This document shows positions 1 through 36,804 of a DNA stretch of 36,804 nt, piece after piece. The notes under the pieces are model-generated. The model made no database searches. It had not been told where the DNA came from and was given only the letters and a program-made list of their open reading frames with translations. The stretch is from Clostridia bacterium (GTDB taxonomy: Bacteria > Bacillota > Clostridia > Christensenellales > CAG-917). The position numbers and the translations under genes were made by a program. Every line of letters begins with the position of its first letter. Position 1 is the stretch's first letter. The stretch lies in NCBI GenBank assembly GCA_017500745.1, contig JAFVYE010000067.1, positions 1 to 36,804 of the forward strand, given 5' to 3'.

Positions 1-100
1 ACTCGGACCCCCGTGTAATAGCGAACCTGTGAGCGTCCACTGCGGGAAGCAGTGTCGTACGGCGTTGCCGTGCACCATAGGTGCTGGGGTCCGTCACACC
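1..100. ncRNA. Unclassified structured RNA-like segment, truncated by the window edge
   Basis: An 8-bp helix, CGGACCCC (4-11) with GGGGTCCG (86-93), encloses three perfect hairpins: 38-54 CACTGC/GGGAA/GCAGTG, 59-71 ACGGC/GTT/GCCGT and 72-84 GCACC/ATA/GGTGC. There is no ORF. Positions 1-13 are identical to the T-arm segment of the neighbouring tRNA-Asn. Class and strand cannot be decided by eye. Confidence 0.3.
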
Positions 101-101
101 G

Positions 102-132
102 ACAAAACAAAAAGCACTCCTTGTGGAGTGCT
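102..132 (-). terminator. Intrinsic terminator downstream of tRNA-Asn
   Basis: Stem AGCACTCC (113-120), loop TTGT, stem GGAGTGCT (125-132). On the minus strand the hairpin is followed by TTTTTGTTTTG. Confidence 0.7.
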
Positions 133-135
133 TTA

Positions 136-211
136 TGGCGCCTGTTGAGGGACTCGGACCCCCGACACTGCGGTTAACAGCCGCATGCTCTACCGACTGA
201 GCTAAACAGGC
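136..211 (-). tRNA. tRNA-Asn (anticodon GTT), 76 nt with encoded CCA
   Basis: The reverse complement folds as a full cloverleaf: acceptor GCCTGTT/AACAGGC, D arm GCTC-AGTCGGTA-GAGC, anticodon arm TGCGG-CTGTTAA-CCGCA, variable GTGTC, T arm GGGGG-TCCGAGT-CCCTC, discriminator G, CCA. Confidence 0.9.
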
Positions 212-342
212 ATAAAATTTGTTTTGACTGACGTTTTCAAAACATCATTTGTGCTGAATGCTTGTTTATAATAATCTTATTATGCCCATTTGTCAACTGT
301 TTTTCAAAAACTTAATCAAATGGAAAAGATTTTGCTGGCATA

Positions 343-371
343 TTGAAACTTTGCGGTTGGTATTGTATAAT
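343..371 (+). promoter_or_regulatory. Sigma-A type promoter of the GNAT gene
   Basis: TTGAAA (343-348), 17-nt spacer, TG-extended TATAAT (366-371). SD AAGGTGGA at 378-385 lies ahead of the ATG at 388. Confidence 0.6.
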
Positions 372-387
372 CACAACAAGGTGGATT

Positions 388-939
388 ATGGAAATACGAA
401 AATATCAAGCAAAAGACAAAGAGAATTGCAGAAACGTGTGTCACAAAACAGCCACAGCACCAAAGTACGTCAACTCAAAACAACTTGTGTGCTTGCTTTA
501 CTGCGACTACTACGTGGACAAGGAACCAGACAATTGCTTTGTTGTGGCAGATGACAACGACAATGCCGTGGGATATATCCTTTGCGCAGAGGATCAAAAG
601 GCCTACGACAAGGGCGTGAAACCCTATCTTAAAGAGGCAAGAAAAATAGACTTTGTGGATGGTGTGATGCCCATCCTTGAAAGCATAGCTTTCAAAGGTC
701 TGTGCAAAAAATATCCCGCACACTTGCATATTGACATCTTGCCCGAAGGGCAAGGTCTTGGACACGGCTCAAAGCTCATAAAAGCCCTTGAAGAGCATCT
801 TAAAGCAAAGGGAATAAAAGGGGTTAGACTTGGCGTTGGAGGCGACAACACGGGCGCACATCGCTTCTATGAGCGCAACGGCTTCAAGCTGTTGAAAAAC
901 TTGGGCAATATGGGCAGAGTTTACGGCAAAGAGCTTTAA
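388..939 (+). CDS. GNAT-family N-acetyltransferase
   Basis: The ORF is trimmed to MEIRKYQ behind the SD. The C-terminal part carries an acetyl-CoA binding style motif (QGLGHGSKLIKALEEHLKAKG ... AHRFYERNGFK). Confidence 0.7.
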   Translation: MEIRKYQAKDKENCRNVCHKTATAPKYVNSKQLVCLLYCDYYVDKEPDNCFVVADDNDNAVGYILCAEDQKAYDKGVKPYLKEARKIDFVDGVMPILESIAFKGLCKKYPAHLHIDILPEGQGLGHGSKLIKALEEHLKAKGIKGVRLGVGGDNTGAHRFYERNGFKLLKNLGNMGRVYGKEL

Positions 940-964
940 CGCAACAAATCACCAACAACACAAA

Positions 965-990
965 AGCACTCCGCTTGGAGTGCTTTTTTT
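965..990 (+). terminator. Intrinsic, probably bidirectional terminator between the GNAT gene and mnmM
   Basis: AGCACTCC (965-972), loop GCTT, GGAGTGCT (977-984), then T6. An A-run on the other side allows minus-strand function. Confidence 0.7.
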
Positions 991-1537
991 AGAGCTTAAA
1001 TATAACCACAGGGATGGGCGGATCCTTCTTCCAATTGTGGAAATAGGTGACCAAAACCTGATAAAGCTTGTCATCCAAGGTTTTGAGCCAAGGAATGAGA
1101 GCATCCTTTTCCTCATATCCGCTGTCGCCACCATAATAGATGCTGACGCACATCACTCCTCCGCTCTTGAGAGCGTTGAGCCCCTTCATGATTGCTTCCT
1201 TGGTGGAATCAAAGTGAGTGTAGATGGAGTGATCGCCGTGAGGAAGATAGCCAAGGTTGAACACAACACAATCTGCCATGCCCTCCTCAACGTACTTGTC
1301 CATATTGGCGTGGCTGTCCAAGATGAGAGTTGCCCTTTTGCCTTCTTTGTCAAGAAGCTCCTTGGTGGAGTTGATTGCGCTCTCTTGTATGTCAAAAGCG
1401 ATGACCTTGCCCTCATCACCAACAACGTCACAAAGGAATGAGGTGTCGTAACCTCTGCCGGCTGTGGCGTCAATTGCCACTCCTCCTTTGCCAACGTATT
1501 TTTTGATCACTTCATGGACAATAAACAATGCGTTCAT
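989..1537 (-). CDS. mnmM: YtqB/MnmM-like SAM-dependent methyltransferase (tRNA mnm5s2U34 methyltransferase family)
   Basis: The translation has IDATAGRGYDT, VIAFDIQESA and VFNLGYLPHGD blocks, which I recognise from B. subtilis YtqB. The start is trimmed to MNALFIV, 4 nt after the upstream gene's stop. Confidence 0.75.
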   Translation of the reverse strand: MNALFIVHEVIKKYVGKGGVAIDATAGRGYDTSFLCDVVGDEGKVIAFDIQESAINSTKELLDKEGKRATLILDSHANMDKYVEEGMADCVVFNLGYLPHGDHSIYTHFDSTKEAIMKGLNALKSGGVMCVSIYYGGDSGYEEKDALIPWLKTLDDKLYQVLVTYFHNWKKDPPIPVVIFKL

Positions 1538-1541
1538 TTTT

Positions 1542-1826
1542 TTACTCCAAGTTTTTGAGTTCATCAAGCATCTTGTTCATCTTTTTCAATGCCCTAAAAT
1601 GAAGCACCGACACCGTGGTTCCAACGCCAATGCCAACTGCAAGGAGCACGGCACCAAGCACGTATCCCCCTATTGCAATGAGATATGCTCCAAGGGCTAT
1701 CATGGCAAGAGCTGCCAGCAACAACAATGCAGACATAATCCATTGCTTTTTGATGCGATCTTTGATGTTTAATTCAAGTTTTGCCTTGCGCTCGTATATG
1801 AGATTGTCAAATTCGTTTTGTTCCAT
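1542..1826 (-). CDS. Small membrane protein (two predicted TM helices), function unknown
   Basis: Charged N-terminus followed by a hydrophobic stretch, SALLLLAALAMIALGAYLIAIGGYVLGAVLLAVGIGVG. The ATG at 1826 lies behind GGAG; the track start at 1835 is GTG. Confidence 0.45.
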   Translation of the reverse strand: MEQNEFDNLIYERKAKLELNIKDRIKKQWIMSALLLLAALAMIALGAYLIAIGGYVLGAVLLAVGIGVGTTVSVLHFRALKKMNKMLDELKNLE

Positions 1827-1939
1827 ATTGCCCACTCCAGCCCCTTGTCAACTTTGATTGTTTTGCAAAAAGAGCTGTTTTATCAATTATTTTTGAGTTT
1901 TAAAGTTTGTTTTCTGTCAAAATTGGCAACAATGCCATT

Positions 1940-2146
1940 ATGAGAGAAATTGGTGATTCAATACTGCTAACAAAGGAGCGTGTGCGCTCACTCAAGGATG
2001 TTCCTGTGGTTGTAAAGGTGGTGTCCGGCCGTGGCAAAAACTGCCTTGTGTCTGGCAAAATCACTGCGGTGTTCCCCTCCGTGTTTACCTTGACAACGGA
2101 CGCCGGCGAGATGAAAACCTTTTCATATAGCGACGTCCACAGCTGA
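1940..2146 (+). CDS. veg: Veg-family small protein
   Basis: GRGKNCLVSGKITAVFPSVFTL...FSYSDV resembles B. subtilis Veg ([23 protein letters not shown]...SYSYADI). The start is trimmed to MREIGDS. Confidence 0.7.
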   Translation: MREIGDSILLTKERVRSLKDVPVVVKVVSGRGKNCLVSGKITAVFPSVFTLTTDAGEMKTFSYSDVHS

Positions 2147-2213
2147 GGCGTTTTGTTTTTGAACCCATCAAAAACGCCTTTGTGATGTTGCCATAAAAAC
2201 GGCAATTAATGAA

Positions 2214-2240
2214 AGTCCGTCTTGCGACGGACTCTTTTTT
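2214..2240 (+). terminator. Intrinsic terminator after veg, overlapping the stop codon of the convergent peptidase gene
   Basis: AGTCCGTC (2214-2221), loop TTGC, GACGGACT (2226-2233), then CTTTTTT. Confidence 0.7.
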
Positions 2241-4080
2241 ATGCCTTTTGTGCCCTTTTCTTTTTTGAAACGAGTACTGCCGTGACAACAGCACCTGCCA
2301 CCAAAAGTGCTCCTACCCCGGTCACGCTTGCCCAAATTTCTGTTCTGAAAAATGCAGATTTGACCGTGAGTGTAAACACGTTTTCAACCATGCGATAGTC
2401 GCCGTACTGTGCCGTGATGACGTACTCGCCTCCCTTTGAAGGAGCAAAGCTGAAGGTCTTGCCTGCCCCTGCGTATTGTCCGTTGACGTACCACTTTGTT
2501 TCAACAAAAGGATCAAGTCCCTCTCCGTTTGAAAGCACAAACGAGAGCCCCTCTCCCACAAAGATTGTGCCCTCTTTGTCAAAGTTGCTCTCAATAGGGG
2601 TGACCTGCACTATACCTGCCACCGTGTCGTATGCCACGTATTTCAAGGTGTAGCGGAACCCTTGTTCAATGACGGTTTCGCCATTTGAATAGCTTGCCTT
2701 TATGACGTACGTTCCCTTGACGTCAGGGGTGTATGACACGGTCTTTCCTCTGCCTATTTCGGTGGTTTGGCCATTATATTCCTCAACCTCTCCCGTTTCC
2801 TTTCCGTCTTGATCAACAATGGGTTTTGTGAGGATCTCCGTCCTTGTCCAAACAATTTGGCTTTCAAGAGCGGGATTTACGTTGCCATAAGGAGTGAGAT
2901 CTGCAGAGAACGTGATTGCTCCGTTTTGTCCACGATAAATCACGGCTCCGCTTGACAAGTTTTTGTCGTTGTTGACTGTGATGCCGGTGGGTTCAAGATA
3001 GGTTTCTGAAATGGGATTGTTGACGGCGTCATACCCCTCAAACTTGGGCAAAGTGTAGTTGCCGTAGTTGATGTGGTTTTTAGTGGATGAGGTTGCCACG
3101 TGTCTTGCAATGATTGTGCCGTTGACTCCGCTCCCTGCGGTTTGCTCACGGAGAGCAACCACAGCGCTTACAAATGAAACGAAAGCCGTTGCTGCGCTGG
3201 TGCCGTCAATGGTTGTATACGAGTCGGTTGCGCCCTTTGCCGCGTAAATGTCGTCCGCAGGGGCTGTGACGTCATAATTGCCAAAGTTGCTGTTTTGGGT
3301 TTTTGCTCCGTTTTTGCCGTAGCCCATGACAGACAACACTCCGTCAAGAGATGCAGGATAGCCGGCTTTTGTGGCAGATGCATAGCCATCGTTGCCTGCT
3401 GCAGACACAATAACCGTGTTTGATGAGGTTGTGAGGAAAAGCCCTTGATGCTGGGTGTAGTGACTGCTGTTGTAGCCACAGATTGCAATGTTGGCAACGT
3501 CAATGCCAATTGAATCTCTTGTTCTGACAATAAAATTAAGCGCTTCTGCCACAGAGGCATCGGGGAATGCAAGAGTGTCATCTCTTGACGCCATGATGGG
3601 ATAAATCTTGATGTAGTCTTGTAGGCCAACCTCGTAGATGAGCATGGCAATGATGCTTGCCACGGCTGTGCCGTGAGTGTTGGTGGTGGTGTCGGCCACC
3701 TCTGCAAGTTGGCTTTCGGTGGGGTTTTTGACGTCACTTTCGCTTGATGCCACAAATGCGTTGTAGCCCTGCACCTTTCCGTCAACCTTGTAAAGCGTGC
3801 CTGTCTTTTGAAAGACCTCGTGGGTGTGATTGAGCCCTGTGTCAATGACTCCAATGACAACGGGGTTTGCTTTGTCAGCTCCTGCCACCCATTTGGAGAT
3901 GGACTCCTTCATTGCGCCTACGTTGAGATGGTTGGCACCCAAATACCAAAAGGTGTCGCTGTCAGAAGTATCCTTGCTTCCATATTGGGTTGCAACTGCA
4001 ACAGAGCTTGGCAAAAATGCCGTGACCAATATGGCAAGGACCAATGCGATTGTTAGGACTGAAATGATGCTACGTTTCAT
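2239..4080 (-). CDS. Membrane-anchored subtilisin-like (S8) serine peptidase
   Basis: N-terminal signal peptide. The catalytic triad contexts are VIGVIDTGL (Asp), HGTAVASII (His) and GTSAATAFVS (Ser). Ig-like C-terminal region, then a TM helix plus KKKRAQKA tail. The ATG at 4080 is preferred over the TTG at 4086. Confidence 0.85.
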   Translation of the reverse strand: MKRSIISVLTIALVLAILVTAFLPSSVAVATQYGSKDTSDSDTFWYLGANHLNVGAMKESISKWVAGADKANPVVIGVIDTGLNHTHEVFQKTGTLYKVDGKVQGYNAFVASSESDVKNPTESQLAEVADTTTNTHGTAVASIIAMLIYEVGLQDYIKIYPIMASRDDTLAFPDASVAEALNFIVRTRDSIGIDVANIAICGYNSSHYTQHQGLFLTTSSNTVIVSAAGNDGYASATKAGYPASLDGVLSVMGYGKNGAKTQNSNFGNYDVTAPADDIYAAKGATDSYTTIDGTSAATAFVSFVSAVVALREQTAGSGVNGTIIARHVATSSTKNHINYGNYTLPKFEGYDAVNNPISETYLEPTGITVNNDKNLSSGAVIYRGQNGAITFSADLTPYGNVNPALESQIVWTRTEILTKPIVDQDGKETGEVEEYNGQTTEIGRGKTVSYTPDVKGTYVIKASYSNGETVIEQGFRYTLKYVAYDTVAGIVQVTPIESNFDKEGTIFVGEGLSFVLSNGEGLDPFVETKWYVNGQYAGAGKTFSFAPSKGGEYVITAQYGDYRMVENVFTLTVKSAFFRTEIWASVTGVGALLVAGAVVTAVLVSKKKRAQKA

Positions 4081-4094
4081 AATCAATTTGAAAA

Positions 4095-5540
4095 TTATTG
4101 GGCTTCTCTGTTGAGATAATCAATGCTGAAAGCAAGACGGCGCATGCTTTCTTCTTTGCCAAGCACCACTGCCATTTCAACAGCGCCACCGGGGGTTGAG
4201 GGCTGACCTGTGAGTGCCACACGGACGCTGAACATAACTTGTCCACCCTTCATGCCGCCCGCTTCCGCAGAGGATTTCATACACTCTTTGAGTGCGTCCT
4301 CGGTCCAGTCGTCAAGGTTGCTCATTGCATCAAAAGCAACTTTAAGTGCTTGTTTTGCCACATTAAAGTCCACTTTCATCTTTTGATGCACGTACATATT
4401 GATGTCGTACTCGTCAAAGTCAACCAAGAAGTCAATCTTGTCGGGGATGTCAGAAAGCACGTCCACACGGGTTTGCATAAGACGGCTGATCTCGTAATCG
4501 TTGAACTTGCCACCTGCCTTGCTCTTCATGATATAGGGCAAGGAAACGGTGTAAAACTCCTCGGGAGTCATTGCCTTCAAGTACTCTCCGTTGAGCCAGC
4601 GCATCTTGGCTTCATCAAAGATTGCGGGGCTCTTTGAAAGGCCGTCAACGTCAAATTGCTCCACCATCTCATCAATGGTCATCTTCTCTTGGTTGGACTT
4701 TGGACACCAGCCGAGGAGAGCGATATAGTTGACAATTGCTTCGGGCAAATATCCCTTGGCAACAAAGTCCTCAAAGTTGGCATCGCCATATCTCTTTGAA
4801 AGCTTGCGCTGTGCATCCTTCATTATGGTTGTAAGGTGGATGTAGGTGGGGCGCTCCCAGCCAAATGCGTCATAAATCAAGTTGTACTTGGGGGTTGATG
4901 ACAAATACTCTATGCCACGCATAACGTGAGTGATGCCCATGAGATGATCGTCAACAACGTTGGCAAAGTTGTAGGTGGGAAGTCCGTCACTCTTGAGGAG
5001 AACGCCGTCCTCTATGTCCTCGCTGGCAACAGAAATCTCGCCAAAGACCAAGTCTGTGTATGATGACACAACGCCCTCGGGCACTTTTTGACGAATGACG
5101 TAGGGCTCGCCTGCTGCAACTCTTGCCTTTGCCTCTTCAAGAGGAATGTTGCGACAATGCTTGTCGTAGGTGTGTAGCCCGTTGTCGTCAACAATTGATT
5201 GAAGTCTTTCCTTGTCGCAGAAACAGTAATATGCTCCGCCAAGTTCAACCAACTTTTCGGCATATTCCTTGTAAAGTCCCATACGCTCGGTTTGGACGTA
5301 AGGGCCATAGCCACCGTCCTTGTCGGGGCCTTCATCGTAGCTCATGCCTGCAATTTTGAGGGTGCGATAGATTGCTTCAACTGCGCCTTCCACCTTTCTT
5401 TCTTGATCGGTGTCCTCAATGCGAAGGATAAAGGTTCCATTGTGCTTTCTTGCATACAAGTAGGTGTAAAGACCTGTGCGAAGGTTGCCGATGTGCATAA
5501 AGCCCGTGGGGGAGGGTGCAAATCTTGTTCTAACTGTCAT
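4095..5540 (-). CDS. gltX: Glutamate--tRNA ligase
   Basis: RFAPSPTGFMHIGNLRT (HIGH motif), KLSKR (KMSKS motif), and a typical GluRS length of 481 aa. Confidence 0.95.
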   Translation of the reverse strand: MTVRTRFAPSPTGFMHIGNLRTGLYTYLYARKHNGTFILRIEDTDQERKVEGAVEAIYRTLKIAGMSYDEGPDKDGGYGPYVQTERMGLYKEYAEKLVELGGAYYCFCDKERLQSIVDDNGLHTYDKHCRNIPLEEAKARVAAGEPYVIRQKVPEGVVSSYTDLVFGEISVASEDIEDGVLLKSDGLPTYNFANVVDDHLMGITHVMRGIEYLSSTPKYNLIYDAFGWERPTYIHLTTIMKDAQRKLSKRYGDANFEDFVAKGYLPEAIVNYIALLGWCPKSNQEKMTIDEMVEQFDVDGLSKSPAIFDEAKMRWLNGEYLKAMTPEEFYTVSLPYIMKSKAGGKFNDYEISRLMQTRVDVLSDIPDKIDFLVDFDEYDINMYVHQKMKVDFNVAKQALKVAFDAMSNLDDWTEDALKECMKSSAEAGGMKGGQVMFSVRVALTGQPSTPGGAVEMAVVLGKEESMRRLAFSIDYLNREAQ

Positions 5541-5552
5541 AATATTTCCTTG

Positions 5553-6233
5553 TTATTTTTGAGGGAGAATCCCGTTCTCCTCAAAAGAGTAGTATTTGTT
5601 TTCGCTGAAAATGAAGTGGTCCTGAAGCTTGACTCCAATTCCACTCAAAAGATAATAGATTTCTGACGTCACGGCCACGTCTTGGCCAGAGGGTGCAATG
5701 TCTCCGCTGGGATGATTGTGAGCAAGCAACACTCCGCAGGCCTTTGTACGAATGGCAAAGTCAACCATATCACGAACGGACACTCTCACCCCTTGACCTG
5801 TGCCTCTTGACAGCTTTTCAATGCGGATGAAGTTGTCCTTGGCATCCACAGCCGCCATATACACCACCTCTACGTCCTTGCCATAAAGTTGAGCACGCAT
5901 AAAGTCACGGGCCACTCCTCTGCCCTTCAAGCTGGTCTTTTCCTTGTTGGACTCAACCGAGTACACACGTAAAACCTCTGGAAGTGAGTTCAAAAACAAC
6001 GCTGCATTTCTGGTCATGCCCTTTACGGTCAGAAGTCGGTCAACGTCCGTGGATAGCACGTCAGAAAAGGTGCCAAAGCTGTTGATGAGCTCGTGAGCGA
6101 TCTCGTTTGTGTCCTTGCGTGGAATAAAGGCAAAAAGCAAGTACTCCAAAATCTCGTGAGGTTGGAGGGATTCAATGCCTGCCGTGAGGATTTTTTCACG
6201 GAGTCTATCTCTATGTCCGTCGTGAGTTGCCAT
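5553..6233 (-). CDS. radC: RadC-family JAB-domain protein
   Basis: N-terminal HhH-like region and a C-terminal JAMM motif, LLAHNHPSGD. Confidence 0.9.
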   Translation of the reverse strand: MATHDGHRDRLREKILTAGIESLQPHEILEYLLFAFIPRKDTNEIAHELINSFGTFSDVLSTDVDRLLTVKGMTRNAALFLNSLPEVLRVYSVESNKEKTSLKGRGVARDFMRAQLYGKDVEVVYMAAVDAKDNFIRIEKLSRGTGQGVRVSVRDMVDFAIRTKACGVLLAHNHPSGDIAPSGQDVAVTSEIYYLLSGIGVKLQDHFIFSENKYYSFEENGILPQK

Positions 6234-6658
6234 TACTTTTTGGTGATCTCTGCGTATTCTGTGAAGATTGCCATATCGTTGCGCATAAGGCGGACAAGAA
6301 CTCTTATTGCGTCCTCGCCGTCAATAAAGCCGTAGGTTTTGCCGATAATTTTCCAGAGAGCGTAGCAGTTGAGAAAGTCGTACCAAAAGTATGACTCGTC
6401 TTGCAGTTGGAATATTTCAAGGAAGTTGAAAGACTCGTACTTGCTACTGCGCTTCAAGATTTCAATGAGAGTGTTGACTTCCTCATTGTTGTCATAACGC
6501 TCGTGGATGAATTTGAGCATATACTTTTTGACGTCCTTTGAAAAAGTGACAACTCCTTGTTGGGCATTGGCAATGTCCTTGATGATGGGAGCGATATCGG
6601 GGTCCTTTTCATATTTTTTGAGGACCTTTTGACATGGGTAAGAAAATGCTGTGGTCAT
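6233..6658 (-). CDS. Hypothetical protein translationally coupled to radC
   Basis: A 141-aa ORF from MTTAFSYPCQ. Its TAA stop overlaps the radC ATG as TAATG (6231-6235). I recognise no motif. Confidence 0.45.
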   Translation of the reverse strand: MTTAFSYPCQKVLKKYEKDPDIAPIIKDIANAQQGVVTFSKDVKKYMLKFIHERYDNNEEVNTLIEILKRSSKYESFNFLEIFQLQDESYFWYDFLNCYALWKIIGKTYGFIDGEDAIRVLVRLMRNDMAIFTEYAEITKK

Positions 6659-6667
6659 AATACAAAT

Positions 6668-6696
6668 ATTATAAGACAAAAATCGTTTTATTGCAA
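6668..6696 (-). promoter_or_regulatory. Sigma-A promoter of the hypothetical-radC-gltX unit, near-leaderless geometry
   Basis: On the minus strand: TTGCAA (6696-6691), 17 nt, TATAAT (6673-6668), then 9 nt to the ATG at 6658. No SD. Confidence 0.55.
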
Positions 6697-6721
6697 TATA
6701 AAAGTGCGCATGTGTGCGCAC
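6697..6721 (-). terminator. Intrinsic terminator after the GH13 gene
   Basis: GTGCGCA (6704-6710), loop, TGCGCAC (6715-6721). The minus strand reads hairpin then TTTTATAT. Confidence 0.65.
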
Positions 6722-6828
6722 CTTGTGAAAATTTGCTTGCAAATTTTTTGCTTTCCTTGATTAAAACCCTTTCTAACCTGTGCTGACAACTTGTGTTGTC
6801 TACGCAAATCGTGCATCTAACCGTATGT

Positions 6829-8574
6829 TTACAACTCAAGCACCGCTTGTCCGTTGACGTAAAGAGTTGTGCGCTTGTGTGCAACTGAAAGACGCATTTG
6901 TCCGCTTGCGCCTTGTCTTACAAGGTCAAATCCCTCATTGGACAGGTTTTCAAAGTGGGTTTCGCCCTTCAACAAATCCTTGTACTTGGCTCGCAGTTCG
7001 CCAAGCTTTTGATAGTGTTTGATGAGGTCAAGATCCTCTCTGCCCCAAGGATATGTGCCACGATTGAGAGGATCCTCATAGCCGTATGCGCCTGCTTCAT
7101 CGCCATAGTAAAGACAGGGAACTCCCGGGAGAACATATTGAAGGACAGATGCCACTTTCAATCGTGTTTTTGCCACGTTGTACGCCTCTTCGCCAAGAAT
7201 GCTGTCCGCCCTCTCTGCCTTTTTGTGCGGAGTGGGAACTCCAGACAGCACCGTGAGGATGCGTGTTGTATCGTGAGATCCAACCAATGTCATACAGCTG
7301 TCCAAACTCTCTTTTGGGTAGTTTTCCATAATTCTTGTGACAGCCCCAACAAACTCATAGGTATTGCCTGAGAACACGTATGAAATGATGCTTTCCTTGA
7401 AAGGATAGTTCATGACGCCGTCAAGTTGCTCGCCCATGAAGTATGGACGCCACTCACTATATGCAACCTTGGTTGATGCGTCCTCCCACACCTCGCCAAT
7501 GATAGTGCAATCAGGATTGACGGATTTTATTTTTTTGCAGAGGTCTGTGGTGAAGTCAATGGGGAGCTCATCAACAACGTCAAGACGCCAGCCCTTGACA
7601 CCCATCTTCGTCCATTTTTCAATTACTCCGTTTTCCCCAAAAATGAGGTCACGATAGCCCTGTGCAGATTTGTTGACCGTGGGCACAACCTTTGACCCCC
7701 ACCAACAACCATAGTCCTCTGGAAACTTGTCAAAATAGTACCAATTGTAATAGGGGGACTGCTTGCTTTGATATGCTCCAAGGGAGGGGTAATTGCCCTG
7801 TTTGTTGAAGTATATGCTGTCAGAGCCGGTGTGATTGAACACTCCGTCAAGGATGATGCCGATGCCCATTTCATCTGCCTTTTGTATGAGATTGCCAAAG
7901 GCCTCGTCATCTCCAAAGAGCGAGTCAATTTTGAGATAGTCACCGGTGTCATAGCGGTGGTTTGAACTGGACTCAAATATGGGGCAAAAATAGATTGCTG
8001 TGACCCCAAGGGATTTGAGATAGTCAAGCTTTGACACAACCCCTTCAACGTTGCCACCAAAAAAGTCGTCTGCCCTGTAATCCACCCCCTCTGAAGCAAA
8101 GTCCGGACGCTCATGCCAATTGGTGTGCAGGCGTCCTCTCTTTGAAAAGACACGCTCTGCGCCCTTGCAGAATCTGTCGGGGAAGATTTGATAGATGACC
8201 CCTTGTTTTAACCAATCAGGAGTTTTATAGTCCACTTTTGACACGGTCAACTGCCATTCTGGGAGCCAATCCCCTTTGATAGCGCTTCCGTCAACGTCTC
8301 TGCCAAAAAATGCAAAAGTGCCGTCAACGTACTCTCCTTCAAAGCGATAGCGCCATATCCCGCTTTGACCAAGGGCAAATTTGCAGACAAAGAAATCCTC
8401 AGTTTGAGTGCTGTGGTCAAGGGGCATTTCATAGCGGATGCTCTCCTTGTCTTTGCGCAAAACCACAAACATCCTCTTGATGCCAACAGACTTTTCAAGA
8501 GGAAAAACTATGGTGGTTTCTTTGTCTACGGCGGTGGCGCCATAGGGTTTTTTGTGGATTAAAGGATTGTACAT
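6829..8574 (-). CDS. GH13 alpha-glycosidase (neopullulanase/maltogenic-amylase-like)
   Basis: GH13 conserved regions are present: DGVFNHTG, GWRLDVVDEL, IIGEVWED, VGSHDTTR. An N-terminal Ig-like domain precedes them. The ATG at 8574 is preferred over the TTG at 8604. Confidence 0.85.
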   Translation of the reverse strand: MYNPLIHKKPYGATAVDKETTIVFPLEKSVGIKRMFVVLRKDKESIRYEMPLDHSTQTEDFFVCKFALGQSGIWRYRFEGEYVDGTFAFFGRDVDGSAIKGDWLPEWQLTVSKVDYKTPDWLKQGVIYQIFPDRFCKGAERVFSKRGRLHTNWHERPDFASEGVDYRADDFFGGNVEGVVSKLDYLKSLGVTAIYFCPIFESSSNHRYDTGDYLKIDSLFGDDEAFGNLIQKADEMGIGIILDGVFNHTGSDSIYFNKQGNYPSLGAYQSKQSPYYNWYYFDKFPEDYGCWWGSKVVPTVNKSAQGYRDLIFGENGVIEKWTKMGVKGWRLDVVDELPIDFTTDLCKKIKSVNPDCTIIGEVWEDASTKVAYSEWRPYFMGEQLDGVMNYPFKESIISYVFSGNTYEFVGAVTRIMENYPKESLDSCMTLVGSHDTTRILTVLSGVPTPHKKAERADSILGEEAYNVAKTRLKVASVLQYVLPGVPCLYYGDEAGAYGYEDPLNRGTYPWGREDLDLIKHYQKLGELRAKYKDLLKGETHFENLSNEGFDLVRQGASGQMRLSVAHKRTTLYVNGQAVLEL

Positions 8575-8590
8575 TTTTATTGTTTTAGTG

Positions 8591-8617
8591 CAAAAGCAAG
8601 CCAAAATGACTTGCTTT
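8591..8617 (-). terminator. Terminator-like hairpin after glgP
   Basis: The minus strand reads AGCAAG, loop, CTTGCT, followed by TTTTG. It sits only about 15 nt before the GH13 start. Confidence 0.5.
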
Positions 8618-8645
8618 CATTGTGCATTTTGATTGTTCTTGTGGC

Positions 8646-11081
8646 CTACTTTTGAATGGGTGTGAGGCCCCAAATTCTGTTGGCGTATTCACGGACTGCT
8701 CTGTCCCCTGCAAAGAATCCTGCCTTTGCCACGTTGACCAAGGACATTCTGTTCCATCTTTGCTTGTCAAGATAAGTGTCGTTGATTTTTTGTTGTGCTT
8801 GCTTGTAGGACTCAAAGTCTGCAAGCACCATAAATCCGTCTGCTGTGCCGTGTCTGCCAATGGTCAAGCTGTCTGCGATTTCAGAGAATTGAACACCGCC
8901 AAGTCCTGCACGGAGGGTGTCAATAAGGCGCTTGATTGTGGGGTTGGTTTGATAGTAGTGTGTGGGGTTGTAGCCCTTGCGCCAAAGCTCCTCAACCTCG
9001 TGAGCAAGAAGTCCAAAGAGGAACATATTTTCATCGCCAACGTTCTCATGGATTTCCACGTTTGCGCCGTCCATTGTGCCAATGGTCAATGCGCCGTTGA
9101 TCATAAACTTCATGTTGCCTGTGCCACTTGCTTCCTTGCCTGCAATGGAGATTTGCTCGCTGACTTCTGCTGCGGGCATGATGATTTCTGCAAGGGTCAC
9201 ACGATAGTTTTCAAGGAACACAACCTTGATCTTGTCCTTGACGTCTGGATCGTTGTTGATTACGTTGCCAAGGGTGCAGATGAAGCGGATGATTTGCTTT
9301 GCCATATAATAGGCGCTTGCTGCCTTTGCACCAAAGACAAAGGTGCGGGGCACGATGTCAAGGTTGGGGTTCTCTTTTATGCGGAGATAGAGGTCAAGGA
9401 TGTGGAGTGCGTTCAAAAGTTGACGCTTGTACTCGTGGAGTCGTTTGACCTGCACGTCAAAGATTGAATCGGGATTGACTGTGACGCCGTTGTGTTCAAG
9501 GATATACTTGGCAAGACGCTCCTTGTTTTCTCTCTTGATTGATGCAAGGCGGTCAAGCACTTGGCCGTCCCCCATATAGCGAAGGAGGCCTTGAAGTTCG
9601 GTTGCGTCATTCTTCCAGCCCTCGCCGATAAGTTCGGTGATCATATTTGACAAACCGGGGTTGGCTTGACATACCCATCTACGATGGGTGATGCCGTTGG
9701 TGACGTTTGTAAACTTCTCGGGATGCATACGGTAGTAATCTTGGAAAACGTCCTTTTTCAAGATGTCGCTGTGCAATGCGCTGACGCCGTTGATGGTGTG
9801 TGACGTGGCAAGGCAAAGATTTGCCATGCGCACTTGTCCGTCCCCAAGGATTGCATTGTGGTTGACTGTGTCCCAATTGTTGGGATAGAAGCTCCACAGT
9901 TCCCCGCAGAATCTTTGGTTGATTTCTTGGACGATTTGATAAATTCTGGGAAGCAAACTTTGGAAGAGGTCTTGTGGCCACTTTTCAAGGGCTTCTGCCA
10001 TGACTGTATGGTTGGTGTAGCTGACTGTGTGTGTGACAATATCCCATGCCTTGTCCCAGCTGTATCCGTAGTCATCAAGAAGAATACGCATAAGCTCGGG
10101 GATGCAGAGAGTGGGGTGTGTGTCGTTGATGTGGATTGCCACGCAATCAGCAAGATTGTCCAAAGATTCGTTGGTCTTGAAATGACGCTTGATTATGCTT
10201 TGAATTGATGCTGAAACAAAGAAATATTGTTGTTTCAAGCGGAGTGACTTGCCTTCAATGTGATCATCGGCGGGATAAAGGACCTTGGAGATTGACTCTG
10301 CCATTGCCTTTGCGCTCATTGCTTTGACGTAGTCGCCTTTTGTGAACATGGTCATGTCAAAGTCAACAGGTGCTTTTGATGACCAGAGTCTGATGCGGTT
10401 GACGGTGTCGGTGTTGTAGCCGGAAATACTCATGTCATAAGGCACTGCAAGCACGGACGTGTGGTCGTGTTGAGTGACTTTGAGGTGTCCGTTTTCCCAT
10501 CTTTCTTCAAGGCGTCCGCCAAACTTGACTTCGTAGATTTCTTCAAGACGAGGAGCAAGCCAAACACCGCCCATTTTGAGCCATTCATCAGGTTGTTCAA
10601 GTTGCCAGCCGTCTGCAATGACTTGCTTGAAGATGCCGTAGTCGTACATGATTGAAAATCCGCTTGCTGCATAGTCGCAGGAGGTGAGGGCGTCCATATA
10701 AGCCGCCGCCAAGCGACCAAGACCGCCGTTGCCAAGGCCTGCGTCTGGCTCAAACTCATAGAGTTCATCAAGAGTCATGCCAAGCTCGCCCACTGCCTCT
10801 GCCACCACGTCTGCAATGCCCATATTGAACAAGTGGTTTTTGAGACTTCTGCCAAGGAGGAACTCCATTGACATGTAGTAAACTTGCTTTGCGTTTCTTT
10901 CACGGACTGTCTTTTTGAAGTCAATACGTGTTGAGGTGAGGATATCACGGATTACGGTGCAAGTTGCTCTATAGATTTGAGCTTTTGTTGCGTCCTCTGG
11001 CTTGATGCCAAAGTTGCGTGCCATAACTGCCGCGATTTGCTTTGAAAAATCTTTGCTCTTTTCAAGATAATTTTGTGTCAT
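8646..11081 (-). CDS. glgP: Glycogen/maltodextrin phosphorylase
   Basis: 811 aa. It has GLGNGGLGRLAA and the PLP-lysine context EASGTGNMKFMINGA typical of GT35 phosphorylases. Confidence 0.95.
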   Translation of the reverse strand: MTQNYLEKSKDFSKQIAAVMARNFGIKPEDATKAQIYRATCTVIRDILTSTRIDFKKTVRERNAKQVYYMSMEFLLGRSLKNHLFNMGIADVVAEAVGELGMTLDELYEFEPDAGLGNGGLGRLAAAYMDALTSCDYAASGFSIMYDYGIFKQVIADGWQLEQPDEWLKMGGVWLAPRLEEIYEVKFGGRLEERWENGHLKVTQHDHTSVLAVPYDMSISGYNTDTVNRIRLWSSKAPVDFDMTMFTKGDYVKAMSAKAMAESISKVLYPADDHIEGKSLRLKQQYFFVSASIQSIIKRHFKTNESLDNLADCVAIHINDTHPTLCIPELMRILLDDYGYSWDKAWDIVTHTVSYTNHTVMAEALEKWPQDLFQSLLPRIYQIVQEINQRFCGELWSFYPNNWDTVNHNAILGDGQVRMANLCLATSHTINGVSALHSDILKKDVFQDYYRMHPEKFTNVTNGITHRRWVCQANPGLSNMITELIGEGWKNDATELQGLLRYMGDGQVLDRLASIKRENKERLAKYILEHNGVTVNPDSIFDVQVKRLHEYKRQLLNALHILDLYLRIKENPNLDIVPRTFVFGAKAASAYYMAKQIIRFICTLGNVINNDPDVKDKIKVVFLENYRVTLAEIIMPAAEVSEQISIAGKEASGTGNMKFMINGALTIGTMDGANVEIHENVGDENMFLFGLLAHEVEELWRKGYNPTHYYQTNPTIKRLIDTLRAGLGGVQFSEIADSLTIGRHGTADGFMVLADFESYKQAQQKINDTYLDKQRWNRMSLVNVAKAGFFAGDRAVREYANRIWGLTPIQK

Positions 11082-11167
11082 AACCTTTCCTTTCTTCTCT
11101 CGCTTCCCCCGACCGAGAAAAAAGACGCTGTATTATTTATATCTTATTTTGTTTTGTGTTGGTGTGA

Positions 11168-12592
11168 TTAGATGCTTTTGTAGATTTCAAGATATTTGGT
11201 TGCACTTGCATCCCAGCCGTAGTCCCCAGACATTGCGTTTTCAACCACAGCATTCCAGTTGTCCTTGTCGTGATAGCATGCATATGCTCTCCATATTGCG
11301 TCCAACATGTCGTAGCAGTTGTAGGTTTTAAATGTGAATCCTTTGCCTGTCTTTTGCTCGGGATTGTATGCTTCAACCGTGTCTTTGAGGCCACCTGTTT
11401 CTCTGACAATAGGAATACTGCCATAAGTCATTGCAATCATTTGACTAAGTCCGCAGGGCTCAAACTTTGAAGGCATCAAGAACAAGTCGCTTGCGCCGTA
11501 AAGTTTGCTTGCAAGGTCACTGCTGAATTGGAGTATGCCTCTAAACTTGGTGGGATACTCCTCCTCAACTCTCTTGACAAGGTTTTCATACTTCCAATCT
11601 CCTGTGCCAAGGACAACCATTTGCACGTCTGCCGTCATGATTTCATCAATGACTGATGCCACAAGGTCAAGGCCTTTTTGTTCTGCAAGACGGGTGACCA
11701 TTGCAATCATAGGGCGGTTGTCATCATAGGACAAATTCAAAAGCTCACATATGGCTTTTTTGTTTTCCTTCTTTTTGTCTGCAACCGTGGACTTGTTGTA
11801 GTTGACAAAGAGTGCCTTGTCCTTTGAGGGATCATACAAATTGGTGTCAATGCCGTTGACCACTCCGTGAAGCTTGAAACTGCGCTCACTGAGAATGCCT
11901 TCAAGTCCATAGCTATAGAAGGGATCCATGATTTCGGTTGCGTAGGTTTCGCTGACCGTTGTGACAACGTTGCTACACTCAATCCCCCCCTTCATATAGT
12001 TGACGTATCCGCTGTTGAGCACAAGCTCAACCTTGTCCTCGGGCAAGCCAAGGACGTCTTGAATGAGGTCTGTGCCAAATCTGCCTTGAAACTCAATGTT
12101 GTGGATTGTAAACACCGTCTTAATGTTTTCATATCTTTCATCCTCACGATAGAACACGTCAAGGAACACAGGTGTCAATGCAGAGTGCCAATCGTTGGCG
12201 TGAAGCACGTCAGGATAGAAATCAATGAGCTTGAGGACTTCAAGCACTGCCTTTGAAAAGAAGGCAAATCTCTCGCCGTCATCAAAGTGTCCGTAGAGTC
12301 CTTTGCGCTTGAAATAATACTCGTTGTCAACAAAATAGTAGGTTATACCATCATAAACGGCCTCATAAACCCCACAATATTGTTTTCTCCAGCTGAGATT
12401 AATGTGTGTTGAGCCCACAAAGCGGAAGTTGTTGCTGAAGGTTGATTTGATCTCATCTTTGTAGAAAGGGAGGATGACTCTTGCATCGTGACCTTGCTTC
12501 AAAAACGATTTGGGCAGTGCTCCTGCCACGTCACCAAGACCGCCTGTTCTGATAAAGGGCATTGCCTCTGACGTCACAAACAAAATTTTCAT
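11168..12592 (-). CDS. glgA: Glycogen synthase (ADP-glucose type)
   Basis: MKILFVTSEAMPFIRTGGLGDV N-terminus (KxGGL motif), 474 aa, GT5 architecture. Confidence 0.95.
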   Translation of the reverse strand: MKILFVTSEAMPFIRTGGLGDVAGALPKSFLKQGHDARVILPFYKDEIKSTFSNNFRFVGSTHINLSWRKQYCGVYEAVYDGITYYFVDNEYYFKRKGLYGHFDDGERFAFFSKAVLEVLKLIDFYPDVLHANDWHSALTPVFLDVFYREDERYENIKTVFTIHNIEFQGRFGTDLIQDVLGLPEDKVELVLNSGYVNYMKGGIECSNVVTTVSETYATEIMDPFYSYGLEGILSERSFKLHGVVNGIDTNLYDPSKDKALFVNYNKSTVADKKKENKKAICELLNLSYDDNRPMIAMVTRLAEQKGLDLVASVIDEIMTADVQMVVLGTGDWKYENLVKRVEEEYPTKFRGILQFSSDLASKLYGASDLFLMPSKFEPCGLSQMIAMTYGSIPIVRETGGLKDTVEAYNPEQKTGKGFTFKTYNCYDMLDAIWRAYACYHDKDNWNAVVENAMSGDYGWDASATKYLEIYKSI

Positions 12593-12613
12593 ATTTGGCT
12601 CCTTTTATTTGCC

Positions 12614-13729
12614 TTAAATTACTTTGCCTTTGACGACAACCATAGGATAGGTGTCGTGACCGCTGAGATGACGTCCTTCCTTGATGATGACGTCCTTGTC
12701 TGTGATGGTGTAGTCAAGGGATGCGTTTTCCATGATGATGCCGTCCTCCATGACGATGGAGTTGCGCACCACCGCTCCCTTTCCAACCTTTACGCTACGG
12801 AACAAAATGCTGTTTTCAACCGTGCCTTCAATGACGCAACCATCTGCGATGATGCTGTTTTTGACAGATGCGTCTACGCCGTATCTTGCAGGCACGCTGT
12901 CCTTGACCTTGGTGAGAATTGTTGAATGCTTGTAGAACAAGCTCTCTCTGACTTTGGGGTCAAGCAGTTCCATGCTGTGTTTGAAATATGAAGGAATGCG
13001 ATCAATGACTGCCACGTATTCCTTAACCTCGTAGCTCATGACGTACAAGCTGTCAAGACTCTTTTGGAGGATATCCTTTTCAAAGTCGTCATAGCCGTAG
13101 GCGTATGCGTTGTCAACAAGAGAAATGAGCAAATCCTTCTTGACAAAGTACACGTTGAGGTTGCAAAGTTGACTGCCTTTGTCGGTGTCAACTGCCATGC
13201 GCATATCCTTGATTCGCTTGTTTTTATCTGTTGCAACAACAATTTTTCTGTTGTTGGGATCATCCACCTTGTAGGTGAGCACGGTCACGTCTGCGCCCTT
13301 TTCAATGTGGAATCTTTCAACCTCGTCAAAGTCAATGTTGAATGCGATGTTGGTGTTGGCAATGACAACGTACTCCTCGCTGGCTTCAAGCATAAATCCA
13401 CGGGTTGTATAGAGTGCCTCAATCTTGCCCTTGTACACGTCGTGGGAGCTGTTGAAAACGTAAGGAGGATAGACGGAGATACCGCCGTTTTTTCTGTTCA
13501 AATCCCAATCTCTACCTTGACGGATATGGTCCATCAATGAGTTGTAGTTGTTTTTGGTGATGATGCCAATTTTTGTGATGTTTGCGCTGACCAAGTTGGA
13601 GAGAGCAAAGTCAATAAGACGATATCTTCCACCAAAGGGCAATGATGCTGTGGTGCGGTGGATTGTAAGGTCGTTGAGATGACTTTCTGCATCAGCGGCA
13701 AAAAGAATTGCCATTGTGTTGTTTTTCAT
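12614..13729 (-). CDS. glgD: Glucose-1-phosphate adenylyltransferase regulatory subunit GlgD
   Basis: Paralog of GlgC (FGGRYRLIDFALSN, C-terminal left-handed beta-helix repeats). It lacks the GGxGxRL N-terminal motif and sits in the glgC-glgD-glgA order typical of Firmicutes. Confidence 0.85.
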   Translation of the reverse strand: MKNNTMAILFAADAESHLNDLTIHRTTASLPFGGRYRLIDFALSNLVSANITKIGIITKNNYNSLMDHIRQGRDWDLNRKNGGISVYPPYVFNSSHDVYKGKIEALYTTRGFMLEASEEYVVIANTNIAFNIDFDEVERFHIEKGADVTVLTYKVDDPNNRKIVVATDKNKRIKDMRMAVDTDKGSQLCNLNVYFVKKDLLISLVDNAYAYGYDDFEKDILQKSLDSLYVMSYEVKEYVAVIDRIPSYFKHSMELLDPKVRESLFYKHSTILTKVKDSVPARYGVDASVKNSIIADGCVIEGTVENSILFRSVKVGKGAVVRNSIVMEDGIIMENASLDYTITDKDVIIKEGRHLSGHDTYPMVVVKGKVI

Positions 13730-13738
13730 ATTTCCCTC

Positions 13739-14944
13739 CTAACCTATCATTTCATTTGCGCCGACGGTTGCGCCTTCGGCAAGCTCGTACTTGGGTGCAA
13801 TGACGCTGATCTTCCACTCGCCGGGTCTGCACTCATCAAGAGTTTCGCCAACCATAGCGTTTTTGCCAATCTTTGCATCCCAGCCGATGATTGAATATCT
13901 CACGTCTGCCCCTTCCTCAATGACTGCGCCGGGCATGACGATTGAGCCCTCAACGTAGGCGCCCTTGCCAATGTAAACCGATGATGAAATCACGCTGTCT
14001 TTGACTGTGCCATGGACTATTGTACCTTCACTGATCAAGGAGTGTTGCACCTTGCCTGTTGATGAAACAAAGTGAGGGGGCTCTGCCATGTTTCTTGCAT
14101 AGATCTTCCATCTGTCGTCATCAAGATTGAGTCCGCTTTCGGCGTTGTTCAAGATGTCCATGTTGGCTTCCCAAAGGGAAGAAATTGTGCCAACGTCCTT
14201 CCAATAGCCATCAAAGCGATAGGCAAACATCCTTTGACCATCGTTGAGCATGTTGGGGATGATGTTTTTGCCAAAGTCGTTTTCGCTGTTGGGATTCTCC
14301 TCATCTGCGATGAGATATTTGCGGAGCTTCTCCCAAGTGAAAATGTAGATGCCCATTGATGCCTTGTTGCTTCTGGGGTGCTTGGGTTTTTCCTCAAATT
14401 CCTCAATTTGATTGGTCTTGCCTTTGAGGTTTAAGATGCCAAAACGGCTTGCTTCCTCCATGGGCACTTCAAGGACGGCAATGGTGCAATCTGCTCTGTT
14501 CTCTTTGTGTTCACGGAGCATATCTGCGTAATCCATTTTGTAGATGTGATCGCCAGAAAGCAACACAACGTACTCTGGATCATAGTTGTCAATGAAATCA
14601 ATGTTTTGATAGATTGCGTTGGCGGTGCCCTTGTACCACTCACCAGACTTTGCTCTCATAAAGGGAGGCAAAATGTAGATGCCACCATTGAGACGGTCAA
14701 GGTCCCAAGGTTGACCGTTGCCTATGTATTGGTGCAGTTCAAAGGGACGATATTGTGTGAGGACACCTATGGTGTCTATACCGCTGTTGACACAGTTTGA
14801 CAACGGAAAGTCAATTATGCGGTACTTTGCGCCAAAAGGCACTGCAGGTTTTGCTACGTCATTGGTCAACACACCAAGTCGTGTGCCTTGACCGCCTGCA
14901 AGTAGCATTGCAATGCACTCCTTCTTTTTGCTGTTAATGCTCAT
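13739..14944 (-). CDS. glgC: Glucose-1-phosphate adenylyltransferase
   Basis: [28 protein letters not shown] and [10 protein letters not shown] motifs. 401 aa. Confidence 0.95.
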
Positions 14945-16835
14945 TTTTTTCCTCCTTATCCTCGGGTATCAAGATCATAACCGAGTTTTTGGGTATATTC
15001 ACCTTGATTGAATAGGGGTGTGAGTGGGAGGGTCTGCCCGTTGCTCTAAAGCTGGGACGGCGCTCCTCCTCTCCACCATACTTTTTGAGAGCAGAATAGA
15101 GCTCTGCTCTATAAGTTTTCTTTTCGGGCACGCCCATGACGTACTTGTTGCGCTCCACAGGGGAGAAGTTGACCACCACGATGACGTACTTGCCGTCTGC
15201 AGAGGAACGGATGTATGACACAACGTTGTTTTCATTGTCGTCAACAACTATCCACTTGAATCCATCATAAGTTGAGTCAAGTTGCCACAGCTCCTTGTGT
15301 TCAAGATAAAAGTGGTTCATGTCCTTGACAAATTTTCTGAATGAGTTGTGTCTTGGGTAGTCAAGCAAGAACCAATCAAGCTCTTGATTGTAGTTCCATT
15401 CAATGAATTGAGCAAACTCGTTGCCCATAAAGGACAACTTTTTGCCGGGATAAGTCATCTTGTAGCCGTAAAACGCTTTGAGTCCTTCAAACTTCTGGTC
15501 ATAGTCGCCGGGGGTTTTGTTGATCATACTGCACTTTCCGTGGACAACTTCATCGTGAGAGATGGGCAAAATGTAATTTTCGGAATATGCATACGTGATG
15601 CCAAAGGTCACAGCGTTGTGGTTGTCCTTGCGGAAGAAAGGATCAAGTGAAAGATATCGGAGATTGTCGTTCATCCAGCCCATATTCCACTTGAAATTGA
15701 AGCCCAAACCACCCATATACGGGGGCTTTGTCACCATGGGATATGCCGTTGACTCCTCTGCAATTGTGATTGCGCCTTGGTGCTTTGACAGAATTGCGCT
15801 GTTCATCTTTTGCAAAAACTCTTTGGCTTCAAGATTGTAGTTTCCGCCGTTTTTGTTGGGGACCCAATCCCCTTCGTTTCTGCCGTAGTCAAGATAGAGC
15901 ATGCTGGCAACTGCGTCACAACGGATGCCGTCAATGTGATAGAGGTCAAACCAGAACATCGCTGCAGAAATCAAAAAACTCTTGACTTCGTTTTTGCCAA
16001 AGTCATAGACCAAAGTGCCCCACTCTTTGTGCTCTCCCTTGCGAGGATCTGCATATTCGTATAGAGGTGTGCCGTCAAACTTGGCAAGGCCGTGTTGATC
16101 ACGAGGGAAGTGTGCAAGAACCCAGTCAAGAATTACGCCTATTCCTGAGCGGTGACAGCGGTCAATAAACTCCATAAGATCGTCTGGTGTGCCAAAGCGT
16201 GAAGTGGGTGCAAACATGCCCGTGCATTGATATCCCCAACTGCCGTCAAAGGGGTACTCTGTCAAAGGCATAAATTCAATGTGAGTGTAGCCCATCTTTT
16301 TGACGTAAGGGATGAGCTCGTCTGCAAGTGCTTTGTATGAGTAGTAGTTGCCGTCAGGATAGCGCTTCCAACTGCCTGCATGAACTTCATAGATGTTCAT
16401 GGGAGAGCCATAAGGATTGTGGCTGGCACGGTTTTTCATCCACTTGCCGTCCTTCCAATGATGCTTTGTCACGTCATACAGCTTTGATGCGTTGGCAGGT
16501 GCTGTTTCAAAATGGGTTGCATAGGGGTCACACTTGAAAACCGTGTTGCCCTCTTGGTCGGTCACAGCAAATTTGTAATTTGCATATTGTTCAAGACCAG
16601 GGACAAAAGTGCGCCACACGCCGTCATACTCCTTGAGCATGGGTGTGGCACTTGCATCCCAATTGTTGAAATCGCCAACTACTGATACGCAGGTTGCGTT
16701 GGGCGCCCAAACAGCAAAACTCCACCCCTCAACTCCGTCCTGTGTTTCGGGATAGGGGCAAAACATTTTGTACGCCTCGTAGTTGGTGCCTTCATGAAAA
16801 AGGTATGTTTGAAAACCATCTTTTGTTCTGGACAT
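14934..16835 (-). CDS. glgB: 1,4-alpha-glucan branching enzyme
   Basis: 633 aa, CBM48-type N-terminus, GH13 regions ([36 protein letters not shown]). Overlaps glgC by 11 nt. Confidence 0.95.
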
Positions 16836-16863
16836 GATGTTCTCCTAATAACTTTATAAAAGC

Positions 16864-16892
16864 ATTATATCAAATATAAGTTTGGAGTACAA
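16864..16892 (-). promoter_or_regulatory. Sigma-A promoter of the glg operon
   Basis: On the minus strand: TTGTAC (16892-16887), 17 nt, TG-extended TATAAT (16869-16864). SD AGGAG lies ahead of the ATG at 16835. Confidence 0.55.
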
Positions 16893-17027
16893 TAGCAAAA
16901 AACAAGTTTTTTTGCAAATTTTGAAGAAAAAGTGGGTTGATTTTTTGAAAATTTGTAAAAAATGATAGTCAAAAATCGCAAATTTGTAAACTTTTGCGTT
17001 TTTTGTAAGTTTTTTGAAAATGTGGTT

Positions 17028-17810
17028 TTAAATGGATTTTGTCAAATATTTGTCAAAGCCACAGACTTGGTCAAACACCTTTTTGGCCTCATCGTAACCT
17101 TCAAACACGGCAAACATCGTGCTTCCGCTTCCGCTCATTCCAACGTCTGTTGCGCCCAACTTTTCAAGTTGATTTCTTGCCTCAATCACCGCTGGATTGA
17201 GTGCTCTTGCACTCTTTTCAAGATGATTTTCTCTCTTTCCATAAGTTTCAAAACCAATTTGATCAAAAGTGCGATAGGCCTCTCCGCTGTCCACCCCACC
17301 TTTTACAAGCATGACAAAGTGCTTTTTGATTTTTTCAAGGGGAGTCACGTCCTCGCCAACACCTCTTACAAAGTTGTGTCCGCCACGATACACAACGGGT
17401 ATGTCGCTGGCGATACTCAACAAAAATCGGTCATCTAAACGAGTATTTTTCAATTGTTCAAGGGCTTTGAGCACTCCAACAACTGCCGTTGACGAGCCAC
17501 CAATTCCTGCGCCAAGGGGCACGTTTTTTTCAACAACTATCTTGGCGTTGACCTCTCCAAACTCATCAACAAACCTGTCAACCGCCCTTTCAATCACAGG
17601 GCGAAAACGGCACTCATCAAAGTCACTCAAAGTGGATGTAAACTCAAGCTCCACCCCGCCGTTTGTCCGTTCCACATAGGACACAACGTCAAAGAGGTCA
17701 ACTGCAACAGTTTCCATTTCAAGAGTATGCAAACCCGCCCTTGCTCCCGTAATTTTGAGAGAAAGGTTGACCTTGGCTGGTGTATATATGGTGCCTTGTT
17801 TCATATCCAT
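17028..17810 (-). CDS. ispE: 4-diphosphocytidyl-2-C-methyl-D-erythritol kinase
   Basis: PAKVNLSLKI N-terminal signature and the GHMP kinase motif PLGAGIGGSSTAVV. Confidence 0.9.
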   Translation of the reverse strand: MDMKQGTIYTPAKVNLSLKITGARAGLHTLEMETVAVDLFDVVSYVERTNGGVELEFTSTLSDFDECRFRPVIERAVDRFVDEFGEVNAKIVVEKNVPLGAGIGGSSTAVVGVLKALEQLKNTRLDDRFLLSIASDIPVVYRGGHNFVRGVGEDVTPLEKIKKHFVMLVKGGVDSGEAYRTFDQIGFETYGKRENHLEKSARALNPAVIEARNQLEKLGATDVGMSGSGSTMFAVFEGYDEAKKVFDQVCGFDKYLTKSI

Positions 17811-17816
17811 ACATTT

Positions 17817-17845
17817 AATATACCACTTTTCGCACCGATTTTCAA
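17817..17845 (-). promoter_or_regulatory. Sigma-A promoter of ispE with leaderless geometry
   Basis: On the minus strand: TTGAAA (17845-17840), 17 nt, TG-extended TATATT (17822-17817), 6 nt, ATG at 17810. No SD. Confidence 0.55.
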
Positions 17846-17921
17846 CGCTTGTGCACGAAATTGATTTGTTTTGTCATACTCTCACTCCGCTCTGCATAAT
17901 GTTTACAAAACGGAGGCGATT

Positions 17922-19379
17922 ATGTTTGGATATGAAAAATTTGATACAATTTCAACCCGCTTTTTGACACCTGTCACTCGGGTTGTTGAATTTGTGCCCA
18001 GAGGCATTGACGGGCCTTACAAAGTTTTGTCGCTGTCTGCCTCGGTGGTGCCTGTTGCAACCAGCGTTGGAGACGGATATATTGACGTCAACGGACGGGT
18101 GGACTTCAAGCTTGTTTACGTTGATCTTAACGGAGGTGTAAATGGCGCAAGCTACAACGCAGACTTTGCCGTGCGCATTGATGGCGACCTTCGTTCAAGC
18201 GACCGCTGTGACGTTGCATTGAGTGTTGTTGAGTGTCAAGCAAAAACCGCAAGCGCTCTGACTTTGTCTGCCGTGTTGAAGGTGGAGGGCATTGTCACCA
18301 GCGTCACAACGATTGAACCATTGGTGGAGGCAGAAAACAGCTTTTCAACCAGCAAGGTTTTGACACTTCCAACCCCTGCTTATAATATGACTCACGGCTT
18401 TTTTGTTGATGAGGAAACATCGGTCAAAGACGTTGACAAAATACTGTCACTTGACACAAAGTGCGGTTTGACAAGTCAAAAAGTGATGGATAAACGCCTT
18501 GTTTTGACATTTGACACAACTGCTATTGTCACATATCTTGAGGAGGGTGACATACACACAGCCACCTTCAACGTGACCAGCGAGGAGTGCATTGACCGTG
18601 ATGACGTTGACCAAAACGACCACGTGCTTGCTTTGCCATACGTCAAAAATGCTCGCATCGTTCTCCATGGTGTCACAGGAGAAAACGTCATCAAGTTTGA
18701 GGGAGAAATTGGTGTGAATATATCTGCAAATCGCCTTGTTGAAGCAGAGGTAATTGAGGACGTGTTTTCACTTTCATACGAAACGAACGTAACCAAAAAC
18801 AGCTTTGACTCGGTTGCGTATTCTGGGGAGAATTTTTACACCGAAAGGATATTTGGACAGGTGGATTTGCCCTCTCCTTGCGCCCTTGTTGCCCTGCCTA
18901 CGTCAAGGATTGTGGTGGCAAAAACAACCACCGAAAATGGGCTCTCAATTGAGGGCGTTGCCTACTGCGACATCATATATTCAACCGATGACGGACTGTC
19001 AGCGGTGTGTGCAGAAGTGCCCTTTTCATTGCCCATTGACTGCAATTTTGATGGAGATATAATCCCCTATGCCACAATCCTTGACACCGCTGTAAAAATC
19101 AAGGGGGACGTGGCAGAGATCAATATGTTGATTGAAGTGCAGACAGCCCTTTACGGCCACTACAACGGCTCATATATTGCAGAGGTTGAATTGGGCGCAG
19201 AAAAGGAGGTCAACCGCTCTGGATTGTCAATGTACGTGGCAGATGAGGGAGATGGTCTTTGGGAGGTGTGCAAAGCACTCACAGCCACTCCAAAAGAGAT
19301 CAACGAGCAAAACCCCAATCTCAACTTTCCTCTTCGCTTTGGCGAAAAGGTGCTGTACTTCCGCAGGATAGCCAAGTGA
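17922..19379 (+). CDS. DUF3794/SPOCS-like repeat protein with C-terminal LysM domain
   Basis: GGAGG (17912-17916) lies 5 nt before the ATG at 17922. The C-terminus MYVADEGDGLWEVCKALTATPKEINEQNPNLNFPLRFGEKVLYF fits the LysM pattern. The DUF3794 assignment is from recollection of the family architecture only. Confidence 0.6.
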   Translation: MFGYEKFDTISTRFLTPVTRVVEFVPRGIDGPYKVLSLSASVVPVATSVGDGYIDVNGRVDFKLVYVDLNGGVNGASYNADFAVRIDGDLRSSDRCDVALSVVECQAKTASALTLSAVLKVEGIVTSVTTIEPLVEAENSFSTSKVLTLPTPAYNMTHGFFVDEETSVKDVDKILSLDTKCGLTSQKVMDKRLVLTFDTTAIVTYLEEGDIHTATFNVTSEECIDRDDVDQNDHVLALPYVKNARIVLHGVTGENVIKFEGEIGVNISANRLVEAEVIEDVFSLSYETNVTKNSFDSVAYSGENFYTERIFGQVDLPSPCALVALPTSRIVVAKTTTENGLSIEGVAYCDIIYSTDDGLSAVCAEVPFSLPIDCNFDGDIIPYATILDTAVKIKGDVAEINMLIEVQTALYGHYNGSYIAEVELGAEKEVNRSGLSMYVADEGDGLWEVCKALTATPKEINEQNPNLNFPLRFGEKVLYFRRIAK

Positions 19380-19426
19380 GATGAGCTGTTGTCACTCTTG
19401 ACTATATTTGAAATACGGCATACAAA

Positions 19427-19450
19427 AAAGGCACTCATTTGAGTGCCTTT
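19427..19450. terminator. Bidirectional intrinsic terminator between convergent genes
   Basis: AAAGGCACTC (19427-19436), loop ATTT, GAGTGCCTTT (19441-19450). Flanked by an A-run and a T-rich run. Confidence 0.7.
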
Positions 19451-19469
19451 CGTGTTGTAAAAGATTAGT

Positions 19470-22204
19470 TTAGTTATTTTCTTTGAGGGCCTTTTTTTCT
19501 GCCTTACGCTTTTCAACAAAGTTGGTGACAACCTTTGACACTTCAACAAAGGGGATTACAGTTGCGCCAAGTGCCATTGCAATGAAGAATTCCTTTGCGT
19601 CAATTGCTGTAAAGTCAAATGCTGTGTTGAGGCCGGGGGTGTAGATGACAAGGACGGTTGCAAGCAATGAGAATGCAAATGCGCCCCACATAAACCAATT
19701 TTGCTTTTTGAGCATGCTCTTGCTGAAGATTGAGTGGTTGATTGATCTTGCGTTGAATGCGTGGAACATCTCTGTCATTGACAAGGTCAAGAAAGCCATT
19801 GTCATGCCGTGGCCTGTGTCGTGAGCAAATGCTTCAAAGGTCATGGGCTCCCCTGCAAGATAGTGTCCAATAAAGAATGATGCAAGAGTCAAAAGTCCAA
19901 TAAACACGCCTTGGATGATGATGTTGACCCCAACGCCACCTGCAAAGATGCCTTCCTTTTCATTTCTGGGAGCACGGCGCATAAGGTCTGCTTCTGCCGT
20001 TTCTGTGCCAAGTGCAAGTGCAGGGAAAGTGTCTGTGATGAGGTTGATCCAAAGCAGGTGCATGGGCTTCAAGAGAGTGAAGCCACACATTGTTGCAATA
20101 AACACAGAAACCACTTCTGCAAGGTTGGATGCAAGGAGGAATTGAATTGCTTTGCGGATGTTGTCGTAGATGCGTCTGCCCTCTCCAACTGCGGTGACGA
20201 TTGTTGCAAAGTTGTCATCTTGGAGCACCATGTCTGCTGCGCCCTTTGTGACGTCTGTGCCTGTGATGCCCATGCCAATGCCGATGTCTGCTGACTTGAT
20301 GGAAGGTGCGTCATTGACGCCGTCCCCTGTCATTGCAGTAATCATGCCACGCTTCTTCCAAGTGTTGACAATGCGGACCTTGTGTTCAGGTTGAACACGT
20401 GCATACACAGAAAACTCCACGATTCTTTCATAAAATTCCTCATCACTCATCTCTGCCATTTCTGCGCCTGTAATTGCTTGTGATGCGTCTTGGATGATGC
20501 CAAGTTGCTTTGCAATTGCCACAGCTGTGTCAATGTGGTCGCCTGTGATCATGACTGCACGGATGCCTGCTGTCTTACACTCTGCAATTGCTGCTTGAAC
20601 TTCGGGACGGACAGGGTCAATCATGCCTGTGAGGCCAAGGAAGATGAGGTCCTTTTCAATGTCTTCGGGATTGACACTATCAGGAATTGCGTTGAGGGGC
20701 TTGTATGCTGCAGCAAGGACACGAAGTGCTTCGTTTGCCATTGCCTTGTTTGCACCAAGGATGTCTGTTCTGATGTCATCTGTGAGTTCAACCACTTGAC
20801 CGTTGATCTTTGCGTGGGTGCAACACTTCAAAAGTTCATCGGGAGCGCCCTTTGTGAATTGAACGTATGCGCCGTTGCCGTCATCGTGGATGGTTGACAT
20901 ACGCTTGCGCATGCTGTCAAAAGGTGCTTCCGCCACACGAGGATAGGTTTTGTCAAGGTCGGTTTTGTTTTGATTTTCCTTGTATGCAAAGTTGACAAGA
21001 GCACACTCTGTGGGCTCGCCAACTGCGTCAAAGGTTTCGGGGTCAAGAGTTGCGTCACTTGCTTGTGCCATTGCTCTTGCAATGAGAGCAACGTCATCGC
21101 CATAGGTGTCAACAACGGTCATCTTGTTTTGAGTGAGGGTGCCTGTCTTGTCAGAGCAGATGATTTGGGTGCAACCCAAGGTTTCAACTGCAGTAAGACG
21201 TTTGACAACTGCTTTTTTCTTTGCCATCTTTGTCATGCCCATTGAAAGCACGATTGTGACAACGGTTGCAAGGCCCTCTGGGATTGCGGCAACTGCCAAC
21301 GACACAGCGATGATAAAGCTGTCAAGGATGATTTCAAGTGCGCTGTTGCCAACAAGATTGTTGCGTTCCATGATGAGCTTGAATGCAAAATGAACACACA
21401 AATGCCAAGGACTGCAAAGCTCAAAATCTTTGAAAGCTTGTCAAGCTTCTTTTGAAGGGGAGTTGTTTCCTCTTTGGTTTGTGCAAGGACGTCTGCAATT
21501 TTGCCCATTTCGGTTTGCATGCCTGTTGCAACAACAACTGCCTTTGCTCTGCCGTAGACAATGGTGCTTCCCATATAGACCATATTCTTTCTGTCGCCAA
21601 GGGGAACGTCTTTGCCATCCTCTGCTGTGAGAGTGTCAACTTCCTTCTCGCTGGGCACAGACTCTCCTGTCAAAGCTGCCTCTTCTGCCTTTAAGGATGC
21701 AGATTCAATAAGACGGCAGTCTGCAGGCACAGAGTCCCCTGCTTCAAGGATGACTATATCGCCAACAACCAAGTCCTCGTTTTTGATGTGCTTGATGACA
21801 CCATCACGGATGACTTTACACGTTGATGCGGTCATCTCTTTCAAGGCCTCAATTGCCTTTTCGGCTCTGCCCTCTTGCACAACGCCAAGAACTGCGTTCA
21901 AGAGAACAACACCAATGATGATGAAGAACTCTGCAAGCTCCGTTGTGTCAAAGTGTCCCTTGCCTGTCATCACGGGGATGAGTGTTGTGATGAGACTGAT
22001 GAGCGCTGCGATGATCAAAACGATGATCATAGGGTTGACAAGTTGCATGAAGAATCTTTGGACCATTGAGATCTTTTTGCCTTCTGCCAGCTTGTTTTTG
22101 CCGTTTTGTTCAAGGCGAGCGTCTGCTTCGGATTGTGACAATCCGTTGTCGCAGGACTTTACTTCTTCCAAGACAGCGTTGCTGTCAAAAAGATAGTGTT
22201 TCAT
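19470..22204 (-). pseudogene. P2-type (Ca2+/Mn2+-like) cation-transporting ATPase, interrupted by a 1-nt frameshift
   Basis: Two overlapping ORFs (22204-21233 and 21401-19470) together encode one ATPase: N-terminal cation-ATPase domain, PEGL (AAIPEGLATV), DKTGTLT, TGDHIDTA, GDGVNDAPS. The frames join sensibly (…GICVFI|FAFKLIMERNN…) only if one base is added in the A4/T4 run at 21387-21390. Confidence 0.85.
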
Positions 22205-22213
22205 TTTACCTCC

Positions 22214-22262
22214 AAAAAATATAAAAACTCATAGGACAAGTGCATTAACTTATCTTATGAGT
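22214..22262 (-). terminator. Leader (attenuator) terminator immediately upstream of the ATPase RBS
   Basis: On the minus strand: ACTCATAAGATAAG (22262-22249), loop TTAATGCA, CTTGTCCTATGAGT (22240-22227), which gives 14 positions with 1 mismatch and 1 GU. This is followed by TTTTTATATTTTTT, then GGAGG (22213-22209) and the ATG at 22204. Confidence 0.75.
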
Positions 22263-22376
22263 CTCATTGTTTAAGACCGTTCCAGACTGACGTCGGATGT
22301 TGAAATCGGCCACGCCATAGACGTTAATTACTCCCTCATCATTTAGGACGAGCGCACATGCGCCTATATAAATACT
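22263..22376 (-). promoter_or_regulatory. Riboswitch-like aptamer region of the ATPase leader, possibly yybP-ykoY/Mn2+-like
   Basis: Minus-strand helices ACGTC/GACGT and AGTCT/AGACT. ATGAG (22339-22335) can pair with the CTCAT that forms the 5' arm of the terminator, giving antiterminator logic. GGGAGTA (22335-22329) followed by ACGTC resembles the GGGGAGUAGCGUC core as I remember it. Confidence 0.4.
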
Positions 22377-22382
22377 ACAATT

Positions 22383-22411
22383 AGTTTACGAAAATATAAT
22401 TCTTTTGTCAA
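22383..22411 (-). promoter_or_regulatory. Candidate promoter of the ATPase leader
   Basis: On the minus strand: TTGACA (22411-22406), 17 nt, TAAACT (22388-22383). Confidence 0.45.
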
Positions 22412-22451
22412 TATTAATTTTCAAGCCCGATGTTTTGGCTTGTCTATGCAG

Positions 22452-22997
22452 TCACTTTTTCTTTTTGAACACACTGACAACGCTTCCTGCAAAAGCCAAA
22501 AATCCAAGCACAACGCCGATTGCCCCAAAAGTTGTTTTGCCAATTCCTGCCAAGACAGCACTTACAATCAAAACTATTAGTCCTGCAATTCCAATGCCCA
22601 AAGTCAAGGGTTTGACAACGTATCCTTCATCTTTTTCTTCCTTGAAAAAGCTTCTATTTTCATAGCCATTGACAATGGGGCAAAAGCTTGACCAATCGTT
22701 TTCTTCAAGGCGTACGTTTTCATTATTTGCCCAAAACAGCAGTTTATCCTCAAATTCTTCATCTTTTAAGTCCGAGTTCTGCACAAACTCATATATTGCC
22801 ACCTTGTCATCGCCAACTGCATAAACCAAGGTGTGAACCACCTCAACAAGATAGGTTCTTGCGTTGACGTATCTGTTGAGAAAGAGTATGTCCTTGTTGT
22901 CAACAAAAAATTCGCCAACCTCAAATCCTTGATTGGACAACGTGAGTGTTGCTTTGTCGCCTTTTGATTTTATGCCAAGTGTCTTTGTGTATTCCAT
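22452..22997 (-). CDS. Hypothetical protein with a soluble N-terminal domain and two C-terminal TM helices
   Basis: 181-aa ORF. The C-terminal hydrophobic stretch is LTLGIGIAGLIVLIVSAVLAGIG...GAIGVVLGFLAFAGSVVSVF, then KKKK. No recognisable motif. Confidence 0.45.
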   Translation of the reverse strand: MEYTKTLGIKSKGDKATLTLSNQGFEVGEFFVDNKDILFLNRYVNARTYLVEVVHTLVYAVGDDKVAIYEFVQNSDLKDEEFEDKLLFWANNENVRLEENDWSSFCPIVNGYENRSFFKEEKDEGYVVKPLTLGIGIAGLIVLIVSAVLAGIGKTTFGAIGVVLGFLAFAGSVVSVFKKKK

Positions 22998-23038
22998 GTC
23001 AATCTCAATTATATTTTGCTTTGTTAAAAAATCATTAA

Positions 23039-24121
23039 TTATTGTTTGTTTATGATTTTTCCCTCTTTCACTTCAAAGAGTTTTGCCCCATCTCCGTCAA
23101 ACTCTGTGCAAGTGAGGATTGTTTGAACTCCCTTTGTGGCTTCAAGCAAGATATCACGCCGTGTTTTGTCAAGCTCACTCAACACGTCGTCAAGGAGAAG
23201 GACGGGGGTTTCGCCTGTTTCTTGCTTGTACATTTCAACCTCTCCAAGCTTCATTGCAAGAGCTATAGTGCGCTGTTGTCCTTGAGAGGCAAATCGCCTT
23301 GCGTCAATGCCGTCAATTTCAATCTTGATGTCGTCACGATGAGGGCCTACGGTGCTATATCCAAGCTCCTTATCCTTTGCCCTTGATGCCAAAAGTGCGT
23401 CCTCAAGATTGCGCCTTATATCCCCTTCTGTTTTGACTGCGGTTTCATATGACAGCATCAGATTTTCCTTGCCAGAGCTGATTTTTCTGTGGCTTTGGCT
23501 TGCAAACTTGTTGAGTTCATTGACGTACTCCATACGCTTGCGGATTATGGTTGCGCCGTGCTCGGCAAGCCCAATATCCCACACGTCAAGCATGTCGTCA
23601 AGATTGTCTGCGTGCTTGCTCTCCTTCAAAAGATTGTTCTTTTGCTTCAACGTCTTGTTGTATTTTTGCAATGCAGTAAAATAGCTCTTTTGTTGTTGAG
23701 ATAGCCCAACGTCAAGAAAGCCCCTTCTCTCTGCGGGAGATTCCTTTACAAGCTTGAGTTCATCCGGCGAGAAGAAAACCACCCCAAGCACACCAAGCAG
23801 TTCTCCTGCTCTTGTCACGGGGATTCCGTCAATTGCCACTTTCTTTTTGCCAACCTCATCTATGAGGAGCAATATTGTGTGTTTGCGGAATTTTTTTTCA
23901 ACAGTAAGTGCCACCTTTGCCCTTGATGCGCCCATGCGGATAAGCTCTTTATCCTTGGTTGTGCGAGGGCTTCTAAGCAATGAGCAAACGTAAACAGACT
24001 CAAGCATATTGGTCTTTCCGCTGGCGTTTTTTCCATAAAGAACGTTGAGCCCACCGTCAAAATTGACTTGTTGGCTCTCGTAATTGCGGAAATTTGAAAG
24101 TGTAAGACCGATGATTTTCAT
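23039..24121 (-). CDS. recF: DNA replication and repair protein RecF
   Basis: Walker A GKNASGKTNMLE at the N-terminus, SMC-like signature FASQGQQRT, Walker B LLLDDVLSELD. 360 aa. Confidence 0.9.
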   Translation of the reverse strand: MKIIGLTLSNFRNYESQQVNFDGGLNVLYGKNASGKTNMLESVYVCSLLRSPRTTKDKELIRMGASRAKVALTVEKKFRKHTILLLIDEVGKKKVAIDGIPVTRAGELLGVLGVVFFSPDELKLVKESPAERRGFLDVGLSQQQKSYFTALQKYNKTLKQKNNLLKESKHADNLDDMLDVWDIGLAEHGATIIRKRMEYVNELNKFASQSHRKISSGKENLMLSYETAVKTEGDIRRNLEDALLASRAKDKELGYSTVGPHRDDIKIEIDGIDARRFASQGQQRTIALAMKLGEVEMYKQETGETPVLLLDDVLSELDKTRRDILLEATKGVQTILTCTEFDGDGAKLFEVKEGKIINKQ

Positions 24122-24127
24122 AAGTTT

Positions 24128-24156
24128 ATTATATATTAAAAATGCCTGTTTTTCAA
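24128..24156 (-). promoter_or_regulatory. Sigma-A promoter of recF with leaderless geometry
   Basis: On the minus strand: TTGAAA (24156-24151), 17 nt, TATAAT (24133-24128), 6 nt, ATG at 24121. No SD. Confidence 0.6.
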
Positions 24157-24323
24157 CAAGTTATGCCATATTATTTTGCATATAAAAAGAGAGATTTTTT
24201 CATTGTTGAAAACATATCTTGCTTTGCAAGACAAAAGAAAACCATAATGTCTGATGACAATTAATGCCGTAGGCAATTCATGACACAAAGTGTCAATTCA
24301 TGCAATCTTTGATTGTAATTTAT

Positions 24324-24352
24324 AAAAAAAGCACTCAACTGAGTGCTTTTTT
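24324..24352 (-). terminator. Intrinsic terminator of dnaA
   Basis: AGCACTC (24330-24336), loop AACT, GAGTGCT (24341-24347), flanked by A7 and T6. It begins 4 nt after the dnaA stop. Confidence 0.75.
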
Positions 24353-24355
24353 ATA

Positions 24356-25729
24356 TTATCTGTTGAGGATCATGTTTTTGATGTCTGCAACAACAATCTT
24401 CATGCGCTTGTCTGTCTTGATCATTTCGCTGATCTTATCTCTTGCATGGATGATGGTTGTGTGATCTCTGCCACCAAACATTTGACCTATTGTCACAAGA
24501 GGCAGGCCAAGCATTTCGGTGATGAGATAGATTGCAATCATGCGGGGTTCAACAATGTTTTTGGTCTTTTTCTTTGAAAACACGTCGTTTTTGGTGATGT
24601 TGAAATATCTGCACACCGTGTCAATGATGTCACTTGCGTCAAGAGTGTCTGTTTTGACCTCAATGAAGTCTTGCAGGGCCTCTCTTGCAAGATCCGTTGT
24701 GTCAATGACGTGGTTGGTCAGTGAACTGAAAAAGATGATTTTGTTGAGGAGTCCTTCAAGCTCACGGATGTTTGAGGTGCAGTTTTCTGCAATGAACGTG
24801 GCCACCTCATCGCTCAAACGGAACTTCTCTTGTGCTGCTTTTGTGCGAAGGATTGCAATGCGAGTTTCGGTGTCGGGCACGTTGATGTCAACCGTAAGCC
24901 CCCAAGCAAAACGTGTGCGCAGACGCTCTTCCAACGTGACAAGTTCCTTGGGAGAACGGTCTGATGTCAAGATGATTTGTTTGTTGGCTTGATAGAGGTC
25001 GTTGAAGATGTGGAAAAGTGCCTCTTGTGTCTGCTCTCTCTTGGCAAGAAATTGGACGTCATCCACCATGAGCACGTCACATGAACGATATTTTTCACGG
25101 AATTGATTGCTCTCTGTGTTGCTACGCTTCATGCTCATCTGCACAAATTCATTGACCATCTGCTCGCTGTTGACGTATACAACCTTTGTCTTGGGTGACT
25201 CCTTGTAGAGATGGTTGCCAATGGCGTGAAGAAGGTGGGTTTTGCCAAGGCCTACTCCGCTGTAAATGAAAAGAGGATTATACTTTCCGCCGGGGTTTTC
25301 TGCCACAGTTTTGGCTGCCATAAGAGCATAGTTGTTGGACTTGCCCATGACAAATTTGTCAAAGGTGTATCTGTCCACAAAAGGATTTTTGACCTTGACT
25401 TCGGCGGTTTTCTTTTTGTTGTCAACGATGATGCCACCACCGGGGAGAAACTCTGTTTGTTTGTTGAGATACTCTGCCTTTTTGTCGGGAGTGATGATTT
25501 CAACTGCGTTGACCGCCTTGTTGAGAGATTTGACAACCTCTGTGATGGTGCCAAGATATCTTTCATCAATGGTGCGTTTTGAAGATGCAGTAAGCGTGAC
25601 GAGCACAAAGGTGTCGTCTACAAAGCAAAGTGGCTCAAGCTTGTCAATCCAAACTTCATAGCTTATTGCTTGCATTATTTTTGACAATTCATTTTTGGCA
25701 TCCAGCCAAAATTCTTCTTTTCCAATCAT
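24356..25729 (-). CDS. dnaA: Chromosomal replication initiator DnaA
   Basis: AAA+ domain (NPLFIYSGVGLGKTHLLHAIG, VLMVDDVQFL, sensor motifs) and the C-terminal DNA-binding signature GGRDHTTIIHA. 457 aa. Confidence 0.97.
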   Translation of the reverse strand: MIGKEEFWLDAKNELSKIMQAISYEVWIDKLEPLCFVDDTFVLVTLTASSKRTIDERYLGTITEVVKSLNKAVNAVEIITPDKKAEYLNKQTEFLPGGGIIVDNKKKTAEVKVKNPFVDRYTFDKFVMGKSNNYALMAAKTVAENPGGKYNPLFIYSGVGLGKTHLLHAIGNHLYKESPKTKVVYVNSEQMVNEFVQMSMKRSNTESNQFREKYRSCDVLMVDDVQFLAKREQTQEALFHIFNDLYQANKQIILTSDRSPKELVTLEERLRTRFAWGLTVDINVPDTETRIAILRTKAAQEKFRLSDEVATFIAENCTSNIRELEGLLNKIIFFSSLTNHVIDTTDLAREALQDFIEVKTDTLDASDIIDTVCRYFNITKNDVFSKKKTKNIVEPRMIAIYLITEMLGLPLVTIGQMFGGRDHTTIIHARDKISEMIKTDKRMKIVVADIKNMILNR

Positions 25730-25736
25730 GGTTGAG

Positions 25737-25765
25737 ATTATAACTTATCCACATTTTTTGTGCAA
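25737..25765 (-). promoter_or_regulatory. dnaA promoter with a perfect DnaA box in the spacer and leaderless geometry
   Basis: On the minus strand: TTGCAC (25765-25760), 17-nt spacer containing TGTGGATAA (plus-strand TTATCCACA at 25745-25753), TATAAT (25742-25737), 7 nt, ATG at 25729. No SD. Confidence 0.65.
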
Positions 25766-25843
25766 CATACTTTTGAAAAATAAATATAAATGACTATATA
25801 TTGCGACCAAATATTTTTTGCCCCCAATTTTCTACAAAATTCT

Positions 25844-26446
25844 CTATCTTATTGGAGCATACTGGCCGGCATTCAGCCCCGTGTTTACAATCATAAAAAT
25901 GCCCATGGGGACAAAGATGATTAGGCAAACCGTGTTGACGACGTTTGCAATTTTTTCAAAGTTTTTGACATATCTTTGGGCCACAATCATCAAAAGCAAT
26001 CCAATGCATCCACCAAAGAAGTTGCATGCAAAATCCGTGCCGTCACATCCTCCGGTGCCCGTGTATAGCTGAGCCATCTCAAAGCAAATTGAAGTCACCA
26101 TAAACACCGCAACAGACACAATCACAACAAGGGAATATTTCATCTTTTTGAACATAAAAAGATATAAATATATCCCCATAGGGATATAAATCACCACGTT
26201 CAAAAGGTGGTCAAGGTTGAATTTATACGTGCCCTCTTGCACGGATTTTATCAAGGAGTAAAAAGGAATCCAATTGTTGCCCACTCTGCTTTCAAGGGGA
26301 AGTTTGAGCATATATTCTCTCAACTCGTACAGCCAATCCGAATTGAATTTGAGCCCAACAACCCAAACAAGACACCACAAATAAGTGACAAATATTGCCA
26401 CCAAAATTTTGAGATTGAGATTGTCTTGTTTGAATGGGTTTTTCAT
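25844..26446 (-). CDS. VanZ-like integral membrane protein
   Basis: 200 aa, multi-pass membrane protein. The NWIPFYS, NVVIYIPMGIY, CFEMAQ and DGTDFACNFFGG pattern fits the VanZ family as I remember it. Confidence 0.6.
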   Translation of the reverse strand: MKNPFKQDNLNLKILVAIFVTYLWCLVWVVGLKFNSDWLYELREYMLKLPLESRVGNNWIPFYSLIKSVQEGTYKFNLDHLLNVVIYIPMGIYLYLFMFKKMKYSLVVIVSVAVFMVTSICFEMAQLYTGTGGCDGTDFACNFFGGCIGLLLMIVAQRYVKNFEKIANVVNTVCLIIFVPMGIFMIVNTGLNAGQYAPIR

Positions 26447-26448
26447 CT

Positions 26449-26479
26449 TAAAAAATATAGCACACGCTGTGGTGTGCTA
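26449..26479 (-). terminator. Intrinsic terminator of dnaN
   Basis: TAGCACAC (26458-26465), 6-nt loop, GTGTGCTA (26472-26479). The minus strand then reads TATTTTTT. Confidence 0.7.
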
Positions 26480-26500
26480 TACCTATATTTGCATTTTTGT

Positions 26501-27601
26501 TTAGCCAATAACTCTGAGAGGAAGGATGAGATAGAGCCAGTTGTCTTGTTCGCCCTTGATAATGCCGGGGGCTGTTGATGAAGTGAAGTTCAATGTGACA
26601 AAAGGATCTTGGATTGCCTTCATACACTCGCTGATATACTTGCTGTTGAAGCCGATTGTAAGGTCCTTGCCTTTGAGTCCGATGGTGACTTTTTCATTGA
26701 TTTCGCCCTCTTCGCTGTGTGCGTTCAATGAAATTGAATCCTCTTTTATTTCCATCTTGACGTATGCTTTCTTTTCAGAGCGATTGATGAGGGCAACTCT
26801 TTCAATGCTGTTTTCAAATTGCTTTTTGTCAATGGTCACTTCGGTTGTAAAGAGGTCGGGGATGATCTTTTCATAGTTGATATAGTCCTCTGCGATGAGG
26901 CGTGAAACCATCTTTGTGTGGAAGAGGTCAACCATGATATAGCTTCTGTCAATGTAGACGGTCAAAGTTTCGTTTTCGTCATCAATGAGTGAGCAGAGCT
27001 CGTTCATGCTCTTTGCGGGCACAACAAGTTTGTCAATGATGCCGTTGTTTTGAATGGGCATTCTTGAAAGTGCAAGACGATAGCCGTCTGAAGCAACCCC
27101 TTCAAGCTCTGTTTCTTTGATGTTGAGGCAGATGCCACGGAGTGAAGGACGTGCTTCATCCATTGCAACGTTGAATTTGACCTTGCTGATGATTTCTTTA
27201 AGGTCTTTTTTGAGGATGATGAAGGAGTGCTCCTTTTCAACCTCCTTGAACACGGGATATTCATCTGCGTTGTAGCAATTGATAAACACCTCGCTGTCAA
27301 GATATTTCACAGACAATTTGTTTTGTGCGGTGCCGTCAAGCTCAATTTCTTCATCGCCAATACGCTTTGCGTAGTCTGCAAAGAGTTTGCCAGGGACAAC
27401 CACTTCGCCCTCAATGAGAACTTCTGCATTGACCTTCTTTTCAATGGCAAGTTCCAAGTCGGTTGCAAAAAGGGTGATGACGTCACCGATTGCGGTGATT
27501 TTGACACATTCCAAAATTGGATTGCTTCTCTTAATAGGCAATGCCTTTACAACTTTTTGAAGAGCATCTGCAAGCTCGTTTCCGTTCAAAATAACTTTCA
27601 T
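26501..27601 (-). CDS. dnaN: DNA polymerase III beta sliding clamp
   Basis: 366 aa, three-domain clamp pattern (LFATDLELAIE, GVASDGYRLA, C-terminal LILPLRV). Confidence 0.95.
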   Translation of the reverse strand: MKVILNGNELADALQKVVKALPIKRSNPILECVKITAIGDVITLFATDLELAIEKKVNAEVLIEGEVVVPGKLFADYAKRIGDEEIELDGTAQNKLSVKYLDSEVFINCYNADEYPVFKEVEKEHSFIILKKDLKEIISKVKFNVAMDEARPSLRGICLNIKETELEGVASDGYRLALSRMPIQNNGIIDKLVVPAKSMNELCSLIDDENETLTVYIDRSYIMVDLFHTKMVSRLIAEDYINYEKIIPDLFTTEVTIDKKQFENSIERVALINRSEKKAYVKMEIKEDSISLNAHSEEGEINEKVTIGLKGKDLTIGFNSKYISECMKAIQDPFVTLNFTSSTAPGIIKGEQDNWLYLILPLRVIG

Positions 27602-27979
27602 TTTTTCGCCTGTTTATTTTAATATTTTATTTTTATTTATTATACCATATATAAGCAATGTTGACAAGTGGAAAAGTCCAAAACTCCCCAACAAAAGCCA
27701 AAAAAGTGTTGTTTATCCCCATCAAAAACATCAGCAAAATAAGCAAAAACACAAGTGTGTTATGTTGACAACTTTTTGTGGATTTCCCTATTTTGTCCCC
27801 AAGTTTAAAAGGGTTGTTCACAACGTCCTATCTATAGGGCGACAATGACCAATATATTGCGACAAAATTTGCAAGTCAAAAAATAATAAAAAAAAAAGAT
27901 GTGAAACAAATTGTGAAACTTATTGCGATTGAATTTTTTTTGTGTTATTTTATTTATATACCCCCAAAGGAGAATGGCT
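27602..27979. other. Candidate oriC-type region between divergent dnaN and parB
   Basis: AT-rich block 27611-27656. DnaA-box-like 9-mers: TTATCCCCA (27713-27721, 1 mismatch), TGTGGATTT (27777-27785, 2 mismatches), TTGTTCACA (27814-27822, 2 mismatches). A10 tract at 27889-27898. No perfect box. Confidence 0.3.
27639..27667 (-). promoter_or_regulatory. Sigma-A promoter of dnaN
   Basis: On the minus strand: TTGTCA (27667-27662), 17 nt, TATAAT (27644-27639). This gives an AT-rich leader of about 30 nt. Confidence 0.55.
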
Positions 27980-28858
27980 ATGGCAGAAAAAGGCGCAAGC
28001 AAGTTTAATGCTCTTTACACAGACCATGAGGAAAACGTTAAGGTTGAAATTGCAGGAGTCAACGCAATTGACGTAGACATCACTCTCATTGACAGAAACC
28101 CTGCTCAACCTCGTAAGACTTTCAACGAAGAGTCCCTTCGTGAAATGGCAACTTCTGTTGCAACCTACGGTGTTTTGCAACCTCTCCTCGTCACAGAGGA
28201 AAAGGGCAGATATCTTATCATCGCAGGCGAACGCCGTTTTAGAGCTGCATATATGGCAGGGCTCAAAAAAGTGCCCGTAATCGTGAGAGAACTCACAAGC
28301 CAACAAATTGCAGAAATCTCTCTCATTGAAAACTTGCACCGTGAGGACCTCAACGCAATTGAAGCTGCAGAGGGCATGCGTGAGCTTATGGAAAACCACA
28401 ATCTCACCCAAGAAGGTGTGGCAGGTCGCATTGGCAAATCACGCCCCTACGTCACCAACACACTTCGCCTCCTTCAACTGCCCAAGGAAGTCACAGACAT
28501 GGTCAAGGAAGGACGCCTCTCTCCCGGCCATGCAAGAGCGCTCATCTCCATTGACGACAAAGAGTATCTCATCCAACTTGCAAAGCAGGCCTGTGACAGT
28601 CACCTTTCAGTCCGTGATCTTGAAACAAAAGTTCGTCTTTACTTCACAAGAAAAACAATCCCAGTCGGCCCCAGAAAACAACCTCTCCCCATTGAGCTTA
28701 AAGAGATGGTTGGCGATATGAAGCGTGTGTTTGCAACAAAGGTTAAACTTCTTGGCAACGAAAACAAAGGACGCATCTGCATTGACTATTTCAACAAGGA
28801 CGATCTTGACAGAATCCACGAAATCATTCAACGCCTCAAATACGAAGAAAAACTCTAA
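27980..28858 (+). CDS. parB: ParB/Spo0J-family partition protein
   Basis: AGGAGA (27968-27973) lies 6 nt before the ATG at 27980. ParB motifs present: LQPLLV, GERRFRAA, IENLHREDLN, and the HTH LTQEGVAGRIGKSRPYVTNTLRLL. It could formally be a Noc paralog. Confidence 0.85.
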   Translation: MAEKGASKFNALYTDHEENVKVEIAGVNAIDVDITLIDRNPAQPRKTFNEESLREMATSVATYGVLQPLLVTEEKGRYLIIAGERRFRAAYMAGLKKVPVIVRELTSQQIAEISLIENLHREDLNAIEAAEGMRELMENHNLTQEGVAGRIGKSRPYVTNTLRLLQLPKEVTDMVKEGRLSPGHARALISIDDKEYLIQLAKQACDSHLSVRDLETKVRLYFTRKTIPVGPRKQPLPIELKEMVGDMKRVFATKVKLLGNENKGRICIDYFNKDDLDRIHEIIQRLKYEEKL

Positions 28859-28879
28859 TCCTACAACTTTTGCAAAAAT

Positions 28880-28908
28880 AAAATCCCACGTTTTGTGGGA
28901 TTTTTTTT
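28880..28908. terminator. Bidirectional terminator between parB and rsmG
   Basis: ATCCCAC (28883-28889), loop GTTTT, GTGGGAT (28895-28901), then T8. Preceded by an A-run. Confidence 0.75.
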
Positions 28909-28912
28909 GTCA

Positions 28913-29620
28913 TCACAAAGGACGCTTTTTGATTTGTCCGTATTGCCTTGGATAGCCGTTTGGAGTAGGAGCCATCTTTTCAAACACAAGGATTGCACGC
29001 CTATCTCCCGTGGGCAAATTAAACTCAAACGTATGTTTATGTGCTATTTTGAGCTTATCAAGTGCGTTTTTTGCGTTTTCAAGCTCGCTTTCATCGGTTT
29101 TGTATGCAAGCATCAAGCCACCAACTTTTATGAGGGGGGAGCATATTTCAAGGAGAACAGGAAGTGCAGACACTGCTCTTGCTGTGACCACGTCAAACTT
29201 TGAAAACAAGTCCTTGCACTCCTCTGCTCTGCCAGACACGGTGGTCAAGTTTTTGACGCCAAGAAATCTTGCTGTGCTACCAACAAAGTTCATCTTTTTT
29301 GCGGTTGAGTCAAGGGCTGTCACGCTGACGTCTTCACGTACCGCTGCAATAGGAAATGATGGAAATCCACCACCACTTCCAACGTCAATGAGGGATGCAT
29401 CTTTGGGGATGAATCCAACACCTGCTATGCTGTCAATGAGGTGCTTGACCACAAACTCATCCTTGGCTGTGATTGAAGTGAGATTAAACTCCTTGTTGGC
29501 TTCTATTACAGCGTCATAGTACGCTTCAAGAGCATCAATGCTGTCCTCTGAAAGAGTGACGCCAAGATGACCAAAGAGTTTGTTTACGCTTTCTGCAAGC
29601 AAAATTCTGTTTATTGACAT
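28913..29620 (-). CDS. rsmG: 16S rRNA (guanine527-N7)-methyltransferase RsmG (GidB)
   Basis: NLTSI...KHLIDS, the SAM motif IDVGSGGGFPSFPIA, and VTARAV. 235 aa. Confidence 0.9.
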   Translation of the reverse strand: MSINRILLAESVNKLFGHLGVTLSEDSIDALEAYYDAVIEANKEFNLTSITAKDEFVVKHLIDSIAGVGFIPKDASLIDVGSGGGFPSFPIAAVREDVSVTALDSTAKKMNFVGSTARFLGVKNLTTVSGRAEECKDLFSKFDVVTARAVSALPVLLEICSPLIKVGGLMLAYKTDESELENAKNALDKLKIAHKHTFEFNLPTGDRRAILVFEKMAPTPNGYPRQYGQIKKRPL

Positions 29621-31074
29621 TGGTTATTCTCCAAAATTTTTCTTTTTCTACGGCGTTTGTTTATTGGGTTTTTGTCCTCAATTAGCAATGCAAAAATCAC
29701 CGCAAGCACCAGGAATACTATGCAATATGGGAACAACACTTTGAACCCTGCGTTTTCAAATCCTCCAAACAAATGGCCTGTGTTGTCAATGAGGACACCA
29801 GAGAGAATAGGTGTCACCACCATTGCAAGAGTCATTGCCACAGAAAAGACACCTGTTTCCTTGCCCAGTTTGCTGTCTGGGGCGTTTTCAAGATAAAAGG
29901 GATATATGTTGACCATTGCAAAGCCAAAGCTCACTCCAAGGCCCATAAACACCAAATAAAGAATGGGATGAGGTGTTGAGAAGAGGATTGTCACAGAGAA
30001 GCATATGAGCATGAGCACAAAACCAGACAGAATTGTATATTTTCTGCCAATCTTTCCTGCAAGCCAACTTGATAAGGGGAAGGTGAGCATTGCTGCCGCC
30101 TGCGCAATGATGAGAGGGATTATGGCTTGGCTTTGAGCAAAGTGCAAGATTGTCTTTGCATACATGATGAAGTTTGACGTGATTGCGTTGTAAGCCATAT
30201 AAAAGCAGAACACAATGCCCAATATGCAAAGTTTGTTGAAAGTTGCATTTTTTCGTAGGCTGTCAAATCTTTTTGCAATGCAGTATTGTTTGGTTGCGTC
30301 AATATGAGGAAGATGCAACAAAGTGTCCTCGGTGTTGACGTTGTACGAGGGCTTTAAATCAACTTCAAGTTGAGGTGTGTTGTCAATGGTGTCAAAGTTG
30401 ATTGTTTCTGCCACGTCTCCGTCAGGGATGAGATCTTGTTGTTCCTGCTCAAATTCAAGAGCCACTTCCCTGTTGAACTTGTTTTCCTTGACAGCGATGC
30501 AAAACCAAACAAGGAGAACAAGGGTTGTGCCAATCATAAGACCGCCATATGTCCAAAAACCATCTTTTACGTCTTTGGGCATAAGCATAAAATAGCCGAG
30601 AGCCATAACCGTTGTGATGACAGACACAATGTTTGAAATGGCGTTTGCTTTGCTACGGAACTTGTCGGGATTGATGTCGGGCACGATTGCAAGAGCGGGA
30701 GAGCGGTATGCTGCAAGACTTGCAAGCGTGAGCATAAGACAAATGATAAAAGGCACAAAATAATCTTTGCCAAGAGATGCAAACACACACACTCCTGCAA
30801 ATGCTATCATTTCAACAATAGTGCCAATCACAACGTAGGGCTTGCGCTTGCCGAAGCGTGTCCCCTTTGACATATCGCTGAGTTTGCCAAAAATAGGGAG
30901 CAAAATTAAGCCAAAAATGTTGTCACTTGCAATGATAACACCATGCCAAAAGGATGAAAGATTGTAAACCTCGTAGTTGACCACTTGCATAAAGGAGTCG
31001 TATGATCCCCAAAACAAAGCAATCCATCCAAATGCTAATGAACAAAGTATAGTGCGTTTATAGTTGAATTTCAT
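29611..31074 (-). CDS. MFS-type transporter (12 TM helices with a long central loop)
   Basis: Hydrophobic periodicity throughout, with a hydrophilic central loop of about 90 aa. The start is set at MKFNYKRT (31074), consistent with promoter TTGCAT (31112-31107), 17 nt, TATTAT (31089-31084). The track ORF extends to 31158. The stop overlaps the rsmG start by 10 nt. Confidence 0.7.
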   Translation of the reverse strand: MKFNYKRTILCSLAFGWIALFWGSYDSFMQVVNYEVYNLSSFWHGVIIASDNIFGLILLPIFGKLSDMSKGTRFGKRKPYVVIGTIVEMIAFAGVCVFASLGKDYFVPFIICLMLTLASLAAYRSPALAIVPDINPDKFRSKANAISNIVSVITTVMALGYFMLMPKDVKDGFWTYGGLMIGTTLVLLVWFCIAVKENKFNREVALEFEQEQQDLIPDGDVAETINFDTIDNTPQLEVDLKPSYNVNTEDTLLHLPHIDATKQYCIAKRFDSLRKNATFNKLCILGIVFCFYMAYNAITSNFIMYAKTILHFAQSQAIIPLIIAQAAAMLTFPLSSWLAGKIGRKYTILSGFVLMLICFSVTILFSTPHPILYLVFMGLGVSFGFAMVNIYPFYLENAPDSKLGKETGVFSVAMTLAMVVTPILSGVLIDNTGHLFGGFENAGFKVLFPYCIVFLVLAVIFALLIEDKNPINKRRRKRKILENNQCQ

Positions 31075-31250
31075 AGTGATATAATAATAACACCCAAGTG
31101 AGCGATATGCAACATTTTGTTGCATAAGACAAAGTTTATTAAAAACGCCTTTTGTCAAAACCTGTCAAAAACAAGGGATTTGTTGCCAAAACAGCTCATC
31201 TACACTTGCAATGGCAAAGCAATTCGTGTAAAATCAAAGTGGAGGCAGAT

Positions 31251-31973
31251 ATGAGAATTGGCATAATCACCGCAATGACAGATGAAACAATGCCCCTTTA
31301 TGAAAAGCTGGGCAAGTCAAAAGGCACAGGCAAGGTTGCAGGTGCAACAGTCCATAAATTTGAAATTGACGGAAATGAAATTTATCTTGCAAAGTCAGGA
31401 GTAGGCGAAATTCGTGCTGCCCTCACCGCTCAAATGCTTGTGGATATCTTTGAGGTTGAGGTGCTTCTCAATTTTGGCTTTGTGGGCTCTTTGGATAGCC
31501 GTTTTGACGTGGGCGATATGGTGCTTGTCGGTGCCGTTGTCCATTATCAATTTGACACCACGGAGATTGACAACGTGGCAGTTGGTCAATATGACGGCAA
31601 AGATACTCCATATTTTCACACAGACACCACACTCATTGCCAAGGTTCAAAACCAACTCGGTGGCATATTGCCCGTTGTAATTGACGCATCTGGCGACAAA
31701 TTTGTGGCATCAAGTGAGGAGAAAAATTATCTCCGCACCTTCGGTGCTCATGTATGTGAAATGGAATGCGCCGGTCTTGTCATTGCATCAGAAAGAAACA
31801 ACGTGCCCCTTTTGTCCATCAAAGTCATATCTGACAAAGCGGACGAAAGTGCCAATGTGTCCTTTGGCGAAGTTGTAAAACGTGGACTTACAAAATATGA
31901 GCAAATTTTCCCTGCCGTGCTCAAAGCAATCACAGGAGAAAATAGCACTCCCCTGCCACCTGTCAAACTTTGA
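31251..31973 (+). CDS. mtnN: 5'-methylthioadenosine/S-adenosylhomocysteine nucleosidase
   Basis: GGAGG (31241-31245) precedes the ATG at 31251. MRIGIITAM, KSGVGE, SGDKF, CEMECAG and VISDKADE match PNP_UDP_1/MtnN landmarks. Confidence 0.8.
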   Translation: MRIGIITAMTDETMPLYEKLGKSKGTGKVAGATVHKFEIDGNEIYLAKSGVGEIRAALTAQMLVDIFEVEVLLNFGFVGSLDSRFDVGDMVLVGAVVHYQFDTTEIDNVAVGQYDGKDTPYFHTDTTLIAKVQNQLGGILPVVIDASGDKFVASSEEKNYLRTFGAHVCEMECAGLVIASERNNVPLLSIKVISDKADESANVSFGEVVKRGLTKYEQIFPAVLKAITGENSTPLPPVKL

Positions 31974-32070
31974 CAAAAAGCAACCAACTGCACAGCTTGA
32001 CACAAAGGATTGAAAAAAACAGCAACCAAAAACCAACAAAACATAAACAGACAAATATAAACAAAAATTT

Positions 32071-32095
32071 TGACTATATACAAAGTATATAGTCA
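32071..32095 (+). promoter_or_regulatory. Perfect 11-bp inverted repeat immediately upstream of luxS
   Basis: TGACTATATAC-AAA-GTATATAGTCA ends 10 nt before the luxS ATG. No SD is visible. Confidence 0.5.
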
Positions 32096-32105
32096 AACTA
32101 CAATT

Positions 32106-32534
32106 ATGGAAAGAATCACATCATTCAACATTGATCACAACGTGCTGACTCCAGGCATATACCTCAACCGTGTGGATGGCAACGTGTTTACATATGACCT
32201 TCGTTTCAAAGCACCAAACAAAGGGGATTATCTCCACACAGCAGGCATGCACACCGTGGAACATCTCTTTGCAACGGTTGTCCGCAACAGCCCCTACAAA
32301 GACAAGGTTGTTTATTTTGGACCTATGGGATGCAGAACTGGTTTTTATCTCCTACTCTTTGACACCCCTGACATCAACGATGCAAAGCGCATCGTCACGG
32401 AGTGTGTTGAAAAATGTCTTGAACTCAACTCAATCCCCGGATCCAAAAAGATTGAGTGTGGCAACTACCGCTCACACAACCTTGCAGATGCCAAAAAGGA
32501 GCTGACAGCATATCTTGGAGTCCTCAAAAGATAA
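32106..32534 (+). CDS. luxS: S-ribosylhomocysteine lyase
   Basis: The metal-binding HTVEH motif and the GPMGCRTGFY block typical of LuxS. The start is trimmed to MERITSF. Confidence 0.9.
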   Translation: MERITSFNIDHNVLTPGIYLNRVDGNVFTYDLRFKAPNKGDYLHTAGMHTVEHLFATVVRNSPYKDKVVYFGPMGCRTGFYLLLFDTPDINDAKRIVTECVEKCLELNSIPGSKKIECGNYRSHNLADAKKELTAYLGVLKR

Positions 32535-32600
32535 CAATCCAAACAAAGACAAATCAAACAATTTTCTATAAATTGCAAAAACAAAAATATAGAAAAATCA

Positions 32601-32626
32601 AAAGCCGAGCAAAAGCTCGGTTTTAT
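32601..32626 (+). terminator. Intrinsic terminator after luxS
   Basis: AGCCGAGC (32603-32610), loop AAAA, GCTCGG (32615-32620), then TTTTATTATT. Confidence 0.7.
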
Positions 32627-32630
32627 TATT

Positions 32631-32663
32631 GCCAAAACATCGCCAAAACATTGCCAAAATCAC
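32631..32663 (+). repeat. Tandem array A: three copies of an 11-nt unit, GCCAAAACAT(N)
   Basis: Copies start at 32631, 32642 and 32653. Confidence 0.8.
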
Positions 32664-32664
32664 A

Positions 32665-32777
32665 CCCCCTAAAATACTAACTCCCCAAAATACTATTCCC
32701 CTAAAATACTATTCCCCTAAAATACTAACTCCCTATAATACTAATTCCCCCAAATACTAACTCCCCAAAATACAATC
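32665..32777 (+). repeat. Tandem array B: seven copies of a 15-18 nt unit, CCCC(T)AAAATACTAAYT
   Basis: Units start at 32665, 32683, 32698, 32714, 32731, 32747 and 32763. The line 32701-32760 contains no G at all. Confidence 0.9.
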
Positions 32778-32844
32778 AAACTCTCTGTTGTATAAATCAG
32801 CACTCTACCACACAAATAGACCACACCTTTGCTACGTCACGTAA

Positions 32845-33150
32845 CCTACAGCCATAACATACTCCCACAACCCCTAAATACCCTATCAGCCATAAACACC
32901 CTATCATCTATAAACACTCTATTAGCTATAACACGCTCTATCAGCTATACACACTTTCTCAGTCCTAAACACTCTCACAGTTCTACATACTCCAACAACC
33001 CCTAATACCCTCTCAGCCACAACACGCTCTCAGCTACAACACGCTCTCAGCCATAACACGTTCACAACCCCTAAAACCCTATCAACCATAACACACTCTA
33101 TCAGCTAATAAACCACTCTCACAGCTCTACATACTCCCACAACTCACCCC
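32845..33150 (+). repeat. Tandem array C: about 13 degenerate copies of a roughly 17-nt unit, CTMTCAGCYAYAACACG, interspersed with CCCACAACCCCTAAATA-type elements
   Basis: Example run: CTCTCAGCCACAACACG CTCTCAGCTACAACACG CTCTCAGCCATAACACG at 33010-33060. The interspersed element recurs near 32863, 32991, 33063 and 33135, which indicates a higher-order repeat. Confidence 0.8.
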
Positions 33151-33174
33151 GCCCCACAACCATTAGTGCCCCAC

Positions 33175-33254
33175 AACTCAACGCACTCACGCAACTCAAC
33201 GCAACTGAACGCACTCACGCAACTCAACGCACTCACGCAACTCAACGAATTCAC
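33175..33254 (+). repeat. Tandem array D: about four copies of an 18-nt unit, AACTCAACGC+ACTCACGC
   Basis: Alternating 10-nt and 8-nt subunits can be read directly at 33175-33248. Confidence 0.85.
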
Positions 33255-33485
33255 ATAATCCCTAACAACAACCAAAAACAACAAAATCTACTATTCTAAT
33301 TGATCCCACCACTTTCAACGTATAATCAAATTCATTTTCTATAAAACAATAAAAACAAATATATAAAAAAAACAAAATAGAAACCATAAATAACAATCAA
33401 GCATTTATAAATACGGTCATAAGAATAAACAAAAGTGCAAATGTAAAATTTTCTATTCAAGAGGAAACCAAACAAACAAAATAAA

Positions 33486-33501
33486 TGTTTTACGTGAAAC
33501 A
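33486..33501. promoter_or_regulatory. parS-like site (1 mismatch)
   Basis: TGTTTTACGTGAAACA compared with the canonical TGTTNCACGTGAAACA. Confidence 0.7.
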
Positions 33502-33900
33502 TTTTACTATGTTTTGTAATTTGGCATTTAATAGAAGAATGAAATGAGCCAAACAAAACCGCCAAATTCTGCTCAAAATCCTGTCAAAAACGATGCGAAA
33601 AAAGGCGAATAAACCCTCATAAAAAGGAAAAATAAAACAATAGAAAAACTGCATAAAGCTCAACAGAGGTTTAAAAAGCAAAACTGGTCAATAACAATAG
33701 CAAGTACGTGCAAAAAAAACTTAACAAATTTAAAGGAAAAGTTAGCCAAAAATGTTTCACAAAGGAATTTGCGGGAAAAACTCCTCAAAAATAAGCAGGG
33801 ATGTGGCCAAAGCCGACCAATTTGTCAAGAAATCCACAAAAATTATGCATTTTCAAGCCGAAAAACCAGCAAAAGAAACGCAAAAATCAAATAAAACAAA

Positions 33901-33916
33901 GGATTCACGAGAAACA
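33901..33916. promoter_or_regulatory. Degenerate parS-like site (3 mismatches)
   Basis: GGATTCACGAGAAACA. Confidence 0.3.
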
Positions 33917-33950
33917 TCTCCGAAGACCTTAAAATCGTCCAAAAAATATA

Positions 33951-33966
33951 TGTTTCACGTGGAACA
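33951..33966. promoter_or_regulatory. parS site, exact match to the consensus
   Basis: TGTTTCACGTGGAACA is the exact reverse complement of TGTTCCACGTGAAACA. Confidence 0.85.
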
Positions 33967-33983
33967 ATGGTCGGATGGGTGTG

Positions 33984-33999
33984 TGTTTCATGTGAAACA
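33984..33999. promoter_or_regulatory. parS-like site (1 mismatch)
   Basis: TGTTTCATGTGAAACA, 18 bp from the perfect site. Confidence 0.7.
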
Positions 34000-34015
34000 A
34001 AAACGCCTTAAAAGT

Positions 34016-34067
34016 GCCCAAAAATAGCCAAAAACAGCCATTTTTGATGGTTTTTGGGCTATTTTTG
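34016..34067. repeat. Imperfect inverted repeat at the A-rich to T-rich switch point
   Basis: CAAAAATAGCCAAAAAC (34019-34035) against the reverse complement of GTTTTTGGGCTATTTTTG (34050-34067). There is one indel and a 14-nt spacer. Confidence 0.7.
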
Positions 34068-34221
34068 ACCTATGAAAAATAATTTTTCGGCTTTTCCTCA
34101 TCTAATTTTTTGGCCTCAAAAATCGGTCTTTCCCCATTGAAATTTGGGGGTCTTTTGTTTCGCAAAAATACTAATAAAAATTATTAGTTTCACAATTATT
34201 TTATCTTATAATAAAAAAACG

Positions 34222-34285
34222 GTTTTTTAGGCGTTTTTTAGGCATATTTTAGGTGTTTATTAGGTTTTTTTGGGCTGTTTTCAGC
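34222..34285 (+). repeat. Tandem array E: 5-6 copies of an 11-nt unit, GTTTTTTAGGC, roughly the reverse complement of array A
   Basis: Units start at 34222, 34233, 34244, 34255, 34266 and 34276. Confidence 0.75.
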
Positions 34286-34517
34286 ATGTGTGTAGTGTTT
34301 TTTTACTTAAATTTATGCTTTATTTGTGGTATTTTACAAGATTTAATTTTTATTTTTTATCTGACTTTTGCTCTATTTTAACCTTTTTTATTATATTTTT
34401 GGCATTCTTACTGCGATATTGATCAATTCTGTATTACCACGTTGATGTAAATGCAACGGTCCCTTGCAGATGAGCCCAGCAATGTTACTTTATTGATTAC
34501 GCATAAACAAAATAACA

Positions 34518-34546
34518 TTGATATTTTGAGGGTTGTTTGATATAAT
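34518..34546 (+). promoter_or_regulatory. Near-consensus sigma-A promoter
   Basis: TTGATA (34518-34523), 17 nt, TG-extended TATAAT (34541-34546). It lies about 185 nt upstream of the kinase ATG. Confidence 0.6.
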
Positions 34547-34640
34547 CAAGCCGGTGTCACATAAAACAATGGCTTTGTCCATGTAAATTTTGGCTGCTTT
34601 TGCCAATGATAAATGTGGTAAAAAGACAGATTGTTTTGTG

Positions 34641-34663
34641 TTTACTTAACTGAGTTAAGTAAA
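34641..34663. repeat. Palindrome copy 1: TTTACTTAAC-TGA-GTTAAGTAAA
   Basis: Perfect 10-bp arms. The arms plus the trailing AG are identical to the copy at 35154-35176. Confidence 0.85.
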
Positions 34664-34731
34664 AGTTCTTTGGCAATTATGATTCTTGACGATTTTGCGT
34701 CATTATAAGACTGTTTTTGGGGTTGAATGCT

Positions 34732-35175
34732 ATGTTGATTGCAATCATTGGTGAAAACTGCGTTGGCAAATCTACGCTTGCAAAGGAATTGGCCAGTCAT
34801 TTTCCGTCCAAAATATTTGTGGGCAAGGACTTTTTGCGCCTTGAAAGAAATCCGTCCGTCGCAAAGCAGACCTTTCAAAAAATGTTGGCACAATCGGTTT
34901 GTGGCGAGAACTTGATTTTTGTCATCTCTGAAAAAGAGCATATTGACCTTTTGCCGGAGGGCGCACTTAGGATTTTGCTCACTGCCGATCTTGACGTCAT
35001 CAAAGAGAGATTTAAGGATCGCATGAGGGGATTTTTGCCTCCCCCTGTGGAGAAAATGCTTGAACGCAACCACGGCACTTTTGACAGCGTAAAGTGTGAT
35101 TTTTGTCTTGAAAGTGGCAAATATGATATAAATAGCGTTTTAGAATCTTTAAATTTACTTAACTTTGTTAAGTAA
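34732..35175 (+). CDS. Small P-loop kinase-like protein (cytidylate-kinase-like/AAA fold)
   Basis: Walker A IIGENCVGKST at the N-terminus, about 147 aa. The ATG at 34732 is preferred over the TTG at 34717. Confidence 0.6.
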   Translation: MLIAIIGENCVGKSTLAKELASHFPSKIFVGKDFLRLERNPSVAKQTFQKMLAQSVCGENLIFVISEKEHIDLLPEGALRILLTADLDVIKERFKDRMRGFLPPPVEKMLERNHGTFDSVKCDFCLESGKYDINSVLESLNLLNFVK

Positions 35176-35176
35176 A
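35154..35176. repeat. Palindrome copy 2: TTTACTTAAC-TTT-GTTAAGTAAA, overlapping the kinase stop codon
   Basis: Same arms as copy 1. It encodes the C-terminal LLNFVK plus the stop codon. Confidence 0.85.
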
Positions 35177-35274
35177 AGATATATTTAACCGCAGAAAATT
35201 ATACGCTACCATTTTGAGCTTAAAATCTATCATTAAATTATTGCGTTCACTTATTGTGGCGCACAGGACTGCAT

Positions 35275-35808
35275 ATGTTTGTTTGGGTTGGAATTGACGT
35301 AGACAGCCAATATGGCGAAATTAAAGACGTTGTAAAACGAGTTGAAAACGAAGTGGGCATAGACCACAGCATTTTTACGTTGCCTTGGCACGTGTCTCTC
35401 AAAATCTCTTTTAAAGTGGATGAAAGGGATCTTGAGGGAATTGAGGGCACCATCACAGACATTTACAATGGCGTAGAGCCCTTTGAAATCGCCGTAAAGG
35501 GCATTGAGCACCATGACAACATCTGCTGGGTCAGAATGTGTGAGAACCATCGTTTGAACGCATTGAGCGAGGTTTTAAACCACACTCTAAGGGACAAGCA
35601 CAACATTCCTCTCCATGAATATGACCTTGACTTTATGTTTCATACAACGCTTTTTATGGATGATGACTTGGACAAGGTGGCAAGGTGCTACGACATGGTC
35701 AAGGACGCACCAGTGCCTGACAAGCTTGTTGCAAAAAGGTTTGTCATTGGTTTGTCGGAGGGCGGAGCACTTGGAACTTACAAGATTTTTAAAACAATTG
35801 AAAAATGA
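35275..35808 (+). CDS. 2H phosphoesterase superfamily protein (LigT/cyclic phosphodiesterase-like)
   Basis: Two H-x-T/S-x motifs are present: WHVSLK and FHTTLF, about 85 aa apart. AGGA lies 6 nt before the ATG at 35275. Confidence 0.7.
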   Translation: MFVWVGIDVDSQYGEIKDVVKRVENEVGIDHSIFTLPWHVSLKISFKVDERDLEGIEGTITDIYNGVEPFEIAVKGIEHHDNICWVRMCENHRLNALSEVLNHTLRDKHNIPLHEYDLDFMFHTTLFMDDDLDKVARCYDMVKDAPVPDKLVAKRFVIGLSEGGALGTYKIFKTIEK

Positions 35809-35852
35809 AAAACAAGTGATCTAAACGGATGAATTATAAATCTTTGATTTAT

Positions 35853-35879
35853 AAAAGGACGGTTTTGCCGTCCTTTTTT
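35853..35879. terminator. Bidirectional terminator between the 2H gene and the MazG-like gene
   Basis: AAAAGGACGG, loop TTTTG, CCGTCCTTTTTT. Confidence 0.75.
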
Positions 35880-35923
35880 ATTGACTCTCATTGCAATCAC
35901 AGCATGTTTATGCTGGCAAAATC

Positions 35924-36250
35924 TCACCAACGAATCATATTTTTGTTGAATTTTTCTTCATAAGCAGACTTCAATTCACCTGCGGATATGTTGTAGCACA
36001 TCATCACATCATTGTAGTACATCAAGACGTCTGCAAGCTCTTCAACCAATGATTTGCGTACATCGGCGTCTTTCATTATCTTTTCACAGTCGTTCTTTTT
36101 GATGATATGGGCCACTTCTCCAATTTCTTCCACCATCCACAGCAGTTTGTTTTTGCCCGTTTCGGGCTGAATTGGCTCCCATATGGCGCTATATTTGTCC
36201 TGAAGCTGTTTTTGCATTGCTTGCATTTGATTGATTGTGAAGTCTTGCAT
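35924..36250 (-). CDS. MazG-like nucleotide pyrophosphohydrolase domain protein
   Basis: EEIGEVAHII and VEELADVLMY helices fit the EExGE...ExxD pattern of all-alpha NTP pyrophosphohydrolases. 108 aa. Confidence 0.7.
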   Translation of the reverse strand: MQDFTINQMQAMQKQLQDKYSAIWEPIQPETGKNKLLWMVEEIGEVAHIIKKNDCEKIMKDADVRKSLVEELADVLMYYNDVMMCYNISAGELKSAYEEKFNKNMIRW

Positions 36251-36260
36251 AATTTTCTCC

Positions 36261-36804
36261 TTAAGAAATCATAAGATAGTTGGCTGTCCAAAATAGGATT
36301 GGGCCAACAAGAACAAACAAGTGGAACACCGCATGGACGTAGGGCTTGTGGATCGCAAACAGAACAGATCCCGCAATGACAGATGCAATGCCTATGGCAT
36401 TGAGGATAAGTTCTGCGGTGGAAAAATGAGTGTCTGTGAGGAAATATGCCCCCACAAGCAATGCACCTATTACAAAGTTCATTGCAAAGGACACCATGCG
36501 GAACTTGCGGAAGTTGACAAGGGACAACACAAGGGCAAGAACCACAAGTCCAAAACAAGTGGCATAGATTGCGTACCCTGCCACGTGGCCTGTGAGAAGG
36601 GCTACACCCGTTCCACAGGATATGACGATGATGTTGACAGAGCAGTAGTCAACCTTGCGCATTTTGGCCTTGAGGGCGGGATTTTGTATGAAGTGATACA
36701 CCGTTGAGTTGGTGTATAGCGCAAGAAAGCCAAGGGGGCACAATAGGGCGGTTGCAATAGATGCAGGTGTGGTGGCTTTTAGGAGCATAAGCACCAAGCC
36801 GACT
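36261..36804 (-). CDS. Hemolysin-III/PAQR family membrane protein (5' end probably outside the window)
   Basis: Multi-pass membrane protein ending in HAVFHLFVLVGPILFW, which is typical of the family. The frame is open to the window edge. Confidence 0.65.
   Translation of the reverse strand, partial: VGLVLMLLKATTPASIATALLCPLGFLALYTNSTVYHFIQNPALKAKMRKVDYCSVNIIVISCGTGVALLTGHVAGYAIYATCFGLVVLALVLSLVNFRKFRMVSFAMNFVIGALLVGAYFLTDTHFSTAELILNAIGIASVIAGSVLFAIHKPYVHAVFHLFVLVGPILFWTANYLMIS

Follow-up and report, generated by a model that had tools for sequence, protein, structure and literature searches.

A conserved gene-free tract with parS sites and predicted curvature next to luxS in uncultured Clostridia, a putative origin-proximal centromere

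The window analysed here, a stretch of 36,804 nucleotides from a Clostridia bacterium (GCA_017500745.1, JAFVYE010000067.1:1-36804), raises the question of what role a long segment free of genes might play in the neighbourhood of dnaA, dnaN and parB. This segment, referred to as the tract, extends over 2.2 kb from 32535 to 34731, between the luxS stop at 32534 on its left and the next credible start at 34732 on its right, which belongs to a kinase-like AAA protein gene. An initial annotation had described the tract as devoid of ORFs, and this is borne out: the longest ORFs inside it encode 91, 77 and 63 aa, and none of them is kept as an ORF in relatives. The seven features that it had listed are likewise all found in their places. 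Comparison of the tract with relatives by tblastx yields similarity in all six frames, which indicates conservation at the level of DNA and not of coding sequence. A hidden or frameshifted gene is ruled out by the lack of a conserved ORF together with this similarity in every frame. No pseudogene remnants were found in the tract, and the proteins encoded at the equivalent place in relatives leave no trace here. The two outcomes that had been named as speaking against an organised element, absence from relatives and a frameshifted gene, were thus both examined, and the tract proved to be kept and to hold no gene remnant. A plasmid or phage origin is ruled out, as similarity to either was not found. 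In a search with the covariance models of Rfam 15, the sole match of the window at or above gathering score is a tRNA at 139-211, outside the tract; the matches inside the tract are sub-threshold and at chance level. Ten of the eleven tandem-repeat rows of the whole window fall within the tract.

A first answer comes from a group of parS sites and from the gene of their presumed binding protein:

27923-28858, + strand: parB, outside the tract and 3.7 kb away, encoding the presumed binding protein of the parS sites
33486-33501: isolated parS, TGTTTTACGTGAAACA, one mismatch
33901-33916: degenerate parS, three mismatches
33951-33966 and 33984-33999: parS doublet, starts 33 bp apart
34187-34193: parS half-site GTTTCAC, inside the conserved block 34068-34195

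The sites at 33486, 33951 and 33984 each lie one mismatch from TGTTTCACGTGAAACA, accompanied by the weak site at 33901; the 16-bp palindrome TGTTNCACGTGAAACA is accordingly matched three times with one mismatch and once with three. These four matches compare with 0.45 expected, and none of 100 shuffles reached four. ParB contains the Pfam domains ParB_N and HTH_ParB and scores 188.9 bits with TIGR00180 (cut-off 58.45), the Noc model remaining below its own cut-off. It carries the CTP motif GERRFRA and is a canonical protein of the CTP type. A parA gene was not found next to parB in this window; a ParA-type ATPase adjoins in the relative L006, and the gene layout is common to L005-L008. The parS tract is situated 4.9-8.2 kb from dnaN and dnaA, near an origin whose position is deduced and not mapped. 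In order to obtain a background for the size of the gene-free surroundings, metagenomes were scanned with the parS-doublet pattern, covering at least 120 unrelated taxa, none of them from this clade. ORF-free gaps around the 52 scorable unrelated doublets measure about 180 bp in the median and at most 1416 bp, compared with 2107 bp around the doublet described here.

We are inclined to read the tract as an origin-proximal ParB/parS centromere set in a gene-free, intrinsically bent pad of at least 2 kb with mirror composition, a view that we hold with somewhat more confidence than doubt. A centromere or organising centre had already been proposed in the initial annotation, and this proposal gains support from the syntenic recurrence of the parS cluster and its accompanying features as well as from the canonical ParB encoded 3.7 kb away.

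This recurrence can be followed across a defined clade. The gene order recF-dnaA-dnaN-parB-rsmG-pfs-luxS is common to eleven genomes of related uncultured gut Clostridia. In six relatives, parS sites follow shortly after luxS; the doublet is present in four of these, and its 33-bp spacing is found again in L004, L015, L009 and L006. The complete tract is available in five relatives, where a gene-free stretch of 1.6-3.4 kb occupies the same syntenic place. The conserved set comprises the isolated parS, the doublet, an adjoining dyad with a switch in both A/T and G/C skew, strong predicted curvature and the motif TTTTCTAT, while a 10.5-bp phasing of A-tracts is conserved in the four closest genomes. 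Around the isolated parS, a wider palindrome AATGTTT..AAACATT is kept in relatives, and the column of the degenerate site at 33901 holds a better parS in L004, L015 and L006. At the same syntenic place, relatives repeat the large gene-free size of the tract as well as the parS cluster with its spacing, the switch in composition and the arrays of A-tracts. Alignment with relatives and pattern searches in the loci delimit one further feature:

34068-34195, + strand: conserved block

The conserved block contains CTTTCCCCATTGAAA (34128-34142) and GTTTCGCAAAAAT (34157-34169), and it partly coincides with the 50-bp duplex at 34165-34214, which is the least stable in the window. A terminator-like hairpin at 34131-34150 was considered as the conserved element; its right arm is not conserved in the alignment, so that the conserved element is the sequence CTTTCCCCATTGAAA and not the hairpin. 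A known RNA was also rejected for the block, since the consensus fold only pairs parS palindromes, and A-tracts with T-tracts.

Much of the remaining sequence differs between relatives, which could suggest that the tract, apart from parS, has no function and consists of decayed or rearranged DNA with satellite expansions at a spot that tolerates indels. Outside 33880-34265 there is no detectable similarity even to genomes with 90% identical LuxS, and the content varies: L004 and L015 have acquired a 188-aa gene and L006 three genes, 69-nt repeats are found in L007 and L008, and the arrays described below are present here only. We nonetheless regard this explanation as very improbable, because 1.6-3.4 kb have stayed free of genes at this place throughout the clade although bacteria usually tend toward deletion, because curvature, skew flip and TTTTCTAT are conserved while the sequence changes, and because the tract lacks pseudogene remnants. 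In addition, the tracts of L004 and L015 are no more diverged than 4-fold sites, being about 91% identical as compared with 87.4% at the 4-fold sites of the flanking genes. This identity, barely above that of the 4-fold sites, is modest sequence-based evidence for selection; genes here show a general preference for C-ending codons, and 4-fold sites are under strong codon bias.

The repeats of the tract require a separate account, as do the signals for transcription at its two ends:

32605-32628, + strand: luxS intrinsic terminator hairpin with T-run, which also scores as a terminator on the - strand
32631-32659, + strand: 11-nt array, 2.6 copies of GCCAAAACATC, 94% matches
32640-33260, + strand: G-poor, C-rich block, with A 36%, C 38%, G 6% and T 21%
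34222-34281, within the right arm: mirror 11-nt array, 5.5 copies of GTTTTTTAGGC, 74% matches
34518-34546, + strand: promoter-like TTGATA-17-TATAAT with upstream TG, 11/12 positions

In two 500-nt windows, the GC skew of the G-poor block reaches -0.64 and -0.62. The initial annotation had seen in it one family of repeats with a period of about 17 nt; such repeats are indeed present, and they form several families, of 16 nt (6.7 copies, 32667-32773), 18 nt (5.6 copies, 32875-32975), 17 nt (3 copies, 33010-33060) and 18/28 nt (33174-33247), overlaid by a higher-order repeat of approximately 128-144 nt. These 16-18-nt arrays are missing from every relative examined and occur in this genome only; they are consequently not part of the conserved composite element to which they had been assigned. 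G-poverty without repeats exists in the left arm of L009 and, mirrored on both arms, in L006, and no G-poor block is present in L004 and L015. The satellites may represent recent slippage expansions of an arm that was already G-poor, and not conserved functional units. The two ends of the tract, its first 324 nt and its last 255 nt, are matched at 100% by short metagenomic contigs of other samples, one of which breaks at 32858, at the start of the higher-order repeats, which means that the interior copy numbers are those of this assembly only. The satellite arrays are the most conspicuous feature of the tract, yet the least conserved one, and caution is advisable in their interpretation. A G-quadruplex on the - strand of the 16-nt array was discarded, as the 12-nt loops between GGGG runs are too long for a stable canonical structure.

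The composition of the arms could alternatively reflect transcription and not protein-DNA architecture. In one variant of this explanation, the arms would act as C-rich, G-poor, unstructured Rho-loading zones that stop transcripts heading for the parS complex; in the other, non-coding RNAs would run outward from the centre and deamination of the non-template strand would drive the skew, an example being a C-poor RNA of about 680 nt that would begin at a weak - strand promoter (33318-33290) and end at the bidirectional luxS terminator. Several observations fit such schemes. The inward-reading strand is poor in G in the left arm of this genome and of L009, and in L006 this holds for both arms; the + strand RNA of 32640-33260 would be almost free of structure (MFE -30.7 kcal/mol over 621 nt) with a C:G ratio of about 6. 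In the window and in L009, the G-poor block has weak leftward promoter-like sites at its right edge; the luxS hairpin has terminator scores in either orientation, and an equivalent hairpin follows luxS in L009. Against this, scans of three genomes revealed no excess of promoter-like matches over shuffles, and no transcription units can therefore be claimed. The arms show no conserved sequence or structure and no Rfam match, the G-poor block is lacking in L004 and L015, and L006 has no inward-reading gene on the right side. We consider transcription an unlikely source of the mirror composition; it would in any case be compatible with a centromere instead of replacing it. The sequence that had been reported at the right end as an outward-reading consensus promoter is present as a promoter-like match, and it probably serves the downstream kinase-like gene starting at 34732.

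The architecture around the parS doublet is better described by composition, periodicity and predicted shape, for which the following features are relevant:

33260-34040: A-rich block, 48% A
33700-34040, + strand: left arm of phased A-tracts with GCCnAAAA-type units, a strand-polarised motif
34019-34034 and 34052-34067: dyad (inverted repeat), 94% complementary, where A-tracts become T-tracts
34041-34420, + strand: T-rich right arm, T 50%, GC about 30%, phased T-tracts

As single-stranded DNA, the dyad folds with -14.8 kcal/mol (z = -4.3), and its pairing is preserved by two-sided changes at alignment columns 158/203 and 159/202. The AT skew switches from +0.39 to -0.36 exactly at the dyad, and both GC and AT skew change sign at the switch in all six genomes. 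As a separate matter, sliding of ParB along the arms, which is considered below, leaves by itself their mirror G/C and A/T skew unexplained. In the left arm, AA/TT periodicity has a power of 13.5 at 11.25 bp (controls 3.7 +/- 1.7), and in the right arm it reaches 25.8 at 10.75 bp. The window, L004, L015 and L009 greatly exceed controls in their periodicity at 10.5-10.75 bp, whereas phasing is weak in L006 and L012, so that strict 10.5-bp phasing is not universal in the clade. The predicted bend peaks at 33818 in the left arm, attains the tract maximum at 34056 at the dyad and rises again near 34250 in the right arm. Between 60 and 100% of the top 1% of predicted-curvature positions fall inside the tract in all six genomes, with the peak at the switch. 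Curvature was calculated with wedge parameters of the Bolshoy-Trifonov model, on which the Fourier periodicity does not depend.

Two opposed arrays of short units in curved DNA are reminiscent of plasmid partition sites, and the 11-nt arrays might be iterons of a second centromere of the plasmid type (ParR/ParG/omega), bound by a small ribbon-helix-helix protein encoded elsewhere. As in R1 parC, two oppositely oriented sets of 10-11-nt units flank a central region in curved DNA. The units match one another loosely (74% in the best array), their sequence is not conserved between genomes, with A-tract phasing alone being kept among relatives, and similarity to any plasmid record is absent. A gene for ParM, ParR or another small adaptor was not found beside the tract. 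Altogether, iterons of this kind seem highly improbable.

The initial annotation had missed one component that the chromosomal centromere reading has to accommodate, the motif TTTTCTAT. It occurs in 31 copies versus 1.3 expected across six related tracts and is present in all six. The five exact copies of the window all fall inside the tract, where a related element is also found:

32562-32569 (+ strand) and 32589-32596 (- strand): inverted TTTTCTAT pair, just after the luxS stop
33335 (+ strand), 33449 (+ strand) and 33640 (- strand): further TTTTCTAT copies in the A-rich arm, region 33335-33647
About 33377, - strand: GTTTCTAT, in the A-rich arm

A full-text literature search for TTTTCTAT returned nothing relevant. 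A CodY box at 32560-32574 agrees at 13/15 positions; this reading was dropped because only one TTTTCTAT copy fits it. We propose that TTTTCTAT is probably a site for a second DNA-binding factor, one possibility being an origin-region organiser of the RacA/ram or RicO/ricS type.

The proximity of dnaA and dnaN also calls for an examination of the tract as an origin of replication, an idea that had been raised in the form of an unconventional origin. Its main competitor lies outside the tract:

27602-27922: dnaN-parB spacer, where DnaA-box-like sites are denser than anywhere else in the window and one stretch consists almost purely of A+T

One could suppose that bidirectional replication starts at the dyad at about 34040 and that the tract is a DnaA-box-poor origin fused to a centromere, with the A+T-rich conserved block and the right arm as unwinding element. 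This would agree with the flip of GC and AT skew at the dyad in six genomes, whose direction is the one seen at most bacterial origins. The tract also contains, adjoining invariant sequence, the 50-bp (34165) and 100-bp (34298) duplexes of lowest stability in the window, the former 125 bp from the dyad. In L005-L008, moreover, recF, dnaA, dnaN, parB, parA, rsmG and a transporter gene read leftward, away from the tract side. DnaA boxes (TTWTNCACA) are nonetheless absent from the tract at up to one mismatch and at chance level at up to two (7 versus 5.9 expected), which leaves the idea without DnaA-box support. The DnaA-box-like maximum of the window is at 27.6-28.0 kb, with 7-8 per 400 bp against a mean of 1.6, a peak in the dnaN-parB spacer at 4.6 kb from the tract; relatives have 2-3 good boxes in this spacer and a perfect box upstream of dnaA. 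A search of the tract for a DnaA-trio, with the example motif taken from PMC7561715, detected a single loose YTR run (33686-33706), which is unconserved and not strict YTA. The least stable 50-mers of the window lie at 34165, 27612 and 33321; low stability is by itself no proof of unwinding. To the right of the tract the + strand does not predominate, with 8 genes on + versus 13 on -. In PolC-type Firmicutes, the sign on the lagging side is opposite to the A>T seen on the presumed lagging side here. Placement of the origin by GC skew at 4-fold sites (three zones, five genomes) was abandoned as contradictory, these skews being dominated by the C-ending codon preference and by a few orthologues counted repeatedly; they misfit a placement at the dyad. 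The dnaN-parB spacer is a better oriC candidate than the tract, and a replication start at the dyad appears unlikely.

A more far-reaching version would make the tract a self-contained origin-and-centromere unit, in which the dyad at about 34040, lacking a DnaA-box cluster, would be the start point of replication or of obligatory divergent transcription. We rate this as quite unlikely. If it were true, a start at the dyad would produce the mirror skew, the parS doublet, bent arms and TTTTCTAT sites would assemble a dedicated organising complex there, and the DnaA boxes near dnaN and dnaA would serve gene regulation only.

Returning to the tract as a ParB/parS centromere, we infer ParB binding and sliding, a role of curvature and any TTTTCTAT-binding factor, as all function here, from these features. 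After loading at parS, ParB dimers would form closed CTP clamps and move by sliding into the arms; as these hold no genes, the dimers would not run into transcribing RNA polymerase. A static fold, which might help the arms to join into a compact partition complex and assist SMC loading, could be formed at the ParB loading site by the phased A-tracts and the dyad. Comparable folding is brought about by IHF at P1 parS and by the curved parC for ParR. Chromosomal parS is usually treated as a set of isolated 16-bp sites with irrelevant surroundings. In this clade, a pad of about 2 kb or more around parS is kept gene-free, bent by prediction and mirror-symmetric in composition despite sequence turnover. 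If the arms are functional, the shape of the DNA around parS would be a selected part of the bacterial centromere, with a bearing on the folding of ParB condensates and on SMC loading.

Known systems share single aspects with the tract. A typical rut (Rho utilisation) region measures about 80 nt. The G-poor arm, if transcribed toward parS, would likewise give a long, C-rich, G-poor and unstructured RNA, and it shows the excess of C over G expected of such RNA (C 38%, G 6%), but it spans about 600 nt and is built of tandem repeats. RacA/ram of B. subtilis and RicO/ricS of S. aureus offer an analogy, and only that, for TTTTCTAT, in that a short specific motif is concentrated in DNA near the origin. 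All ricS sites lie between genes (bioRxiv 10.64898/2026.03.06.710092). The ram and ricS motifs are spread over 600-700 kb, whereas TTTTCTAT, of unrelated sequence, is packed into about 2 kb. With the oriC of Firmicutes and clostridia (B. subtilis, C. difficile) the tract shares a non-coding, A+T-rich character, a location near dnaA and dnaN, an easily melted segment and a skew change. In clostridial oriC, subregions hold 5-19 DnaA boxes, and a DnaA-trio adjoins the unwinding element (PMC7561715); the tract, in contrast, has neither a DnaA-box cluster nor a DnaA-trio, and the boxes cluster at the dnaN-parB spacer.

Bent plasmid centromeres, namely P1 parS, which is bent by IHF, and R1 parC with ParR, similarly combine bent DNA with a centromere, and R1 parC in particular has 11-bp-period repeats in two sets around a centre. 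Its two sets of five 11-bp iterons are strongly curved, and the complex is folded back into a U shape (PMC2241845). The bend of the tract differs in being intrinsic and in extending over about 700 bp, compared with 159 bp in R1 parC and a single IHF site in P1 parS. The binding protein would here be a type Ia-like chromosomal ParB, and neither ParR nor an IHF site was identified for the tract.

Origin-proximal parS clusters bound by ParB/Spo0J are known from Bacillus subtilis, Caulobacter, Myxococcus and Corynebacterium, mostly within genes or short spacers. The present cluster resembles them in its 16-bp palindromes one mismatch off consensus, several of which lie within 500 bp, in its distance of a few kb from parB, dnaA and dnaN, and in a canonical ParB with HTH and GERRxR. 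It differs from them in that no parA is adjacent in this genome and in that its surroundings, roughly 2 kb or more, are kept clear of genes across relatives and combine A-tract phasing with a dyad, a mirrored skew and an additional motif.

The gene-free tract (32535-34731) lies in the genome of an uncultured Clostridia lineage of the gut. Its neighbourhood, according to Pfam and NCBIfam scans, is the following, and its distances to parB (4 kb) and to dnaN and dnaA (5-8 kb) had been given correctly in the initial annotation:

23039-24121, minus strand: recF
24356-25729, minus strand: dnaA
between dnaA and dnaN: VanZ-like gene
26501-27601, minus strand: dnaN
27923-28858, plus strand: parB
after parB, both minus strand: rsmG, then an MFS transporter gene
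before luxS, plus strand: MTA/SAH-nucleosidase-like gene
32106-32534, plus strand: luxS, directly left of the tract
34732-35175, plus strand: small AAA kinase-like gene, directly right of the tract
right of the latter: 2'-5' RNA-ligase-like gene (plus), then MazG-like gene (minus)

In the window (23039-27601) and in the related Clostridia loci L004, L009 and L006, dnaN and dnaA are co-oriented, with dnaN upstream (dnaN, a VanZ-like gene in some genomes, dnaA, recF). The usual order is dnaA-dnaN, and the reversed arrangement is kept across the clade. Further left, a P-type cation ATPase is spread over two ORFs with an overlap of about 170 nt (19470-22204), with the N-terminal domains at 21233-22204 and the remainder at 19470-21401, owing to either a frameshift or a sequencing error.

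The organised, gene-free nature of the tract is confirmed: its longest ORF has 91 aa, every feature previously listed for it was found, and it holds ten of the eleven tandem-repeat rows of the whole window. The left block (32640-33260; G 6%, C 38%) is built from several tandem families (16, 17, 18 and 28 nt) overlain by a higher-order repeat of about 128-144 nt, and the block to its right contains 48% A. parS sites, each one mismatch from consensus, start at 33486, 33951 and 33984, and a weak fourth site at 33901 brings the matches to four against 0.45 expected. An inverted repeat at 34019-34067 (the dyad; 16-nt arms, 94% complementary) sits exactly at the switch from A-tracts to T-tracts, and is followed by a mirror 11-nt array (34222-34281) and a promoter-like site (34518-34546; 11 of 12 positions match). 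Short contigs from other samples confirm both tract ends; interior repeat copy numbers are those of this assembly alone, since one such contig breaks at the onset of the higher-order repeats (32858).

Scanning species-representative genomes for LuxS gave eleven close relatives (LuxS 72-91% identical), most of which share the order recF-dnaA-dnaN-parB-rsmG-pfs-luxS. A long gene-free stretch comes next in every genome whose contig extends far enough:

L009: 2.5 kb
L004 and L015: about 1.6 kb, after an inserted 188-aa gene
L006: 3.4 kb, after three inserted genes
L012: 2.7 kb

The inserted gene (188-190 aa; L004 10764-11330, L015 11120-11692), which separates luxS from the parS region, is missing from the window and had no NCBIfam match. 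In BLASTN comparisons the tract resembles its counterparts at 33880-34265 (67-76% identity) and shows no similarity elsewhere. Within the aligned block the parS doublet (starts 33 bp apart) and a parS half-site are kept, A-tract units flip to T-tract units at the same alignment column, dyad pairing is preserved via two-sided changes, and invariant strings include CTTTCCCCATTGAAA and GTTTCGCAAAAAT. The isolated upstream parS is retained as a wider palindrome, AATGTTTCACGTGAAACATT. The repeat families, initially counted as part of the element, do not belong to what is conserved: the 16-18-nt arrays occur in no relative, and the left arm of L009 is G-poor without them. By this comparison, the satellites appear to have arisen recently, by slippage in an arm that was G-poor beforehand. 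Directly downstream of luxS, L007 (10713-11013) and L008 (7220-7393) carry 4.3 and 2.5 copies of a 69-nt tandem repeat at which their contigs end, a different family from that of the window at the same place. In the right arm, CCATGTAAAtTTT recurs once in the window (34579-34600) and three times in L009 (12181-12320), there as part of a 52-nt repeat.

Neither protein nor known RNA accounts for the tract. A coding tract was rejected: tblastx similarity to relatives is spread over all six frames, none of the relatives keeps the 91-aa ORF, and the proteins encoded at the equivalent place there have left no trace in the window tract. No hidden gene was found. An Rfam search of the tract gave no family, and plasmid and phage collections gave no match to it.

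parS doublets with exactly 17 nt between sites are themselves common, as a metagenome scan recovered them on at least 120 unrelated contigs. The contigs span widely differing environments and taxa, the doublet mostly being close to parB or rsmG, and one of them (L061) packs three such doublets into 250 bp of a 1.4-kb gap free of ORFs. Among the matches listed, the ORF-free gap is near 180 bp at the median and 1416 bp at most, and in 54 cases an ORF of 100 aa or more contains the doublet; the gap around the window's doublet measures 2107 bp.

Shape, skew and a short motif are conserved beyond the aligned block. AA/TT periodicity of 10.5-10.75 bp around the switch reaches a power of 13.5-25.8 in the window, 14-15 in L004/L015 and 31.6 in L009, against 3.7 +/- 1.7 in random 1160-nt windows; it is weak in L006 and L012, and weakly above controls for the window taken whole. 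In a wedge-model prediction for six genomes (the window, L004, L015, L009, L006 and L012), the tract of each contains 60-100% of the top-1% bent positions of its locus, with predicted curvature peaking at the switch. There, GC and AT skew both reverse sign in all six, the plus strand changing from A+C-rich on the left to G+T-rich on the right. The 8-mer TTTTCTAT (extended pattern kTTTTCTATwwTTTT) has 31 copies in the six tracts (14.1 kb) versus 8 in 113.8 kb of flanks, with 1.3 tract copies expected from dinucleotide shuffles; it appears in both orientations, often near a parS, and all five window copies are inside the tract. In the close pair L004/L015, tract identity is about 91%, compared with 87.4% at 4-fold sites of flanking genes.

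The skew flip is origin-like, and the 50- and 100-bp duplexes of lowest stability in the window fall in the tract, which would suit a replication origin at the dyad. However, the tract contains no DnaA box at up to one mismatch and only chance numbers at up to two, while the densest box-like cluster of the window occupies the 321-bp dnaN-parB spacer, together with a nearly pure A+T stretch. Relatives have two or three good boxes in this spacer and a perfect one just upstream of dnaA. Clostridial origins described so far combine 5-19 DnaA boxes per subregion with a DnaA-trio (PMC7561715), whereas no strict trio run exists anywhere in the window. Its sole run with five of six YTR trinucleotides, TTGCTATTGTTATTGACC (33686-33706, minus strand), fails the strict pattern and is not conserved. 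On the coding strand, genes of either orientation show a strong preference for C over G at third codon positions (GC3 skew down to -0.47 in window genes), which masks replication-related skew and makes 4-fold-site skews uninformative on the origin. Weighing box distribution and trio absence against duplex stability and the skew flip, we consider the dnaN-parB spacer the more likely oriC and an origin at the dyad an unlikely but live rival; the origin half of the initial interpretation is unsupported.

Its centromere half is supported by the retained doublet and isolated parS and by a canonical ParB (ParB_N and HTH domains, GERRFRA motif; TIGR00180 well above cut-off, the Noc model below). A ParB/parS centromere is the most economical reading of the sequence. 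Immediately ahead of the parB start (27901-27919), a pair of direct parS half-sites (GTGAAAC, 12 nt apart) may form a ParB operator. In the window, L004, L015 and L009, parB is inverted onto the plus strand without adjacent parA; in L005-L008 it is on the minus strand next to an ORF of 255-270 aa, whose identity as a ParA-type ATPase was confirmed for L006 alone, and L011 and L013 share that layout with a 251-259-aa ORF. The 10.5-bp phasing is much stronger in L004, L015 and L009, without adjacent parA, than in L006, which keeps it.

We propose that the parS flanks are kept gene-free and intrinsically bent: bending would fold the loading site, sliding ParB clamps and SMC would encounter no transcription, and TTTTCTAT would be the putative site of a further factor. 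ParB does not account for the mirror skew of the arms. Their inward-reading strand is poor in G, and RNA from it would be C-rich and almost unstructured in computed folds, which would fit a Rho-loading insulator; outward transcription with non-template deamination would fit the skew equally well, and promoter scans did not discriminate between the two.

For the centromere reading, the conserved DNA shape and the TTTTCTAT motif around parS are directly testable and the main source of interest. A bent centromere has precedent in P1 parS with IHF, as well as in R1 parC. The latter is strongly curved and carries two sets of 11-bp iterons (PMC2241845). For the putative TTTTCTAT factor, an analogy is offered by RacA/ram and RicO/ricS, organisers of the origin region with motifs of their own (bioRxiv 10.64898/2026.03.06.710092).

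Follow-up and report, generated by a model that had tools for sequence, protein, structure and literature searches.

The window analysed here, that is, the whole stretch of 36,804 nt (36.8 kb), is a contig of a metagenome-assembled genome (MAG) of an uncultured Clostridia species from the ruminant gut. It carries recF, dnaA, vanZ and dnaN on the minus strand, followed by parB, rsmG, an MFS transporter gene, pfs and luxS, and both dnaA and dnaN score above their NCBIfam cutoffs. The ParB-family protein encoded here (Table 1) is presumed to be the binder of the parS sites described below. A gene-free island of 2.2 kb lies 3' of luxS and contains a hairpin terminator, the repeat arrays, the parS sites, an imperfect dyad and a conserved non-coding block. 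The neighbours of the arrays are luxS and genes for a small kinase-like protein and a 2'-5' RNA ligase-like protein; for the gene at 35254-35808, an exact protein look-up with a 184-aa version, which differs from the called gene in its start codon, returned no match. The hairpin ends 5 nt ahead of the first repeat, and its stem is kept in other strains and in sister species, with a compensatory replacement in contig L002.

The parS consensus is the 16-bp palindrome TGTTNCACGTGAAACA (PMC7022226). In the island, three sites with at most one mismatch to this consensus fall within 515 bp, a gene for ParB is present on the same contig and the probable oriC is near, as is characteristic of a chromosomal parS centromere. 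No further parS sites were found in the window, and the parS cluster is conserved in relatives. A metagenome scan with a 25-mer around parS2 recovered only one unrelated contig (L060). The arrays are thus placed between the luxS terminator and the parS cluster, about 6 kb from dnaA, dnaN and parB. Both AT and GC skew reverse sign at the centre of the dyad (about 34040). The island, with its skew switch at 34040, was considered as a candidate oriC and rejected, because DnaA-box-like sites occur there at about chance density (0.25-0.42 per 100 bp). In the dnaN-parB spacer this density is 2.18 per 100 bp, an eight-fold enrichment that makes the spacer likelier than the island to be the origin, and on this sequence criterion we regard it as most likely oriC.

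Table 1. Coordinates of the repeat arrays and of the surrounding features in the window
Feature	Coordinates	Strand	Description
dnaN-parB spacer	27602..27922		7 DnaA-box-like sites (at most 2 mismatches), AT-rich stretch
ParB-family protein	27923..28858	+	Pfam ParB_N and HTH_ParB; TIGR00180 188.9 bits (cutoff 58.45)
pfs/mtnN	31251-31973		Upstream of luxS
luxS	32106..32534	+	Pfam LuxS 159 bits; S-ribosylhomocysteine lyase in the NCBI MAG record
Hairpin terminator	32601..32625	both	Stem CCGAGC/GCTCGG, loop 4, flanked by A-tract and T-tract; terminator scan
Continuous stretch with G <10%	32601..33460	+	A 0.36-0.47, C 0.25-0.37; composition kept across species
11-nt repeat GCCAAAACATC	32631..32665	+	TRF x2.6 (32631-32659) and unit parse; 3 copies in the window, 2 in conspecifics
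Array B, CCCCTAAAATACTAAYT	32666..32778	+	7 units of 15-17 nt; 48-nt higher order
Single-copy spacer, B to C	32779..32844	+	Contains ACCACACAAATAGACCAC at 32807-32824
Array C	32845..33133	+	About 13 units of 17-20 nt in two super-units
C-D junction	33134..33173	+	Third super-unit head, decayed to CCACAAC repeats
Array D	33174..33255	+	10-nt X, CAACTCAACG, and 8-nt Y, CACTCACG; order XYXXYXYXY'
parS site 1, TGTTTTACGTGAAACA	33486..33501		1 mismatch to consensus; conserved in relatives
parS cluster	33901..33999		Degenerate site at 33901 (3 mismatches); parS2 33951-33966 and parS3 33984-33999 (1 mismatch each)
Imperfect dyad	34000..34075		Phased A-tracts (left) and T-tracts (right); centre about 34037-34040
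Conserved non-coding block	34076..34200	+	CCATTGAAATTT ... TGTTTCGCAAAAATACTAATAAAA ... GTTTCAC; six-genome alignment
11-nt T-tract repeat GTTTTTTAGGC	34222..34281	+	x5.5; mirrors GCCAAAA repeats on the left

A first-pass annotation of this DNA had described three families of tandem repeats, B, C and D, and Tandem Repeats Finder (TRF) confirmed all three as tandem arrays, with periods of 16, 17/18 and 18 nt, respectively. Array B was recovered as a 16-nt repeat (x6.7, about 32666-32773) with a 48-nt higher order. Array C was recovered as 18-nt repeats (x5.6 and x2.5, 32875-32992) and a 17-nt repeat (x3.0, 33010-33060); it is a higher-order repeat of 128-144 nt, in which two super-units (32862-32989 and 32990-33133), each consisting of several TATCAGCYATAA units between a head CTCCCACAACCCCTAAATAC and a tail CTCTCACAGYTCTACATA, align end to end, the one difference being an extra unit. 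Array D has an 18-nt XY period (x3.9), which TRF reported as an 18/28-nt repeat (x3.9/2.6, 33174-33247). The 18-nt sequence ACCACACAAATAGACCAC between arrays B and C is present once in the window and is tandemly repeated (x1.9 to x3.2) in other strains. Autocorrelation peaked at lag 16 in array B (z 9.2) and at lag 18 in array D (z 5.9); array C had two peaks, at lag 18 (z 5.6) and at lag 144 (z 5.4). When all 36.8 kb were searched, unit matches were confined to the arrays, shuffled sequences having an expectation of 0.02-0.15. Higher orders are nested in each array (16 to 48 nt in B; 18 to 36/37 to 128-144 nt in C; 10+8 to 18/28 nt in D), which is typical of satellite evolution.

In line with the earlier statement that no ORF of 60 aa or more is present here, the longest ORFs within the region encode 58, 46 and 43 aa. 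Coding repeats were rejected as an explanation, since stop codons occur in all six frames and periods of 16 and 17 nt are not multiples of 3. The arrays are therefore, by TRF and autocorrelation, head-to-tail repeats of a unit within the 10-100-nt range in non-coding DNA. An independent assembly of the same allele, contig L001, gave an exact copy of array B and breaks off where array C begins, so that the copy numbers of arrays C and D in the window rest on one short-read assembly.

The three families had been taken as unrelated, but they are linked by common motifs. The motif CCCCTAA(A)TAC is common to B and to the heads of the C super-units, and of the six copies of CCCCTAA in 36.8 kb, three fall in B units and the other three mark the heads of C super-units (CCCCTAAATACC, CCCCTAATACC and CCCCTAAAACC). 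The B consensus also matches at 33068, inside array C. Within the species, B units retain CCCC and AAATACTA. The motif CCACAAC joins the C heads to the C-D junction, and array D emerges from the C head motif. Inside a single array, unit length is irregular (15-17 nt for B, 17-20 nt for C). The period that the families have in common is thus explained by the derivation of the families from one another rather than by an external ruler.

The arrays differ widely between strains of the same species. Conspecific contigs, which are 97-98.5% identical in the flanking genes (pfs, luxS and parB-MFS) and were found by cluster and exact-protein look-ups, carry seven alleles of the locus; the non-repeat parts of their islands are 91-97.5% identical to the window. 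The same families occur in the same order in all of them, and copy numbers vary independently. Array B (16 nt) has 6.7 copies in the window, 5.5 in L066, 4.7 in L065, 3.9 in L071 and about 2 in L063; array C has about 13 units in the window, about 12 in L065, 8.5 in L071, about 7 in L066 and 1-2 in L063; and array D (18 nt) has 3.9 copies in the window, 3.4 in L063, 3.2 in L065 and about 1 in both L066 and L071; other strains have either a different arrangement of array D or about one copy. L065 and L069 are identical across 960 alignment columns save for one exact 38-nt unit. In gapped alignments of the alleles, gaps are mostly unit-sized or larger (11, 16-19, 32, 36-38, 126 and 177 nt), and some short gaps of 1-9 nt are present as well. 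Copy number is thus polymorphic among strains and changes in whole-unit steps, as in variable-number tandem repeats (VNTRs). Between the luxS stop codon and parS1 lie 673 to 957 nt, depending on the allele, and G makes up 6.0-6.7% of this spacer in all conspecific alleles.

All of these comparisons are between short-read metagenome assemblies, in which repeats may collapse, and breaks inside the arrays are frequent among the contigs (L001, L064, L067, L070, L073 and L076). However, matching alleles were recovered from independent assemblies (L071, L072, L075 and L077; L063 and L064; the window and L001), and the recovery of the same allele from up to four of them indicates that the differences are real alleles and not assembly noise. 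Free variation of copy number between isolates, without a conserved period or unit, had been named in the first-pass annotation as an argument for neutral minisatellite expansion. The free variation is largely borne out; units and periods, on the other hand, are kept within the species, a constancy that could reflect function rather than recent ancestry.

Between species, the units themselves are replaced. Two sister lineages with 93% Pfs identity have, at the corresponding place, tandem units that are unrelated and vary in copy number: L080 and L084 carry 31-32-nt and 37-nt units (x2.8 versus x3.9), and L088 and L090 carry 20-21-nt units (x3.7 versus x2.8 plus x3.2). G makes up 5.2-8.9% of the spacer in these sister species. 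In L007 (79% LuxS identity), about 0.9 kb at 6-9% G was found, and neither tandem repeats nor cryptic periodicity were detected in this G-poor kilobase. An ORF of 247 aa within it was rejected as an artefact of stop-codon poverty; it crosses a parS site. L002 and L013 (90-91% LuxS identity) have two small inserted genes and patchy G-poor sequence, with no arrays at the locus, and L004, L010 and L009 have kept the parS cluster and lack the G-poor left flank. The contig ends of L005 and L006 were considered as repeat-induced breaks and dismissed, being 69-nt coding repeats of a convergent gene and unrelated to the arrays. A comparison of the G-poor stretch of the window with L007, L002 and L004, made to look for homology, gave only short compositional matches. 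Overall, at least four species keep luxS, the hairpin, the G-poor stretch and parS1 in this order, and the sequence turns over.

The composition of this spacer is extreme. Exact counting of 32641-33300 (660 nt) gave A 242, C 245, G 36 and T 137, matching the earlier hand count of about 36 G with abundant C, and the reported G-free 60-nt line was found at 32700-32759. Among about 0.89 Mb, comprising the window and the fetched loci, the 600-nt stretch with the lowest G content is the array region (5.5% G), and the second lowest is the syntenic stretch of L007. The median C/(G+1) of the region is 5.5 in 78-nt windows, a value reached by no other 78-nt window on either strand of the 36.8 kb. To the left of the centre at about 34040, the base fractions of the plus strand are 0.36-0.43 for A, 0.27-0.37 for C, 0.06 for G and 0.21 for T; to the right, this strand is T-rich or G-rich and C-poor. 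A sign change in skew is present beside the parS cluster in six genomes, and in L004 a strong asymmetry is mirrored onto the right flank (plus-strand C 0.08 and G 0.38). A genome-wide habit of A/C-rich spacers was rejected as the source, because the remaining intergenic regions are unskewed and the bias is shared only by the pfs-luxS spacer. It is the composition, not the repeats, that the locus keeps: the luxS-sense strand is C/A-rich with 5-9% G in several species. We infer that this composition is held either by selection or by a local strand-biased process.

The tandem structure, the kinship of the families, the copy-number polymorphism within the species, the turnover of units between species and the conservation of G-poverty are direct observations, and they are best explained if the arrays are a cluster of strain-variable minisatellites (VNTRs) that arose by slippage or unequal recombination, a reading we hold to be probable. 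Under this explanation, related C/A-rich units of about 16-18 nt would have been amplified and deleted in whole-unit and multi-unit steps, likely by replication slippage or unequal recombination between direct repeats. The units would have neither a unit-specific nor a spacing-specific function, and the arrays would simply occupy the non-coding spacer from the luxS terminator to parS1, at one side of a centromere island close to the origin. The spacing or structural constraint that had been read from the common 16-18-nt period does not hold up, as the families grade into one another with unit lengths of 15-17 and 17-20 nt, copy numbers vary freely among conspecifics, and the sister species have periods of 20-21 and 31-37 nt. 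Neutral minisatellites alone, however, leave the persistently low G content during unit replacement unaccounted for, and two further explanations, neither of them at odds with the VNTR reading, address this composition.

The first is that the spacer serves as a loading site for Rho, in which a rut-like read-through RNA would let Rho stop pfs-luxS transcription before it reaches the ParB-parS complex; this is compatible with the arrays being VNTRs, and we consider it a possibility, though a rather doubtful one. Over 600-900 nt, RNA transcribed past the hairpin would be rich in C, poor in G and free of structure, and Rho-terminated transcripts may be trimmed back to the hairpin, which would then form their 3' end. 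If selection acts on composition only, repeats are free to appear and vanish. In RhoTermPredict, rut sites are recognised in a 78-nt window by an excess of C over G and regularly spaced C residues (PMC6407284), and rut sites of B. subtilis are pyrimidine-rich, G-poor and unstructured, with transcripts trimmed by PNPase (PMC12350095). The spacer has these compositional properties, with C exceeding G and spaced C residues over at least 70-80 nt and an RNA predicted to lack stable structure. Its C/G ratio is about 6, and its median C/(G+1) is unmatched elsewhere in the window; the six-C pattern with 11-13 nt spacing has 96 matches; YC dimers occur at 18.9 per 100 nt, compared to 11.3 in the whole window; and the predicted minimum free energy (MFE) is -0.044 kcal/mol per nt, compared to a background of -0.28 +/- 0.027. 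Since it contains no ORF, the stretch is likely untranslated, and the preserved order from luxS through the hairpin and the G-poor stretch to parS1 is also in keeping with Rho loading. On the other side, a canonical intrinsic terminator lies directly upstream, the stretch is roughly ten times the length of a rut site, the G-poor stretch of L007 runs beyond parS1, and in L004 a mirror skew extends beyond the parS cluster, where the neighbouring gene faces away, so that shielding of the centromere leaves the mirror unaccounted for. A rho gene was absent from the window and the fetched loci. Of the Rho-loading-like transcript proposed in the first-pass annotation, the composition and the predicted lack of structure thus stand, while the intrinsic terminator ahead of the stretch speaks against it.

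The second explanation is local strand-biased mutation, which we regard as unlikely. An A/C-rich, G-poor strand, as in the light strand of animal mitochondria, which is A/C-rich and G/T-poor, is expected from deamination of the exposed partner strand. Here, on each side of about 34040, C->T and A->G deamination would act on the strand that runs 5'->3' outward, exposed either by displacement in outward transcription or R-loops or as a lagging-strand template; the opposite strand would turn A/C-rich and G/T-poor, with the repeats as neutral passengers. The predicted four-way base pattern is seen on both flanks, the sign change lies beside the parS cluster in six genomes, and the G-poor stretch of L007 is free of repeats, while other intergenic regions of the window are unskewed. 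In the singleton SNPs polarised among five strains, small counts of 4-11 events from the alignable island parts outside the arrays, G>A and C>T were about equally frequent in the left flank, and the right flank had no clear asymmetry. Moreover, the island is no richer in DnaA boxes than expected by chance and lies 6 kb from the likely oriC, no outward promoter was found, the sole strong promoter-like site being at 34518-34546, and a skew of about -0.6 is far beyond ordinary replication skew. Both explanations could be subsumed if the luxS-parS spacer is a sequence-independent element defined by its composition, either a Rho-loading insulator against transcription into the centromere or a product of outward single-strand exposure, by R-loops or initiation-like events, from the bent centre beside the centromere, a proposal to which we give little weight; such an element would be G-poor on the strand reading towards parS and may be mirrored on the other flank in some genomes. 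With base composition as the only constraint, tandem repeats would come and go freely in both cases.

It is very improbable that the arrays are iteron-like or accessory-centromere arrays, in which a protein bound to each unit would form a second nucleoprotein complex beside parS. Plasmid iterons bind Rep, and the repeats of parC or sopC bind their centromere proteins. Like these, the arrays consist of 16-18-nt tandem direct repeats that adjoin a centromere, and their units are well conserved inside the species. However, copy number among strains ranges over about 2-7 (B), about 1-2 to 13 (C) and about 1-4 (D), unit length is irregular and out of helical phase, and sister species have unrelated units in their place, while other species have none. 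Neither conservation of unit and number nor an adjacent binding-protein gene with an operator copy, both expected of iterons and repeat-type centromeres, was found: no candidate DNA-binding gene adjoins the arrays, and the units occur nowhere else in 36.8 kb that could be such an operator copy. The units had no match among plasmids, phages or viral contigs and are not conserved beyond the species, so that the iteron reading put forward in the first pass is not supported. A mobile-element origin was likewise rejected, as blastn gave no plasmid or phage match; against viral contigs, units C and D had no match and unit B had one single-copy chance match (L059).

Least probable of all, to the point of being close to dismissed, are non-B DNA (long-loop G-quadruplexes or i-motifs at array B) and a G/U-rich non-coding RNA from the minus strand, which as proposed would carry repeated GGGGA motifs and end at the two-way terminator: although the minus strand of array B has seven G3-5 runs, the ViennaRNA G-quadruplex model gives it a four-tetrad structure (-17.5 versus -12.1 kcal/mol without), and the hairpin (32605-32620) was also scored as a terminator on the minus strand, no quadruplex motif was found with loops of up to 7 or up to 12 nt, matches need 15-nt loops and are then confined to array B and the C-D junction, regular G-runs are missing from arrays C and D, the number of G-runs shifts with B copy number among strains, and the minus-strand RNA folds less stably than background and has a single, weak promoter-like site (9/12 matches). 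The G-quadruplex potential suggested earlier is accordingly not supported by the motif search, arrays C and D having no regular G-runs and no motif with loops of at most 12 nt being present. A known RNA was also considered and rejected, since Rfam gave nothing at or near a gathering score and only chance-level matches at E<=1.

Taken as minisatellites, the arrays provide a multi-allelic strain-typing marker for this uncultured Clostridia species of the ruminant gut, and their presence accounts for the breaking of assemblies after luxS. The complete turnover of units at a constant 5-9% G over 0.5-0.9 kb points to composition-only selection or to strong strand-biased mutation. Were Rho loading the cause, the locus would exemplify the shielding of a centromere from transcription; were single-strand exposure the cause, it would indicate an unrecognised activity next to the parS sites.

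Several known systems resemble parts of this locus. Immunoglobulin switch regions have a G-rich non-template strand and R-loop-prone tandem repeats; these regions and mitochondrial DNA offer a resemblance only, in that one strand is A/C-rich and G-poor, accompanied in switch regions by tandem repeats. Repeat-type centromeres include R1 parC, F sopC and pBtoxis tubC, and these, like plasmid iterons, are arrays of short direct repeats located where replication or partition is controlled. The arrays described here, unlike them, have no cognate gene, no conserved number or sequence, no regular spacing and no plasmid similarity. The stretch resembles rut regions in being C-rich, G-poor and unstructured, with spaced C residues, at the 3' side of a gene and with a C/G ratio far above 1, but it is about ten times longer and lies behind a canonical intrinsic terminator.

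Origin-proximal parS sites are well documented, with 8 of 10 sites near ori in B. subtilis and a four-site cluster in P. aeruginosa (PMC7022226, PMC4368675). The island resembles such clusters in having 3-4 consensus sites in a span of 500 bp, with dnaA/dnaN and a ParB gene about 6 kb away; it differs from them in being a dedicated, gene-free 2.2 kb with phased A-tracts and a local skew inversion, and the arrays themselves are not parS. The closest likeness of the arrays is to bacterial VNTR loci, which are head-to-tail, non-coding repeats of 10-40 nt that are strain-variable, change in whole-unit steps and form higher-order units. Intergenic VNTR or minisatellite loci of bacteria are used for MLVA typing. 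Compared to these loci, four or five families are packed here into about 620 nt, and unrelated families recur at one position in sister species, all with 5-9% G. To our knowledge, ordinary VNTRs do not obey such an extreme base composition. As repeats, the arrays are ordinary; the unusual part is the extreme composition of the spacer beside a chromosomal centromere.

In the contigs of relatives (L-numbers), the luxS-to-parS1 interval is an insertion hot spot, with inserted genes found at this place in L002, L013 and L004. In one sister species (L080, L084), the interval also carries an extra A-rich 11/22-nt repeat, which is placed between the luxS stop codon and the terminator and differs in copy number within the L080/L084 contig pair (3.8 versus 9.3 copies). 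Two look-alikes were set aside. The 69-nt coding repeats found in L005 and L006, more distant relatives whose contigs both end in these repeats, have no relation to the strain-variable tandem arrays of the window. The 259-nt pfs-luxS spacer of the conspecific L066 was rejected as a real length polymorphism, because its apparent length results from an N run (scaffold gap) at 4731-4830.

Features of the window and of related contigs, with their positions
Feature	Position	Strand or orientation	Remark
Two small inserted genes, luxS-parS1 interval	L002 10510-11330; L013, equivalent place	one minus, one plus
Inserted genes totalling ~4 kb, luxS-parS1 interval	L004 10465-14550
Extra tandem repeat, A-rich, 11/22 nt (CAAAAGCAAGT and the like)	L080 5832-5940; L084		luxS stop +43 to +141
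Gene carrying coding repeats of 69 nt (23 aa)	L005 10713-11013; L006 7220-7393	convergent	directly 3' of luxS
Motif (T)TTTTCTAT / ATAGAAAA(A)	window 32562-32597, 33335, 33378, 33449, 33641, 25828	both	further islands: L002, L004, L007, L010, L013
Imperfect dyad of A-/T-tracts	window 34000-34075		centre ~34037-34040; equivalent place in L002, L004, L007, L010, L013
Conserved non-coding block GAAAAATAATTTTTCG ... CCATTGAAATTT ... TGTTTCGCAAAAATACTAATAAAA ... GTTTCAC	window 34076-34200
13-bp perfect inverted repeat TTTGACTATATAC-NNN-GTATATAGTCAAA	window 32069-32097		directly upstream of luxS start
P-type cation ATPase, two overlapping ORFs	window 21233-22204 (N-terminal part); 19470-21401 (C-terminal part)	minus
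dnaN, vanZ, dnaA, recF	window 23039-27601	minus	dnaN upstream of dnaA

Within the luxS-parS island, a recurrent motif, which is neither a DnaA box nor a parS site, was found in 4-9 copies per island in six genomes, in either orientation, and is enriched about 20-fold in the luxS-parS islands of four genomes. The position preceding the motif (-1) is T in 35 of its 36 copies, and inverted pairing is frequent, as in TTTTCTATA-N18-TATAGAAAA directly 3' of the luxS stop codon.

Adjoining the parS cluster, AT skew and GC skew both flip sign in all six genomes analyzed (the window, L002, L004, L007, L010 and L013). The imperfect dyad at this switch has phased A5-6 tracts on its left side and T-tracts on its right side; the skew polarity is as expected for an origin or for divergent transcription, but DnaA boxes show no enrichment there. 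The conserved non-coding block next to the dyad is common to genomes down to 79% LuxS identity and contains words resembling parS half-sites (TGTTTCGC and GTTTCAC). A related word, CCATGTAAATTT, occurs again further right, at 34581 in the window and three times in L007.

On the other side of luxS, the inverted repeat is kept in conspecific strains and both sister species, its 3-nt centre varying among AAA, TTT and TAT; this element may serve as an operator or form a hairpin in the RNA. The two ORFs of the apparently split P-type cation ATPase overlap by about 170 nt, and the split may stem from a frameshift, mark a pseudogene or be due to faulty assembly.

The dnaN-vanZ-dnaA-recF gene order is unusual and is common to all conspecific and sister contigs. 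No parA was found in the window, where parB stands alone; although under the cutoff (220 versus 315 bits), the best-scoring model for this parB is Noc.

Follow-up and report, generated by a model that had tools for sequence, protein, structure and literature searches.

A tight intergenic parS cluster near dnaA as a probable origin-proximal centromere in uncultured gut Clostridia

The window, by which we mean the whole 36.8-kb stretch of DNA analysed here, carries dnaA, dnaN and recF at 23–27.6 kb, which lie within 10 kb, and parB ~5 kb, from a cluster of parS sites. The cluster is located entirely inside an intergenic gap (Table 1), where no open reading frame of at least 120 aa was found between 32535 and 34641 and where sigma-70-like sites are fewer than expected (4 versus 8.3 ± 2.5 in shuffled sequences). 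Rfam searches of the gap at gathering and permissive thresholds returned nothing that reached threshold, the sub-threshold noise including U4 and rliD. The left arm of the gap has a GC skew of −0.63 over 1-kb windows, locally down to −0.8, and this skew is conserved (in L004, and in all genomes). The left-arm tandem repeats lack conserved counterparts in relatives, and their interpretation as a functional iteron array was rejected for that reason.

Table 1. Positions of the features discussed in the text, in window coordinates.
Feature	Position	Strand	Remarks
Likely oriC (at minimum a cluster of DnaA boxes) between dnaN and parB	27602–27900	.	~6 kb from the parS pair
Two direct half-parS, GTGAAAC, 12 bp apart	27901–27919	+	~55–70 bp upstream of the parB start
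parB, 294-aa chromosomal ParB CTPase, presumed reader of the sites	27974–28858	+	Pfam ParB_N, HTH_ParB, ParB_C
Gap flanked by luxS and a small AAA-kinase-like gene, holding the whole cluster	32535–34716	.	ORF-free, promoter-poor, 2.1 kb
G-poor (C+A-rich) tandem-repeat arrays, left arm of gap	32631–33247	+	units of 11, 16, 17 and 18/28 bp
parS-1, solitary, TGTTTTACGTGAAACA	33486–33501	.	1 mismatch to TGTTNCACGTGAAACA
Half-parS TGTTTCAC	33753–33760	+	window sequence match
Decayed parS GGATTCACGAGAAACA	33901–33916	.	3 mismatches
parS-A, first of pair, TGTTTCACGTGGAACA	33951–33966	minus-strand match	reverse complement TGTTCCACGTGAAACA, 0 mismatches to consensus
parS-B, second of pair, TGTTTCATGTGAAACA	33984–33999	.	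1 mismatch
Phased A-tracts, then phased T-tracts	33997–34067	+	likely intrinsically curved DNA
Conserved element AAAAATAATTTTT	34075–34087	+	kept in most of 24 genomes
Two CTTTCnCC-type boxes with an AAATTT(T) tract after each	34091–34145 (boxes 34091–34099, 34128–34135)	+	
Half-parS-like box TGTTTCGC	34156–34163	+	invariant in window clade
Half-parS GTTTCAC, final box of the module	34187–34193	+	invariant in 23/24 genomes

Scored against the 16-bp palindrome TGTTNCACGTGAAACA, three parS sites with zero or one mismatch fall inside 514 bp, and the remainder of the 36.8-kb window holds no further site at this level. At up to three mismatches the window contains 10 strand-matches, versus 2.29 ± 1.82 in shuffled sequences, and none of 100 shuffles reached 10. 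The heptamer GTTTCAC/GTGAAAC occurs nine times, with seven copies in two non-coding stretches, namely the gap and the region upstream of parB. The first-pass annotation had named parS sites at 33486, 33951 and 33984, the second as an exact reverse complement of the consensus, together with a three-mismatch copy at 33901 and half-sites at 33753, 34156 and 34187; all were recovered with these letters at these positions, and our scan agrees with its statement that parB has no internal parS.

That these sites are chance palindromes, or the centromere of an integrated plasmid or mobile element, is scarcely credible and effectively already refuted. Plasmid centromeres are tight repeat clusters, and repeats abound in the left arm of the gap, but ~0.006 parS sites per window would be expected by chance (arithmetic for 14 specified bases and up to one mismatch) versus three observed, and the syntenic position among housekeeping genes is kept in 23 genomes. 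Likewise, the locus does not match a plasmid or prophage centromere of the P1 parS or F sopC type, given that the ~300-bp core had no blastn similarity to any of 72,556 plasmids and that no integrase, transposase or other mobile-element gene lies nearby. With no plasmid match and housekeeping neighbours, the first-pass suggestion of an unusual or plasmid-like arrangement found no support, since chromosomal parS clustering is a recognised and common pattern (PMC7333895, PMC7022226), reported by Hi-C for gut Clostridia as well (PMC10197239). Pairs of parS less than 47 bp apart were found at 120 or more metagenome loci from soil, marine and gut samples. Among the metagenome matches listed, many pairs lie directly upstream of parA and the modal spacing is 38–39 bp, unlike the arrangement described here, with 32–33 bp, a position beside PNP/luxS and an extra module. 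Because tight parS clusters are common in bacteria, the finding is largely ordinary.

The comparison set consisted of 23 related genomes with ParB 70–87% identical, or 24 genomes with the window. The first-pass annotation had named absence of the sites in close relatives as an observation that would count against its claim; instead, the cluster was found in the 23 related genomes, and every related locus that extends far enough (23/23) has three to five parS within 0.3–3 kb, in ORF-free gaps of 1–3.8 kb. In this clade the cluster lies 4–10 kb from parB. The order of PNP/luxS and cluster never changes, whereas the far flank differs between genomes, as do the orientations of parB and dnaA, and similarity between the gaps is confined to the parS sites and an adjoining module, with diverging flanks. 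A counterpart of parS-1 with ~30–50 bp of flank is conserved in L003–L007 in either orientation. The position of the decayed site is occupied by the two-mismatch site CGTTTCATGTGAAACA in L003 and L005, and a counterpart is absent in L004, L006 and L007.

ParS-A and parS-B, 33 bp apart start to start in the window, form a pair that is present in every related locus and whose spacing is 32 or 33 bp in 24/24 genomes. In the alignment of the 24 genomes the parS-A core is invariant, whereas the letters of the 16–17-bp spacer vary. A spacing of 32–33 bp corresponds to about three helical turns, so that the two sites would face roughly the same side of the helix. The module of ~250 bp that adjoins the pair comprises phased A/T tracts, AAAAATAATTTTT and four half-parS-like boxes in the same orientation. 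Counted from the end of parS-B, runs of at least four A start at −1, 10, 20 and 30 and runs of at least four T at 41, 51 and 62, a phasing of ~10 bp that is kept in nearly all genomes; the alignment columns of the tracts are invariant, and variation is seen in the bases that separate them. The tracts also form an imperfect inverted repeat (34019–34034/34052–34067), and other clades have a CCCACT-N4-AGTGGG hairpin at the tract position. Among relatives, the consensus of the CTTTCnCC boxes is CTTTCTCC...AAATTTT and CTTTCACCCAAATTTTT, and in other clades the box at 34156 has the form ATGTTTC(G/T)C or ATGTTACAC. The CTTTCnCC boxes are only loosely parS-like and could be bound by another protein. 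We infer that the pair and module may together provide cooperative or geometrically defined nucleation; from their conservation, putative roles can be proposed for the spacing of the pair, for the bend and for the half-site boxes.

The product of parB, the presumed reader of these sites, starts at the ATG at 27974 (the exact protein with a TTG start is unmatched), and the exact ParB protein occurs on two short metagenome contigs. It carries the CTP motif GERRFRA, and its best PDB matches are chromosomal ParB/Spo0J proteins (Myxococcus, Thermus, Bacillus, Caulobacter), not Noc. At the positions that determine ParB or Noc specificity (PMC7383237), alignment to Caulobacter ParB (6S6H) gives R173/T179/Q184/G201, versus Q/K/K/R in Noc; moreover, the protein reaches 220 bits with the NCBIfam Noc model, short of the 315-bit cut-off, and the Noc-binding site ATTTCCCGGGAAAT has no match at up to three mismatches. 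A Noc/NBS identity was rejected on these three grounds.

Searches with tblastn found no ParA in the window or in L003–L007 (20–37 kb per genome), whereas parA lies directly upstream of parB in 26/26 other loci, and the more distant relatives all keep rsmG-parA-parB. ParA-linked ParBs have the N-terminal sequence KGGLGxKG, which reads EKG---ASK in the window clade, where the GLG motif is degraded, and a complete ParABS system, with ParA beside ParB and a ParA-stimulating N-terminal motif, was not found within the window-clade loci. In the window sub-clade, parA appears to have been lost while the centromere was retained. Given that all more distant relatives keep rsmG-parA-parB, any such loss would be recent and clade-specific, and with no parA adjoining parB, classic ParABS partition may not operate in the window clade. 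The sub-clade offers a recent apparent transition from ParABS to ParB only that can be compared with sister genomes.

The two direct half-parS upstream of parB recur at 12–13-bp spacing in 6/6 genomes without parA before parB and are absent where parA precedes parB, making them a candidate autoregulatory operator. A parB promoter, TTGCGA-17-TATTTT at 27923–27951, may tentatively be read by hand (8/12), the sigma-70 tool being silent here. In another reading, the palindromes and half-sites could mainly be transcriptional operators for ParB or another helix-turn-helix protein acting in a KorB-like manner, with segregation secondary. The conserved half-parS pair in the ParA-less clade is operator-like, a strong promoter-like site lies downstream of the module (34518–34546), and in P. 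aeruginosa, ParB represses genes beside intergenic parS and binds half-parS heptamers (PMC7022226, PMC5961200). However, the parS pair is ~1.4 kb from luxS, and the closest start codon downstream is ~750 bp away, promoter-like sites are depleted rather than enriched in the gap, and the module is unchanged although the gene downstream of it differs between relatives (AAA kinase, 2'-5' ligase-like, convergent trhA and others), all of which makes a mainly regulatory role improbable.

Another possibility is that the block beside the pair encodes a small non-coding RNA or a riboregulator and just happens to adjoin parS. This would accommodate ~250 bp of non-coding sequence conserved over 24 genomes, as well as the hairpin, which in most relatives is terminator-like with A/T-run flanks and shows some compensatory changes (CG to TA at two stem positions, in three sequences each). 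Yet the hairpin is missing in the window clade, and the conserved items are short boxes and tract phasing, that is, a DNA-level signature. Further, there was no Rfam match at gathering score, RNAalifold on the 24-genome module gave nothing beyond the trivial pairing of parS with parS (covariation term −0.54), and a sigma-70 scan of the module found no promoter, leaving no convincing one for an RNA from this block. We consider an RNA gene at this position very improbable.

We interpret the cluster, with a probability of roughly 0.85, as an origin-proximal chromosomal centromere (parS locus) of an uncultured Christensenellales-like gut Clostridia bacterium that would load ParB-CTP clamps and, by way of these, SMC. 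Over the genome as a whole, it may be neither the sole parS cluster nor the main one. The centromere reading rests on the match to consensus, the chance odds, a cognate parS-type ParB, origin proximity, and the conservation of sites, spacing and module. The first-pass claim of a tight intergenic cluster of real parS sites was borne out, with consensus matches near the origin, a parS-type ParB 5 kb away and conservation in 23 relatives. In line with the ParB-CTP clamp and SMC mechanism in the literature (PMC7053999, PMC8367383, PMC7333895), ParB dimers would recognise the 16-bp palindromes via their helix-turn-helix domains, bind CTP, close into a clamp and slide into the promoter-poor, gene-free DNA; given that clamps slide off, the parS sites would have to reload them repeatedly. 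The ParB-DNA complex would then mark the origin region and recruit SMC-ScpAB, and in relatives with parA it would also drive ParA-dependent segregation. ParB binding, clamp loading, SMC recruitment and any role of the bend or half-sites are thus predictions from sequence. The cluster confidently marks the centromere and origin region in a group of gut Clostridia that is abundant but uncultured, and it could be used to orient MAGs, to estimate replication rates (peak-to-trough) and to read metaHi-C maps. Current understanding is not overturned by any of these results.

The dnaN-parB spacer (27602–27973), the likely oriC, contains seven DnaA-box-like 9-mers with up to two mismatches, versus 1.6 ± 1.2 in shuffled sequences, and an AT-rich 13-bp tandem repeat (27614–27643), and the corresponding spacer in L007 has four DnaA boxes with at most one mismatch. 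Alternatively, the gap could be or contain the replication origin, with the pair integral to oriC and the A/T module serving as an unwinding or architectural region. Origins of gut bacteria are not always at dnaA (PMC10197239), and strand composition is mirror-symmetric around the pair: GC skew, AT skew and G-run/C-run asymmetry change sign exactly there in 20–21 of 24 genomes, with the sign typical of an origin. An ORF regression controlling for gene strand also placed the best GC-skew switch point at the pair, with a small effect and a right side too weakly sampled to use. Moreover, the module and right flank are AT-rich with phased tracts, and tandem DnaA-box-like motifs occur 60–70 bp from the pair in four to five relatives.

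Nonetheless, the gap shows no enrichment of DnaA-box-like motifs (2, 3 and 2 observed versus 4.8, 1.8 and 3.1 expected), their density across loci is 0.61/kb near the pair versus 0.42/kb elsewhere, and it is the dnaN-parB spacer, with its boxes and repeat, that has the features of an oriC. There is no switch in gene orientation at the pair, with 25 plus and 31 minus on its right side, and beyond ±2 kb the skew difference is weak (positive in 13/18 loci, with 1–4 ORFs each). In this clade, third codon positions on coding strands are rich in C (−0.21), and part of the skew on the left side is accordingly due to the plus-strand genes PNP/luxS. An origin in the gap is therefore unlikely, although the skew flip at the pair partly keeps the question alive, and the mirror symmetry itself is outside what the centromere model explains.

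Bacillus subtilis has ~10 parS scattered singly over the origin-proximal fifth of its chromosome, most of them within genes and one in spo0J. The contrast with this dispersed layout, drawn in the first-pass annotation, is real and arises because B. subtilis represents one arrangement among many: the window has at least three sites in 0.5 kb of non-coding DNA, a fixed-spacing pair, no site in parB, and neither soj nor noc beside parB. On the other hand, the consensus and the origin-proximal position of the sites are shared, and the two ParB proteins are of one family; the one encoded here has the GERRxRA CTP motif and, across the DNA-binding domain, scores 84 bits against 6SDK. The outputs expected here would be clamp loading, spreading and SMC recruitment, as for B. 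subtilis Spo0J(ParB)/parS (PMC7333895, PMC7053999, PMC10681803). The ParA-less ParB-parS-SMC systems of S. pneumoniae and S. aureus (PMC7022226, PMC7333895) resemble the window clade in an orphan parB, a handful of origin-proximal parS, a ParB presumed to act via SMC, and, here, a ParB without the KGGLGxKG kept by ParA-linked relatives; in our case parA absence refers to 20–37 kb per genome, and more distant relatives keep parA. In layout, the locus is similar to the clustered chromosomal parS of Caulobacter, Pseudomonas (parS1–4), Streptomyces and Corynebacterium (PMC5815017, PMC4368675, PMC7022226) and of OMM12 gut Clostridia (PMC10197239), where several sites lie within a few kb beside the origin and one cluster organises the origin domain. 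The half-parS heptamer GTTTCAC bound by P. aeruginosa ParB (PMC5961200, PMC7022226) is the same as that found here, suggesting by analogy that ParB might occupy half-sites without spreading. Unlike the hundreds of scattered half-sites in P. aeruginosa, however, there are nine in 36.8 kb, of which the seven in the gap and upstream of parB are at conserved positions.

Beyond the centromere interpretation itself, it is conceivable, but on balance doubtful, that the ~270-bp unit of pair and module represents a structured centromere core whose G-run asymmetry is selected and which outlived the loss of parA. On such a core, ParB, or ParB with a partner, would form a higher-order complex of defined structure, rather than load at a loose set of independent sites. 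In the parS of the P1 plasmid centromere, box A and box B motifs surround a bend induced by IHF, and assembly on the structured core might proceed as in the P1 parS/IHF complex. P1 is the closest analogy for the combination of pair, A-tract bend and boxes, with full and partial motifs placed asymmetrically around bent DNA. It differs in that there is no sequence similarity and the present locus is chromosomal, with a predicted bend that would be intrinsic (A/T tracts) and not IHF-induced and with putative ParB boxes. The mirror-symmetric G-run asymmetry would then be a feature of the ParB/SMC loading zone that is under selection. If a structured core is indeed present, the lineage could be regarded as a natural experiment in which a ParABS centromere was repurposed for ParA-independent, SMC-based segregation. 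The fixed architecture of this clade bears on the question of why parS sites cluster (PMC7333895): the pair spacing, the adjacent predicted bend and the half-site set have stayed the same although ParB has diverged by at least 30%.

The three parS-like 16-mers beyond luxS are well supported as a putative parS cluster, with sequence, context and conservation in agreement. At up to three mismatches, we counted 10 parS strand-matches in the window compared to 2.29 ± 1.82 in shuffles. No other site with zero or one mismatch occurred elsewhere in the 36.8 kb, for which simple arithmetic gives an expectation of about 0.006 per window. All sequences reported by the first-pass annotation were found where it had placed them, and our scan of the window confirmed its remark that parB itself contains no parS. 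The tight intergenic cluster that it described also stands: positions 32535–34641 (2.1 kb), which hold the sites, had no ORF of at least 120 aa and no tRNA or Rfam family, and the cluster is kept in 23 relatives. The copy at 33901 is a two-mismatch parS in two close relatives (L003 and L005) and is a decayed site.

Features of the origin region and of the putative parS cluster
Feature	Position	Strand	Remarks
recF	23039–24121	minus	
dnaA	24356–25729	minus	
vanZ	between dnaA and dnaN		
dnaN	26501–27601	minus	
Two direct half-parS GTGAAAC	from 27901		12 bp apart; ~55–70 bp upstream of parB start
Weak promoter-like TTGCGA-17-TATTTT	within 27901–27951		after the GTGAAAC pair
parB	27974–28858	plus	
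rsmG, then MFS transporter, then PNP-family phosphorylase	between parB and luxS		
luxS	32070–32534	plus	gap next
Four adjacent tandem-repeat arrays	32631–33247		plus strand nearly G-free; units 11, 16, 17, 18/28 bp
parS-1 (parS-like 16-mer)	start 33486		1 mismatch
Half-site	33753		
parS-like copy	start 33901		3 mismatches
parS-A (parS-like 16-mer)	start 33951	minus	0 mismatches
parS-B (parS-like 16-mer)	start 33984		1 mismatch
Module A4+ tracts	~0, 10, 20 (and 30) bp from parS-B		
Module T4+ tracts	~31/41, 52, 62 bp from parS-B		after A4+ tracts
Module element AAAAATAATTTTT	34075–34087		
Two CTTTCnCC boxes	module		AAATTT(T) after each
ATGTTTC(G/T)C box	34156		half-site
GTTTCAC box	34187		half-site; invariant in 23/24 genomes
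Small AAA-kinase-like gene	34717–35175	plus	beyond gap

Related loci (n = 31, ParB 70–87% identical) came from MAGs of uncultured gut "Clostridia bacterium", "Christensenella sp." and "Christensenellales", and 23 of them had three to five parS sites within 0.3–3 kb, in ORF-free gaps of 1–3.8 kb. Loci without the pair were mostly contigs ending short of the region; of the other two, L013 has just 2.1 kb past luxS and L024 is rearranged. The position of the cluster is constant, beyond PNP(+)/luxS(+), while the far flank is variable. Five contigs (L006, L017, L019, L021 and L022) stop inside the parS gap or within ~1.5 kb of it, which suggests that assemblies break at this point owing to the skew or repeats of the DNA, or to further copies of it in the genome.

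The predicted cluster has a conserved, clade-specific architecture. In all 24 genomes (the window and the 23 relatives), two parS sites lie 32 or 33 bp apart start-to-start across a spacer of unconserved sequence, and a ~250-bp module is conserved on one fixed side of this pair, away from luxS. Among the six closest genomes, similarity within the gap is confined to the surroundings of parS-1 and the block 33880–34265. The right-hand half-sites of the first-pass annotation, at 34156 and 34187, proved to be real elements kept among relatives. Most clades have a CCCACT-N4-AGTGGG hairpin with a few compensatory changes (L008–L033, between parS-B and the box array; alignment A2 columns 105–122), the loop of which reads AAAC or GTTT depending on the genome; with an A-run on one side and a T-run on the other, this palindrome resembles a bidirectional terminator. 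The window clade (window and L003–L007) lacks this hairpin and has an A/T-tract inverted repeat at 34019–34067 instead. Structure analysis ruled out a structured RNA as the identity of the module, and the promoter of a conserved gene was rejected because the far flank of the gap differs among relatives.

The suggestion that such a cluster is exceptional or plasmid-like was not supported, as clustering is common elsewhere and we found no plasmid counterpart of the module. According to reviews, parS sites normally cluster close to the origin, and why they do so is an open question (PMC7333895, section 5; PMC7022226, section 5), and Hi-C of OMM12 gut bacteria showed most parS sites clustered, Clostridia included (PMC10197239). 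The scattered, intragenic sites of B. subtilis are one arrangement among many, in contrast to the tight, intergenic cluster here. Scanning metagenomes for two parS sites with 2–32 intervening bases yielded closely spaced pairs at no fewer than 120 loci from soil, marine and gut sources. Among the matches listed (L034–L153, L036, L075 and L087 included), spacings peaked at 38–39 bp with a minor mode at 25–27 bp, 32–33 bp occurred in six loci, some loci held 10–29 sites, and several from unrelated high-GC lineages had three to five sites packed directly upstream of parA. One of them, L075, carries a module like that beside the window pair (CTTTCTCCGTGTAATTTT, phased T-tracts). The window cluster is thus not very unusual, and its clade-specific conserved architecture merits modest follow-up.

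The window ParB (294 aa, ATG start at 27974), also present as the exact protein on two metagenome contigs, carries ParB_N, HTH_ParB and ParB_C domains and the GERRFRA CTP-binding motif. Among solved structures it comes closest to chromosomal ParBs from Myxococcus, Thermus, Bacillus and Caulobacter, all of which outscore Noc. Four positions distinguish ParB from Noc (Q/K/K/R in Noc), with R and G contacting parS in ParB (PMC7383237). Aligned to Caulobacter ParB (6S6H), the window protein has R173, T179, Q184 and G201, so that both contacting residues are ParB-type and none of the four matches Noc. The NCBIfam Noc model scored 220 bits, under its cut-off of 315, and no NBS-like sequence was found in the window.

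By analogy with known ParB systems (PMC7053999, PMC8367383, PMC7333895), the cluster would most likely function as a centromere. ParB dimers would nucleate at the parS palindromes and, with CTP bound, close as clamps that slide onto the DNA alongside. They would recruit SMC and, where ParA exists, drive ParA-dependent movement. Sigma-70-like promoters in the gap are fewer than in shuffles (4 vs. 8.3 ± 2.5) and a terminator follows luxS at 32605–32620; we infer that this gene-free, promoter-poor gap and the terminator would provide an unobstructed loading and spreading zone. The 32–33-bp spacing and 10-bp tract phasing would bring parS-A, parS-B and the bend into register with the helical repeat, suggesting a defined nucleation geometry. 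By analogy with P. aeruginosa (PMC5961200), ParB may plausibly bind the half-site boxes as well.

Outside the window clade, parA (soj) lies directly upstream of parB (rsmG-parA-parB) in 26/26 loci (L008–L033, at about 9200–9990 of each locus; window counterpart 27602–28858). We found no parA in the window (36.8 kb) or in L003–L007, within the 20–37 kb examined per genome. The N-terminus of parA-linked ParBs reads KGGLGxKG, the ParA-stimulating motif, and is reduced to EKG---ASK in the window clade. In the six parA-less genomes, the region upstream of parB is non-coding and holds two direct GTGAAAC half-sites 12–13 bp apart; seven of the nine heptamer copies in the window fall either there or in the gap. 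These half-sites may form a ParB autoregulatory operator. Judged from these comparisons, ParA was apparently lost recently in the window clade, in what looks like a change to an orphan, possibly autoregulated ParB; streptococci likewise have an orphan ParB.

To the left of the pair, strand composition mirrors that to its right (about 32500–35700 in the window; centred on their own pair in the 23 relatives). C-runs exceed G-runs to the left in 20/24 genomes, G-runs exceed C-runs to the right in 21/24, and AT skew changes sign at the pair in essentially all 24. Read 5'→3' outwards from the pair, the strand on either side is rich in G-runs and in T in 20–21/24 genomes, a sign that is origin-like. 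An origin at the pair is not supported by DnaA boxes, which are not enriched there, or by gene orientation, which does not switch. The left arm is extreme in the window: GC skew falls to −0.63 (1-kb windows) or −0.8 (250-bp windows), and the four repeat arrays (one example being CCCCTAAAATACTAAC, × 6.7) include C-rich ones with 16–18-bp units. These repeats are confined to the window genome, and L004 shows equal skew without them. Their minus strand has G4-5 runs at regular spacing, and in another relative (L030) (CCCTAT)x12 adjoins a parS.

The window covers an origin region on the chromosome of a Clostridia bacterium, and its best oriC candidate from sequence is the dnaN-parB spacer, ~6 kb from the pair, with seven DnaA-box-like 9-mers (1.6 ± 1.2 expected) and an AT-rich 13-bp tandem repeat. 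Gene order in 23039–27973 is atypical, with dnaN-vanZ-dnaA-recF on the minus strand and parB divergent from dnaN. Orientations of dnaA, dnaN, recF and parB differ among clades of relatives, pointing to repeated inversions around the origin. Elsewhere in the window, a P-type cation ATPase occurs as two overlapping minus-strand ORFs (21233–22204 and 19470–21401), which could be a frameshift, pseudogene or assembly error. Positions 6829–16835 and 17871–19379 hold a glycogen metabolism cluster, with amylase, glycogen phosphorylase, glgA, glgD/glgC-like genes and glgB, and a SipL/SPOCS-domain protein, which suggests a spore-forming lineage. A tRNA-Asn lies at 136–211.
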